Assembly (NCBI GenBank): GCA_964485645.1
Contig: CAZAMA010000004.1
Location: 1 to 51,584, forward strand
Direction: 5' to 3'
Source: an uncultured Acidimicrobiaceae bacterium
Lineage (GTDB): Bacteria > Actinomycetota > Acidimicrobiia > Acidimicrobiales > Bog-793
Length of the DNA stretch: 51,584 bases
Shown: positions 1 through 51,584 of the stretch, piece after piece
Layout: the number at the start of each line of letters is the position of its first letter
How positions within the stretch are numbered: the stretch's first letter is position 1
Made by a program: the position numbers and the translations under genes
Notes under the pieces: model-generated
Databases searched by the model: none
Told to the model about the DNA's origin: nothing
Seen by the model: only the letters and a program-made list of their open reading frames with translations

Positions 1-17
1 GCTGACGCTCACCGAGA

Positions 18-55
18 GGACCTCCCGCTGATCGTGGAACTTGGTGGCGACCTCC
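18..55. repeat. Left terminal inverted repeat of the IS256-family element
   Basis: GGACCTCCCGCTGATCGTGGAACTTGGTGGCGACCTCC aligns with the reverse complement of 1891-1930 (GGTTGTCCCGTTCTCCGTGGAATTTGAGTGGTGGTCCTCC). Shared blocks are GG, TCCCG, CGTGGAA, TTG, GTGG and CCTCC. Confidence 0.45.
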
Positions 56-87
56 AAGGTGATCATAGGCTCAGGCTGTAACACTCA

Positions 88-441
88 TCATCCGGCTCGT
101 TGCCGGGAGCGGGGCCGGGTGGCCAGCTGCTCTGCTGAGACGATGTCCGAGATGGCGACGAGCTCGTCGCAGTGGGGACATGGAGCTCCAGCGCCGAGGC
201 GTCGGCACCAGGTGTTGCAGTCCGGACAACGCTGGTCGAGGTAGCGGGCCTCGCAGCTCGGGCACTCATAGACGGTGTCGGACTTTGCCACCACGACCGG
301 TGCCACCGGCGCGGTGGTGCTCGCTCTCCACGCCCTTTGGCGGCACCGCGTCGAACACCACTGCTGGTCGCCCCGGCCGGTGAGCGGCTCCCCGCAGTAG
401 CCACAGCTAGCCGTCGCGTAGCCGTCGCGCACGGGGATCAT
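88..441 (-). CDS. Cys-rich multi-zinc-ribbon protein, function unknown
   Basis: 117 aa containing CGYCGEP..WCSTRCRQRAW, CPSC..CPDC and CPHC. Its ATG overlaps the transposase TGA (ATGA at 438-441), which suggests translational coupling. It lies inside the inferred IS ends. Confidence 0.5.
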   Translation of the reverse strand: MIPVRDGYATASCGYCGEPLTGRGDQQWCSTRCRQRAWRASTTAPVAPVVVAKSDTVYECPSCEARYLDQRCPDCNTWCRRLGAGAPCPHCDELVAISDIVSAEQLATRPRSRQRAG

Positions 442-1823
442 GCCGGCACCGCCTCGGTGAGTGTGTCGGTGTCCTTGTCAGCGGTCGCGGCCAGGAGCGC
501 GCCAGCCAGCTGGGGGAGCTGGCGGTACCCCTTCACCCGCCGGTACTGGTGAGCTGCCTGCTCCATGCCGGCTGCTGCCCATCGAAGCCGCATGTCGCCG
601 TCCCGCCAGCGCTTCACGTTGCGGGCGTGGTGGCGGATGATGTCCACGGTCGACTCCACGGGATTTGTCGTGGCCACCGTCTTTAGGAGCGTGCCGGTCA
701 CCTTGAGCCGCGTCACGGTGAACATCTCCTCGAGGCCCTCCCGAAGGCTCCCCGCCGCGTCGGGGTTCACCTTTTCCAGCTGGGTCGCGAGCGAGCGGAG
801 GTCCCGGACCGCCTCGTTTGGATCGGGGTTCTTCCAGGCCCGGCGCATCTTCTGGAGCACCCAGGCCCGCTCGGCCTCGGGCAGGTAGTCGGCGACGTTG
901 CGTTCCTTGTGCAACCGGCAACGCTGGATGACCGCCTTGTTGCCGAACACGTCGGTGACGGCCCGGTGCAGCGCCTTGCCACCGTCGAGCACGAACAAGA
1001 TGCCGCCTGAGGCATCGAGGCCCCGGTCACAGATGCCGGTCATAAGGGCCCGGACCACGGTGGCGTTCTCGGTCGAGCCCTCCACCACCCCGAGGGGGAT
1101 CTTGGTGCCATCGGCGGTCACCCCGAGCGCTCCCACCATGGTGTGGCCCGCGAAGTCAAAGCCATCCGCGAAAACGACGAGGAAACGGTGAGACGAGAGG
1201 TCCCGGGAGCGAAACTCCGAGAGGCGGGTGGCTGTCGCGGTGACAAAGCGCCGGGACACCGCCGATGAGGAGGTGGCGCGGGCCTCGGCCTCCACCTGCT
1301 CGCCGACTGGCTCGAGCCCGGCCAAGTAGCTTCGGGTGGAGAGTCCCGCCAGCATGGCCCCCACGGTGTGCTCGGTGAGCAGGTCGAGCCTCGCGAAGGC
1401 GTCGTAGGACTCGAGGTGGAGCTCGGTGTCGGTCAGGCTTCGCACCCGGGGACGGCGCATCGGGAGCTTGCGCCCGCCGAGAACGACGGCCCCGTCCTCG
1501 CTACCGTGGCGGTAGGCGGTGCGATCTGCCTTGTTGTGCTTGGCCTTCGGCCCGGCGAGCTCGGTGACCTCGGCCTCCATCAGCTCGGCCATCACCTCGA
1601 GGCCGATGCCGACCGAGGCGGCAAGCAGGCCCTCGCGCATCCTGGTCGCGAAGAGCAGCAGCTCGTCGCCCACCTTTCCCGCGAGACGCTCGACAAGGCT
1701 GCCGGCGAGCTTCGGGTCGTCGAGGTCGACGAGGCCCAAGCCGGGCAGGATCGTGAGCCGCGGCTTCTTCTCTGCTGCGCTCGTTTTCGGCGCGGCCTTC
1801 TTCGTGGTGTGCAACGCTGACAT
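438..1823 (-). CDS. IS256-family (Mutator-type) transposase
   Basis: 461 aa with typical IS256 family blocks: VVFADGFDF, ILFVLDGGKALHRAV, IQRCRLHKERNV, TTNPVES, RWRDGDM. Confidence 0.93.
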   Translation of the reverse strand: MSALHTTKKAAPKTSAAEKKPRLTILPGLGLVDLDDPKLAGSLVERLAGKVGDELLLFATRMREGLLAASVGIGLEVMAELMEAEVTELAGPKAKHNKADRTAYRHGSEDGAVVLGGRKLPMRRPRVRSLTDTELHLESYDAFARLDLLTEHTVGAMLAGLSTRSYLAGLEPVGEQVEAEARATSSSAVSRRFVTATATRLSEFRSRDLSSHRFLVVFADGFDFAGHTMVGALGVTADGTKIPLGVVEGSTENATVVRALMTGICDRGLDASGGILFVLDGGKALHRAVTDVFGNKAVIQRCRLHKERNVADYLPEAERAWVLQKMRRAWKNPDPNEAVRDLRSLATQLEKVNPDAAGSLREGLEEMFTVTRLKVTGTLLKTVATTNPVESTVDIIRHHARNVKRWRDGDMRLRWAAAGMEQAAHQYRRVKGYRQLPQLAGALLAATADKDTDTLTEAVPA

Positions 1824-1890
1824 GGTCGGTGGTCATCCGGTTCGTGTGGTTGGTGGTCAACCCGAGCCTGCCTCATGGCAGGGCCGAGGC

Positions 1891-1930
1891 GGAGGACCAC
1901 CACTCAAATTCCACGGAGAACGGGACAACC
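1891..1930. repeat. Right terminal inverted repeat of the IS256-family element
   Basis: Partner of 18-55. It lies 68-107 nt upstream of the transposase start codon. Confidence 0.45.
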
Positions 1931-2269
1931 TCGGGCCAGCAGGTGCGCTGGTCACAGGGTCGCGTGCCACCGCTATCACTCCGTGGCCAGGGCTACCCAC
2001 GGAAAACCCGGAAGCGCCCCTTTTATGTGGCTAATTTTTCTGCTACTAGCCCGCTGAGGACAACCTGGCCTCGCTACTCAGTCGACGTGCCGCGGAGCAC
2101 GGCGAGGTCATCTGTGGCCCTCTGCCCGCATGGCGACTACGTGGTATGGATGATCATCGGCATCGCGGCGCTGGCGACGCTCGCCGGTTTGACGCTGGTG
2201 CACATCCGAGCCGACCCGGGGTCGCCGCCAGGGCGCGTTGCCGCCGGTCACCGTCTCGGCCGCGAGAGC

Positions 2270-3325
2270 TCAGCAGCTCGTCGCTGCTTCAGCGTGGTCG
2301 GGGGCACCGACGGTGACGTGGCAGGCGCCGAAGTGGCCCGGCGAGCTCGGCTGAAGGCGCGGCGTAACCTCGTGGCAGAGGGGCTGCACGAGCGGGCAGC
2401 GCCAGCGGAACCTGCACCCTTCCCCCGGCTCGATGACCCGGGGCGGCTCCCCCACATCGGTGAGCTCGAAGCTGATCGGCACCCGTGGGTCGGGGACGGC
2501 GGAGCGTAGGAGGCGGGTGTAGGGGTGCACCGGCTCACGAAGCACCGTCTCGGTCGGCCCCGTCTCGACGACGTGGCCGGCGTACATCACCACCACCCTG
2601 TCCGAGACATAACGGGCGCTCGCGATGTCGTGAGTGATGTAGAGGAACGAGATGCGGTTCTCGTCACGCAGGCGGCTCATCAAATTGAGCACCCCGATGC
2701 GGATCGAAACATCGAGCATCGACACTGGTTCGTCGGCGACGACAAGGCGCGGATGGTACGAGAGCGCTTGCGCGAAGCCGACCCGCTGGCGCTGCCCACC
2801 ACTCAGCTCGTGCGGCAGGCGGGCCATTGTCTCGCCGGGCGGAGTCAACCCGACCGCCTCGAGCGCCGCCGCAGCCGCCTCGGTGAGCTCAGCGCGCGAG
2901 AGCTCCGGGCGGTGCAACTTGAGCCCACGCAGCAGCATGTACCCGATCGTGTGCACGGGGTTGAGCGAGGAGTACGGGTCCTGGAATACCATCGGCACCT
3001 GGCCCCGGTAGGACAGCAGCTCTCGGCGCGACCTGAGCTCAGTGACCAGCCGCCCGTCGAAGCGGATGTCGCCGGCGGTCGGGCGGTAGACCATCGACAG
3101 CAGCCGCGCCACGGTCGACTTGCCGCTCCCGCTCTCGCCGACGAGGGCCACGATCTCACCCTCGCCGATCACCAGGTCGATGTCGTCGACGGCGTGCAGC
3201 CGCCTGCCGAAGAGGCCGCCGATGCGGAAATGGCGCGTGAGCGCGCGCGCCTCAAGCAGCGGGGTCCCCGAGGGAGCGGGCAGCACAGGGACAGCCGCCT
3301 CGCTCAAGCCTGTCACCTCACTCAC
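2270..3325 (-). CDS. Peptide ABC transporter ATP-binding protein (OppF/DppF type)
   Basis: Walker A GESGSGKST, signature LSGGQRQR, Walker B LVVADEP, and a C-terminal oligopeptide-type extension with CRFRWRCP. The start overlaps the upstream ATPase stop by 8 nt. Confidence 0.93.
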   Translation of the reverse strand: MSEVTGLSEAAVPVLPAPSGTPLLEARALTRHFRIGGLFGRRLHAVDDIDLVIGEGEIVALVGESGSGKSTVARLLSMVYRPTAGDIRFDGRLVTELRSRRELLSYRGQVPMVFQDPYSSLNPVHTIGYMLLRGLKLHRPELSRAELTEAAAAALEAVGLTPPGETMARLPHELSGGQRQRVGFAQALSYHPRLVVADEPVSMLDVSIRIGVLNLMSRLRDENRISFLYITHDIASARYVSDRVVVMYAGHVVETGPTETVLREPVHPYTRLLRSAVPDPRVPISFELTDVGEPPRVIEPGEGCRFRWRCPLVQPLCHEVTPRLQPSSPGHFGACHVTVGAPDHAEAATSC

Positions 3326-4355
3326 GTGCCACCCCGCTTACTGCGCCGCCCAGCTCACCCGCCACCTCGCTGACCGTGCCGGCGGGCTCGTAGAGCAGGC
3401 AGCGCACGAGCTCTCCCTCTGTGGCAAGCAGCGCCGGTACGCGCTGCCGGCAGGCCGCCATCACTTTGGCGCAGCGTGGCGCGAAGCGGCAGCCGACCGG
3501 GAGGCGCGATAGGTTCGGCGGGTAGCCGGGAATCCCGCTGAGCGGGACCTTCGGACCGTCCACCGACGGGAACGCCTCGAACAGCCCCTGGGTGTAGGGG
3601 TGGAGCGGGGTGTCGAAGACCTGACGGGTCGAGCCGAGCTCGACGACCTGTCCGGCGTACATCACGGCCAACCGGTCCGAAAAGTGGCTGACGAGCGACA
3701 TGTCGTGGGTGACGAAGAGCACGGCGAAGCCGAGCCGTTGCTGCAGCAGCTTCACCTGCACCATGAGCGAGCGCTGCGCGACGACGTCGAGCGCCGAGGT
3801 CGGCTCGTCCATGAGGATGAGCTCCGGCGAGAACAACAGCGCCATCGCGATCATCACCCTCTGGCGCATGCCACCGGACAGCTGATGGGGAAAGCTCTTC
3901 AAGTGGGCGGCGTCGATACCGACGAGGGCAAGCACCTCACGACTGCGCTCGGCGATGGCCGAGCGGTCCTTCACCCCGTGAGCGCGCATCGCGTCGGTGA
4001 ACTGCGCGCCGACGCTCTTCACGGGATTCATGGCATTCATCGCGCTCTGCATGACGACCGAGTAGTCGCGCCAGCGGATGGCGCTCAGCTCCCTGGCGCT
4101 CATCTGCACGAGGTTCGAACCCGTGAACAGCACGGTGCCGGCCACTATGCGCGCCGGTGGGCTGAGCAGCTGGGCGATGGCGAAGAGCAGCGTCGACTTA
4201 CCGCAGCCGGACTCGCCGACGATACCGATGAACTCACCCCGCCCTATGGAGAGCTCGATGTCGTCGACAGCGCGAGCTGGCGAGGACCCCGTCGCGTACT
4301 CGACGCAGAGCCCGCGCACCTCGAGAACCGGTCCGGCCCCCACCGCCTTGGTCAA
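3318..4355 (-). CDS. Peptide ABC transporter ATP-binding protein (OppD/DppD type)
   Basis: GESGCGKST, LSGGMRQR, LILMDEPTSALD, C-terminal CRFAPRC. Start assigned to the TTG at 4355, which has an AGGAGG 6 nt upstream and a TTGA overlap with the permease stop. The track ORF runs on to 4556 through the permease. Confidence 0.88.
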   Translation of the reverse strand: MTKAVGAGPVLEVRGLCVEYATGSSPARAVDDIELSIGRGEFIGIVGESGCGKSTLLFAIAQLLSPPARIVAGTVLFTGSNLVQMSARELSAIRWRDYSVVMQSAMNAMNPVKSVGAQFTDAMRAHGVKDRSAIAERSREVLALVGIDAAHLKSFPHQLSGGMRQRVMIAMALLFSPELILMDEPTSALDVVAQRSLMVQVKLLQQRLGFAVLFVTHDMSLVSHFSDRLAVMYAGQVVELGSTRQVFDTPLHPYTQGLFEAFPSVDGPKVPLSGIPGYPPNLSRLPVGCRFAPRCAKVMAACRQRVPALLATEGELVRCLLYEPAGTVSEVAGELGGAVSGVARE

Positions 4356-5353
4356 CCCTCGCCTCCTGCATCTGACGGCCGGCGCCGGCGCACCCTCGGC
4401 AGAGCACGCAGCCAAGCGGCCCACGCGGGGACGATCTTGGCCCCGCGGTCGCGCACGTTGCGCAGTGCCGGGTTGCCGATCTCGTCGAAGGCGTAGTTCA
4501 ACAAGGCGAAGGCACCCCCGAGGAGAGCGATGCACACGCCGGGGGCGATCGCCCACAACGGCTGGCCGCCCTGCAGTGCGTCATTGTTCTGCGCCCAGTA
4601 CAGCATGGTGCCCCAGCTCTGGATATTCGGGTTCCCGAGGCCGACGAACTGCAGACCGGCCGCCGCCAGCACGGCGTAGACGGCGGCACCGAGAAAGTCG
4701 GCCACGATCAGCGACGTCATGAGCGGCAGGAGCTCGAAGACAATGATGCGCAGGCGCCTCTCGCCGCGCAGGCGTGCGGCGACGAGGAAGTCGCGGTTGC
4801 GGAGCGACAGCGCCTGAGCGCGAAGCTGACGAGCCCCGTAGGACCAGCCTGTCACGACGAGCACGCCAATGATCACCGTGGTATTGGCGTTCTTCGAGTA
4901 CGCGGCGATGACCACGATCAGAGGGAAGGCAGGGATGACGAGGAAGACGTCGGTGAGAAGCGACAGTACGCCGTCAGCCACCCCGCCGAGGTAGGCAGCG
5001 GACACCCCGACGATGACACCCAGCACCGTGGCAAGCAGGCCTGCGACGACGGCGATGATCAAGGAAACCCGCGTGCCCCAGATCAGCTGGGCGAAAATGT
5101 CCTGGCCGAGGGCCGTGGTGCCAAGCAAGTGGGCACTGGAGGGTCCCTGGCGGGGCAGGTAGGCGTAGGCGCCCGGGTTGTCCTTGGCCACAAGCCCTGG
5201 CGCGATGGCCAGGAAGGTGAACGCCGCCAGGAGGACCAGACCGACGAGCGCCTTCTTGTTGCCGAGCAGCGAGCGGCCAAAGGAGCGCAGCCAGGCGAGC
5301 CGTGGCCGGCTGCGGGCCGGCAGGACCATCCCTGCGCTCTCGGCCGCCAGCAT
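4352..5353 (-). CDS. Peptide ABC transporter permease (OppC/DppC type)
   Basis: 333 aa, multi-TM, with a BPD-transporter EAA-like region (ARLRGERRLRIIVFELLP). Adjacent to the partner permease. Confidence 0.92.
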   Translation of the reverse strand: MLAAESAGMVLPARSRPRLAWLRSFGRSLLGNKKALVGLVLLAAFTFLAIAPGLVAKDNPGAYAYLPRQGPSSAHLLGTTALGQDIFAQLIWGTRVSLIIAVVAGLLATVLGVIVGVSAAYLGGVADGVLSLLTDVFLVIPAFPLIVVIAAYSKNANTTVIIGVLVVTGWSYGARQLRAQALSLRNRDFLVAARLRGERRLRIIVFELLPLMTSLIVADFLGAAVYAVLAAAGLQFVGLGNPNIQSWGTMLYWAQNNDALQGGQPLWAIAPGVCIALLGGAFALLNYAFDEIGNPALRNVRDRGAKIVPAWAAWLRALPRVRRRRPSDAGGEG

Positions 5354-6336
5354 CAGGAATCCGTCCTCGTGCGCGGATCGAGCACCACCGTGAGCGCGTC
5401 GACGAGGAGCACGGCGACGAGCACAGCCAAGGTGATGAACATGAACAACGTCTGCATCAACGGGTAGTCGTCATTGAAGACTGCCTGCAGCAACTGGTAG
5501 CCGACGCCTGGGTAGTCGAAGACATACTCGACGAGGACCGCCCCCGAGACCACGAACCCGAGCGACATCCCAAACCCGGTGAGGTTGGGAAGGATGGCGT
5601 TCCGTCCGGCGTAGTCGAGCATCACTCGCCAAGACGGGAGCCCCTTGGCCCTCGCCATGCGGATGTAGTCCTCGGCGAGGGTGGTGATCATGTTGTTGCG
5701 CATGGTGAGGATCCAGCCGCCAATCGAGGTGACGAGCAGAGTCAGGCCTGGCAGCACTGCGTGCTCGAGCACGTCGGAGATGTAGCTCCAGGTGAACGCC
5801 ACCGTGGCGCCGTTGTTGTAGTTCGAGCCGGGCGGCAACCAGTTCAGCTTCACGGCGAAGACGAGGATCGCGACGAGGCCGATCCAGAAGTACGGAAAGG
5901 CCGAAAGCACGATGAAGATCGGCGGCAACAGGCTGTCGAACAGCCCGCCGCGCCGCCAGGCGCCGACTAGGCCGATCAAGGTCCCGAGCACGAAGGCGAG
6001 AACCGTCGTCACGCCGACGAGACCGAGCGTCCACGGCAGTGCCGAGGTGACCACCTGGCGCACGCTGTCGGGGAAGAAGGTGAGCGAGGTGCCCCAGCGC
6101 CCGGTGAGGGTGTCGCCGAAGTAGCCGACATACTGCGAGAGCAGGCTGGCGTGGCTGTTCACGCCGAAGGCGACCTCCATCGCCTTCAGCGTCTCACCGG
6201 TAAGCCGGCCGTGGAAGCGCGCCATCATGGCGATGGCCGGGTTGCCGGGCATGAGGCGCGGCAGGAGGAAATTGATCGTCATCGCCGCCCAAAAAGTGAC
6301 GACGAAGAAGCCGAGACGGCGGAGGACGTAACGCAT
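5353..6336 (-). CDS. Peptide ABC transporter permease (OppB/DppB type)
   Basis: Canonical N-terminus MRYVLRRLGFFVVTFW begins at the ATG at 6336. Contains EDYIRMARAKGL. The track ORF extends to 6462 with an Arg-rich, non-coding-looking leader. Confidence 0.9.
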   Translation of the reverse strand: MRYVLRRLGFFVVTFWAAMTINFLLPRLMPGNPAIAMMARFHGRLTGETLKAMEVAFGVNSHASLLSQYVGYFGDTLTGRWGTSLTFFPDSVRQVVTSALPWTLGLVGVTTVLAFVLGTLIGLVGAWRRGGLFDSLLPPIFIVLSAFPYFWIGLVAILVFAVKLNWLPPGSNYNNGATVAFTWSYISDVLEHAVLPGLTLLVTSIGGWILTMRNNMITTLAEDYIRMARAKGLPSWRVMLDYAGRNAILPNLTGFGMSLGFVVSGAVLVEYVFDYPGVGYQLLQAVFNDDYPLMQTLFMFITLAVLVAVLLVDALTVVLDPRTRTDS

Positions 6337-6498
6337 TAGCAGCCGATCATGCAGCAACCGCGGCTCGCGTAGAACCTGCAAGTCCCGCCGACGCATGCAC
6401 GGGCGGCCGGATCGGCGCCGGCTGGAGCGGCGAGGCGCCGGCCGGCGAGAGCGCGTCCGCAAAGGACATGCTCACCGGCACGGCGCGCTCGGCCCTGC

Positions 6499-8202
6499 TC
6501 ACTTGCTGTGGAGGTGGAGCAGCACGATCTCCCAGTCCGGGACGACGAAGCAGTACGGCTGGGCGTAGGGATCCGACGCACTCGGCCAGCCGGCGAACTG
6601 CGCGGTCGAGTACTCGTCCCAGTCCACCTGCTCGAGCACCGGAATGAGCGGGACGTCGTTCAGCAGCACGCCCTGCAGCTTGTCCATGATGGCGTGCTGA
6701 GTCGAGCTGTTCGTCGTCGCCGCGTACCGGGCGAGCAACTGGTCGGTCGAGGGGCTCGAGTAGCGCTCCCAGTTGGTGGGGGCAGGCTGGCCGATCGGGG
6801 CGGTGTTGGCGCTGTTCAGCCACTGGTTGAACTCGTAGTACGGGCTTGGCCCGCCGGTCTCGTAGCCGTAGGCGAGCTGGAAGTTGCCGTCGTACAGCTT
6901 GGCGCTGTAGTCGGTGCCGGCTAGGTTGTCGACCGTCAGCTTGATGCCGACCGCGGCCAGCTCCTGCGCGACCACTTGCAGGTCGGTCACCCAGTCTGTG
7001 TAGGCGGCCTGGTTGATGATCGTGAACGATAGCGGCTTGCCTTGTGGCGAGACGAAGACCCCGCTCGAGTTCTTCTTGAACCCTGCCTTCTTCAGGATCG
7101 AGATCGCCTTGCTCGGGTCGTAGCCGTAGCCAGCCCTCTTCAGCGCCGAGCTGTCGAGCCAGGAAGAGAACGTCGGCGTGACGATCCCGGCCTGTTGGGC
7201 TCCCGGCTCATAGCCGTATTCACCAATGGCTGCGACCTTCGGGCGGTTGAGGGCGAAGGCCATCGCCTTGCGCACGGCCAGGTTGTCAAGCAGGGGGTCC
7301 TTCTGATTGATGAAGATCGAGACGTTGACCACCGGTGGGAACCAGTAGTGGTTGTCGGGGCTCTTCGAGAGGTACTCGAGCTTTAGGTTGGGGATGAACT
7401 GTCCTCCCCACTGGGCGCCGCCGGTCGACAGCAGCGTGTTCGCCGGTGGGTTCGAGGAGAACGCCGGGTACTCCACCCTGGCGATATGCGGCTCGTTCGG
7501 CTGCCAGTAGTGGCGGTTAGCGACGTAGGAGACGTTCTGCGAAGTGCAGCTGCTCATGACGAACGGGCCCGTGCCAATGGGATCGGCGTCTTTGTAGGTA
7601 ACAGGGTTTGCGACTTTCGACCATATGTGCTCTGGCACGATTCCGACCTGGTCGGCAATGTAGTAAAAGTACGGCACCGCCTCGTGCCTGAACTTCATCA
7701 CGACCTGGTCGGAGCCCTTAGCCCTCACCGACGACAGCACCGACCAGACTGAGTTCAAGTCGAGCGCCGGGTACTTCTTCAACATGTCGAAGGTGAACAC
7801 GACATCAGCTGTGCTGAAGGACGTGCTGTTTGTCCACTTCACCCCTTTCCGGAGCGTGAAGGTGAGTGTCTTGTTGCCGTTGCTCCAAGCGTAAGACGTG
7901 GCAAGCCACGGTGTGACCTTGGCGTTCTCGAGGGCGTTGACGTACATGAGCGGCTCGTAGATGGCCCCCATCGAGAGGAAGTTCGACGTCGGGCTGAACG
8001 GGCTGAACCCGCAAGTCCAGAGGAACTGCGCGTCGGAGATGGTAAGTGTGCCTCGTGGAGCTGAGGAGGAAGCGTGCCGAACCTCGCTCGCGGGTCGCCT
8101 CGTTACTCCGGAGGTGCTCGCCGTCGCTCCCACTGAGGTGGCAGCAAGCACACCGACCGGCACCAGCAGCGCCATCAGCAGGTTGCGTATTCTTCTTCTC
8201 AT
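6499..8202 (-). CDS. Peptide/nickel ABC substrate-binding protein (family 5 SBP)
   Basis: 567 aa with signal peptide MRRRIRNLLMALLVPVGVLAAT. Family-5 SBP size, and first gene of the opp-like operon. Confidence 0.9.
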   Translation of the reverse strand: MRRRIRNLLMALLVPVGVLAATSVGATASTSGVTRRPASEVRHASSSAPRGTLTISDAQFLWTCGFSPFSPTSNFLSMGAIYEPLMYVNALENAKVTPWLATSYAWSNGNKTLTFTLRKGVKWTNSTSFSTADVVFTFDMLKKYPALDLNSVWSVLSSVRAKGSDQVVMKFRHEAVPYFYYIADQVGIVPEHIWSKVANPVTYKDADPIGTGPFVMSSCTSQNVSYVANRHYWQPNEPHIARVEYPAFSSNPPANTLLSTGGAQWGGQFIPNLKLEYLSKSPDNHYWFPPVVNVSIFINQKDPLLDNLAVRKAMAFALNRPKVAAIGEYGYEPGAQQAGIVTPTFSSWLDSSALKRAGYGYDPSKAISILKKAGFKKNSSGVFVSPQGKPLSFTIINQAAYTDWVTDLQVVAQELAAVGIKLTVDNLAGTDYSAKLYDGNFQLAYGYETGGPSPYYEFNQWLNSANTAPIGQPAPTNWERYSSPSTDQLLARYAATTNSSTQHAIMDKLQGVLLNDVPLIPVLEQVDWDEYSTAQFAGWPSASDPYAQPYCFVVPDWEIVLLHLHSK

Positions 8203-8213
8203 GCAACTACCCC

Positions 8214-8284
8214 CTTGTCTGTTTAGGTTGTGAACTATCTGTCGTTGGGACCTGTCTGTGTTGTCGCCTGTCTAGGTTGTCGCC
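8214..8284 (-). promoter_or_regulatory. Low-GC upstream region of the peptide ABC operon with reiterated TGTCT..GTTGT motifs
   Basis: tgtctgtttaggttgt (8216-8231), tctgtcgttgg (8237-8247), tgtctgtgttgt (8254-8265) and tgtctaggttgt (8269-8280) all lie within 80 bp upstream of the SBP start. Confidence 0.25.
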
Positions 8285-9150
8285 ATTGGGTCCGAGGTCG
8301 CGCTGCGGTCGGCGGCCTGCTCAGCTCGGTACGGCAGCCCGCCGCTCACGACGAGGTGCGAGCCGGTGACATGCGCGGCGAGCGGGGAGCAGAGGAATGC
8401 GATCGCCGACGCGATGTCCCCGGGCGCCTCGAAGTCTCCGAGCAGGAGACGCCGGCGGTACTCCTCCTTGATGCCGGAGGCGGGAAGGCCCCGTCGCTCC
8501 CCTTCCTGCTGCCACTCGAGCTCCATCATTTCGGTGGCGACATCCCCGGGACCGACGGCGTTCACCGTCACGTGCGGTGCCAGCTCCTGAGCGGCCACCT
8601 GGGTGAGGCCGACCACGGCGAACTTCGCGGCGCAATAGGGCCCGAAGTACTTGGTGGTGCAGTTCGGCTGGGCGACGTAGGAGCCGAGGTTGACGATGCG
8701 CCCGAACCGCTGCGCCACCATGCGCGGACCCACCTCGCGGATCATGAGAAAGGTGCCTTTGGCCATCACGTCGAGGTGCTCGTCCCAGTCCTCGTCGCTG
8801 CACTCGGCGATCGGGCGGTAGCGGGAAATGCCGGCGTTGTTCACGAGGAAATCGATGCGCGTGCAGGCCGAGAGCGTCGAGGCCACTACGGCGCGCACCG
8901 TCGCCGTGTCGGACACGTCTCCAGGTACGCTGATCGCCACTCCGCCATCGGCGGTGATCGCCGCCGCCACCTCCCGGCTCGCCGCCTCGTCACGATCGTT
9001 CACCGCTACCTGACACCCGCATTCAGCAAGCAGGCGCGTCGTGGCGCGCCCGATCCCGCGACCCGCTCCCGTCACAAGTGCGGTGCGGCCGTCGAAGTCA
9101 AATGGCGGGCGCCTTCCTGCACGCTCCTGCACGACATCGCTCAGCGACAT
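8272..9150 (-). CDS. SDR-family oxidoreductase
   Basis: TALVTGAGRGIGRA dinucleotide motif, NNAG, and catalytic YCAAK. Confidence 0.9.
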   Translation of the reverse strand: MSLSDVVQERAGRRPPFDFDGRTALVTGAGRGIGRATTRLLAECGCQVAVNDRDEAASREVAAAITADGGVAISVPGDVSDTATVRAVVASTLSACTRIDFLVNNAGISRYRPIAECSDEDWDEHLDVMAKGTFLMIREVGPRMVAQRFGRIVNLGSYVAQPNCTTKYFGPYCAAKFAVVGLTQVAAQELAPHVTVNAVGPGDVATEMMELEWQQEGERRGLPASGIKEEYRRRLLLGDFEAPGDIASAIAFLCSPLAAHVTGSHLVVSGGLPYRAEQAADRSATSDPMATT

Positions 9151-9268
9151 GCGCTAGGGTCTAGCACCCGGTGGCCCCTGTTTCAAACCTGGCCGTGAGC
9201 CCTCCGGGTTGCTTCTGGGCCGGCATGCACGGCTACGCACGGCTGGCCGCGGCAGGAGCGGAGGCGGC

Positions 9269-10066
9269 GTGATTGGTGCACGACGGCGACAGGACATTCA
9301 GCGCTTGGTCGAGCACTCCGGCTACGCCGAAGCGCGCCAGCTGGCAAGCCGGCTCGGCGTGGACGTGTCGACGATCCGCCGCGACCTCGAGGCGCTCGCC
9401 CGCCAGGGCCTCGTACAGCGCACACACGGGGGCGCCCTTCCCGTCCCCGGCAGCGAGGCGATCGACCTGCCCTATGCGCTTCGGCGCAATGTGCGCCTCG
9501 CTGAGAAGCGGGCGATCGCTGCATACGCCGCCTCACTCGTCGCGGACGGCGACTCGCTCGTGCTCGACAGCGGTTCGACGACCTATGCTCTCGCCGAGGC
9601 GATCGCCCAGCGCCGCGGGCTCACCGTGGCGACGAACGACCTGCGCATCGCCCACCACCTGGCCGTAGTCGGTGGCATCCGCCTCCTCGTCACTGGCGGC
9701 CAGCTGCTCGACACGGTGTTCACCCTCGTCGGCCCCGGTGCCCTCTTAAGCCTCGGTGCGCTGCAGGTCGACTGGGCATTCCTCGGAGCTGATGCCGTCG
9801 ACCCCGACGCAGGGGTGACGAATCGCAACACCGTCGAGGTCTCGCTCAAACTGGCGATGCTCGACGCGGCAGCACGAAGGGTGCTTCTCGCCGACAGCGA
9901 GAAGTTCGGACGCCGGGCCCTTGCCACCGTGGTCCCGGTCTCTGCCTTCGACCACGTGGTGACCGACGACGAGTTGCCCGCGGCCGCGCGCCCGGGCTAC
10001 GAGCCTCGCCTCGTGTGCGTGCCCGTGCCCGCTCGTCCGGTTGCCGGCGGGGCCGCACGATGCTAG
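9269..10066 (+). CDS. DeoR-family transcriptional regulator
   Basis: N-terminal HTH ..LASRLGVDVSTIRRDLEALARQGLVQRTHGGA followed by a DeoR C-terminal sugar-phosphate sensor domain. The GTG at 9269 follows GGAGCGGAGG. The track ORF starts at 9209. Confidence 0.87.
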   Translation: MIGARRRQDIQRLVEHSGYAEARQLASRLGVDVSTIRRDLEALARQGLVQRTHGGALPVPGSEAIDLPYALRRNVRLAEKRAIAAYAASLVADGDSLVLDSGSTTYALAEAIAQRRGLTVATNDLRIAHHLAVVGGIRLLVTGGQLLDTVFTLVGPGALLSLGALQVDWAFLGADAVDPDAGVTNRNTVEVSLKLAMLDAAARRVLLADSEKFGRRALATVVPVSAFDHVVTDDELPAAARPGYEPRLVCVPVPARPVAGGAARC

Positions 10067-10076
10067 ACAGTGCCGC

Positions 10077-10964
10077 ATGGTTTTGAGCGATAACGTGCAG
10101 GTCGAGCGGAACGGGAGCGAGCCGCTCGCAGGCGATTCGCGCGGGAACGAACGGCTTTCCCGGCGGCGTTTCGCCGAGATCTTCCCGGGGGTAGACAAGC
10201 CGCTGATCGCCATGGCCCATGTGCTTGCCTTGCCCGGGACTCCGTCTTATGACGAGCGCGGCGGGCTGAAGGCAATCGTGCGCCACGTGCGCGAGGAGGT
10301 ACAGGTACTGGTCGAGGCTGGCTTCGACGCCGTGCTGTTCTGCAACGAGAACGACAGGCCCTACACCTTGCGCACCGACCTCGCCGCCGCGGCGACGATG
10401 ACCCGGGTGGTGGCCGAGTGCGTGCCAGAGGACGTCCCCTTCGGCGTCGACTACCTCTGGGACGCCGAGTGCGCGCTCGCAGTGGCCGTGGCCACAGAGG
10501 CGCGCTTCATGCGCGAGGTGGCCACCGGCTACTTCGAGTCCGACATGGGTCCCTGGGCGCCGGACGCCGCAGCGTTGCTCCGCCGCCGCCGCAGCCTTGA
10601 CGCCGAGGACCTCGCCATCTTCATGAACGTCACGCCGGAGTTCGCCTCCCAGCCCGGCCGGCGCACACCGATCGAGTACGCCCGCTCGGTCGTTGTCTCG
10701 AGCCTCCCCGACGCCGTGCTCGTCTCCGGCCCGATGGCCGGCGCTGAGCCGAGCGTTTCCACCCTCGCCGATGTGCGCGCTGCGGTGCCCCGGGACGTCC
10801 CGGTGCTGCTCAACACCGGCGCCAAGGCCGACAACGTAGCCGCCTTTCTCGAGTACGCGGACGGCTGCATCGTCGGCAGCTCCCTCAAGGTCGACGGCTC
10901 CACCTGGAACCGAGTCGACCCCGAGCGCGCCAAGGTCTTTGTGCGGGCCGCTCGCGCCCGCTGA
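10077..10964 (+). CDS. BtpA/SgcQ-family TIM-barrel protein
   Basis: KPLIAMAHVLALPGTPSYD...GFDAVLFCNENDRPY resembles the BtpA/SgcQ family N-terminal consensus as I recall it. The start is uncertain (10041 or 10077). Confidence 0.75.
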   Translation: MVLSDNVQVERNGSEPLAGDSRGNERLSRRRFAEIFPGVDKPLIAMAHVLALPGTPSYDERGGLKAIVRHVREEVQVLVEAGFDAVLFCNENDRPYTLRTDLAAAATMTRVVAECVPEDVPFGVDYLWDAECALAVAVATEARFMREVATGYFESDMGPWAPDAAALLRRRRSLDAEDLAIFMNVTPEFASQPGRRTPIEYARSVVVSSLPDAVLVSGPMAGAEPSVSTLADVRAAVPRDVPVLLNTGAKADNVAAFLEYADGCIVGSSLKVDGSTWNRVDPERAKVFVRAARAR

Positions 10965-10972
10965 GGCCGTCG

Positions 10973-12463
10973 GTGGCCGAGCTGCTCGCAGGCATCGATC
11001 TCGGCACGACGGCGACCAAGGTCACACTGCTCGACCCCGAACGGGGCGTGCTGGCCACCTGCTCGCGCACCGTGCCGCTGCAAAGCACAGCGCCCGGCTT
11101 CGCCGAGGCCGATACAGGTCTTTGGTGGGAGAACGTCTGCAGCCTGCTGCCCGAGGTCGCAGCGGCTGCCGGTGTGCCGATCTCTGCGGTGGGCGGCGTG
11201 GCGGCGAGCGGCATGGTGCCTGCCGTGGTACTGATTGACGCTGAGGGTCGAACGCTACGCGCGGCCATCTTGCAGAACGACGCTCGGGCGGTCATGGAGA
11301 TCGCCGGGCAGTCTGCCGCCCTCGAGCAGGCCGGTTACGACATGGTGGCGCGTACCGGCTCTGCGCTCACCCAACAGTCTGTGGCACCAACCTGGGCGTG
11401 GCTCGCCCGGCACGAGCCGGAGGTGACCGCGGCGGCTACCGCGATAGTCGGGTCCTACGACTGGCTGGCCATCGCGCTCGGCGCCGATCTGCACGTGGAG
11501 TCGAACTGGGCGATAGAGAGCGGCCTGTACGAGCTGTCAGGCGAGCCGGCCGAGCCACCACGCGCGGTCGGCGGCATCCCGGACGACCGTTGTCCTCCGA
11601 CCCGTCGACCCGGCGCGCTCGCCGGCAAGGTAAGTGCCGTAGCCGCCGAGGCAACGACGCTCGCGGCCGGAACGCCGATCTATGTCGGTGGGGCCGACCA
11701 CGTGCTCGCTGCCTACGCCGCCGGCCTCTCCCGGCCCGGCGACTGGCTCGTCAAGCTCGGCGGTGGTGGCGACATCCTGGTCGTAACGAAAGAGGCAGTG
11801 GTCGACCGGCGCTGGTACCTTGACGCCCACCCGGCACCGGGCCTGTGGCTTCCGAACGGGTGCATGGCCACCTCGGGCAGCCTGCTGCGCTGGTTGCAGA
11901 ACCTGGTCGGCGGCGTGCCACTCGCCCAGCTCGACGACGAGGCAGCCACTGTGCCGCCAGCATCGCTTATATGCCTGCCCTACTTCCTCGGCGAGAAGTC
12001 ACCGCTTCACGACCCCGACCTGCGCGGCGCCTTCCTCGGTCTCGAGCTGCACCACGGGCGCGGGGAGCTGTTCCGGGCCTGCATGGAGGCGGTCGCCTAC
12101 GGCTTTCGCAACCATGTCGAGATTTTCGAGGCAGCCGGGATCTCCCTCGGGGATGCACGGGTGAGCAACGGCGGGAGCGGCTCCAAGCTCTGGAAGCAGA
12201 TCCTCGCCGACGTGCTCGGCCGCCAGCTCACCTCGCTCGCCACGCAAGGAGGCGCCTCGCTCGGCGCTGCCCTCGTGGCCGCCGTCGGCTCGGGGACCCT
12301 CAGCAGCTGGGAGGCCGCCAGCGCCTACGTCGAACGCGGCGAGCTAGTCGTCCCCGACGCCGGACGCGCACCCGTCTACGAGGAGGTGTACGGGATGTAT
12401 CTCGAGCTGCAGCGCACCCTGACTCCCATCTCACACCGCCTCGCTGCCAGGGGACGGCCCTGA
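10973..12463 (+). CDS. FGGY-family carbohydrate kinase (xylulokinase-like)
   Basis: N-terminal GIDLGTTATKVTL, central FGGY blocks, and C-terminal NGGSGSKLWKQILADVLG. Confidence 0.9.
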   Translation: MAELLAGIDLGTTATKVTLLDPERGVLATCSRTVPLQSTAPGFAEADTGLWWENVCSLLPEVAAAAGVPISAVGGVAASGMVPAVVLIDAEGRTLRAAILQNDARAVMEIAGQSAALEQAGYDMVARTGSALTQQSVAPTWAWLARHEPEVTAAATAIVGSYDWLAIALGADLHVESNWAIESGLYELSGEPAEPPRAVGGIPDDRCPPTRRPGALAGKVSAVAAEATTLAAGTPIYVGGADHVLAAYAAGLSRPGDWLVKLGGGGDILVVTKEAVVDRRWYLDAHPAPGLWLPNGCMATSGSLLRWLQNLVGGVPLAQLDDEAATVPPASLICLPYFLGEKSPLHDPDLRGAFLGLELHHGRGELFRACMEAVAYGFRNHVEIFEAAGISLGDARVSNGGSGSKLWKQILADVLGRQLTSLATQGGASLGAALVAAVGSGTLSSWEAASAYVERGELVVPDAGRAPVYEEVYGMYLELQRTLTPISHRLAARGRP

Positions 12464-12513
12464 CTGTCGGAGCGGCCGCCGGCGTCGGGGCCACGGCAAG
12501 CGCGGGCACGGCG

Positions 12514-13260
12514 GTGGTCACCGGCGCCGGGTCGGGGATCGGTGCGGCGATTGCTCGCGAGCTCGCCGGGCGTGGCTATTTCGTCGTGCCGACCGACCTA
12601 GACGCCGAAGCGGCCGCGCGTAGCGCCTTAGCCTGCGGAGGGCCGGCCTCCTACCGGCTCGACGTGACCGACGGCGTCGAGGTCGACGAGGTCGTCGACC
12701 GGATCGTCGAGGCCCACGGCGCGCCGTCAGTCTGGGTCTCCAATGCTGGAGTTTCGAAGATGCAGCGCTTCCTCGACATCTCCCCCGAGGACTTCGACGT
12801 TACCGTTAGGGTAAATTTGCGCGGACTGTTCCTCACCAGCCAGGCGGCCGCTCGGACGATGGTGCGCGCCGGGCGTGGCGGCTGCATCGTCAACGTCGCC
12901 TCGATGGCCGGCAAGCAAGGGCGCGTCCCGTACCTCGCCGACTACGTCGCCTCGAAGTTCGGCGTCGTCGGCCTCACCCAGGCGATGGCCTTCGAGCTCG
13001 CTGAGCACCGTATCCGGGTGAACAGCGTCTGTCCCGGCTACGTCGTGACCTCGATGCAGGAGCGGGAGCTCGCCTGGGAGGCGCAGCTGCGCCAGACGAC
13101 CGTCGAGGCGATACGAGAGCTGTACCTTGCTGACACGCCGCTACGGCGGCTCGCGCAGCCCGCCGACGTTGCCCGGGTCGTCGCGTTCCTCGCCGGCGAC
13201 GATGCCGCGTTCCTAACCGGTGAGGCCATCGCCGTGAACGGCGGCGCCTTCATGGACTGA
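12514..13260 (+). CDS. SDR-family oxidoreductase
   Basis: VVTGAGSGIGAAIA, NAG, YVASK and PGYV motifs. The start is uncertain: the only canonical in-frame start is GTG 12514, and a CTG at 12460 would overlap the kinase stop (CTGA). The upstream part of track ORF 11845-13260 is read-through of the kinase in another frame. Confidence 0.82.
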   Translation: MVTGAGSGIGAAIARELAGRGYFVVPTDLDAEAAARSALACGGPASYRLDVTDGVEVDEVVDRIVEAHGAPSVWVSNAGVSKMQRFLDISPEDFDVTVRVNLRGLFLTSQAAARTMVRAGRGGCIVNVASMAGKQGRVPYLADYVASKFGVVGLTQAMAFELAEHRIRVNSVCPGYVVTSMQERELAWEAQLRQTTVEAIRELYLADTPLRRLAQPADVARVVAFLAGDDAAFLTGEAIAVNGGAFMD

Positions 13261-13614
13261 CCCGGACATCCCGCCAGCTGCGTAATCCGCTCACGCGGCC
13301 CCGGACTCGTCGTGAGCGACCTGCCGATGACCGACCTCGCACTTCCACTGTCAGGCTCAGCGGCTCCCCCGCTCATCGGCGGAGAGGCCGGGAGGCGATC
13401 TCGTCACCGATCTCGGTTGCTGACACCCGACGAGCGCACCCGCCGCAGGCCACCGGCCGTCCGACGGTCGCCAAATCCTCGTATCGAGCCAGAGGGGGCG
13501 GGAGAAACCGTCTGGCCACCGGGGCGAGCGTGTCGGGAGGTGCCCCCCGATGGTCCACATCGGCGAGTAGCAAGCGTATCCTTCTTACACCTCGACGTCG
13601 CCGCACAGCGGCTG

Positions 13615-14196
13615 CTATCGGGCCACGAGTGAAAGATCGTGGAAACTGACCTGGAAGCCCTTGCCCTCGGGGGCGGCGCACATGGCTCCGGCCATTGCCT
13701 TCGCCTCCTGGGGCAGGTGCACGAGAGCCGCCAGCTCTTGGGCGCCCCCGTCGATCCCGTAGCGGACCTCGAGCGCATCGCCGCGCCGGGTGAGCAGCAG
13801 GGCGAGCCCTCTCATCGACACCGGAAGATCAGCCACCACCCAGCTCGAGTACTCGAACGTGACAACGGTGCTGAGGCGCATCCGGCCTTCGAAGTACTCG
13901 ACCCCGGCCTTGATCCAGTTGCACTCATCGATCCGCACCATCGCTCCCGCCTGGTCGTACTGCGCTGAATACGAGCCGAGCACCCGCATCGAGAGGTCGA
14001 ATTCCTCGGCCATCACATCCCCATAGAGGTGGCCGCTGTCGCGGACGAAGCCGTAGCCGGTGGTTCGCCAGAAGTCGGTGCCGGCGTCCGCTTTGACACG
14101 CAGCACGTCGCCGTCCTCGGACCAGCTCGCCGGTTCGTTCAGCCAGTGCACGGCATCCTCCTCGTCGGTTGCTGCTTTGGCGACACATCTCCACAA
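13615..14196 (-). CDS. DUF1349-like (concanavalin-A-like lectin/glucanase fold) protein
   Basis: WLNEPASW...DFWRTTGYGF..DSGHLYG...QYDQAGAMV..DECNWIKAGVEYF resembles the DUF1349 family as I recall it. Confidence 0.7.
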   Translation of the reverse strand: MWRCVAKAATDEEDAVHWLNEPASWSEDGDVLRVKADAGTDFWRTTGYGFVRDSGHLYGDVMAEEFDLSMRVLGSYSAQYDQAGAMVRIDECNWIKAGVEYFEGRMRLSTVVTFEYSSWVVADLPVSMRGLALLLTRRGDALEVRYGIDGGAQELAALVHLPQEAKAMAGAMCAAPEGKGFQVSFHDLSLVAR

Positions 14197-14229
14197 GCAG
14201 CTGAAGGCTACCCGGACCCGATGCTGAGA

Positions 14230-14790
14230 CTCGGTCCTGGCGGCCTATCGCGTCGGGACGGCTCTTCTCAGCCTCACCGCCTCGGCCATGAGGGCGGGGT
14301 TCACAGCGCCAGTCCGCGAGCTTTACCCCGATATCGGGCGAACGCGCCGTACCGAGCACGACTATGCCACTCCCCGGAACCGGCGCATTCGCCCGTGGCA
14401 GCCCCGGAGGGGGTCCTTCGCTCTGATGCGCGGTCGTGAGGACTGGGATTCCCAGTGTGCCCGTCCCATCACCGGGTGAGAGCGGCGCCAGTGCCCAGGT
14501 CGCCGCGCAAGTACTCGACGAAGGCCCGGAGGCTGGACAACTGGACACCGAGGGAACGGCGGTACCCGCCAGAGGTAGCGAGCCTCTGGAACTCCCCCCA
14601 GGTCACGTCAGGACCTCGTGGCGGCGGGCCTCAGTACCGACAAATACGTTCGGCCCCGCACCATTGCGCTCTCGAGCCACCAATGCACAGGGTGGACGAT
14701 GGGATCCCGAGGACGGTGCGCGGCCAGGGCTCGTCGTACAACGGGTGGTCCAGGATCGTCGGCTCCACGAGCCCCATCATGCAGCAAGGC
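14230..14790 (-). pseudogene. Possible tyrosine-recombinase (integrase) remnant, multiply frameshifted and truncated
   Basis: Minus-strand fragments in different frames: TWGEFQRLATSGGYRRSLGVQLSSLRAFVEYL (N-terminal SAM-like integrase flavour) and GIVVLGTARSPDIGVKLADW (like the TG-R box around the first catalytic Arg). No intact ORF. Confidence 0.25.
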
Positions 14791-14802
14791 TGCGACGCCC
14801 TG

Positions 14803-14940
14803 TCAAGAGCGACGACCTTGGCTCACGCAATCCGTCACCAACGCGTCGACGGAGAGACCGAGCCGACTCGCCTCCGTCACGAGCGCCGCCAATACCGGGA
14901 CGGGCAACCGGAGGGTCACGGAGACCTCCGCCCATGGCAC
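14803..14940 (-). CDS. Small ribbon-helix-helix (CopG/Arc-like) protein
   Basis: 45 aa from a GTG start: VPWAEVSVTLRLPVPVLAALVTEASRLGLSVDALVTDCVSQ, giving a beta-strand then helix-turn-helix pattern. No strong SD. Confidence 0.35.
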   Translation of the reverse strand: MPWAEVSVTLRLPVPVLAALVTEASRLGLSVDALVTDCVSQGRRS

Positions 14941-15074
14941 ATCTATGGCACATCCGCTCGAATCCGGGGTCGTGCGCCACTCACCGCCAACCCTGTCTGA
15001 GCTGGGAGAATCGTCCGCCGACGTTCGCGGGAAGCCGCCGATATCGGCCCCTACGGACCTTCCAAGCTGGCCAT

Positions 15075-15102
15075 GCCGGTTCGATCCCGGTCGCCCGCTC
15101 CA
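15075..15102 (+). other. tRNA 3'-end fragment (T-arm, acceptor 3' strand, discriminator, CCA); putative att-site scar
   Basis: GCCGG-TTCGATC-CCGGT forms a canonical T stem-loop (GTTCGATCC), followed by CGCCCGC-T-CCA. The upstream 48 nt (15027-15074) do not form D or anticodon arms, and only 5 of 7 acceptor pairs are possible. Confidence 0.45.
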
Positions 15103-15197
15103 GGCAACAGCCCTCGCATCGCGAAAAGACCGGGATCGAGAGTCGCTAAGTAGTCGGGCGACGGCTCGCGGCCCGGTCACGCGGGTAGTCTGCCGGC

Positions 15198-16193
15198 GTG
15201 TTGCGTGGCTCCGGGCCCGTTCGTTTCACCGCCGCGCTTCTCGGCGCAGTCGTGCTCGCCGCCAGCCCATGGGCGGCTACGCCCAGAGGCGCGCCGGTGC
15301 CGTACCGGCCGGCACCGTCCGGTGGCCAGGTGACCGCGTCCGCGCGACCGCCGCAGGGTCGCGCCGGTGTGCCCGCCTTCTCCCACGTCTTTGTCGTCGT
15401 GATGGAGAACCTCGATTTCTCGCAGGCTCTCGCGACACCTGGCTTCGCGACGCTGGCCCGCCAGTACGGGCTCGCGACCAGGTACTATGGCGTCACACAC
15501 CCGAGCCTGCCGAACTACTTGGCTCTGACGGGCGGCAGCACGTTCGGCATCACGAGCGACTGCACCTCGTGTCTCGTCAACGCTGACAATCTCGCGACCC
15601 AGCTGGCCAGGGCCAGGATCTCCTTCACCGCCTACATGGAGGGCATCCCGACACCGTGCTACCTGGCCCCATACGGTGGCGTGGACTACGCAGGCAAACA
15701 CGACCCGTTTCGCTATTACCTCTCCATCCGCCGAAGCCGCGCACAGTGCTCACGGATCAGGCCGGAGTCGGAGCTCGCGGCCGCCCTGCGCGGGCCCGCA
15801 GCAGGGGTTTCGCGCTTCGTCTGGGTCACACCCGACCTCTGCCACGACGGGCACGACTGCGCATCGCCGACCGCGGCTTTCTGGCTCGACGGATTCGTGT
15901 CCCGCGTGGTGCGAAGTGCGGCCTGGAGCGACGACGGCGTGCTCTTTGTGACCTGGGACGAGTCAAATGCCGGCAATGGGGCGGTCACGACTGCAGGTAA
16001 GGTCGTCTCATCCGGCGGCGGCGGGCACGTGGCGACGCTCGTCATCTCGCCCCGCCCTCGGTCACGACGAAGTGTCGCGCTGGCCTACAACCACTACTCG
16101 CTCCTCGCGACGATCGAGGACGCGTTCGGCCTGCCACTTCTCGGCCATGCCCGCACGGCACGTCCCATGTCAGCCTTCTTCTCTTCGCCGTGA
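15198..16193 (+). CDS. Secreted phosphoesterase-family protein (AcpA / phospholipase C-like)
   Basis: Signal peptide, then HVFVVVMENLDF, HPSLPNYLALTGGSTFG and CHDGHDC blocks typical of the phosphoesterase family. Confidence 0.82.
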   Translation: MLRGSGPVRFTAALLGAVVLAASPWAATPRGAPVPYRPAPSGGQVTASARPPQGRAGVPAFSHVFVVVMENLDFSQALATPGFATLARQYGLATRYYGVTHPSLPNYLALTGGSTFGITSDCTSCLVNADNLATQLARARISFTAYMEGIPTPCYLAPYGGVDYAGKHDPFRYYLSIRRSRAQCSRIRPESELAAALRGPAAGVSRFVWVTPDLCHDGHDCASPTAAFWLDGFVSRVVRSAAWSDDGVLFVTWDESNAGNGAVTTAGKVVSSGGGGHVATLVISPRPRSRRSVALAYNHYSLLATIEDAFGLPLLGHARTARPMSAFFSSP

Positions 16194-16240
16194 CCGCTGT
16201 GGTCTACAGCAGCGGGTCCAGCGCCGGGCTGACAGAGGCC

Positions 16241-16334
16241 GCGGCGGCCCGGCTCGGAGCCACTTAGGCAATGACGACAGCACCGCCGCGGCGGCCCGGC
16301 TCGGAGCCACTTCGCCAATGACGACAGCACCGCC
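16241..16334. repeat. 47-bp tandem direct repeat, 2 copies
   Basis: 16241-16287 and 16288-16334 are identical except ttaggc vs ttcgcc (2 mismatches). Confidence 0.95.
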
Positions 16335-16366
16335 GTCCATGTCGTGGCCAGGGAGCGTCGAGGTGG

Positions 16367-16531
16367 TCAAAAACCGTCTGGTGGCGGGCCGAGGACGTTT
16401 CTCATCCCTACCGCCGAACCCCCCGGATGCAGGTGCTGTCGAAGCTTTCGAATCTCCGCTGTGCGATCGTGTGCCGCCACCACCAAGAGCAACGCGCAAA
16501 GAAAGACGAGCGTCAGGATGGTCGGGATCAT
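16367..16531 (-). CDS. Possible small leaderless membrane peptide (54 aa)
   Basis: MIPTILTLVFLCALLLVVAAHDRTAEIRKL.. has one TM helix. On the minus strand the ATG is preceded by TACATT-N6, which fits a leaderless -10 geometry, in a local AT-rich patch. Confidence 0.3.
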   Translation of the reverse strand: MIPTILTLVFLCALLLVVAAHDRTAEIRKLRQHLHPGGSAVGMRNVLGPPPDGF

Positions 16532-16665
16532 GCATTTAATGTATACCACATACCAGACGATTGCAACCCCCCTCGGCTGCCGGCGGGCTGGAACGCGGCG
16601 CGCAGCGATCGCTTCGAGCGCGAGCACCCCTCACTTGTGCCGATTAGGCCTACTGGGCCGGCTGA

Positions 16666-16740
16666 GCCGAGCGCGCGGATTGGGCCGAGCGCGCGGATTG
16701 GGCTGATCGCGCGGATTGGGCCGGTTGGGCCGAGCGCGCC
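16666..16740. repeat. 18-bp tandem repeat (GCCGAGCGCGCGGATTGG), about 3.5 copies
   Basis: Units at 16666-16683, 16684-16701 (identical) and 16702-16719 (2 mismatches), followed by a partial unit up to 16740. Confidence 0.9.
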
Positions 16741-16823
16741 AAGCGACCCAGCAGCAGCCGTGCCCGCAGGTGACCCTTGGAGTCGCCCGGGTTCGACGTG
16801 CCGCGTGCCGGCCCCGGAGCCGC

Positions 16824-17546
16824 TCAGTCGAGGTAGCTGATGTGCTTCGCGACGTGGTCCGCTAGGTGCACCGCGTGCTCGCGCACGTGTCGCTCGACGA
16901 GGCAGGCGTCGCGAGCCTCCAATGCCTCGATGATGTGGACGTGCTCGACTACTGACTGCGCGACCCGGTCGTCGTGTCCCATCGTTCCGCCCCGGACGGC
17001 TCTCATGTGCACGGCGAGGCTAGAGACCAGACCGGAGAGCAGCTCCGACTGAGCCATGTCGACGATGCGCTGGTGGAATCGGAGGTTCGCCTCGGAGTAC
17101 TCGTCCAAGGGCACTCCTTCACCGCCGCCGGCAAACTGCGGGAACTCCTCCCGAAGCGCACGAATCTCGTCGTCCGAGGCCCGCTCGGCCGCCAGGTGAG
17201 CTGCCGTCGACTCGAGCGCCCCACAGGCGAGGATCACCTCTATGATCTCAGCCTTCGTCTTGCGGACCACGTAGACGCCGCGACGCGGCACGGTACGGAC
17301 GAGGCCCTCGTGCTCGAGGCGCAGGAGCGCCTCGCGTACCGGTGTACGACTGATCCCGAGGTCGTGTGCGAGCTTTCTCTCGTCGAGTCGGAGCTCGTCA
17401 TCCCTGTCGTAAATCCACATCTGGGTGACCGCGCGACGCAGCGCCTCGTAGGCCTGGGTCGTGAGCGTGACCTCCCCGTCGAGCGCTCTCAGGTCTATCC
17501 CTGACCGCGTCGCGCGAGGTGCCGGTGGTCTGGTCTGCATCGCCAC
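16824..17546 (-). CDS. GntR-family transcriptional regulator (FadR/FCD subfamily)
   Basis: wHTH KLAHDLGISRTPVREALLRLEHEGLV followed by an all-helical FCD-like C-terminal domain. Confidence 0.9.
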   Translation of the reverse strand: MAMQTRPPAPRATRSGIDLRALDGEVTLTTQAYEALRRAVTQMWIYDRDDELRLDERKLAHDLGISRTPVREALLRLEHEGLVRTVPRRGVYVVRKTKAEIIEVILACGALESTAAHLAAERASDDEIRALREEFPQFAGGGEGVPLDEYSEANLRFHQRIVDMAQSELLSGLVSSLAVHMRAVRGGTMGHDDRVAQSVVEHVHIIEALEARDACLVERHVREHAVHLADHVAKHISYLD

Positions 17547-17678
17547 TTCCCCAGCCTACTGTTCCTGCGCACTCAGCGCAGTTGAGTCCCCCCCTGCGGC
17601 GGCCCGACGGCAGCCCCGCACGGGCGAGGTACCTGGCGGCGAGCGCGTCGGGGCTTGCGTTGCCCGAGACGACGCGTC

Positions 17679-18551
17679 CTAGCGCGCTGTCCCAGCCGAC
17701 GCGTCACCGACCACCTGAGAGGCGGCGGTCGCAGGCCCACCGAGGAACGACTCGACGAACTCTGCCGATCCGGACAGCTCCGCCGGCGTGCCGCTCATGC
17801 GGAGCCGGCCGCCGCCGAGAACGTATGTGTGATCGGAGATCTCCAGTGCCGCCCGCGCCCGCTGCTCGACGAGCAAGACGGCCGCTCCGTCGCTGGCCAG
17901 GGCCCGGACGTGGTCTCTCAAGAGGGAAAGCGCGATCTGCGGAGCTAGGTTGGCCGTCGGCTCGTCGAGCACGAACACCGACGGCCGCAGCATGAGGACG
18001 CGGCCCATCGCAAGCATCTTGCGCTCACCACCGCTCAGCTTGCCGGCCCGTCGGGACATCATCGAGGCGAGCCGGGGGAACACCTGGAGCACGGCCGAGA
18101 TCCTGCCGGGTATCTGCGACGTCGGCAGCAGGTAACCACCCATCTCGAGGTTCTCCTTGACGCTGAGCGGCCCGAACACGTCGTCCACTTGGGGCACGTA
18201 GCCCACGCCACTTCTCGTGATGTCCTCTGCCTTCTTGTTGGTGATGTCCGTCTCGCCAAGCATGACCTGGCCCGAGAGCACCGCGACGACTCCGACGATG
18301 GCTTTCAGCAAAGTGCTCTTCCCCGAGCCGTTCGGTCCGACGACCGAGACCACTTGGCCGAGGGAGACGTCGACCGAAACACCGTGCACCACGGGACGAC
18401 CGTCATAGCCGGCCGAGAGGTCATGGGCGCGAAGGATGGGGTCTCCTGCGAGCAGCGCAGGCGCGACCTGGGTTACTTGCTTGTCTTGGCGCGCCTCGTT
18501 GACGGGCCGACCTGGGCTGTCCTCGTCGGCGGCTCCCACTTCAGCCGACAA
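17679..18551 (-). CDS. Branched-chain-amino-acid-type ABC transporter ATP-binding protein (LivF-like)
   Basis: GPNGSGKSTLL, LSGGERKML, VFVLDEPT. Overlaps the upstream gene stop. Confidence 0.9.
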   Translation of the reverse strand: MSAEVGAADEDSPGRPVNEARQDKQVTQVAPALLAGDPILRAHDLSAGYDGRPVVHGVSVDVSLGQVVSVVGPNGSGKSTLLKAIVGVVAVLSGQVMLGETDITNKKAEDITRSGVGYVPQVDDVFGPLSVKENLEMGGYLLPTSQIPGRISAVLQVFPRLASMMSRRAGKLSGGERKMLAMGRVLMLRPSVFVLDEPTANLAPQIALSLLRDHVRALASDGAAVLLVEQRARAALEISDHTYVLGGGRLRMSGTPAELSGSAEFVESFLGGPATAASQVVGDASAGTAR

Positions 18552-20421
18552 GGTACGCCTCTACTACCTCGGGCCTGGCCCGGAGGTCGCCCATCGTTCC
18601 CTCGGCAAGGACTTTGCCTTCCGCCATCACGATGACAGGATCGCAGAACTCGTCCATGATGGCGAGCTCATGCTCGACCATGAAGATGGTCATGCCTTGT
18701 GCGCACAGCTCGACGAGCGCCTGACCGATCTGATGGGCAAGATGCGGGTGCACTCCAGCCATCGGCTCGTCCAGCAAAAGGACGTCGGGCTCGGCCATGA
18801 GAGAGCGCATGATCTCTACGAGTCTCCGCTGCCCCCCGCTCAGGTCGCCGGCGTACTGGTTGGCGTAGTCGGTGAGGCCGAACAATGTCAGCATCTCCTC
18901 ACAACGAGTGACTGCCGTCCTCTCGTCACGGCGCCAGAAGCGCCGGCCCCGCAGGGCCCCGTACAACGAGTCGCCCGCCTGGCCCGGCACGGCCGACAGC
19001 AGGTTCTCCATTACCGTGAGGCGCTTGAACTCGCTCGCCAGCTGGAAGGTCCGCACGAGCCCAGACCGAGCGCGCCGGTACGCCGGCAACCGCGTGACGT
19101 CCCGCCCGTGCAAGAGGACCTGCCCGCCGGTCGGCTGGAGCGTGCCGGCAAGCAGCGCCAGCAGAGTGGACTTCCCGGCGCCGTTGGGGCCGATCAGACC
19201 GGTGAGCCGTCCGTGTTGGACCGAGATCGTCACGCCGTCCACTGCGCGGACGCCCTCGAACTCCCGCGTGAGGCCTACGGCTGCGAGCGCGACACCAGGA
19301 GAGGCGGATCTGTCGCCGGTCGGAGTGGCACCTACCCCATTGTCGGAGCCGGCGAGCCCGCGATCTCGCGTGCGCAGATGAGCGATTGACATCGCCGATC
19401 CTCTGACGAGAGCAAAGCCACCGGTGCCGTCCTCTGCCGCCGACATCGCCAGGCGAACCGGGGCCGCACCGATTACCCGCCGCCGCTCGGGGAGGATCCC
19501 CTGCGGGCGAAACCACAGGAAGATGACGATGAGCAGCCCTATCGCCACCCATTGCAATGCTGGCACGAGACTGGGATCGCTCGTCACGGTGGGAATGAAG
19601 CGAGACGCCTCCTCGAAGCCGACGGGTACGAGCACCGCTCCGATGATCGCGCCGAGGTGGTTGCCGGCTCCGCCGATGATGATCGCCGCGAAGAGCACGA
19701 TCGTCTCCGCGTAGGTCCACGCGGACGGCGCCCAGAGGTTGATGAAACCCACCAGCACGCCGCCGCTCAAGCCGGCGATGGCACCACCGACGACGAGCAT
19801 CGAGGTTCGCTGCGCCAGAAGGTTCTTGCCGATCGATCCGGCGACAACGTCGTTGTCGCGCATCGCGCGAAGGGAGCGGCCATAGGGAGACTCGGTGATG
19901 CGTCGCACGAGGAGGTACACGAGCCCGAGCAGCGCGACGCTGCAGGCGCCGTACCACCACCCATAGGCTTGCGACTGCGGGTTCAGCGAGCCCTGCAGCG
20001 GTGACGGCACCACGCTCAGGCCAGCGTCGCCATTGAAAAGCGGCACGTAGTTGGTGACAACGAGGTTCGTGATGAGGGCGGCGACGAGCAGTCCGACCGC
20101 GGCGAAATCTCCTCGCAGCCGCCGCCCGACGAGGAACACGAATGGCAGGGCGAGCAGGCCTCCAGCTACCGCGGCACCGACAAGCGGCCAGGGGAAGGGG
20201 AGGTTGTAACCGCCGATGTAGCTCTGGAAGCCGCCGTTGGCGGTGTCAGGGGGCAGCGACAGGACGGCGGCCACGTACGCGCCGCCGGCCTGGAAGATGA
20301 TGAAGCCGAAGTTCGTCACTCCGCCGACGCCGAACTGCTGGCTGAGACCGAGGCACGCGATGCCGTCCACCCCGGCATAGACGAGGATCGTCGTGATGTA
20401 GAACGCCGTCGCGCTGCTCAT
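18541..20421 (-). CDS. Fused LivM-like permease and LivG-like ATP-binding protein
   Basis: The N-terminal ~330 aa are multi-TM LivM-type. The C-terminus has GPNGAGKSTLL, LSGGQRRLVEI, LLLDEPMAG and the LivG-type C-terminal extension. Confidence 0.88.
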   Translation of the reverse strand: MSSATAFYITTILVYAGVDGIACLGLSQQFGVGGVTNFGFIIFQAGGAYVAAVLSLPPDTANGGFQSYIGGYNLPFPWPLVGAAVAGGLLALPFVFLVGRRLRGDFAAVGLLVAALITNLVVTNYVPLFNGDAGLSVVPSPLQGSLNPQSQAYGWWYGACSVALLGLVYLLVRRITESPYGRSLRAMRDNDVVAGSIGKNLLAQRTSMLVVGGAIAGLSGGVLVGFINLWAPSAWTYAETIVLFAAIIIGGAGNHLGAIIGAVLVPVGFEEASRFIPTVTSDPSLVPALQWVAIGLLIVIFLWFRPQGILPERRRVIGAAPVRLAMSAAEDGTGGFALVRGSAMSIAHLRTRDRGLAGSDNGVGATPTGDRSASPGVALAAVGLTREFEGVRAVDGVTISVQHGRLTGLIGPNGAGKSTLLALLAGTLQPTGGQVLLHGRDVTRLPAYRRARSGLVRTFQLASEFKRLTVMENLLSAVPGQAGDSLYGALRGRRFWRRDERTAVTRCEEMLTLFGLTDYANQYAGDLSGGQRRLVEIMRSLMAEPDVLLLDEPMAGVHPHLAHQIGQALVELCAQGMTIFMVEHELAIMDEFCDPVIVMAEGKVLAEGTMGDLRARPEVVEAYLVG

Positions 20422-20435
20422 TACGTCCCCCGCCC

Positions 20436-21305
20436 TTAGGTGTTCGCCTGCCCGAGCAGGCCGTTAGGGCGGACGGCCAGCATAAGGAGCAGGAGCACGC
20501 CGGCGACTGCGTACTTGTAGCTGGGCGTGATGTAGGCGGCGCTTATTTCGGTTGCAAGGCCGATCACGGCCGCTCCGAGCATCGCCCCGTACGGCTGGCC
20601 AGGCCCGCCGAGGAAGACGGCGGCCAGGATGAGCACGAGGAACAGGTCGGTGCTCGTCGCCCCGAAGCTACCGATGTTGATGGCAAACATGACACCGGCG
20701 AGACCGCACAGGGCCCCCGAGAAGAGCCATGTCATCGAGACGACCCGGTCAGTCCTGATCCCGCAGTTGCGCGCGAGCGAGCGGTTGGCTGCCGTCGCCC
20801 GCATCGCCTTGCCCAGACGGGTGAAACGAAGCACCGCGTGGACCAAGGCCATCACGGCCAGGCTCAGGCCGATCGTCACTAGCTGCACGACAGTGAGTTG
20901 CAGGCCACCAGCGGTCATTGTCGCGCCCATGCTCATCGTGTAAGAGACGTTGGTGCCGCCGACGACTGCCTGCACTCCGAACTCGATGATGAGGGTCATG
21001 CCGAGCGACACGATCACCATCGCGATGGCAGCCGCCCGCCGGCGCTGGAAGGGTGTGTAGATGAGGTAGTTCAACGCGAGCGAGAGGACAGCTCCAGAGG
21101 CGACGGCGGCGAGGACGCCGATCCAGATCGACACACCAGCCTGGTTGACTACGTACGCGCCGTAGGCCGACGCGGTCATCACCGCCGCATAGGCGAGGTT
21201 CAAGACGTCGGTGACCGCGAACTGCAGTGTGAAGCCCACCGAGGCAATGGCGAGAACCGACGCCGTGATGAGGCCGAAGCCGAACGAAGCAAGAAAGATT
21301 GCCAT
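20436..21305 (-). CDS. LivH-like ABC transporter permease
   Basis: 289 aa, 8-TM-like hydrophobic profile with LivH family blocks. Confidence 0.9.
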   Translation of the reverse strand: MAIFLASFGFGLITASVLAIASVGFTLQFAVTDVLNLAYAAVMTASAYGAYVVNQAGVSIWIGVLAAVASGAVLSLALNYLIYTPFQRRRAAAIAMVIVSLGMTLIIEFGVQAVVGGTNVSYTMSMGATMTAGGLQLTVVQLVTIGLSLAVMALVHAVLRFTRLGKAMRATAANRSLARNCGIRTDRVVSMTWLFSGALCGLAGVMFAINIGSFGATSTDLFLVLILAAVFLGGPGQPYGAMLGAAVIGLATEISAAYITPSYKYAVAGVLLLLMLAVRPNGLLGQANT

Positions 21306-21432
21306 TTGGGGTCAGCGTGACGCTGCTGCTCTTGGCGACACCGTCTCACCAGCCGGCCGACGGCACGCCGCCGGCCGGCTGGTGTTCTTCGCAGTCCGGA
21401 CGAGCCGGGCTGAACGTCGTGTTCTCACGGTC

Positions 21433-22809
21433 TCAGCTGTACGCCTTGAGCTCGGAGTTGGGAAGGTTGGCGACCACCTGCACCGTGCCGTTGGTGCTGT
21501 AGCGGTCGATCTGGAACAGTCCGGCGGAGTCGTGGTAGGCGTCGAAGCTGGTCGGACCACCAGGGCCAATGAAGCGGATGGCCTTGTGCTGCTTCAGAGC
21601 AGCGACTCCCGCCGCAAAGGTGTGCACCACGACCGCACCGTGGACCCCGTCACCGATCTTGATGATGTCGGGGCGGTAGACGCTCGGCGTCGTGCTCTTG
21701 GACATGACCATCGCGAGCGCGGCGAGGTTCATGCCGTCGTAGAGGTGTACGGCGCCCGGTGCCGTGAGGAACGTGCTGAAATTGCCGCTCCCACCCGGTA
21801 TCTGGCTTCTGACGGCATACATGCTCTTGGAAAAGTCAGCGTATGCCGGCCCGCTCGTCTCCGTCACGAGGTTGTCTGCGAGGAAGTACTTCGTCAGGGT
21901 CGAGGCGCCGACGGCAGACGCGACGCTCTTGTACCAGGCTGGGTCGATGCTGGCGGAGGTCCCCACGACCGGGATCATCTTGCCGTGGTTCAGCTGCTTA
22001 ACCTCGGAGAGAAACGTCGCCGCGGTTGCACCGAGAGCCTCGGAGAGGATGACCTGGGGGTGCGCGAGCACGATCTTGTCCGCCTCGGTCCGGAACGTCG
22101 AAGCGCTCAAGTCGAGAGTCTCGTTGGCGACCAGGTTGAGGTGCGCCCGGTGGATGCCGGCAATGGCCGGCTGCACGAAGGTCTGCGAGCCGATGTCGTT
22201 GCCGAATGCAAGGGCGATGCGCGTGTAGTGCTCGTAGTTATGGGCGATGGCGAGCAGGGCGAAGGCCTCAGCGAGGTCCGGCGGGACGAGGCGGAAGAAA
22301 TAGGGGAACTTGACATGGTCGAACTCCGACTGGCCCGTCATGCAGAACATCACCATGTGCTGGGCGTTGATGATCGGGACGACCGAGGCCGCCTCGTCGG
22401 AGGTGCAACCGATGACGAGCACCAGGTTGGGTGTCGTGGCGAACAGCTGCCGGGTGGCGGGGACGGCGTCAGCCGGGTCACCGCGTGTGTCCACACCCTT
22501 GCAGCCCAGCTTGTGGCCAAGCACGCCGCCGGCGCTATTGATCGCCTTCGTCGCCCCGAGACAGGACGCGAGGTAGATGGGCCCGAGAGCCGCGTCCACT
22601 CCGGAGAAGGGCGCCAGATCGGCGATGATCAACTCGCTCTTGCTCGTATGCCCGACCCTTGAGCTCGAGCTGGCACTCGCGCCGCTCGTCCATGCGGTCA
22701 TTGCGACCGCGACCGCGACGAGCACTACCACCATGCCGGGGACGCGCCGACGGCGGGCAACTATCCCCCTGCTCGCCGCCGGCTTTGCGGCTACCGCTTT
22801 GTGTCTCAT
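21433..22809 (-). CDS. Liv-type (type I periplasmic binding fold) ABC substrate-binding protein
   Basis: Signal/TM anchor followed by a Peripla_BP_6-like sequence. First gene of the liv-like operon. Confidence 0.85.
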   Translation of the reverse strand: MRHKAVAAKPAASRGIVARRRRVPGMVVVLVAVAVAMTAWTSGASASSSSRVGHTSKSELIIADLAPFSGVDAALGPIYLASCLGATKAINSAGGVLGHKLGCKGVDTRGDPADAVPATRQLFATTPNLVLVIGCTSDEAASVVPIINAQHMVMFCMTGQSEFDHVKFPYFFRLVPPDLAEAFALLAIAHNYEHYTRIALAFGNDIGSQTFVQPAIAGIHRAHLNLVANETLDLSASTFRTEADKIVLAHPQVILSEALGATAATFLSEVKQLNHGKMIPVVGTSASIDPAWYKSVASAVGASTLTKYFLADNLVTETSGPAYADFSKSMYAVRSQIPGGSGNFSTFLTAPGAVHLYDGMNLAALAMVMSKSTTPSVYRPDIIKIGDGVHGAVVVHTFAAGVAALKQHKAIRFIGPGGPTSFDAYHDSAGLFQIDRYSTNGTVQVVANLPNSELKAYS

Positions 22810-22868
22810 ATTGCTCCCTCCCTAGTTGGTTCTTCAGATGGTGCTGCGGTATCTCCCTGCCACAGGGG

Positions 22869-23774
22869 TCAGATCGAGCTGTGCGTGGTCACCTTGGGAC
22901 GCCAGCGCCAGCTTGTCGGGCCACCCTCTTCGGCCACGACCCGGTTTGAGATCGTGCCAACCTTCTCGATCGTCACTTCCACGACATCTCCTGGCTGCAT
23001 CCACACCGGTGGCTGCCGGGCGAACCCGACTCCACCGGGGGTCCCAGTCGCGATGACGTCACCAGGGCGAAGCGCCGTGAACGCCGAAAAGAACTCGATC
23101 GTGGCGGGAACGTCGACGATCATCTGCGACGTGCGCGCGGACTGCATCACCTTGCCGTTAAGGGTCGTGGCCAGCGCGAGGTCGCTTACGTCGACCTCGT
23201 CGGCGGTGACGACCTCCGGGCCGATCGGCATAGATCCGTCGAAGTTCTTGCCGGCAGTCCACTGAGTCCCCGCCCGCTGCCAGTCACGAAGCGAACCGTC
23301 GTTCAACACGACATAGCCGGCGATCGCGTCGAGCGCGCGTTCGGCCGGGATGTAGCGGCCACCTTGCCCGATCACGATACCGAGCTCACCCTCGTAGTCG
23401 AAGTGGTCGCTCAGCGCCGGGCGCACGAGGTCGGAGAACGGGCCAGTGAGCGACTCGGCACCGCGCATGAAGCATTCCGGCCAGGTAGGGACGGCTCGAC
23501 CACCCTCGATGGCGTGCTCGCTGTAGTTGACGCCGAGGCAGAGGACACGACCCGGGTCCGGCACGGCAGGGCCGAACTCTGCTTTGGTGACCTCCCTCCC
23601 CTCCTGCGACTCGAGCGCCCGGACCTCGTCCAGAGCGCTGGGCCCGGCGCGAAGAAGGCCGCTTATGGACGAGAGGTCGTCCCTCTTCGTCGCAGCTCCT
23701 ACGTCGACGTACCCAGACCGCGCGCGGACGTGCAGCCGGAGCCCCCCGTCCGTCACAACAGTCGCGAGTCGCAC
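22869..23774 (-). CDS. Fumarylacetoacetate hydrolase (FAH) family protein
   Basis: GVNYSEH, YEGELGIVIG, GKNFDGSMPIGP, PGDVIATGTPGGVG. Confidence 0.9.
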   Translation of the reverse strand: MRLATVVTDGGLRLHVRARSGYVDVGAATKRDDLSSISGLLRAGPSALDEVRALESQEGREVTKAEFGPAVPDPGRVLCLGVNYSEHAIEGGRAVPTWPECFMRGAESLTGPFSDLVRPALSDHFDYEGELGIVIGQGGRYIPAERALDAIAGYVVLNDGSLRDWQRAGTQWTAGKNFDGSMPIGPEVVTADEVDVSDLALATTLNGKVMQSARTSQMIVDVPATIEFFSAFTALRPGDVIATGTPGGVGFARQPPVWMQPGDVVEVTIEKVGTISNRVVAEEGGPTSWRWRPKVTTHSSI

Positions 23775-24154
23775 AGCCCCCTCCTATCCATCGGCGCGGA
23801 CGTGATCGATCCACCCGCTCGGGTGCCGATCATCGGACGCGTTCCCATTTACGAACTGATGCAGTCGATTGCAGACGGCAAGATACCGGACTGCGTAGAT
23901 CAGATTGGTGTCAGCATAGGCAGCGCTGATGGCAATGTCAACGACTGCCCGCGGACTCGGTCCGGCGGGGGGCCGAGGTCGCGACCGTTGCAAAGGCCGG
24001 TTTCGCAAAGGCCTGCAAAGACTTGACTTTCGTCACCCCAAAGGGGACAGTCGACGCCGCCGCCGCCGCCGTCACTCGAGCCGGCAGGACCGTCGTGCAC
24101 CGCGTGGGGCCAAGCTCGGGCGGCCAGGCTCTTGGACGGCTCAAGGCACGCGTA

Positions 24155-24193
24155 CCCTGGCGGCCACCGGGGGGATGCCGGTGGCCGCCAGGG
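24155..24193 (-). terminator. Putative intrinsic terminator hairpin after the MFS gene
   Basis: Perfect 16-bp GC-rich inverted repeat CCCTGGCGGCCACCGG / CCGGTGGCCGCCAGGG with a 7-nt loop, 16 nt downstream of the stop at 24209. No U-tract, which is common in actinobacteria. Confidence 0.55.
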
Positions 24194-24208
24194 AGATCAG
24201 TGCAGGCT

Positions 24209-25681
24209 TCAGTTCGTCGCCGGTTGGGCCTCGCCGGCCACAGCCGAGCGCCGTTCGAGCGCCGGCTCGTCGGCGTGTGCCTCCGACCATTGCGCGAGCG
24301 TCGGAGGGTGGCACTTGAAGTACACGACGATCACCGCCAGCGCCGCGAGCGCGGCTCCGAAGATGAACCCCTGGGTCCAGTGGAAGGTCGCCGTGCCGTA
24401 GAGGGTCCCTGTCATGACAAGGGCGGCACCACCACCGGCGAAGCTCCCACCGAGTGCCTTCCAGGCATAGACCGAACCGTAGTTCTGGGCGTTGTTGTTC
24501 TCGCCGTAGTAGTCGGCGACCATGAGCGCGGTCATCGGGAAGTTGGCTCCCGACAGCCCGCCCGAGATGACGGCGCAGATCACGAACATCGGCGTGTTGT
24601 GGTTGAGCCCGGCGACAAGTACGAGCACCTGGGTGATGGCGTTCAGACCGTAGGCGAGTGCCATCGTTCGCCGCCTGCCCAAATACTCCGACGCCCAGCC
24701 GTAGAACGGGCGGAATATCCCGTCGTTCAAGGCAAATCCGGCCGCTCCGGCAACGCCTGCGATCGTGCCGAGGTGCATAGCGACAGCAAAGGGAAAGTAG
24801 AACGCGACGCCGAAGAGCGAGCTGCCGACGAAGAGGGCGAACTGGATCCCCATCCACTTCGGCTGCGGCGTGCGCCACATCTGCTGCAGCGTGTAGTGGC
24901 TGAAGGCGGGCGGGTTTGACTGCAGGTCACGAGTGGAGTGCTTCTCCCAGGTGCGAGGGTCGATCTCGGCCGGCCACCAGTTCTGCGGTGGGTCCTTCAT
25001 GAGGCAGGCGCCGATGATGATGCCCACGGTCATGATCACCCCCGTGATGAGGATGAAGTTCTTGATCGCACCAGGGCTGAGGGGCGTCGACCCGATGCCG
25101 CTGCCGGAGGTGAAGCCGGAGTAACCACCGATGGCGACGATGAATGGGACCGACCCGTAGGCCCAGGCCCCGTTCACGAACCCCGTCCTCCAGCCCTTCT
25201 TCTCCGGGTACCACTTCGAGACGATGTTCACACAGCCGTTGTAGACAAGCCCTGCCCCGATGCCACCGAGGAAGGCGTAGCCCAGGTAGACGGTCCAGAT
25301 CGAGGTGGAGTACGCCGTCAAGGTGTAGGCGACGACTCCGCTCAAGATGCCGCCCACGATCAAGAGGTTCCTCACCTGGTAGATGCCGCCCCTCTTGCGC
25401 AGGGTGCCCGCGCCGATCTGGACGAACGACTCGAAGATGACGAAGAACGAGAACAGCCAGAACGTCGGCGCCGGCCCCCAGTGATGGGCTGCCGCGAGCG
25501 AGCCGCTGAAAGTAGACCAGGTGTACTCGAGCACGCCGGCGAGGCCGATCGCCAGCCAAGCGCCCCAAAGCACCCACGCCCTCGAGTAGCCCAGAAGCTG
25601 CTTCGGCGACTCTCCGACGCGGAATGTGCGTCCCTTGTCGTTGGTGAACTCTTCATATGTTGCACTAGTACTGAGTGCCAT
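24209..25681 (-). CDS. MFS transporter, oxalate:formate antiporter (OFA) family-like
   Basis: 490 aa, 12-TM-like. The N-terminal region and overall organisation resemble OFA-family MFS proteins. It is the last gene of the oxc-frc operon. The substrate is inferred from context only. Confidence 0.8.
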   Translation of the reverse strand: MALSTSATYEEFTNDKGRTFRVGESPKQLLGYSRAWVLWGAWLAIGLAGVLEYTWSTFSGSLAAAHHWGPAPTFWLFSFFVIFESFVQIGAGTLRKRGGIYQVRNLLIVGGILSGVVAYTLTAYSTSIWTVYLGYAFLGGIGAGLVYNGCVNIVSKWYPEKKGWRTGFVNGAWAYGSVPFIVAIGGYSGFTSGSGIGSTPLSPGAIKNFILITGVIMTVGIIIGACLMKDPPQNWWPAEIDPRTWEKHSTRDLQSNPPAFSHYTLQQMWRTPQPKWMGIQFALFVGSSLFGVAFYFPFAVAMHLGTIAGVAGAAGFALNDGIFRPFYGWASEYLGRRRTMALAYGLNAITQVLVLVAGLNHNTPMFVICAVISGGLSGANFPMTALMVADYYGENNNAQNYGSVYAWKALGGSFAGGGAALVMTGTLYGTATFHWTQGFIFGAALAALAVIVVYFKCHPPTLAQWSEAHADEPALERRSAVAGEAQPATN

Positions 25682-25879
25682 GCTTCCCCTCCCAATTATC
25701 GGGTGTCCCAGGCGGCGCGGCTAGCGACATCACCGGAACTTCCTCGTAGCCCTCATTCCGTCAGGCCACTGCGGTAGGAACGAAGAACGAACCCTCGATC
25801 TCCTACGTGTCCGCAAGCGCCCTGCCCCCAAGACCTCCTTTCCCCTCTTGCCTCGGAACCTCGGTGCTTCGTGCTGGCC

Positions 25880-28066
25880 CTACCTGTGCGCCTCGCCGGC
25901 ATCTGGGCCGCCGCCAAGGCGAGCGTCGCTTCCGAGCAGGCCGGCCGCGCGTGCCCAGCGGTACTTGGCGCCGAGCATGACGACTGGCGTCTCAGTTGTG
26001 TAGGGGTACGAAGGGATGCCGTGTTCGAAGAGCCGCGCGCACGCGTCCTCGACCTCGACATCGCCGGCCAGCGAGACCACCACGGGCTTGTCGATACCGG
26101 CGCGTCGTTTCTCTTCCACGACGTCTACGAGCAACTCTGCAAAGACCATCGGCGGCGTGATGATCGTGTGCCAGTATCCGACCACGAGAGCGTGGATGCG
26201 GTCGTCATCGAGCCCGAGCGCGATCGTGTTGCGATAGGTGGAAGGCGGCTCGCCCCCGGTGATGTCGACCGGGTTGCCCGCGGCTCCGAACGGCGGGATG
26301 AACTTCCGAAAGGCCGCGTCGAGGTCGTCGGGCATGGCCATGAGGCTGAGTCCGTTGTCCGTGCACGCGTCGGACAGGAGCACCCCAGAGCCTCCCGCGC
26401 CGGTGATGATGATCACGTTCTCGCCCTTTGGCGTCGGGAGCATCGGAAGGCAGCGCGCGTACTCGAGCATGTCCCGCAACCCCGGTGCCCTTACGACTCC
26501 GGCGGCCGCCAGCAGGTCGTCGTAGACCTTGTCGTCGCCGGCGAGCGCTCCGGTGTGGGAGCCGGCCGCCCGGGCGCCGGCGGCGGTGTGGCCCGCCTTC
26601 AATACGACGATCGGCTTCTTCAAGCCAACCCGTTTGGCCGTTCGAAGGAACGCCCGGCCGTCTTTCAGGTCCTCCATGTGGATGGCGATGCACCGCGTCG
26701 CCTCGTCCTGCTCGAAGTAGGTAAGGAGGTCATCCTCGTCCACGTCGGCCTTGTTGCCGAGCCCCACGATTGCCGACACCCCGAGCTTGGCCGAACGGGC
26801 GAAACCGAGAATCGCCATGCCGATGCCACCCGACTGCGAGCTCAGGGCGACGGGCCCCGCCACGTCGTAAGGGGTACAGAACGTTGCACACAGCTTGGAG
26901 GGTGTGTAGTAGAACCCGTAGATGTTAGGCCCGAGGAAGCGGACTCCCCACTTCCTCGCCACCTCCTGGATTTCAACTTGGCCCTCGACGTTGCCGGTCT
27001 CCGCGAAGCCGGACGGGATGAGCACCGCGGCGGCGATCCCCTTCCTTCCGACCTCCTCCAGAGCACCTGCGACAAGCTTGGCCGGGATGGTGATCACGGC
27101 GACATCGACGTCGGCGTCGATCTCGGCCACGCTCGCGTAGCACCTGCGCCCTTCGATCTCCGTCGCCCTCGGATTGACTGGGTATATCTGGCCCTCGTAG
27201 CCCCCGTTGACGAGGTTCTTCATGACGGAGTTGCCGATCTTGCCGACTTCGGCCGATGCCCCGATCACCGCGACCGCGCGCGGACGGAACATCCGGCTCA
27301 TCGCGTCGAGGATCTCCTCGTCGGAGTGGGTGGGCCACGAGACAGCCTCTCGGTCGCCGAGCAGCACACGGACGTCGACCGCCACCGCTCCGTGCTCATC
27401 GGCCAGCACGGGGTTCAGATCCATCTCGGCGATCTCGGGGAAGTCGGTCACCAGGCGGGACAGACCCACCAGGAGCGAGACGAGCGCGTGACGGTCGACC
27501 CCGGGCTGACCCCGCACGCCGCGGAGCACCACCGCGGCCGCGATGGCGTCCAGCATCGAGGCCGCTTCGTCCTCGCTAAGGGGAGCCAGACGGAACGTGA
27601 CGTCCCGCGCTACCTCGACCAACACACCGCCCATACCAAAGGCGACAAGCTTGCCGAAGGTGGCATCGGTGGTGGCTCCGACTATGAGCTCGTGCCCGCC
27701 CGAGCACATCTGCTGGACGAGAACGCCGTCGATCCGGGCGCTTTGGTCGTAGGCTCGAGCCGCCGCAGTGACCTCCGCGAACGCAGCTCGCAGCGCGTCC
27801 GCGTCCGCGACACCCACCCGAACGCCGCCGGCTTCGGTCTTGTGGAGGATGTCGGGTGAGACGATCTTGGCCACCACCGGGTAGCCCATCGCGTCGGCCA
27901 GCGCCACGGCTTCGTCGGCGGTGCTGGCGACGCCCTCGGCAGGCGTGGGAATCCCGTATGCCTCGCACACCGAGCGGGCCTCCTCGACCGACAGGGCGAG
28001 ACGCCCGTCTGCCGCGGCCCGATCGAGCACCTGGCGCACCTGAGCCCTATTGCCTGTTTCCTGCAT
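25880..28066 (-). CDS. ADP-forming acyl-CoA synthetase family protein, fused in beta-alpha domain order
   Basis: N-terminal ATP-grasp_5-like segment (GYPVVAKIVSPDILHKTEAGGV..., MDLNPVL), then a CoA-binding domain (RPRAVAVIGASAEVGKIGN) and Succ_CoA_lig-like domains (SQSGGIGMA, GHTAAGARAAGSHTGALAG). Confidence 0.85.
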   Translation of the reverse strand: MQETGNRAQVRQVLDRAAADGRLALSVEEARSVCEAYGIPTPAEGVASTADEAVALADAMGYPVVAKIVSPDILHKTEAGGVRVGVADADALRAAFAEVTAAARAYDQSARIDGVLVQQMCSGGHELIVGATTDATFGKLVAFGMGGVLVEVARDVTFRLAPLSEDEAASMLDAIAAAVVLRGVRGQPGVDRHALVSLLVGLSRLVTDFPEIAEMDLNPVLADEHGAVAVDVRVLLGDREAVSWPTHSDEEILDAMSRMFRPRAVAVIGASAEVGKIGNSVMKNLVNGGYEGQIYPVNPRATEIEGRRCYASVAEIDADVDVAVITIPAKLVAGALEEVGRKGIAAAVLIPSGFAETGNVEGQVEIQEVARKWGVRFLGPNIYGFYYTPSKLCATFCTPYDVAGPVALSSQSGGIGMAILGFARSAKLGVSAIVGLGNKADVDEDDLLTYFEQDEATRCIAIHMEDLKDGRAFLRTAKRVGLKKPIVVLKAGHTAAGARAAGSHTGALAGDDKVYDDLLAAAGVVRAPGLRDMLEYARCLPMLPTPKGENVIIITGAGGSGVLLSDACTDNGLSLMAMPDDLDAAFRKFIPPFGAAGNPVDITGGEPPSTYRNTIALGLDDDRIHALVVGYWHTIITPPMVFAELLVDVVEEKRRAGIDKPVVVSLAGDVEVEDACARLFEHGIPSYPYTTETPVVMLGAKYRWARAAGLLGSDARLGGGPDAGEAHR

Positions 28067-28167
28067 CCGTCTTCCTCCTCATAAGGACCGCTCTCCCGGC
28101 CTCCCGTCTCCCTTCGACCGGGCGTCACCCCGCTCGCTGTCCCGAACTACGACCCGGGCGACCTCAG

Positions 28168-29409
28168 TCAGATCACCCCATCGCCGCGCAAGCGCTCGAC
28201 CTCTTCGCCGTCCAGCGTGAGGACGCTTGTCAGCACCTCGCCGGAGTGCTCGCCGAGAAGCGGGGAGCGCTCGATCTCTACGGGCGAGTCCGAGAGCCGA
28301 AGCGGGCAACCCACCGTCAGGTAGGTCCCGCGCTCGGGATGGTCGACCTCGACGATCATCCCGCTCTTGCGCAACGACTGGTCAGCCACCAGGTCCTCAG
28401 TGTCGAGGATCGGTCCGCAGGGGACGTTGATGGCGTTGAGCTGCTCGTAGACGTCCCACTTCTCGTGCTTCATGCTCCACTGCTCGACGATCCCAAAGAC
28501 CTCTTCGAGGTGGGACACGCGCGCCTCGGGTGTGACCCAGGCGGGATCCTCGATCAGGTCCTCACGCCCTATGAGCGCCATGAGCGGGGCCCACACCTGA
28601 GGCTGGATGATCACGTACGCGTAGTCGTTGGGACCACCTGGCTTGCATCGGACGGCCCAGCCCGGCTGACCACCCCCCGAGGCGTTGCCAGATCGGGGCA
28701 CGAAACCGCCGAAGCTCTCGTTGGGGTACTCGCCGAGCGGTCCGTGCGCGAGCCTTTGGTGGTCTCGGATCTTCACCCGGCACAGGTTCAACACACTGTG
28801 CTGCATAGCCACCTGTACCCGTTGGCCCCGTCCCGTCCGCTCCCGCTGGTAAAGGGCGGCCAGCAGCGCGGCGACCAGGTGCACCGCCGTTCCCGAGTCC
28901 CCGATCTGGGCACCCGTCGAGGTCGGTGGCCCATCTTCGAACCCTGTTGTCGACATTGCGCCGCCCATAGCCTGGGCGATTGTCTCGTAGGCCTTTGCGG
29001 TCTCGTAGTCACCTGGGCCAAAGCCCTTGATGGAGCCGTAGATGAGGCGTGGATTTAGCTCGTGGAGGTACTCCCAGGTAAGTCCCTGGCGGTCGAGGGC
29101 GCCAGGGGCGAAATTCTCGACCATGACGTCTGACACGGCCACCAGCCGCTCGAATATCTTCCGCCCCTCCGGACTCTTTATGTCGAGGGTGAGGCTCCGC
29201 TTGTTCGAGTTGAGCATCGTGAAGTAGAGGCTGTCCACGTCGGGGACGTCCCGCAGCTGCTGGCGGGTGACGTCTCCGCGCCCGGGCGGCTCGACCTTGA
29301 TCACATCCGCGCCGAGCCACGCCAGCATCTGTGTACAGACCGGGCCTGCTTGCACGTGTGTCATGTCCACCACCCGTACACCTTCGAGCGCCTTCTCGTT
29401 GCCGTTCAT
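28168..29409 (-). CDS. frc: Formyl-CoA:oxalate CoA-transferase
   Basis: The family III CoA-transferase N-terminus LEGVRVVDMTHVQAGPVCTQMLAWLGADVIKVE closely parallels the known Frc N-terminus. Adjacent to oxc. Confidence 0.9.
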   Translation of the reverse strand: MNGNEKALEGVRVVDMTHVQAGPVCTQMLAWLGADVIKVEPPGRGDVTRQQLRDVPDVDSLYFTMLNSNKRSLTLDIKSPEGRKIFERLVAVSDVMVENFAPGALDRQGLTWEYLHELNPRLIYGSIKGFGPGDYETAKAYETIAQAMGGAMSTTGFEDGPPTSTGAQIGDSGTAVHLVAALLAALYQRERTGRGQRVQVAMQHSVLNLCRVKIRDHQRLAHGPLGEYPNESFGGFVPRSGNASGGGQPGWAVRCKPGGPNDYAYVIIQPQVWAPLMALIGREDLIEDPAWVTPEARVSHLEEVFGIVEQWSMKHEKWDVYEQLNAINVPCGPILDTEDLVADQSLRKSGMIVEVDHPERGTYLTVGCPLRLSDSPVEIERSPLLGEHSGEVLTSVLTLDGEEVERLRGDGVI

Positions 29410-29472
29410 GACTCCCCGGTTAGGTTCAGCGGCAGCACCGCTCCTGTCTCCATCTGTACGATCACTCGAGCC

Positions 29473-31182
29473 CTATTTGTACATGGTCTGGTTCAAGGTG
29501 CCCGGCGCGAACGCGTCCGGGTCGACCCATACGTTCACGAGCGACGGGAGACCCGACTCGCGCGCCCGTTCCAACGCGGGTCGGATCTGCGCGGGATCAC
29601 GGACCTCCTCGCCGTAGCCGCCCAGCATCTCGGCGAACCGTGAGTAGTAGACGTCGCCGAGCTTGTTGCCTACCTCGCCCCGCTCCGGTCCGTACTTTTG
29701 GATCTGGCCGAAGCGAATCTGGTTCATGTAGGAGTTGTTGCCGACGACACCGACGAAGGGGAGGTCGAACCGCATCATCGTCTCGAAGTCCCAACCCGTG
29801 AGGGAGAAAGCCCCGTCCCCGAAGTAGCAGAGGACCTCCCTGTCCGGCTGCGCGAGCTTCGATGCCATCGCGAAGCCGATACCGACGCCTAGGGTGCCGA
29901 GCGGGCCGGGATCCATCCAACAACCCGGCCGTCGTGGCTGCACGACGCCGCCGGCAGTGGTGACCACGTCCCCCCCGTCGCCGATGTAGACGGTGTCCTC
30001 GGTGAGGAACTGGTTCAGCTCGTGCGCGAGGCGGAGAGGGTGGATCGGGGTCGCGTCCGAGAGCAGCTTCGGCAGGCGGGCTGCCTCGAGGCGCTCCTCT
30101 TCGGCTCGCAGCTCTTCGAGCCACACCTTGCGATCGGTCGCGCCGTTGCGCGCCCGACCCGACGCCGCCTGGGTCACAGCAGCCATGATGGCTCCCACGT
30201 CGCCAACCAAGCCGAGACTGATATCGCGGTTCTTTCCCACAGTTCGGTAGTCCATGTCGATCTGGACCACGGTGGCGGCGGCAGGCAGGCGCTTGCCGTA
30301 GGCCATCCGAAAATCGAACGGGGTCCCCACGATCACGATCACATCTGCGTGGTCGAATGCGTACCGACGTGTCTGGTGGAAGTGGTGCGGATCTCCGGGG
30401 GGAAAGGTGCCCCTGCCGGCGCCGTTCATGAAGGCGGGAACATTCAGGGTTCGGCACAGCTCGATAGCTCTCTCTGCCCCCCGGCAGGTCCACACCTGGG
30501 TCCCGAGCAGCACGCACGGACGCTCGCTCTTTATGAGGAGATCGGCGAGCCGCTCGACGTCCGCCGGGTCGCCGACGCTCGCGGTCGAAGCCCTGTAGTG
30601 GCCTGGGGCAGGGATCCTGGCTTTCGAAAGGGGCACCTTGCGGTCCAGCACGTCTCGAGGGATCTCCAGGTAGACGGGGCCCGGAGCGCCGTGGTAAGCC
30701 TCCCGGAAGGCCATGGACACCATGTCCGCCACCCGCTCGGTCGTAGGAACCGTGGCCGCGAACTTGGTTATAGGTGCCAGCATGTCCACGTGGGGCAGAT
30801 CCTGCAGGGAACCCATCTTGTGCTGGTCGGAGGCACCTTGGCCGCCGATGAGCAGCATGGGGCTTTCCGCCCGGAAGGCGTTGGCAACTCCGGTGATGGC
30901 GTCGGTCGTGCCCGGACCCGCCGTGACGACGGCGCAGCCGGGCCGTCCGGTCACCCGTGCGTATCCGTCGGCGGCATGCGCGGCTACCTGCTCGTGCCGG
31001 ACGTCGACGATCTTGATGTCCTCGTCGATACAGCCGTCGTAGATGTCGATGATGTGGCCGCCACACAACGTAAAGATCGTGTCGATGCCCTCGGCCCGGA
31101 GCGCCTTCGCCACGAGGTGGCCGCCAGAGATGGTCTCGTCGGCATCCATCGGTGGTCCTCCGGTGCTCGGGTTGTCGCTCAT
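29473..31182 (-). CDS. oxc: Oxalyl-CoA decarboxylase (ThDP-dependent)
   Basis: 569 aa ThDP enzyme with the GDGAF...NN ThDP motif (YFGDGAFSLTGWDFETMMRFDLPFVGVVGNNS). Paired with frc. Confidence 0.9.
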   Translation of the reverse strand: MSDNPSTGGPPMDADETISGGHLVAKALRAEGIDTIFTLCGGHIIDIYDGCIDEDIKIVDVRHEQVAAHAADGYARVTGRPGCAVVTAGPGTTDAITGVANAFRAESPMLLIGGQGASDQHKMGSLQDLPHVDMLAPITKFAATVPTTERVADMVSMAFREAYHGAPGPVYLEIPRDVLDRKVPLSKARIPAPGHYRASTASVGDPADVERLADLLIKSERPCVLLGTQVWTCRGAERAIELCRTLNVPAFMNGAGRGTFPPGDPHHFHQTRRYAFDHADVIVIVGTPFDFRMAYGKRLPAAATVVQIDMDYRTVGKNRDISLGLVGDVGAIMAAVTQAASGRARNGATDRKVWLEELRAEEERLEAARLPKLLSDATPIHPLRLAHELNQFLTEDTVYIGDGGDVVTTAGGVVQPRRPGCWMDPGPLGTLGVGIGFAMASKLAQPDREVLCYFGDGAFSLTGWDFETMMRFDLPFVGVVGNNSYMNQIRFGQIQKYGPERGEVGNKLGDVYYSRFAEMLGGYGEEVRDPAQIRPALERARESGLPSLVNVWVDPDAFAPGTLNQTMYK

Positions 31183-31285
31183 TTATCTCCCTACCTCCGG
31201 CCGAGCCGCCGCCCAATGCCTTCCGACCGGGGCAGGACTGGGACTTGGCGTGTGGCGTTGTGTATACCAGAACGCTTCGAGGGCT

Positions 31286-31314
31286 TTTATACTCCCTGCA
31301 GGCTCCTGGCGCAA
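31286..31314 (-). promoter_or_regulatory. Candidate sigma70-type promoter for the oxc operon
   Basis: On the minus strand, TTGCGC (31309-31314), a 17-nt spacer, then TATAAA (31286-31291), about 100 nt upstream of the oxc ATG. Confidence 0.3.
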
Positions 31315-31356
31315 GGGATACGGTGCGCTCCTTGCCCGGCAAGGAGCGGGATCATC

Positions 31357-31409
31357 TCCCCGGGGTTGGCGTCCGCAGGCGGCGCTTCCCCGCGGTTGGC
31401 GTCCGCAAG
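31357..31409. repeat. 23-bp direct repeat, 2 copies at 30-bp spacing, between soxR and oxc
   Basis: tccccggggttggcgtccgcagg (31357-31379) and tccccgcggttggcgtccgcaag (31387-31409), with 2 mismatches. Confidence 0.85.
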
Positions 31410-31418
31410 TGGCTCCTC

Positions 31419-31877
31419 CTACCCGACGACGTCGGCAGAGCAGTTCCCGAGGAGATAGCGAGGGCCGCTGCCGAACCGGGCGGCGCCATCGGACGGGTTG
31501 TAGAGAGCGCACTTCTCGAGCGAGAGGCACCCGCATCCGATACAGGAAGACAGCTGCGCGCTCAGAGCCTGGAGCAGGGAGATTCGCCGGTCGAGATCTT
31601 GCCTCCAAGTGGCGGACAGCCGCGCCCAGTCGGCCGCCTTCGGGGTGCGATGGTCTGGCAGGAGCGAGAGGGCTTGCGCTACCTCCTCGAGAGAGAGCCC
31701 GACCTGCTGAGCGATACGGATGAAGGCGACACGACGCAGGACGTCGCGCTTGTACCGGCGCTGGCCCCCTCTGCTCCGCAGCGACGCTATCAGTCCGCGG
31801 GATTCGTAGAAGCGCAGAGCCGACGACGACACCCCAGTCCGGGCGGCGACGTCGCCGATCGCGAGATAGCCCTCCAT
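31419..31877 (-). CDS. soxR: Redox-sensitive MerR-family activator SoxR
   Basis: MerR HTH IGDVAARTGVSSSALRFYE and the diagnostic [2Fe-2S] motif CIGCGCLSLEKCALYNP. Confidence 0.92.
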   Translation of the reverse strand: MEGYLAIGDVAARTGVSSSALRFYESRGLIASLRSRGGQRRYKRDVLRRVAFIRIAQQVGLSLEEVAQALSLLPDHRTPKAADWARLSATWRQDLDRRISLLQALSAQLSSCIGCGCLSLEKCALYNPSDGAARFGSGPRYLLGNCSADVVG

Positions 31878-31895
31878 CTCTTGCCTCCTGCTTCC

Positions 31896-31926
31896 TTGAC
31901 TTAAATATTACTTTAAGTATTACCCT
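31896..31926 (+). promoter_or_regulatory. SoxR-type (MerR-class) promoter with 19-bp spacer and embedded palindrome
   Basis: -35 TTGACT (31896-31901), 19-nt spacer, -10 TACCCT (31921-31926). Inverted repeat ACTTAAA-N6-TTTAAGT (31899-31918) in the same register as the E. coli soxS operator. The ATG at 31933 lies 7 nt after the -10, so the transcript would be leaderless. Confidence 0.7.
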
Positions 31927-31932
31927 GACGTC

Positions 31933-33225
31933 ATGGCAACCCACACGCGATCGGACAACCCCCTGCACGGCTTGGATGTGTCCGACGTCGTCGATGAGTA
32001 CCGGCGCCGCGACCTCGCTCGCTTGAGCGATCAGCTGCTGGTCTCACTGGCAGCTCAGATAATTGGAGTGCCGCGCGCAGCGATCGCGGACGAGCGGTAC
32101 TCCTTCGTCCTGCACTCCCCGCTTGAGCTGATGGCGCGCGGCGCCCTGCTGCCGTACGTCGCCCCGGGCGAGCGCGAGCGGTCCCGGCTGCGCATCGTCT
32201 GGCTCGCCGGGAGCTACGAGTCGGGCGGTCCCCCATTGCCCGGCGCGCCTGCGCGACATTTCGACTCGCTCTCCGGCGCGGCCGCCGCCCTGGTCGACAG
32301 CATCAATCACGAAGATCTCGACGGCGTGGACGCCGCAGCGTCCTGGCTCGACAGACGAGCTCGCCCCGATCAGCTGATGGCAGTCCTCGCCGAGGAGACA
32401 CTCGACCGGCTGTCTGCGGCCGGGCACGGGAACATCTACCTGGCACTCCTCACTCGCACCCAACCACGCGGGCTGCCGTCGCAGATGCTTCGCCATCTCG
32501 CCCGCGAGCTCGCCAAGCGACCCAGCAGGCGTGTCGAGGTTCCTGCGGCCCGGTCAACTTCGGACTCGAGGGCGCCGACTCGGCTGTACGACTCTCTCGT
32601 CGCGACCCGCGTGATTGGTCCCGCGCCCTATGGAGGCATCGCGGCGATGGTCGAACACGCCCAGGAACACAGCGCGCTAAGCGGTCTCCTAGGTGACGAC
32701 GGCAGCTTCGCTGCCCCCGAGGTGACTCCATCAGAGCTCGTGGGATTCGCTGCCCATGCGATGCTCCAGGGACCGTCGTCGGCGGCCCCATACGGATGGA
32801 CGCACTGCCTCACCCTGGCCCAGGCAGCGCTCGTCGTCGGGCACGCCTGCTCCAGACCTCTGCGGGCCATCTATGTCGCCTGTGCCTACATGGCCGCGCA
32901 CTGGGCCAGCTTCGGCCAAGGCAGCGTCGCCTGCGACTGGGTCCCAGAGCCCGTCAAGGAGAGCGTCGCGGAGGCGATGCAGATGGGCCCCGAGCACGCC
33001 GCAGCGGCCGCCTGGCACGCGCCGAGCGGCGCCGCCACGATCACCTTGCTCGCCACTTCCGCCGCACGTGCCCACGACGCCCATCTCGTGAAGTACACCC
33101 TGGCATGCCTCGACGCGGCGGCCGCCGATCAGGACCACGCCGCGCTCTACCTCGCAGCCGCGGCCCATCTGCACGCCTGGTGGCTCCAGAACCCGGATCC
33201 CTCTGACCCACTCCGCAACAGCTGA
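31933..33225 (+). CDS. Hypothetical protein (430 aa), probable SoxR target
   Basis: Long ORF with strong GC3 bias, directly behind the SoxR box. I recognise no family motif. Confidence 0.65.
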   Translation: MATHTRSDNPLHGLDVSDVVDEYRRRDLARLSDQLLVSLAAQIIGVPRAAIADERYSFVLHSPLELMARGALLPYVAPGERERSRLRIVWLAGSYESGGPPLPGAPARHFDSLSGAAAALVDSINHEDLDGVDAAASWLDRRARPDQLMAVLAEETLDRLSAAGHGNIYLALLTRTQPRGLPSQMLRHLARELAKRPSRRVEVPAARSTSDSRAPTRLYDSLVATRVIGPAPYGGIAAMVEHAQEHSALSGLLGDDGSFAAPEVTPSELVGFAAHAMLQGPSSAAPYGWTHCLTLAQAALVVGHACSRPLRAIYVACAYMAAHWASFGQGSVACDWVPEPVKESVAEAMQMGPEHAAAAAWHAPSGAATITLLATSAARAHDAHLVKYTLACLDAAAADQDHAALYLAAAAHLHAWWLQNPDPSDPLRNS

Positions 33226-33249
33226 CGGCGCGGGCGGCTCGCGCTCACC

Positions 33250-34209
33250 TCATTTCACCGCGCCGGCGAGCATGCCACGGACGAAGTAGCGCTGAAACGC
33301 CAAGAAGACGATGAGGGGGACGACGATGGAAACCATCGACCCCGTCGAAATGATCCAGAAGTTGTTTGCGAGGGTACGCTCCTGGTCGTACAGGAACAAG
33401 GTGAGCGGTACATGTGGATCACCTCCTAGAAACACCAGCGCCACAAGCAAGTCATTCCACACCCATATGAACTGAAAGATTGCCAACGACGCCGCGGAGG
33501 CCACGCCTAGAGGGACCACGACCCGGCGAAACAGCAACCACTCACCAGCTCCGTCGATACGGCCGGATTCTATCAGTGCCATGGGGATACCGGTAAAGAA
33601 GTTGCGCATCAAAAAGACGCCAAATGGCAGCCCAAATGCCACGTGAAAGATCACGACACCGGTGATAGTTCCAAATGGATTCCAACCGGTGAGGTTTCCC
33701 AGGTCCCTATAGAGTGAAGACACCGGAATGAGCGCTACCTGGAGCGGCACGACCATCAGGCCGACGATAGTCAGAAAGACGGCATTGCGACCCCGCCACC
33801 GCCCGAACACGATCGAATACGCCGTGAAACTCGAGATAACAGTAACAAAGAATGTCGCCGGGATGCTGATCTCGAGCGATGTCCTGAGCGAGTCGAGGAC
33901 ACCTCCCGGCGCGAAGCCCGACGGCACCCCACCGCCGAGTGACGTAGACAGCCCGCCGGAGAAGAGCTCCTTGTAGTTGGCGAGCGTAAGCTGGGAGGGG
34001 GCGATGAAGACCTGCCACCACCCAGACACTTCGAAGAGCCCGGCTGGGCGGAACGAGATGATCAGCATGGACACGCTCGGTACGAGCCAGAACAACGCGA
34101 TCATGCCCAGCACTATGTTGATGATCAGTCGCGAAGGCCTGAATCGCCGCAGGAGCCGCATTGAGCGCCGGACCGCCGATGGCGTCCCGCCGATGGCAGA
34201 AGCCGTCAT
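33250..34209 (-). CDS. Carbohydrate ABC transporter permease (MalG-like, CUT1)
   Basis: Start at the ATG at 34209 (MTASAIGG..), which overlaps the upstream stop as ATGA. EAA-type loop ESGRIDGAGEWLLFRRVVVP. The track ORF extension to 34590 is rejected. Confidence 0.9.
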   Translation of the reverse strand: MTASAIGGTPSAVRRSMRLLRRFRPSRLIINIVLGMIALFWLVPSVSMLIISFRPAGLFEVSGWWQVFIAPSQLTLANYKELFSGGLSTSLGGGVPSGFAPGGVLDSLRTSLEISIPATFFVTVISSFTAYSIVFGRWRGRNAVFLTIVGLMVVPLQVALIPVSSLYRDLGNLTGWNPFGTITGVVIFHVAFGLPFGVFLMRNFFTGIPMALIESGRIDGAGEWLLFRRVVVPLGVASAASLAIFQFIWVWNDLLVALVFLGGDPHVPLTLFLYDQERTLANNFWIISTGSMVSIVVPLIVFLAFQRYFVRGMLAGAVK

Positions 34210-35669
34210 TTTCCACTGATCCTTTTCAGGTTGAACAGCATCGCGGGGACGACGAGTATGAACAAGATGACCGCGAGCGCGCTCGCGAGACCGGTATGGA
34301 CGCCACCCCCGAAGCCCAGGTAGTAAACGTCGGATGCGAGGGTGCTGGCCTGGCCCCCTGGTTCGGAGGCGTCGATGCCAAGATTGATGACGATATCGAA
34401 GACCTTGAGCACGGTGATGACCATGGTCACGAACACGACGGTCAGCACCGGAGCCAACATGGGCATCGTGACGCGTCGGAAGGTCTGCCACTCGGTGCCC
34501 CCGTCCACCCTGGCCGCCTCGAGCGTCTCGCGGTCGAGTGCAGCCAGCCCGGCTGCGACGATCACCATCGTGAAACCCGCCCAGATCCACAGATACGCCA
34601 GGATCATTGAGATGTCGATGAGCGGTACGCTGAGCAGCGCCTGCGCCGTCTGGCTGAGACTGCTGGTGGGAGTCACCGACTGCGGCCCGAGCCAGAACGT
34701 GCCGGTATAGCCCGGCTGGAAGTTGGATGCCTCGATCGCCACTCGAAACGCTCCCCCGCCGACTTTCGGGAAGCTGAACTGCCCATTGGCCGATGTCGTC
34801 GTGGTAGCTACAGACTTGCCGGCGCTGTTGAGCAACTCGAGGTGCAGGTTGGGAAACCCACCCTCACCCGGGAGCACGGCAGAGGTATCGGTCGGGTTGG
34901 ATGCCGAGAAGTCCCGCCATACCAAGCCGGATATCGCCCCCGCCGAGGCGACGGGCTTGCGGGCCGGACGGGCTCCGAGCACCGTCAGCGTGGCCGGGCT
35001 GATACCGGTCAGGCCCATGCGTATCGTTTGGCCGGCGTCCACCCTAGCGGTGCTCTCGATGGTTCCACCTGGACCGGCGACCGCGCCGCTCGTGGCAAGT
35101 GAAGCCGCCGTCTGGCCGGCTGCCAGTGGGTAGGCGCCGGGCGGGTGAAACCAGTCGTCTACCGTCTGGATTATCGCGTTCATGACTCCGACGTGCGGAT
35201 CGAGCTGGAAGATCTGTGTAAAGACCAGGGACGAAGCAGTCACACTGAAGACAACTGGCAGGAAGATGACCGTCTTGAACGCGGTTGACCACCGAATGCG
35301 CTCGGACAACACCGCAAGCACCAGGCCTAGCACTGTCACGACGAGCGGAAAGACGACGACCCATATGACATTATTCCGTAAGGCAATGAGTGTATCGGCA
35401 GTCGAGAACAGGGACCTATAATTGGAGAACCCGACCGGCCTTGTATCAGTTCCGTTATAGAAGCTGTAACGGACGGTTTCGATAGCAGGATATATAACTA
35501 TTGCCACAAGTAGGATCGCGCCTGGCACCAGAAATACAAGGGATCTCAGATGCTGGACGATGCCGATCCTGCGCCCAGATCTGGCTCCGGACCCATCGTC
35601 GATCGGGGCTTCTTGTGGAGAGACGACTACTGCCATCTTCACCGATCTTTCGACGAAGGACCGGGGCAT
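34206..35669 (-). CDS. Carbohydrate ABC transporter permease (MalF-like) with a ~170-aa extracytoplasmic insert
   Basis: TM helices and EAARVDGGTEWQTFRRVTMP are present. Residues ~175-345 form an inserted soluble domain with an SdrD-B/Cna-B-like pattern. An alternative start is at 35636. Confidence 0.87.
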   Translation of the reverse strand: MPRSFVERSVKMAVVVSPQEAPIDDGSGARSGRRIGIVQHLRSLVFLVPGAILLVAIVIYPAIETVRYSFYNGTDTRPVGFSNYRSLFSTADTLIALRNNVIWVVVFPLVVTVLGLVLAVLSERIRWSTAFKTVIFLPVVFSVTASSLVFTQIFQLDPHVGVMNAIIQTVDDWFHPPGAYPLAAGQTAASLATSGAVAGPGGTIESTARVDAGQTIRMGLTGISPATLTVLGARPARKPVASAGAISGLVWRDFSASNPTDTSAVLPGEGGFPNLHLELLNSAGKSVATTTTSANGQFSFPKVGGGAFRVAIEASNFQPGYTGTFWLGPQSVTPTSSLSQTAQALLSVPLIDISMILAYLWIWAGFTMVIVAAGLAALDRETLEAARVDGGTEWQTFRRVTMPMLAPVLTVVFVTMVITVLKVFDIVINLGIDASEPGGQASTLASDVYYLGFGGGVHTGLASALAVILFILVVPAMLFNLKRISGK

Positions 35670-35742
35670 GGCCTGAACGAGCCAACCACGCCCCGGTCCT
35701 TTATCCGAGGACTATCGCTCCTGTTACGGAGCGGACTGCCAG

Positions 35743-37185
35743 CTAATGACCCAGCGCCGCGGTGGCCTGAGCTTGCATCGTCTTTTCGATCGAAGCAATA
35801 CTGCCTTTACTGGGGTTCTTCACGAAGTTGAGCATGTCCTGCCACATACTTGGCTCCCAGCTTCCTTGCAGGTCGTCGAGGCTGAAGACAAAGCTCGTGG
35901 CAGTCTGCAGTTCGTGCGCGTCAGCTCTCGTGACCGCGTCGGGATAAGACGAGAGTGGCACCTTCTTGTTAGGTGATGCGAACCCACCGAGGTGTGCCCA
36001 TATCTCGCCGGCCTCGGGACTACCCAGGTATTTGACAAGCGCCTTGGCTGCCGCCGTGGGCTTGAGCAGCATCGCCACGTCCCCAGCACCTTGGATTGCG
36101 GAGTTGTTCCTCGTGTCGCCGGCCGGGGCGGGAAACGGGAAGAAGTTGTAGCAGGGGGTGTCAGCGGGGTTGGCCGTACACTTTTTGCCGCCCGCTCCCT
36201 TGGTTCCCGCCGTGTAGTTGGTGGAGTTGGCAGTGATCTCGGAGACGACGAAGTCCGCCTCGATCACCATGGCCGCCTGCGGCATGGTTCCCACCTTGGG
36301 GAAGACCTTGTCCACACATTCGGGGTAGCCGTTGGAAAGAGCTCCTTTCGTCCCGCCGAGCAGGTAGGCGGGGTGGCCAACCAACTGGGCAAGGGTGTCG
36401 AAGGCCCTCGTCACAGTCGGACTCGTCCACGCGATGTTGTGGGCGGCCAGCTTGTTGTAGTCGACCGCGCCGGCAGTCTTCAGGTACACGTTCTGCCAAA
36501 GGTCCGCCACTGGCCAACCGATGTCGGTGCAAAGGGAGAACGGTGAGATTCCCGACGCCCTCAGTGTCGCCGCGTCAGCGAGCATCTGTTGCCACGTCTT
36601 CGGCGTGGTCTTGATGCCAGCCGCTGCGAACTCAGCAGGGTTGTACCAGACCGTGTTCTTGTTCGCGCCCTTGAACCAGACGCCGTAAAGCTTGTGATTA
36701 TAGGTGACGAGGTTGTTCCACGCTGCTCCGTAGTCGGCGGTCTCCTTCCCGATGACCGGCCCGAGCGGCTGGATGGCCCCTTTCTTGGCCAACGCGAGCA
36801 CCGTCCCAGGGTCCGGCACGAGGGCTACCTGGGGAGGGGCTCCGCCCGCGACCGCGGCATCGATCGCGGTGTCCATGTTGCTTCCCTTGCCGCTGTAGTT
36901 CACTTTGACGCCTGTCTGGGCTTCAAACGGTGCCAACACGGCCTCGAAGTCGTTCTGCTCGGTACTCGTCCATTCGGCCCAGATGGACAACGAGCCCCCG
37001 ATGTGCGCGGGGTTCGGCTTGAGGGCCGGAGCGCGTGTGGTCGCTGCAGAGCTGACGACCGCCGTTCCGAGCATCATCAGCCCAGCGATACCTGCCACCG
37101 AGACGACCTTCAATGTCCGCCATGCCGCTGGCCGTCCGCTTGACTTGGAGATCGTCAGATCTCCCCGCTTAGACGTTGACTTCAT
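35743..37185 (-). CDS. Carbohydrate ABC transporter substrate-binding protein (family 1 SBP)
   Basis: The ATG at 37185 is preceded by GGGGAG. Signal sequence followed by a family-1 SBP-like sequence. First gene of the operon. Confidence 0.9.
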   Translation of the reverse strand: MKSTSKRGDLTISKSSGRPAAWRTLKVVSVAGIAGLMMLGTAVVSSAATTRAPALKPNPAHIGGSLSIWAEWTSTEQNDFEAVLAPFEAQTGVKVNYSGKGSNMDTAIDAAVAGGAPPQVALVPDPGTVLALAKKGAIQPLGPVIGKETADYGAAWNNLVTYNHKLYGVWFKGANKNTVWYNPAEFAAAGIKTTPKTWQQMLADAATLRASGISPFSLCTDIGWPVADLWQNVYLKTAGAVDYNKLAAHNIAWTSPTVTRAFDTLAQLVGHPAYLLGGTKGALSNGYPECVDKVFPKVGTMPQAAMVIEADFVVSEITANSTNYTAGTKGAGGKKCTANPADTPCYNFFPFPAPAGDTRNNSAIQGAGDVAMLLKPTAAAKALVKYLGSPEAGEIWAHLGGFASPNKKVPLSSYPDAVTRADAHELQTATSFVFSLDDLQGSWEPSMWQDMLNFVKNPSKGSIASIEKTMQAQATAALGH

Positions 37186-37700
37186 AATCTCCCCTGTCCT
37201 TTCTCTTGTCGACTCCCGGCTGCCAAGTACCATCGGTCCGCGCACTCATAGCTGGTCTTCCGGCGCGGGCCGTCTGGTCGCGCCGGCGGGCGGACGGAGG
37301 AGCGCCGCGAGCACAACGGCGCGTCGTCCGTCCCTGGGGGCAGAGCACCGGGGCTGGTGGCCGGCCGGATCGGAAAGCGGTCGGTCGTCGGGCGGTCCCC
37401 TGCGAGACGTGAGGCCGGTCGCTCGTGGCCGCACTACGCTCCGACTCCCCAGCTCTTTTCTCGTCGTCATTGACAAGCCCCACCCACTTCCGATGCCTAT
37501 CGCTGCCGAGGTCGAGCTCGCGCTCGCGCAGGCCCTGGCACGGTATCGCCAGTAATGGCCAGAGCGCAAGGGCGGTCGCCGATCTTGTTCGGCCTCACTG
37601 TCCCCTCCTTGTGGCTCCGGCGCCCGCCATCCGCGGCGTGGCCTGGGCCCCATCGCATCCGCAGCGCCTCCAGCTCCCGGCACCGCATCGTCGCGCGTCG

Positions 37701-38262
37701 GTGAGAGACCACGGCGAGAACAACGGTTTGCCGACGATGTACGACGTGGCGCGCCCTGGGGCCTGTCCATTGCAACGGCCTCACGCGCGCTAAACGACCT
37801 TGGCAGACTTTGCCCTGAGACCCGAGCGCCGGTCCTGGTTGCCATCGCGGCTTTCGGCTATGTCCCAGATGTGACGGCCCGGAGCCTGAGCTCGGGCTCG
37901 ACGGCAACGATCGGGTTTCATCTGGTCGACCGAGCTCAGGAATCTCTCGTCGCCGGCCAACGCAATGTTGCGGGAAAGCACGAGGACGGCCTCTTCCAGC
38001 ACGACAAGGGAGATGCTGGGCGGCACCGACGCGCGCGCGAGGAGTGCTCGATCTCGGTCCCTCAGCGGTGCGTCGCGACCGGGATCGACGACATCGTCTT
38101 CTCCCGCTTCACGCGGCCCGCTCTCACGACAGTCCGCCAGCCCGCGGACGAGCTCGGGTCTTTGACGATCGGGACGATCCTCGACGCCATTCGCGGAAGC
38201 TTGCGGCAGGTGCGCGACCTCGTGCTGCCGACTGAGCTCGTGGTTCGCCAGAGCTGTGGCTG
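37701..38262 (+). pseudogene. LacI-family regulator pseudogene (frameshift in the HTH plus large internal deletion)
   Basis: PTMYDVARPG in one frame continues after a +1 shift as LSIATASRALN...ETRAPVLVAIAAFGYVPDVTARSL..TIGF. It then jumps to the C-terminal blocks SVPQRCVATGIDDIVFSRFTRPALTTVRQP...LVVRQSCG. About 560 nt remain, against about 1 kb expected. Confidence 0.7.
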
Positions 38263-38263
38263 C

Positions 38264-39928
38264 TTACGCCCACTCAACCGGCGGACGCGGCAGCAGGAAT
38301 TCGACCAGCTGCTGCGACGAGCCCGAGGAACTCGCGAACGTGGAGACCTCGTCGGCCACCTCGGTTACCTCGGCGAGGAAGCTCTCATGGGCGCCCTGGG
38401 CCGGGTCCTCGACTGTCGACTCGGCGTAAAGGACGACAAAGCGAGCAAGGCGCTGATCGGGTTTCTTTCTGAGCACCCGCCCCATCCGCTGGATCATCTG
38501 GCGACGTGAGCTGCTGGCAGCAAGGATGATTGCGAGGTCCGCCTCGGGGACGTCGATGCCTTCGTCGAGCACGTTCGGCGCCGAGATCACGGTGAGCTCA
38601 CCGTCGCGGAAGCGCCGGAGCACTTCGCGGCGATCCCCCATCGGGACATGGGAGTGGACGACACCGGCCCGCAGGCCTCGAGCAGCCAGGACCGATTGCA
38701 CACGCTCGGCGACAGCTATGGAACGCGTGAACACGATCGAACGGGCGGCCGCCGCCAGGGCGGGTGCCAGCGCGCGAGCGGTTCGGATCTTGGCGGGCGT
38801 ATCGGCCAACAGGCGACGGCGCTCGATCAGAAGGCCAAGGTACGCGCGGGCTTCGCTGGCACCGTCCGCTTCGGCTCCGGTGCCAGCTGCCAGCAGCTTC
38901 AAGGCCCGGATGAACTGGGCGAAGGAGTCGGTCGGCAGCTCGTAGTGCTCCATCAACCTGACGAGGCGGACACCCAGATCTGCCGTGATGTCGTCGTAGC
39001 GAGATCGCTCTTCCGACAGCAGGGCGACACCGACCAAGGCAACGCAAAAGCGTGCGGTGACTCCGTCGTCGACGGCCCGCCGGTACCCCATCTGAAAGCA
39101 CGTGCGGCCGAAGTAGGGCTGCAGCCAGTCGAGGTGCCCGTCGTCGTCGCGCGCGTAGGTCGCACTCAGACCGAGCCGGCGCTCGAAGCGCGGGTCGAGC
39201 ACGAGGCGGTTCATCGGGCTTGCATATCGATGACACTCGTCGGCAACAAGCAGCCCACCGCGGCGGCTCACGCCGAGATCGGTCTCCCGCAGGCTGTTCA
39301 CCACAGCGACGACGACGTCGTGATCGACAAAGCTCGCAGTCTCACCGCCACCGAGACACCCGATCGAGTAACCCGGCGGGACAAGGGGCGACACGTGGCG
39401 GCGCCACTGATGCATCAAGTCTACCGTCGGGACAACCACGAGCACGTGGCCTCTGTCGCCCAACTCGTCGACCGCCGACGCAATCCCGAGCATCGTCTTG
39501 CCCGACCCGGTGACCGCTTCGACTACTCCCCGGCGCTGCGCGCAAGCCCAGTTGTCGAGAGCGTCGCGCTGCCACTCATAAAGGCGCGAGCGGTCAAACC
39601 TGAGTGGCGCGTTCTTGGCCGTTCGGACCACCGGCGGCGCGCCGGGCCGATCATCGGCGACGAACCACCACCTCGGCGGCTCCTCCCGGTCGCATCGAAA
39701 CCCCTCCCGGCCGTCGAACAGCGCCAAGGTGATCCGCTTCACGCCCCGGGATGACTTGTCTGCACGCCCGTCGACCCCGAGCGCGGACGCGAGCTCGGCG
39801 ACAGTTAGGCCGGGCCGCTCCGCAAGCACGGCGCGGATGTCGTCGACAAGCACATCCTCACTCTCCGCTGCTTGGCTCGGCGTTCCACCAACTCGCGGGA
39901 GGATTCGCATTCGGCTCTGCGTCCTCAA
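38264..39928 (-). CDS. SF2 DEAD/DEAH (DECH) helicase, ResIII/XPB-like, with an N-terminal winged-helix-like domain (gene E of the candidate system)
   Basis: Motif I AVTGSGKT, Ia VVVPTVDLMHQW, II LLVADECH, III LGLSAT, V VLDEGIDVPE, VI QMIQRMGRVLR. N-terminal LTVAELASALGV... An alternative GTG start lies at 39853. Confidence 0.9.
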   Translation of the reverse strand: MRTQSRMRILPRVGGTPSQAAESEDVLVDDIRAVLAERPGLTVAELASALGVDGRADKSSRGVKRITLALFDGREGFRCDREEPPRWWFVADDRPGAPPVVRTAKNAPLRFDRSRLYEWQRDALDNWACAQRRGVVEAVTGSGKTMLGIASAVDELGDRGHVLVVVPTVDLMHQWRRHVSPLVPPGYSIGCLGGGETASFVDHDVVVAVVNSLRETDLGVSRRGGLLVADECHRYASPMNRLVLDPRFERRLGLSATYARDDDGHLDWLQPYFGRTCFQMGYRRAVDDGVTARFCVALVGVALLSEERSRYDDITADLGVRLVRLMEHYELPTDSFAQFIRALKLLAAGTGAEADGASEARAYLGLLIERRRLLADTPAKIRTARALAPALAAAARSIVFTRSIAVAERVQSVLAARGLRAGVVHSHVPMGDRREVLRRFRDGELTVISAPNVLDEGIDVPEADLAIILAASSSRRQMIQRMGRVLRKKPDQRLARFVVLYAESTVEDPAQGAHESFLAEVTEVADEVSTFASSSGSSQQLVEFLLPRPPVEWA

Positions 39929-41261
39929 TGAAGGTTCCGCGGGCGTCGCCGGTGACAGAGTCAGGGCCAGGACCCTCTAAATCTGCATCTTCGCTCAGAT
40001 CCACCACGAGGGTACCGGCCTCGATCTCAGGTTCGTAGGTCGGGTCGAGGCGTCGTAGATCCCACTCGTTGATCCACGCCCGCACGTACTGGCGCATACG
40101 GTTGGACGGCAGCCGCTCGAGACCGGACACCGGAGGTGGGTCCCAGCCGAAGGCTTCACCGTGAATCTCCCGCAACCGGCTGTAGGTGCGGTCGAGCTCC
40201 TCCTGGGCAGGGGGCTGAAGCTTTACCTGTTCATGGCCGATGATGCGCATCCCCGTCTCGGCCAGGGACGCAAGCACCTCGTCGGTGGCAGATCCGCTCG
40301 CACGCAATCTCTGGGGAATGAGCACGTTGTCGTTCTTTCCCACAAGCACTTGGGTCTCATAGTCGTCGACCGTGGCGAACACGGCACCAATAGGCGCACC
40401 GGGATCGTCGCGATCTCCGCGAACCCAGCGAGCAATCTCCGCATACGACCTCGCGCGCTGATTGATGCTGTAACGGCCGATCAGCTCGACCTCGTCGAAC
40501 AGGACGATCCAACCTCTAAAGCCAGCCGCCCGTACAAGCCTCGACAGGAAGCGGAACCGCTGGCGCGACAGATCCGCCTCCCGCACACCCGCGATCCGAT
40601 ACGAAGAGCCGGCGCCGTGCTCACGAAGACGGCGCCGGATATCTGGCACCGAGAGCTTGTCCCCGGCCCAGAACCTGATGATGCGGTCCGAAAGCTCCTC
40701 GTCACCATGGGCGTACTCATAGAGGTAGAGAGTGGCGGCAAACTGCTTGTCCACCGGCGCATCGTCTCCGTGCACCCACCGATAGATATCGCGATACTCC
40801 GGAGAGTCGAGATCGATCGCCGCGGTGATCTCGTCGATTGCCGACCCAGCACGGCCGGGCACCCGGGCTTCGTCGATGGCGGCTCTGAAGACCTTGGATG
40901 GGTCATGCAGTGGTGTCTCCTTGGAGATGGTCACCTTCGAGACCACGAAAGACTCGCTGAGCGCGATGTTCGCTAGGTGCTCGAGCACGTGGCTCTTGCC
41001 GCTGCCCCAGCCACCACCGATAACGACGGCCCTGGCACTGGGCCGAGACGATGAGGTGACAAGTGAGGCCGCGACTCCTGACGGGGGAGCAAAGGAGCCG
41101 TCTCCCCGAGAACCAATCTCGTCCAGGATGCCGGCAAAGCGATCCTCCACGCCGATCTGCATCGAGCCGAGCTCGACAACGGCGTCCCGGTTCGGTACAC
41201 CGGCCCGCAAAGCTTCAAGTGCCCGGCGCGCCCTTACCCCCCGCGAGGTCTCGATCGTCAC
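39858..41261 (-). CDS. P-loop ATPase resembling the DUF2791/BrxD type (gene D)
   Basis: ARRALEALRAGVPNRDAV..., Walker A VIGGGWGSGKSHVL, Walker B-like WIVLFDEVE. The GTG start overlaps the upstream stop (GTGA). The family call is from memory of the consensus and was not searched. Confidence 0.82.
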   Translation of the reverse strand: MTIETSRGVRARRALEALRAGVPNRDAVVELGSMQIGVEDRFAGILDEIGSRGDGSFAPPSGVAASLVTSSSRPSARAVVIGGGWGSGKSHVLEHLANIALSESFVVSKVTISKETPLHDPSKVFRAAIDEARVPGRAGSAIDEITAAIDLDSPEYRDIYRWVHGDDAPVDKQFAATLYLYEYAHGDEELSDRIIRFWAGDKLSVPDIRRRLREHGAGSSYRIAGVREADLSRQRFRFLSRLVRAAGFRGWIVLFDEVELIGRYSINQRARSYAEIARWVRGDRDDPGAPIGAVFATVDDYETQVLVGKNDNVLIPQRLRASGSATDEVLASLAETGMRIIGHEQVKLQPPAQEELDRTYSRLREIHGEAFGWDPPPVSGLERLPSNRMRQYVRAWINEWDLRRLDPTYEPEIEAGTLVVDLSEDADLEGPGPDSVTGDARGTFIEDAEPNANPPASWWNAEPSSGE

Positions 41262-42220
41262 ACGACCACCGCCTCGCGGCCGATCCGGACGAGGGAGGAG
41301 AACGGATTGTCACGGCGGCGGTCTCTTATCTCGTCGAAGATACGCAGCTTCAAAGCCTGATAGGCATCGAGGCCCCGAAGCTCGTCGCTAAGCAGCTCCG
41401 GAGCCGCGATCACGAGCACGAAGCAGCGGGCGAGCTCGTCGGTGCTGTCGATCAGCTGGCGCAACACTTCGTATGCGTCGAGCAGCCCGAGCCTCGTGTA
41501 GTACTGACCCACCCGCTCTTCGACAGGTGGTCGCCGCGCGACGCCAAGACGACGGGCGTCGATCACGACGAGCAGTCCCGCGTGTCCGTTCGTTGCCAGC
41601 CAGTGCGGCAGTGAGAAGAGCATCTGGCGGGCGTTGTGACGGGCGATCCTGCGGTAGATGAGGGACGACTTGAGCGCCGACATCTGGCGGAGGTCCCCGC
41701 GCAGCCACTCCAGGAGAGCGGTGTGCTCGGCGTCGCTCACCTGTCCAGTGCGAAAAGCCGCCTGGCACAAGCGCAGCATGGCCATGCGGAACTCCTGCAC
41801 CATGTCGAAGTCCTTGAAGATGCGCCGCTGCAGCTCCCGGTCGACGTCTCTCTTGAGCTCGCGGGTATCGGTCCGGTAATGGGCGGCCAGCACATCAAGC
41901 GTCGGGACGTCATCAGTCGGCGGAGGAAAGCCAGCCGCAGCCGTCGCGCCACGAAGCGCAGTGGCCGCCAGCCCATCCCAATCGATCTGTCGAGCCACTT
42001 CGAAGAAGATCTGCTCGATGAGGTGCACGCGGGTCGTGGCCGCGTCCAGCACTGCGACCTCGTAGCCAGAGTCCCTGCCTTGCGCGACTGCCTCGTCTCT
42101 AAGGCTGGGCGCCGCCAAATCGTCAGCCACCGCGAACTTGACGGCGCATCCTCCGCGGTCGACATAGCCGCGGAGGTACTCCCGACCAAGAAAGCTCGCG
42201 TACTCCTCCGGCCCTATCAT
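41258..42220 (-). CDS. Hypothetical protein, possible Walker-A-less paralog of the adjacent ATPase (gene C)
   Basis: 320 aa with ATGA overlaps at both ends. GGCAVKFAVADD sits where a P-loop would be, and LLVVIDARRL resembles a degenerate Walker B. Confidence 0.72.
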   Translation of the reverse strand: MIGPEEYASFLGREYLRGYVDRGGCAVKFAVADDLAAPSLRDEAVAQGRDSGYEVAVLDAATTRVHLIEQIFFEVARQIDWDGLAATALRGATAAAGFPPPTDDVPTLDVLAAHYRTDTRELKRDVDRELQRRIFKDFDMVQEFRMAMLRLCQAAFRTGQVSDAEHTALLEWLRGDLRQMSALKSSLIYRRIARHNARQMLFSLPHWLATNGHAGLLVVIDARRLGVARRPPVEERVGQYYTRLGLLDAYEVLRQLIDSTDELARCFVLVIAAPELLSDELRGLDAYQALKLRIFDEIRDRRRDNPFSSLVRIGREAVVV

Positions 42221-43017
42221 GCCCCGGGCTCCTCGAAGCTGATACCGGCGTAGTCCTTCGCCTGCCCGTTGCGGGTGACAGTTCGAAGCACGCCGCCCGA
42301 TCGCGTGAGAGCACTCGCGGGAAGGCTCATCTTGCGGCCCTTCTTCGTGGTGACGTGGCCACTCTGGTCGAGCAGGTAGATGTCACGGGCAAACTCCGGT
42401 CGCGTGTACTCTCGGGCGCTCCCAGGCATGATCGTGAGCACGTTGTAGACGTCCACGAGTTTGGCGGCTGCGCCTGGTCGCATCGATTTGGATGCGATGA
42501 CAAAGTCGTACGCGAGGGCGAGCGACTCGATGAACGATTCGTGCTTGAATTTGGGCTCGCGCCGCTGCGCGGCGCTGAGCGTTGCGACCACGACCGAGGG
42601 CCGGATGCGGCGATCCTTCTTCTTGTCGATCACCACCGAGGAGTCCCCAGACGACACCTGCACTATGACCGGGTAGCAGAGGATGCGGTCATCGGACTCG
42701 AAGGCTTTCACTCCCTCCTCGGCCGCGGCCGCCAGCAGCTCCTTTGCGTACTCGCCAGAGAAGAACCAATCCTCGACGTCAAAGCGCCACCCGTGCCTCA
42801 ACTGGTCCGCCGCCACGACGACGTCTGCAGCCAGCTGCTGAGCCGCGGCGAGAACCTGCGGTAGGTCTCGGACCGTCCCGTTCTCTGCAGCCGCCTTGGC
42901 CCGCTTTGCCACACGCGTCAAAGAGGCAGCCGCCTGCAGCAACGCGGTGGCTTCGGACTCGAGGGCGGCGAGGGCTCCTTCGAGACTGCCGTGGTGCGTC
43001 GTGGGCCCGTCAATCAT
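42217..43017 (-). CDS. Hypothetical protein with an N-terminal coiled-coil-like Ala-rich segment (gene B)
   Basis: The ATG at 43017 is preceded by GAGGAG and overlaps the gene A stop by 8 nt. The track start at 43032 is also possible. No recognisable motif. Confidence 0.72.
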   Translation of the reverse strand: MIDGPTTHHGSLEGALAALESEATALLQAAASLTRVAKRAKAAAENGTVRDLPQVLAAAQQLAADVVVAADQLRHGWRFDVEDWFFSGEYAKELLAAAAEEGVKAFESDDRILCYPVIVQVSSGDSSVVIDKKKDRRIRPSVVVATLSAAQRREPKFKHESFIESLALAYDFVIASKSMRPGAAAKLVDVYNVLTIMPGSAREYTRPEFARDIYLLDQSGHVTTKKGRKMSLPASALTRSGGVLRTVTRNGQAKDYAGISFEEPGA

Positions 43018-45013
43018 TCTTGTTCTCCTCATGTGCTATGGATAGTTCAAGCGTGCTCGAAGCTGTCGGAGGCTCGTGATTGCCAGCTACGAAAGACGCG
43101 GCGTCGCCTTGCGCAGGCGCGGATTGCAGTTCGACGACCACCTCACCTTCGAGCGCGAAGCCGAGCAACAAGACGTCGCCGAGACGGGCCCCGACCCCCA
43201 TCGCGACGGGGCGAAGCGGCCCCCGCGAGGGCTCCGGTCCGTCATTGGCGAGCATCACCGGCCCAAATCGGCTCGAGAACGTGCGCCGATGTTGGAAGCC
43301 TATATCGAGAGCGCGCACCAGATCTTCGGGTACCGACGAGTCAGCCCCGCGCATCAGATCGGAATCGACCGTCACCACCAGCCACGCTCGGCCGGGGGCA
43401 GCGCCCTGCGCTTCGACTATGACGGTCTCGGGATGGGAGGAGCCAGTAGCGGGATGATCGGGCGCGAGCATCGCCATCCCCGGGAGACCCAGCTGCTCCC
43501 CGAGATCTGCTCTTGGTGTAAGAAGCTGAGCCCCGGTGGTGAGCTCTGCTTGCGGTGCCGGCACGCGAGCGACGAAGCCTTCGGTCGCCTGACGGTGGGA
43601 CCTGGCTCTGTCGGAACGCTCGGATGCTCGCTTCGCGACCTTGGCAGTCGGGCCGGTCGGCCAGCTCGACAGTTCGTGGGCGTCTTTCGCAGCTCGCCGG
43701 AAGCGGCGAGCCCGAAGCGCGCGCTCCACCTCCCCTTGCGCGACCCTGCGCCCTGCGCGACCTAGGAGCTCATGACACTCGTCGGCTCTGAGGGCCCGAC
43801 CATGAGCATCGAGCAACCGTTCGAGGACATCGACAAGGGGTCCTGACAGCAAGACAGCGACGTCATCGTCGACGACGACGGCACCGCAAGCCTCGAGCCA
43901 CGAAGTGACGGCTCCGTCATTGACGCCGAGAGCTCTCAACTCACCTGAGAGCGCGACGAGAGACACGACGCCCCCGTCTTCGGAGAGCACCTCTTTGGTC
44001 CGCGCCACGACTTCGTTCGGTCGCACGCCAATCCAACCCGGGCAGCGAGCGACCGGCTCGAAGGGACCGGCAAGCCAGAGCACCAACGCTGCCGCCTCCG
44101 AACTCGCCCCATTCGAAGCCGCCGGGCCAAGTCCGTGCAGCGCCAACTCGTCATCGGCCGTACGCCGTGGCGTCACCCTGCCAAGCGAGCACCCAACGCG
44201 CCGGACCAACCACCCAAGGGGTGCGGGAGCCGCGGCGAGCTCTTCCCGCACCTGCGCGGCCGCACGCTCCCGCCGCTGGGCCACCCGAGTGGAAGTGATA
44301 CCGAGCTCTGCTGCCAGCTCCACCAAGCTTCGAGAAGCCTCGCAAGCAAGCTCCGTGCGAACGAAGATCGATCGGTCCAGATCGTCGCTGATACCACTTA
44401 TAAGCTGGCAGATCGCTCCGGCATGCACCAGCGCCCACGGAGCGGCACTGGCAAGGATCCGCCGAGCCGTAGCCGCGATCTGATAGTGATCGCCGAGATA
44501 CTCGGCGGTGGCACCAGGAGATGCGAGAGGTGGCGATGTCGCCGCGGAAACTGCCGATTCCAGCAGCGCCTCGAGCACCGGCTGTTCGGGGCGGCGTCGT
44601 TCGTGCCAAAGAAGGACCGCCAGATCGCTCGCGTCGTTGTCTTCGACGGTGGCGCCGAGCCCTATCAAGCTCCTCTCAAGACAGGCACCGAGGATGGTGA
44701 CGGACCCCGCCGGCCCAAGATCGGGCACCGCGAGAAGCTGCGCCACGGTGATGCCCAGAAGCTCCGACCACCGCTCGTAGCCTGCTCGCCCCAGCCGTGC
44801 CCTTGCGCGCTGGTCGAGACTGCGCGGACCGAGACAGCCATCGGGCACGAGCCGGGCGGGCGGGAAAATCTCGCGCAAGGCGCGCTGATTGAGAGACTGT
44901 CGATCCCAGCCGAGGCCGAGAGCACTCTCGAAGTAGCCCCGCAGCTGCTGGCGCCGCTTGGGTTCAGTGACGTCACCCAGCTCAGCGCGAGAGAGCGGGT
45001 CAGGGTGGCTCAT
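43010..45013 (-). CDS. Large protein with an RpoA-CTD-like HhH and a sigma-70 region-4-like HTH (gene A)
   Basis: RARARLGRAGYERWSELLGITVAQLLAVPDLGPAGSVTILGACLE is HhH-like. SRSLVELAAELGITSTRVAQRRERAAAQVREEL is sigma r4.2-like. Preferred start is the ATG at 45013 after a purine-rich stretch; the track ORF extends to 45151. Confidence 0.72.
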   Translation of the reverse strand: MSHPDPLSRAELGDVTEPKRRQQLRGYFESALGLGWDRQSLNQRALREIFPPARLVPDGCLGPRSLDQRARARLGRAGYERWSELLGITVAQLLAVPDLGPAGSVTILGACLERSLIGLGATVEDNDASDLAVLLWHERRRPEQPVLEALLESAVSAATSPPLASPGATAEYLGDHYQIAATARRILASAAPWALVHAGAICQLISGISDDLDRSIFVRTELACEASRSLVELAAELGITSTRVAQRRERAAAQVREELAAAPAPLGWLVRRVGCSLGRVTPRRTADDELALHGLGPAASNGASSEAAALVLWLAGPFEPVARCPGWIGVRPNEVVARTKEVLSEDGGVVSLVALSGELRALGVNDGAVTSWLEACGAVVVDDDVAVLLSGPLVDVLERLLDAHGRALRADECHELLGRAGRRVAQGEVERALRARRFRRAAKDAHELSSWPTGPTAKVAKRASERSDRARSHRQATEGFVARVPAPQAELTTGAQLLTPRADLGEQLGLPGMAMLAPDHPATGSSHPETVIVEAQGAAPGRAWLVVTVDSDLMRGADSSVPEDLVRALDIGFQHRRTFSSRFGPVMLANDGPEPSRGPLRPVAMGVGARLGDVLLLGFALEGEVVVELQSAPAQGDAASFVAGNHEPPTASSTLELSIAHEENKND

Positions 45014-45275
45014 GTCCCCTTCGGTCTCGAGCTTGACCATGAGGAGGTCGCGGCCCTCGCCGCTGAGCGCGTCGCCAGCGGCGAAGGCGTCAGCGAAACG
45101 AAACGATTGAGCGCAATCTCGCGCTGGCCCGCCTGCCCCTCGCATCATCATCGTCGATGACGATACATTGCGGCTGTGTCTACAGCGGACCCGCGTCGAC
45201 TAGTCGCACGGGCAATGCTTGGAGGACCCGGGTGCCTGCGGTCGTGCCGGGCATGGCGCGTGACAGGATGGCATC

Positions 45276-45464
45276 GTGAGCGACGTGTACGACGACCTGC
45301 CCGCAGTCGAACGACCAGATCCATTCCTGGCCCCTGACGCGGCCGACGAGGTCTCCCTTGACAGCGAGATCGACTTCGACGACGAGCAGGACCGAGATCA
45401 GCTGCCACTCGACGTGGTCGAAGCGATAGAGGCCGGGGTCCTGCTCGACGACCCCGAGCAGTGA
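45276..45464 (+). CDS. Small, highly acidic protein (62 aa)
   Basis: GTG start preceded by AGGA. About one third of residues are Asp/Glu. Ends ..EAGVLLDDPEQ. Divergent from gene A. Confidence 0.45.
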   Translation: MSDVYDDLPAVERPDPFLAPDAADEVSLDSEIDFDDEQDRDQLPLDVVEAIEAGVLLDDPEQ

Positions 45465-45513
45465 GTCGAGGAAACCGACACGCGCGGATGACGAGCTAGT
45501 CACTCGGAAGCGC

Positions 45514-46563
45514 TCAGCTTGGACAGGCTGCCTCCAGCGCCGCGATGGCCGCGCCCCTCGCACCGGCCATGTCAAGGTCGGGAACCAGCCCGAACACAGC
45601 CTTGGCCGCCGACTCGGCCCGAAGTGTCGTGCTCTTCCTCACAGTCGCGAGGAACCATTCCTGGAAGGCCTCGCCCGTCTCCACGACGCCTCCCCCGACG
45701 AAGTAGGCGTCGGCGTCGAGAAGGTTCGCGGCGATGGTGAACAGCCGACCGAGAGCCGCGGCCTGCTGGCCGAATATCGCGAGGGCCATCGGGTCGCCCG
45801 CCTCGGCGTAGGAGCGGATCGCCCGCGCCGCTCGCGACACTGGCTGCACGGACGCGAGCTCGTGGTCGGCAAAGCGCGACAGGAAGTAGGGCAACAAATT
45901 GCGCTCGATACCGGTGAGCGAAGCGACGCTCTCCGCGTCGCCGGCCAGTCCGCAGTTGCACTTTGGAACCGGCTGGCCGGGCTCGAGCAGGCCCTCCAGC
46001 GGAATGCTGACGTGGCCCAGCTCACCAGCCTGGCCGCTCGTCCCCTCGACGACCCTCCCCCACTGCACGATCCCGCCCCCGAGGCCGGTCCCCACGATCG
46101 CAGACACCGACGAGCGGGTGAGCCGATCTTCGCCAAAGTGGAGGCGATGGGCGTACAGCGCCGCGGCATTGCCGTCGTTGCTGTAGATCACAGGCAGGGC
46201 CAGCCTCGCCTCGAGGTGCCCGCGCAGATCGAAACCCCGCCACCCTGGGTCCTCGAAGTTGGCGGAGCCCTCCACCGAGAGGACGCCATCGGAGCTCGCA
46301 GGCCCCGGGCTGTCGAGTCCGACGGCACATACCCGCTCTCTCGGGATCCCCGTCACGGCGAGTGCCGTTTCGAGTGCCTCCTCGAGCGCGTCCAGTCCCG
46401 CGGAGGTACCCTCCCGCACGCGGCTTGGGATCTCGACCATCTCCTCGATGAGGAACCGCCCCGAACGGTCCAGCACCGTCACGTTGTTGCACGTCCCACC
46501 GTTGTCGATGCCGACGACGACGGACTCGCCAAATCCGAGCGACCCTTTGCCTGCTGGGCTCAC
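45514..46563 (-). CDS. ROK-family sugar kinase (glucokinase-like)
   Basis: VVGIDNGGT, GELGHVSI, and the zinc motif CNCGLAGDAES. Confidence 0.9.
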   Translation of the reverse strand: MSPAGKGSLGFGESVVVGIDNGGTCNNVTVLDRSGRFLIEEMVEIPSRVREGTSAGLDALEEALETALAVTGIPRERVCAVGLDSPGPASSDGVLSVEGSANFEDPGWRGFDLRGHLEARLALPVIYSNDGNAAALYAHRLHFGEDRLTRSSVSAIVGTGLGGGIVQWGRVVEGTSGQAGELGHVSIPLEGLLEPGQPVPKCNCGLAGDAESVASLTGIERNLLPYFLSRFADHELASVQPVSRAARAIRSYAEAGDPMALAIFGQQAAALGRLFTIAANLLDADAYFVGGGVVETGEAFQEWFLATVRKSTTLRAESAAKAVFGLVPDLDMAGARGAAIAALEAACPS

Positions 46564-47534
46564 CGTGTTGCCACCGGCGCGTCGCTGCTGCCGACGTAGG
46601 GGCCCGCGACGAGCGGAGCCACCTCCTTCGCAACGAGTCGGAGGTGGTCGAGATCCTCGAGGTCGAGGAACTGCAAGTAGACGCGCGCGACACCCAGATC
46701 CATGTAGGTGGCGAGCTTCTCGGCCACCTCGGCGGGGCTGCCTGCGAGCCCGTCGGAGCGCAACGCCGCCACATCCCGGCCGATACGAGCGGCCCGCTGC
46801 GCGACTTCTTGCACGTTGGCCCCGCAGCAGACGACGAGAGCGACCGAGCGCAGCACAGAGCTCGGATCCCGGCCAAGCGCCTCACAAGCCGCGTCCAGCA
46901 GGCCGAACTGGCGCCCGCAGAGATCGAGCGGGGCAAAGGGCACGTTGAGCTCGTCTGCGAAGCGGGCCGCGAGGCGCGGCGTCAACCGCTGGCCGTGCCC
47001 CCCGATGATTATCGGCGGCCGAGGGTTCTGGATGGGACGTGGAAGCGCCGGGCTAGCGGCTAGTTGGAAGTGGCGTCCCGCGAAGTCGAACACATCCCCC
47101 TCCGCCGTGTCCCACAAGCCCGTGATGATCTCCAGCTGCTCCTCGAGACGCTCGAAGCGCTCCCCGAGAGACGGGAACGGGATCCCATATGCTGTGTGCT
47201 CGTCCTCGTACCAGCCTGCCCCGAGGCCGAGCTCGACGCGACCGCCGCTCATTGCGTCGACCTGCGCGACCGAGATCGCAAGCGGCCCTGGCAGGCGGAA
47301 CGTGGCGGCGCTGAGCAGCGTCCCGAGCCGGATCTTCTCGGTCTCCCGGGCAAGTCCTGCGAGAGTGAGCCAGGCATCGGTCGGACCCGGCAGGCCACTC
47401 ACCGAGCCCATCTTCAGATAGTGATCGGAGCGGAAGAACGCCCCGTAGCCGCACTCTTCGGCCGTCCTCGCGACGGCAAGTAGCTGACCGTAGGAGGCGC
47501 CTTGTTGGGGTTCGGTGAACACACGCAGTTCCAT
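46560..47534 (-). CDS. LLM-class (luciferase-like) F420-dependent oxidoreductase
   Basis: MELRVFTEPQQGASYGQLL..FFRSDHY is typical of the F420-dependent LLM subfamily. The ATG at 47534 follows AGGA. Confidence 0.88.
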   Translation of the reverse strand: MELRVFTEPQQGASYGQLLAVARTAEECGYGAFFRSDHYLKMGSVSGLPGPTDAWLTLAGLARETEKIRLGTLLSAATFRLPGPLAISVAQVDAMSGGRVELGLGAGWYEDEHTAYGIPFPSLGERFERLEEQLEIITGLWDTAEGDVFDFAGRHFQLAASPALPRPIQNPRPPIIIGGHGQRLTPRLAARFADELNVPFAPLDLCGRQFGLLDAACEALGRDPSSVLRSVALVVCCGANVQEVAQRAARIGRDVAALRSDGLAGSPAEVAEKLATYMDLGVARVYLQFLDLEDLDHLRLVAKEVAPLVAGPYVGSSDAPVATR

Positions 47535-47601
47535 GGCAGGTTGTCCTAGCACCAAAGGGTCACTGGGGGACCACTCCGCAGACGCGCGTCGGTCCGCAAG
47601 C

Positions 47602-47997
47602 TCAAGCGAGACGGGCGAAGTCCCCCACGAGGAGGACGACCACGAGCACCATTATCGCGAGGTACAGAGCTGAGATCTGCCACCTCCACTTGTGGTCTGC
47701 CACGAAGAAGCGGCGCATGCCTTTCACGTCGAACACGAGAGCCAGAAGGCCGATCGGAATACCGATTATCGGCGTAAAGCCGGCGGCGGCACCGAGGGCC
47801 GGACCGAGTATCGGGAAGACGACATAGCCGAGCAGGCACCTCGTGGCCGAGATGAGGATCGAGGTGCTGAACAAGCGATGGGCCGCCTCGTCGGCGTGGC
47901 GCGTGGGCCGCACGTCTGGGACCCGCAGCAGCCGACGCATGACGACGTCGGCCGCCGACCGCTCCGAAAGGCCGCTTGATCCGGCGAGCACGCTCAC
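47602..47997 (-). CDS. Hypothetical membrane protein
   Basis: Three or four predicted TM segments (ILISATRCLLGYVVFPILGPALG, IIGIPIGLLALVF, ISALYLAIMVLVVVLLV). The start is uncertain. Confidence 0.55.
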   Translation of the reverse strand: MSVLAGSSGLSERSAADVVMRRLLRVPDVRPTRHADEAAHRLFSTSILISATRCLLGYVVFPILGPALGAAAGFTPIIGIPIGLLALVFDVKGMRRFFVADHKWRWQISALYLAIMVLVVVLLVGDFARLA

Positions 47998-48136
47998 GAC
48001 CTACAGGCTAGGAGGTGGCGCGGCCCGATTCCAGCCGGGCCGGGATCCCTTGCGCCTTGTTGCCAGCACCGCCCGGTGGATGTGGCGAAGGAATTCCCTA
48101 GCGCTTTCGATCTCCATGTGTGCCAGCCGCGCGGCT

Positions 48137-48541
48137 CTACTCGAGGACCGAGACGCAGTCGGAGGTACACCCGGGCCGCAGGGCTCCGCCCGCCGCGAGG
48201 TCCTCGGCAGGGCGGTGGAGAACTGCCTTGGTCGGCCGCAAGGTGACCAAGTTGTCACCTTGGCCGGCGCCGATGGCGGTAACGACCTCCGCATCGACGA
48301 TGAGGCTGTAGCCGCCTGGCGCAAAAGGTGGCCAGAGCAGTGCGACGAGGGGTCGGGCCGCAGCATTCGCAAGCGTCGCGTTCCCCGGGGCCGTCGCAAG
48401 CAGGTTGTCGACCCACCGGACCCCGACGCCGACGCTGTGGGGTCGTCCGTCCGGGCCGACTGTCAAGAGGTAGCCGCGCGGCCCGAACTCCTCGATGCGC
48501 TCTTGCAGCCCAGCCAACTCGACAGGGATAGTCATAGGCAA
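48137..48541 (-). CDS. Pyridoxamine 5'-phosphate oxidase (PPOX)-family split-barrel protein
   Basis: 134 aa with a GYLLTVGPDGRPHSVGV pattern typical of the PPOX/F420-binding family. Confidence 0.75.
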   Translation of the reverse strand: MPMTIPVELAGLQERIEEFGPRGYLLTVGPDGRPHSVGVGVRWVDNLLATAPGNATLANAAARPLVALLWPPFAPGGYSLIVDAEVVTAIGAGQGDNLVTLRPTKAVLHRPAEDLAAGGALRPGCTSDCVSVLE

Positions 48542-48594
48542 GAGCCTAGAGGCGCGAGAGGCGCCGCGCGGCGCCTGGCGGGCGGCTGGCTAAG

Positions 48595-49488
48595 GTGCCG
48601 TCGGTGCTCGAAACCCCCCTCGTGTCTCGCTGCCGGGTCGCCGACGGATCCGAGATCGCCGTCTACGACCTGGGCGGGGGCGGTCAGCCGTTGCTCCTGG
48701 CACACGCCACGGGGTTTCACGCGATGGTTCTCGCCGAGCTCGCCGGGTGCCTCGATTCCTACCACTGCTACGCCCTCGACTTCCGCGGGCACGGGTGCTC
48801 CCGGTCCGCCGCAGGGTGGCAGGGAGAGTGGTCGGCATTCGCGACCGACGTGCTCGGGGTCGTCGAGTCTCTCGGCCTCGAGAGCCCGTACGGCTTCGGC
48901 CACTCCTGTGGTGGCACGGCTCTGCTGCTCGCAGAGGAGAGGGTCCCGGGCACCTTCGCCCAGATCTACGGCTACGAGCCGGTGGTGCTGCCCCTCCTCG
49001 AGCCGCAACCTCCCGCCTTCGATCACCCGCTCGCCCTTGGTGCCGCCCGGCGCCGCGAGCGGTTCGCGTCCAAGGCGGAAGCGCTCGCGAACTACGCGTC
49101 CAAGCCGCCGCTCAGCTCGGTCGATCCGCGGGTGCTGAGGGCATATGTCGAGCATGGTTTCGAGAGCGAGCCGGACGGGAGCGTGCGGCTCCGATGCCGG
49201 CCGTCCGACGAGGCGATGGTGTTCGCAAACGCCACGGGCCACTACGGCTATCGCGACCTGCCAAAGGTACGGTGCCCCGTCGAGCTTGCATGCGGCGCGC
49301 TCTCGAGCGACTTCGGCGAGGACGACCTCGCAACCCTCGCGCGGCGTTTGACGTCGGCGGGCGGGAGATCGAGAGTCACGGTGCTCGATGCTCTCGACCA
49401 CTTCGGCCCGATGGTACGGCCTGACCTTGTCGCCGCCTCGATCGTGGCGGCGTTCAGCTCTTCCCCGGTCCCCGGCCCGAGCACATAG
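48595..49488 (+). CDS. Alpha/beta hydrolase
   Basis: HG oxyanion region LLLAHATGFH, nucleophile elbow GHSCGG, and C-terminal DH (ALDHFGP). Confidence 0.87.
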   Translation: MPSVLETPLVSRCRVADGSEIAVYDLGGGGQPLLLAHATGFHAMVLAELAGCLDSYHCYALDFRGHGCSRSAAGWQGEWSAFATDVLGVVESLGLESPYGFGHSCGGTALLLAEERVPGTFAQIYGYEPVVLPLLEPQPPAFDHPLALGAARRRERFASKAEALANYASKPPLSSVDPRVLRAYVEHGFESEPDGSVRLRCRPSDEAMVFANATGHYGYRDLPKVRCPVELACGALSSDFGEDDLATLARRLTSAGGRSRVTVLDALDHFGPMVRPDLVAASIVAAFSSSPVPGPST

Positions 49489-49559
49489 CTGGCCCCTCTC
49501 GGCCGAGAGCGAGCCTGCGTGGCGCTCCGGCGATCGGCGCTGCCTCTACGCCCGCCTCG

Positions 49560-50069
49560 TCAACGGTCCGAGGCGTGCTCCGCCGCGAGCAGGGCCTGCA
49601 GGGCGGCATCCTTCTCGCGAACCTCGGCGGCAGTCTGTTCGCCAAATACACGGAGCCTGTCCGAGAGCTCGCGATCGCCGATGGCGAGCATCCGCACCGC
49701 CAACAGTCCGGCGTTGCGGGCGCCGTCTATGGCAACAGTGGCAACCGGGATGCCCTTCGGCATCTGCACTATCGACAACAGCGAGTCCAGGCCGTCGAGC
49801 TTCGCGAGAGCGATGGGCACTCCGATGACAGGAAGGGTCGTGACCGCGGCAATGACACCTGGAAGGTGCGCGGCTCCCCCGGCACCGGCGATTATGACCT
49901 GGATCCCGCCTGCAGCCGCCCCGCGCGCATAGGCAAGGGTGTCGTCGGGCGTCCGGTGGGCAGAGAGCACCCTCATCTCCCACTCGACGCCGAAGCCGTC
50001 CAGAGCCGTGGCTGCCTGGCGCATGACGGCAAGGTCGGAGTCGCTCCCCATGACGATGGCGACGCTCAA
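49560..50069 (-). CDS. purE: 5-(carboxyamino)imidazole ribonucleotide mutase
   Basis: [11 protein letters not shown]...SAHRTP...[14 protein letters not shown]...PVIGVP are canonical PurE blocks. A TTG start at 50069 is inferred. The track ORF extension to 50498 is rejected. Confidence 0.9.
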
Positions 50070-50647
50070 CGCGATCTGATTCCTTTCACTGGAGGGTCCG
50101 GCAACGGCGAGATGGCGCGTCCAATTCTCCCGAGCGCGAGCCCGACGACCACCCCACCAAGGACGTCGGACGCGTGGTGGATGCGCACGTGGATCCGGCT
50201 CGCGGCCACGACGGCGGCCGCGCCGTAGTAGAGGAGCGCCCGGTCGTCGCCTTCCGCGAGCAGCGTCGCTCCGCAAAAGGCCGCCGTGGCATGTCCGCTC
50301 GGGAAGCTGGACGTGAGGGGTTGGCGCAGCGGATAGGGATGCTCGACCTGGACGACCGGTCTGCGTCGCCGAAAGAGGCTCTTCAGCCCGGCGTTGACGA
50401 GCACGGACTCGATGCCCGTGGCCGCCACCGCGCGTATCGCGGCCCGCTCGTCGTTCGGCCGGCCACGCACCGCCCGCAACGCCGCGAAGATCACCCATAA
50501 GAGGCCGAAGTCACCGACGGCCGAGGCCACGTAGAACACGATGTCAGCTGCCCAGTTGCCTCGCAGGTGAGCGAACCAGCCGTCGACGCGCTCGTCCCAC
50601 TCCTCGACGCGGGCGCGCACGTCGATCTTATTGTGGAGAAAGGTCAA
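50066..50647 (-). CDS. PAP2-family phosphatase
   Basis: [16 protein letters not shown] and [13 protein letters not shown] motifs. The start is inferred at TTG 50647 (TTGA overlap with the upstream stop) or GTG 50620. Confidence 0.8.
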
Positions 50648-51507
50648 GCCGGCAGCGTAGCCGCCGGGCGAACCCGCGAGCGCGCAACCGGGGCGACCGC
50701 GACTATCTCGTGGGCTGCCCGGGTCGGGTCGCCGCCGAAAGCGGGGCAGTACTGCTGGAAGGAGCACCATCTGCAAAGCGCGGACGGGCTCGGGCGGAAG
50801 TCCCCTCGCTCGCACGCCCGCTCGATCGCGGTCCAGACGGCCCTCGCGCGCTGGTGGACCCCCCGCAGCGACTGCTCGGTCGCTTCAGCCGACACGACGA
50901 GGCGGTCCCTCAGGTACACGAGCCGGACCACGGTCGGTCGCTCGCCAAGGACACGCTCGCACAACAGTGCATAGAGCTGGACCGACGAGAGACGCGATCT
51001 CGACTGCTCGGCCCGCGGCGCTCGTCCGGTCTTGTAGTCGACGACGGCGAGCGAGCCGTCCTGGAGGCGATCAAGGCGATCGATGATCCCCCGAAGCGTC
51101 ATCCCGTCGACCTCGGTCCGCAGGTCGAGCTCGAGACCGACCGCGTTCACCGAGTTCGGATCCTCGATCTCGAAATAGCGGTCGACGAGGCTGGATGCCT
51201 CCTTGAGGAACGTGCCCTCGTCCTGCTCGCCAAGGCCGAGCGCGACGAAGTCGGTCGACTCGCGCATCTCCTCGAAGCTGCGCGAAAGCATCAAGTGGGC
51301 CTGGGTCGCGTCACGCCGGCCCACCTCGCACTCCGAGAACAGCAGCTGCAGCGCCCGGTGCACGAGGGTCCCCTTGAGCGCAGGGGCGGATGCCACCTCG
51401 GGCAGGTGCTCTACGACCGAGAAGCGGAACGACAACGGGCAGCTCGTGAAGGAGCTGATCTTCGAGGGTGTGAGCGTTGCGGGAAGCTCGAATGACATTT
51501 CCCGCAA
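50644..51507 (-). CDS. PD-(D/E)XK nuclease family protein (RecB/Cas4-like Fe-S cysteine pattern)
   Basis: N-terminal FTSCPLSFRF, core IDRLD...VVDYKTG, and C-terminal CRWCSFQQYC. Confidence 0.85.
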   Translation of the reverse strand: MREMSFELPATLTPSKISSFTSCPLSFRFSVVEHLPEVASAPALKGTLVHRALQLLFSECEVGRRDATQAHLMLSRSFEEMRESTDFVALGLGEQDEGTFLKEASSLVDRYFEIEDPNSVNAVGLELDLRTEVDGMTLRGIIDRLDRLQDGSLAVVDYKTGRAPRAEQSRSRLSSVQLYALLCERVLGERPTVVRLVYLRDRLVVSAEATEQSLRGVHQRARAVWTAIERACERGDFRPSPSALCRWCSFQQYCPAFGGDPTRAAHEIVAVAPVARSRVRPAATLPA

Positions 51508-51584
51508 GAATAGGCCCGCGGTGTAACAAGTCCGCGGATGTCTGGAACTGCGCTCAGGCCCGCACGGCTGTCAGGCCCGCACGG

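Follow-up and report, generated by a model that had tools for sequence, protein, structure and literature searches.

A patchily distributed five-gene cassette with paired BrxD-family proteins and an XPB/PbeA-type helicase, a candidate system against invading DNA

In a 51,584-nucleotide stretch of DNA from an uncultured Acidimicrobiaceae bacterium (the window), five chained genes, here named A to E, form a block that recurs in the same order in 58 five-gene loci of Acidimicrobiia, Dormibacterota, and other Actinomycetota. The explanation we find best, and on balance probable, is that the block is an accessory cassette, spread horizontally, which acts against phages or other invading DNA without cutting it, a role that we infer from context. 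Its ATPase (PF10923; C and D) and helicase (SF2; E) families are known ones, while families A and B appear to be new, as judged by the databases searched, and the cassette itself is uncatalogued. The features referred to below are as follows.

38264–45151, minus strand: cassette A–E, five chained ORFs
43010–45151, minus strand: gene A, 713 aa, predicted multi-domain DNA-binding protein, fast-evolving
44243–44353, minus strand: sigma-70 region-4-like helix-turn-helix (HTH) in A, residues 267-303 of the 713-aa ORF
43121–43393, minus strand: putative B3-like pseudobarrel at the C terminus of A, residues ~587-677 of the 713-aa ORF
42217–43017, minus strand: gene B, 266 aa, part of the conserved core, family unnamed
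41258–42220, minus strand: gene C, 320 aa, BrxD-family paralogue (PF10923, ORC/Cdc6-type AAA+)
39858–41261, minus strand: gene D, 467 aa, BrxD-family AAA+ ATPase
38264–39853, minus strand: gene E, 529 aa when started at the GTG at 39853, XPB/PbeA-type SF2 DNA translocase/helicase
45152–45218, minus strand: non-coding leader of A, at whose far end the similarity to the closest related locus stops
37871–38260, plus strand: C-terminal fragment of a LacI-family regulator (flank, outside the system), Pfam Peripla_BP_3 8.6e-13, profile positions 77-167 of 167
45514–46563: ROK gene (flank)

Reading the junctions from the sequence bore out the chain of minus-strand ORFs described in an earlier note on this DNA, and supported its view of a compact single operon. 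A and B overlap by 8 nt (B starts at the ATG at 43017 and the TGA stop of A lies at 43012-43010), with a GAGGAG at 43030-43025 ahead of the B start. B and C overlap in an ATGA (42220-42217), which GAGGAG precedes as well, C and D overlap in a GTGA (41261-41258), and a 4-nt gap separates the in-frame GTG of E at 39853 from the end of the D stop at 39858. The 266-aa start of B agrees with the lengths of its homologues (262-266 aa), and the 713-aa start of A is supported because relatives also conserve the residues ahead of M38, the start called in the database. GC3 was somewhat lower in A–E (0.70-0.79) than in most neighbouring genes (0.80-0.89). The flanks are, as described earlier, a decayed LacI fragment, for which Pfam confirmed the Peripla_BP_3 match, and a ROK gene. 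The LacI-type fragment ends at the stop codon of E, and a scan of two ORFs upstream of it (36905-37555 and 37425-37793) did not reveal its N-terminal part.

Dozens of bacteria from soil and peat carry the cassette, with a patchy spread: the patterns used detected it in 94 of 185,579 species genomes. The gene order shared by the 58 loci is far beyond chance. When flanks were compared, 149 proteins from 38 loci matched 140 different Pfam families, and since the flanks around the 58 related loci are unrelated, the block is an accessory cassette, in agreement with the earlier proposal of an accessory insertion. The closest relative, L005, matches window positions 38267-45218 over its own positions 7743-14752 at 90.4% nucleotide identity (blastn); beyond either end the similarity is lost and the neighbouring DNA differs. 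Transposases, integrases, or recombinases of differing families adjoin the copies in L001, L004, L090, L091, and L093. The commonest flank families were PIN toxins (10), UvrD/GajB-like helicases (4), DUF4143 ATPases (4), and AbiEii (2), a modest enrichment in toxin-antitoxin and defence genes as judged from raw counts. The window itself is a metabolic neighbourhood and not a defence island, which speaks against a defence role.

D is a BrxD-class ATPase, as had been suggested. It matched Pfam PF10923 (1.9e-17; 63.8 bits, gathering threshold 22.2 bits) and the PADLOC models BrxD (2.3e-12) and SngB (6e-8), its N-terminal motif is ALEALRAGVPNRDAV, and its intact Walker A (GGGWGSGKS, K89) and Walker B (FDEVE, D256/E257) are conserved in 71 sequences. 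The earlier note had counted C with A and B as three proteins without a recognisable catalytic motif. Only A and B are in fact without a family; C matched PF10923 (3e-15; 56.5 bits, above the same threshold; profile positions 135-329) and PADLOC BrxD (2.5e-10) as an apparently inactive BrxD paralogue. Its P-loop is degenerate (GGxAxKF) and its Walker B is reduced to hhhhD-A, a degeneracy kept in 76 sequences, and C is predicted to be catalytically dead. Against the NCBIfam equivalog BREX_BrxD (NF033438, cut-off 350 bits), D scored 45.9 and C 37.7 bits, and D was rejected as the BrxD of type 2 BREX on this score. The PF10923 annotation was also present on the homologues at every related locus looked up. 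In one Nitrospirota genome (L092), C is fused N-terminally to the D homologue in a single 789-aa protein, suggesting that C and D probably interact physically.

E contains a full set of helicase motifs (VTGSGKT, DECH, SAT, and QRMGRV) conserved in 66 sequences and matched Pfam ResIII, Helicase_C, and ERCC3_RAD25_C, as expected for the complete SF2 helicase described before. Its match to PADLOC PbeA (5e-61) is limited to model positions 248-625 of 672; the first ~110 residues of E, including a poorly conserved N-terminal module of ~85 aa, are too short for, and unrelated to, the nuclease part of PbeA, and no nuclease domain was found in E. E also matched the NCBIfam model TIGR04095, "DNA phosphorothioation system restriction enzyme" (2.9e-44), and, weakly, the NCBIfam models repair_heli_XPB, UvrB, and RadD. 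In the PDB, it aligned with the archaeal helicase XPBII (6p4f; 9e-38 over residues 82-471), but the Bax1-like nuclease of the XPBII-Bax1 pair is missing from the cassette. With 92 bits in two stretches against a cut-off of 610, E was rejected as a member of the NCBIfam XPB equivalog (NF045503), and is related to it at family level only; it has a different N-terminal module in place of the XPB damage-recognition domain. An R-D-D sequence follows motif III in E, at the place where XPB has its RED motif. Because E is PbeA/XPB-like, it ties the cassette to Pbe systems, and not to Shango or BREX, with which the earlier note had compared it.

A begins with a helical region seen in close relatives only. 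The sigma-70 region-4-like HTH comes next, then three modules of helices and strands that resemble winged helices in pattern, and a disordered linker leads to the putative B3-like beta-barrel at the C terminus. No family for A was found in PADLOC, PHROG, or NCBIfam, and its AlphaFold model, built from 16 sequences, had a pLDDT of 76. The HTH matched Pfam Sigma70_r4 under the gathering score (E 0.0027) and sigma4 domains in Foldseek (prob 0.97-0.99); R252, Q255, R259, and A260 (P0121 numbering) are invariant in the alignment. The barrel strands, modelled at residues 551-639 (P0121 numbering) with a pLDDT of 85-90, gave Foldseek matches to plant B3 and BfiI-C DNA-binding domains (prob 0.8-1.0), with weak E-values (0.04-0.8), an effect of searching with a long model of several domains. 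At least the top 20 matches were all B3 domains (TEM1, VAL1, FUS3, ARF; prob 0.97-1.0; TM to target 0.5-0.59, rmsd 4-5 Å, without sequence-profile support), and BfiI followed at ranks 26 and 29. An RRTFSSR.GP motif in the barrel is invariant in the alignment.

By its fold match, A may thus resemble BfiI, in which a B3-like pseudobarrel serves as DNA reader; EcoRII and NgoAVII/CglI are further restriction enzymes with B3-like readers. If the fold match holds, the ATP-dependent members of this group would resemble the cassette in having a B3-like DNA-reading domain alongside an SF2-type NTPase. In contrast to these enzymes, A carries several HTH modules in addition, and has neither an attached PLD or PD-(D/E)xK nuclease nor a cognate methyltransferase. 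The median identity of A to its homologues was 34%, compared with 59-65% for B-D, i.e., A evolves about twice as fast. Together with the modelled barrel, such rapid divergence would be typical of specificity or sensor subunits, and rapidly evolving multi-wHTH partners have been described for the ORC/Cdc6 ATPases of conflict systems (PMC10853773). Five loci lack A although their upstream flanks exceed 3.9 kb, and A is therefore not the fixed part of the unit that the earlier note had assumed.

The AlphaFold model of B (pLDDT 87) combines a long hairpin of helices with a beta-meander of five strands, and its C-terminal part, helical/winged in character, bears an LPAS(A/T)(L/G)TR motif. There was no match to B in Pfam, PADLOC, NCBIfam, or PHROG, no fold match in the PDB or BFVD, and no conserved nuclease-like residue set in the wide family, which comprises 811 clusters at 50% identity; its homologues, at least 593, are all annotated as hypothetical. 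A PHROG search returned no match for A-D and no relative of B was found in viral contigs or in phage or plasmid collections, so that a phage or plasmid machinery signal, whose absence speaks for defence, was not seen.

B, C, and D were each detected in at least 78 of 84 loci, and B-C-D is the invariant core of the cassette. The core is found alone, with E, or adjoining complete PbeA/PbeC systems. In L085, a distant B-C-D triad lies in one operon with a full PbeA (5e-207; model positions 3-678) and PbeC (5e-116), and in L093 another has PbeA, PbeC, and a Pfam dnd_assoc_4 protein as its neighbours. Of nine distant places retrieved, four had B-C-D without any helicase. The five-gene unit put forward earlier thus stands as a gene order, while its conserved part is B-C-D, which also exists helicase-free. 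With ~60% identity between phyla, B, C, and D vary less than is usual among defence proteins, a point against a defence role.

Neither PADLOC v2 nor NCBIfam 2026 assigned the five-gene set to a known system, consistent with the earlier claim of absence from described systems, and a literature search found no paper on this gene set. As had also been stated, PglX, PglZ, BrxC, and TerB are absent from the cassette and from the 35 other ORFs of the window. BREX requires a PglX/BrxX methyltransferase (a PAPS reductase instead in type 4), and was rejected since A-E matched neither and no PglX model was among the PADLOC families matched by the other window ORFs; PglZ was unmatched in both sets, and no protein had the length of BrxC, C and D matching the PF10923 domain alone, nor was a BrxC model among the PADLOC matches listed. 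BrxD and BrxHI of type 2 BREX form a tightly linked dyad, proposed to be a helicase loader and its helicase (PMC12839542). Like the cassette, type 2 BREX (Pgl) thereby has a PF10923 ATPase directly beside an SF2 helicase with no evident nuclease. However, it also has PglX, PglZ, BrxC, and PglW, its BrxHI is Lhr/Ski2-like whereas E is XPB/PbeA-type, and the cassette has C as an extra, apparently inactive BrxD paralogue as well as the two extra families A and B.

Shango (SngABC) likewise combines an ATPase (SngB, whose model weakly matched C and D) with an SF2 helicase (SngC), but has three genes, including the TerB-domain SngA, whereas the cassette has five and neither A nor B matched TerB, TerB_N, or TerB_C. 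It was rejected with no TerB-family match for A–E at E ≤ 0.1, 30 bits in two short stretches for D against SngB, and 27 bits at residues 396-510 alone for E against SngC. To our knowledge, no nuclease has been identified in Shango and its mechanism is unknown.

PbeA joins an HKD (PLD) nuclease and an SF2 helicase in one protein (PMC10853773). Experiments have established Pbe as a defence system, which reportedly stops viral DNA from replicating but leaves it undegraded (PMC6459918). The cassette shares the PbeA-type helicase core with PbeABCD and other systems centred on a CxC ABC ATPase, but has no PbeB, PbeC, or PbeD/DndE, and dnd genes are absent from the window. PbeABCD was rejected because E is without HKD, its PbeA match starting only at model position 248, and because the CxC-type ABC ATPase PbeC and PbeD/DndE were found neither in the cassette nor among the other window ORFs.

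If the cassette is a defence system, A, possibly with B, may bind particular DNA sequences or structures, its putative B3-like barrel being of the kind that restriction enzymes use for reading DNA sequence. C (predicted to be dead) and D (active) would form a heteromeric pair of BrxD-type proteins that assembles at the A-bound site and there acts in the manner of a helicase loader, by loading E or switching it on. E, which would have lost the HKD nuclease of PbeA, would then move along DNA and displace or stall the replication or transcription machinery, so that the invader could not propagate even though its DNA stays uncut; a block of this kind has been reported for PbeABCD and BREX. What the analysis shows directly is how the genes are organised, their families and motif states, their co-occurrence and mobility, the fusion of C with D, and the closeness of the core to Pbe systems. 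Both this order of events and a sparing of self DNA are, like the defence role, what we infer. The helicase-free B-C-D loci indicate that helicase loading cannot be the whole story. As the earlier note had remarked, no nuclease, NADase, protease, or membrane effector could be identified in the cassette; this counts against a defence role, and so does the lack of a modification enzyme.

It could also be hypothesized that B-C-D-E, with or without A, is a stripped-down, modification-dependent module of the Pbe/Dnd type which relies on phosphorothioation or methylation encoded elsewhere. Modified self DNA would then be spared, and the cassette would still act in defence, as a non-autonomous variant of a known system. 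PbeA was the best match of E among defence families, in addition to TIGR04095, distant B-C-D triads lie in or beside complete PbeA/PbeC loci, and 58% of PbeAC pairs have no dnd genes nearby, other modifications having been suggested as their partners (Xiong et al., PMC6459918). However, there was no dnd, ssp, or methyltransferase gene in the cassette or the 35 other window ORFs and no recurrent modification gene across the 38 flank sets, PbeB, PbeC, and PbeD are absent, and E has no HKD domain, which defines PbeA (PMC10853773). We consider this explanation unlikely.

An accessory module for DNA repair or replication restart, in which an ORC/Cdc6-type loader and DNA-binding partners recruit an XPB-like helicase to damaged or stalled DNA, seems quite unlikely. 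Although archaeal XPB repair helicases are the closest solved structures to E, which has the weak repair-model matches given above, and high conservation of B, C, and D and the metabolic neighbourhood would also fit, E falls far under the XPB equivalog cut-off and a Bax1-like partner is absent. Furthermore, the distribution is patchy with contexts that always differ, the fast divergence of A is atypical of repair factors, and the core associates with Pbe systems, toxin-antitoxin genes, and transposases. Very unlikely, in our judgement, is that the genes serve to maintain or transpose a selfish mobile element, so that the cassette would spread for its own sake. The ORC/Cdc6 clade of AAA+ proteins, linked to transposon ATPases (PMC10853773), includes the transposition regulators TnsC, MuB, and IstB, the genomic sites vary, ~7.0 kb is shared with L005 at 90% identity in a different context, and transposases or recombinases adjoin the five copies named above. 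Yet these transposases are from different families, the conserved block itself encodes no transposase, integrase, or relaxase, and relatives are absent from the viral, phage, and plasmid collections. No terminal inverted or direct repeats bound the cassette (the sole bracketing repeat is not conserved in position), and the window has no tRNA gene. The grounds that the earlier note had named as computational evidence against an undescribed accessory system, i.e., assignment to a known one, core synteny, or a lack of co-occurrence, were likewise not found.

Should the cassette prove to act in immunity, it would supply a family missing from PADLOC v2 and NCBIfam 2026, from poorly studied and mostly uncultured Actinomycetota and Dormibacterota, and would give functions to the unannotated families A and B, of which B is large. 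It would also offer a simpler setting, with five small proteins, two of which pair a live with a dead ATPase and occur naturally fused, and with a nuclease-free motor, for how DNA is excluded uncut and for the role of BrxD-type ATPases beside helicases, which is open for type 2 BREX, Shango, and Pbe. A broader reading, possible but doubtful, is that B and the dead/live C/D pair form an unrecognised, widespread, self-contained sensing/loading module for varied motors, with the five-gene form providing nuclease-free and modification-free immunity in which A singles out foreign DNA. The motor activity of E alone would then neutralise foreign DNA, and the partners of the module, whose 811 sequence clusters come from several phyla, would range from none through a nuclease-free XPB/PbeA-type translocase to complete Pbe systems.

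All five minus-strand ORFs claimed in the earlier note were present as stated, spanning positions 38264-45151 of the window:

43010-45151, minus strand, gene A, ORF
42217-43017, minus strand, gene B, ORF
41258-42220, minus strand, gene C, ORF
39858-41261, minus strand, gene D, ORF
38264-39853, minus strand, gene E, ORF whose longest possible form extends to 39928

Reading the junctions directly from the sequence showed that genes A to E form a translationally coupled operon. A and B overlap by 8 nt (ATGATTGA), and the B start is preceded at 7 nt by GAGGAG; B and C have a common ATGA, again with GAGGAG in front; C and D have a common GTGA; and for E, there is an in-frame GTG 4 nt after the D stop codon. 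The 266-aa start of B is plausible, given that its homologues measure 262 to 266 aa, and the long start of A is supported by close relatives that keep the peptide encoded ahead of the database-called Met38. GC3 was 0.70 to 0.79 in the cassette genes, compared to 0.80 to 0.89 in most neighboring genes. Promoter and terminator scans were uninformative.

The cassette is real, conserved, and mobile. A profile of B detected relatives in 94 species-level genomes, and the 80 of these that were retrieved were, with few exceptions, MAGs from Acidimicrobiia, Dormibacterota, and other Actinomycetota. The block is also present in complete genomes, among them OZ255627.1 and OZ255630.1. Using tblastn with the window proteins, all five genes were found in 58 loci, and the order A-B-C-D-E was seen in every locus long enough, with median identities of 60% for B, 63% for C, 65% for D, 52% for E, and 34% for the fast-evolving A. 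The flanks were unrelated: 149 neighboring proteins from 38 loci matched 140 different Pfam families, the commonest being PIN (10), UvrD/GajB-like (4), DUF4143/AAA_14 (4), and AbiEii (2), and several cassette copies adjoin transposases, recombinases, or toxin-antitoxin pairs. The nearest relative, locus L005, showed 90.4% nucleotide identity over window positions 38267-45218, while its upstream surroundings (MazF, DinB/MST, GNAT, and an RHH antitoxin) differed from those of the window. This comparison places the limits of the cassette at the E stop codon and ~67 nt upstream of A, and a ROK-like fragment downstream of E in L005 shows that this region underwent rearrangement. In the window, what remains of a LacI-type gene, its C-terminal part, directly borders the cassette, which has a sugar ABC transporter on one side and a ROK kinase on the other, the same sugar-related neighborhood that the earlier note had described. 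No other recognized defense system was found in the wider window, where the neighborhood is metabolic. Viral contigs, phage genomes, and plasmids yielded no relatives of B, the viral scan being a single peptide pattern of limited sensitivity.

D is a BrxD-family AAA+ ATPase, matching Pfam PF10923 (BrxC_BrxD) at 1.9e-17 and PADLOC BrxD at 2e-12, and its Walker A (GSGK89S) and Walker B (D256-E257) motifs were kept in 71 homologues; no relative of D was found among PDB sequences. C, previously listed as an unknown, also scores above the threshold of PF10923 (3e-15, profile positions 135-329). Across 76 sequences, it has a degenerate P-loop in which GGxAxKF is conserved, and only hhhhD-A is left of its Walker B, which points to C being an inactive paralogue within the BrxD family. 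Direct BLASTP of C against D gave no significant similarity, and it is the common Pfam profile alone that links the two. In a Nitrospirota MAG (L092, 9105-11474, plus strand), C-like and D-like parts are fused in one 789-aa polypeptide, with residues 3-315 showing 42% identity to C and residues 335-773 showing 42% identity to D; the B homologue of this locus is 312 aa as called. By the Rosetta-stone argument, this fusion suggests a complex of C with D. Together, C and D show the features of a putative live/dead ATPase pair (D live, C dead), at times fused.

E is an SF2 enzyme that belongs to the XPB/PbeA branch, with matches to PADLOC PbeA at 5e-61, over model positions 248-625 of 672 only, to TIGR04095 at 3e-44, and, over residues 82-471, to the solved structure of archaeal XPBII at 9e-38. 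PbeA is an SF2 helicase fused to an HKD nuclease (PMC10853773), and E, which is too short to hold such a nuclease, is shown as a predicted nuclease-free translocase; it looks like a PbeA stripped of its nuclease. The first ~85 residues of E, in which the earlier note saw a winged-helix-like module, are poorly conserved and gave no family match.

Neither PADLOC v2 (2023) nor NCBIfam release 20 (2026) holds a model for A or B. The AlphaFold model of A (pLDDT 76) includes helical modules, a sigma-70 region-4-like HTH (Pfam E 0.003; Foldseek prob 0.97-0.99), and a disordered linker of ~85 residues, preceded by three helix/strand modules in succession whose winged-helix-like pattern lacks a supporting fold match. 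For its C-terminal beta domain, the best Foldseek neighbors were all B3 DNA-binding pseudobarrels (plant B3 domains), with prob 0.8-1.0 and TM to target of 0.5-0.59 but weak E values (0.04-0.8); the BfiI recognition domain ranked 26 and 29. A is a putative diversifying DNA reader. B had no match in Pfam, PADLOC, NCBIfam, or PHROGs, and neither a Pfam search of 17 members at E up to 5 nor a PDB sequence profile search gave anything meaningful. Its confident model (pLDDT 87) combines a long helical hairpin with a beta-meander and a C-terminal part that is helical/winged, and Foldseek found no fold neighbors in PDB or BFVD. The wide B family conserves E13, R139, Y170, T195, D212, Y256, and an LPAS-TGTR loop, residues that form no recognizable catalytic set. 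In close homologues, E93, D109, D125, D131, and K134 are invariant and located on a helix and the beta-meander. The idea that B is a hidden PD-(D/E)xK nuclease was rejected, as D109, D125, D131, and K134 were not conserved once the wide family was aligned and no match to a nuclease fold was obtained.

An exhaustive profile search for the B family yielded 811 clusters at 50% identity, almost all of them proteins of 255 to 270 aa standing alone, and contexts were looked up for distant members, 30 to 50% identical to each other. B-C-D without a helicase was found at L087 (and its duplicate L088), L089, L090, and L091, and in L092 B lies alongside the fused C-D. At L085 (9001-16069) and its duplicate L086, B-C-D is co-oriented in one operon with PbeA (full-length including the nuclease part, 5e-207), a small ORF, and PbeC (5e-116), in an island that further includes WYL, an MkoA-like helicase, and Metallophos with an LmuB-like SMC ATPase. 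At L093 (8001-15632), B-C-D is convergent with PbeA, a small ORF, PbeC, and a Pfam dnd_assoc_4 protein. Within the window clade, A is absent from five loci whose upstream flank exceeds 3.9 kb (L006, L058, L065, L068, and L084; L058 and L065 were read directly), and E is absent from L084 (~6 kb of downstream flank) and L081 (2.6 kb). The loci without A or E and the helicase-less triads indicate that B-C-D is the basic module and that A and E are additions to it. In L087, from an uncultured genome, a 333-aa protein (8003-9004, plus strand) takes the place of A directly upstream of B and matches the PADLOC candidate PDC-M38A (3e-16) and PD-Lambda-5_A (2.5e-6), which suggests that this slot takes different partners.

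The known systems that the cassette most resembles in its working are the BrxD-BrxHI dyad (type 2 BREX), Shango, and Pbe, and it is a member of none. It lacks the PglX, PglZ, BrxC, and PglW of BREX, and D scores 46 bits compared to the 350 required for the BrxD equivalog. In contrast to Shango, there is no TerB protein, and matches to SngB and SngC are short and weak; in contrast to Pbe, there is no HKD domain, PbeC, or PbeD. C and D belong to PF10923. No description of the gene set was found in the full-text literature, and the new "BREX-related" systems of a 2026 BREX-diversity paper are, unlike the cassette, DUF499-centered. The cassette is a credible candidate for an uncatalogued defense system, of a kind that would combine an AAA+ ATPase with an SF2 helicase and no obvious nuclease. 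New candidate systems are no rarity; what distinguishes this one is its tidy dead/live BrxD pair, a large partner family without annotation, and the linkage of BrxD-type modules to Pbe systems.

On balance, we favor a role in defense or conflict, and hold any specific sequence of steps with considerably less confidence. A, perhaps with B, would select DNA; C/D would assemble on it in an ATP-dependent manner and then load or activate E, whose translocation might keep the invader from being replicated or transcribed, with no cleavage involved. The loader idea is plausible in light of the helicase-loader role proposed for the BrxD-BrxHI dyad (PMC12839542). The scheme as a whole is made plausible by the rapidly evolving multi-wHTH partners of ORC/Cdc6 ATPases in conflict systems (PMC10853773) and by Pbe, an experimentally validated system that B-C-D adjoins at L085 and L093 and that reportedly halts viral DNA replication without degrading the DNA (PMC6459918). 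Its weak points are that no means of sparing self DNA was identified, that the helicase-less triads have no effector, and that conservation of B-D is unusually high.

The links to Pbe could also reflect a modification-dependent Pbe-like module with its modification genes elsewhere in the genome. We regard this as unlikely, as the window holds no modification genes and none recurs among the commonest flank families. Slightly less probable again is an accessory repair or restart module, which would suit the XPB affinity of E and the high conservation but not the patchy, context-free distribution, the fast evolution of A, or the company that the cassette keeps. That the block moves, and that transposons use ORC/Cdc6-clade ATPases, would fit the machinery of a selfish element; however, the block contains no recombinase, it has neither terminal repeats nor a tRNA target, and no copies were found on plasmids or in phages. 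We give this reading the least credence.

A search for terminal repeats, att sites, and a tRNA target returned only a 21-nt inverted repeat (window 38342-38362 and 45336-45356, 90% complementary) that brackets the cassette, with its outer arm 185 nt upstream of A and its inner arm within the 3' end of E. In L005 (1-7743), 7.6 kb encoding MazF, DinB/MST, SIMPL, a hydrolase, GNAT, an RHH antitoxin, and a peptidase S51 fragment separate the cassette from the homologue of window 45232-45369; with the outer-arm sequence this far away, the repeat is probably due to chance and not an element end. Between ROK and A, a candidate 131-aa ORF (45180-45575, minus strand) has a coding-like GC3 of 0.79 and no Pfam or PHROG match, and part of it is 88% nucleotide-identical to L005 1-138. 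At the other end of the window, a Mutator-family transposase (438-1823, minus strand; Pfam 1e-31) shows 64.5% nucleotide identity to a cassette-adjacent transposase in the related locus L001 (5717-6813). Among the 35 other window ORFs, one, >~7 kb from the cassette, matched the PADLOC DruK/Cas4 PD-(D/E)xK models (~1e-13), and three or four matched mad3, AriA, and mad8, which we would guess to be cross-hits from ABC-type ATPases. Finally, G+C dips to 0.58-0.64 at 33000-36000, over the sugar ABC transporter genes, compared to ~0.67-0.70 elsewhere, and the permease ORF at 34206-35669 carries an unusual CarboxypepD_reg/SdrD_B-like segment ahead of its BPD_transp_1 domain.
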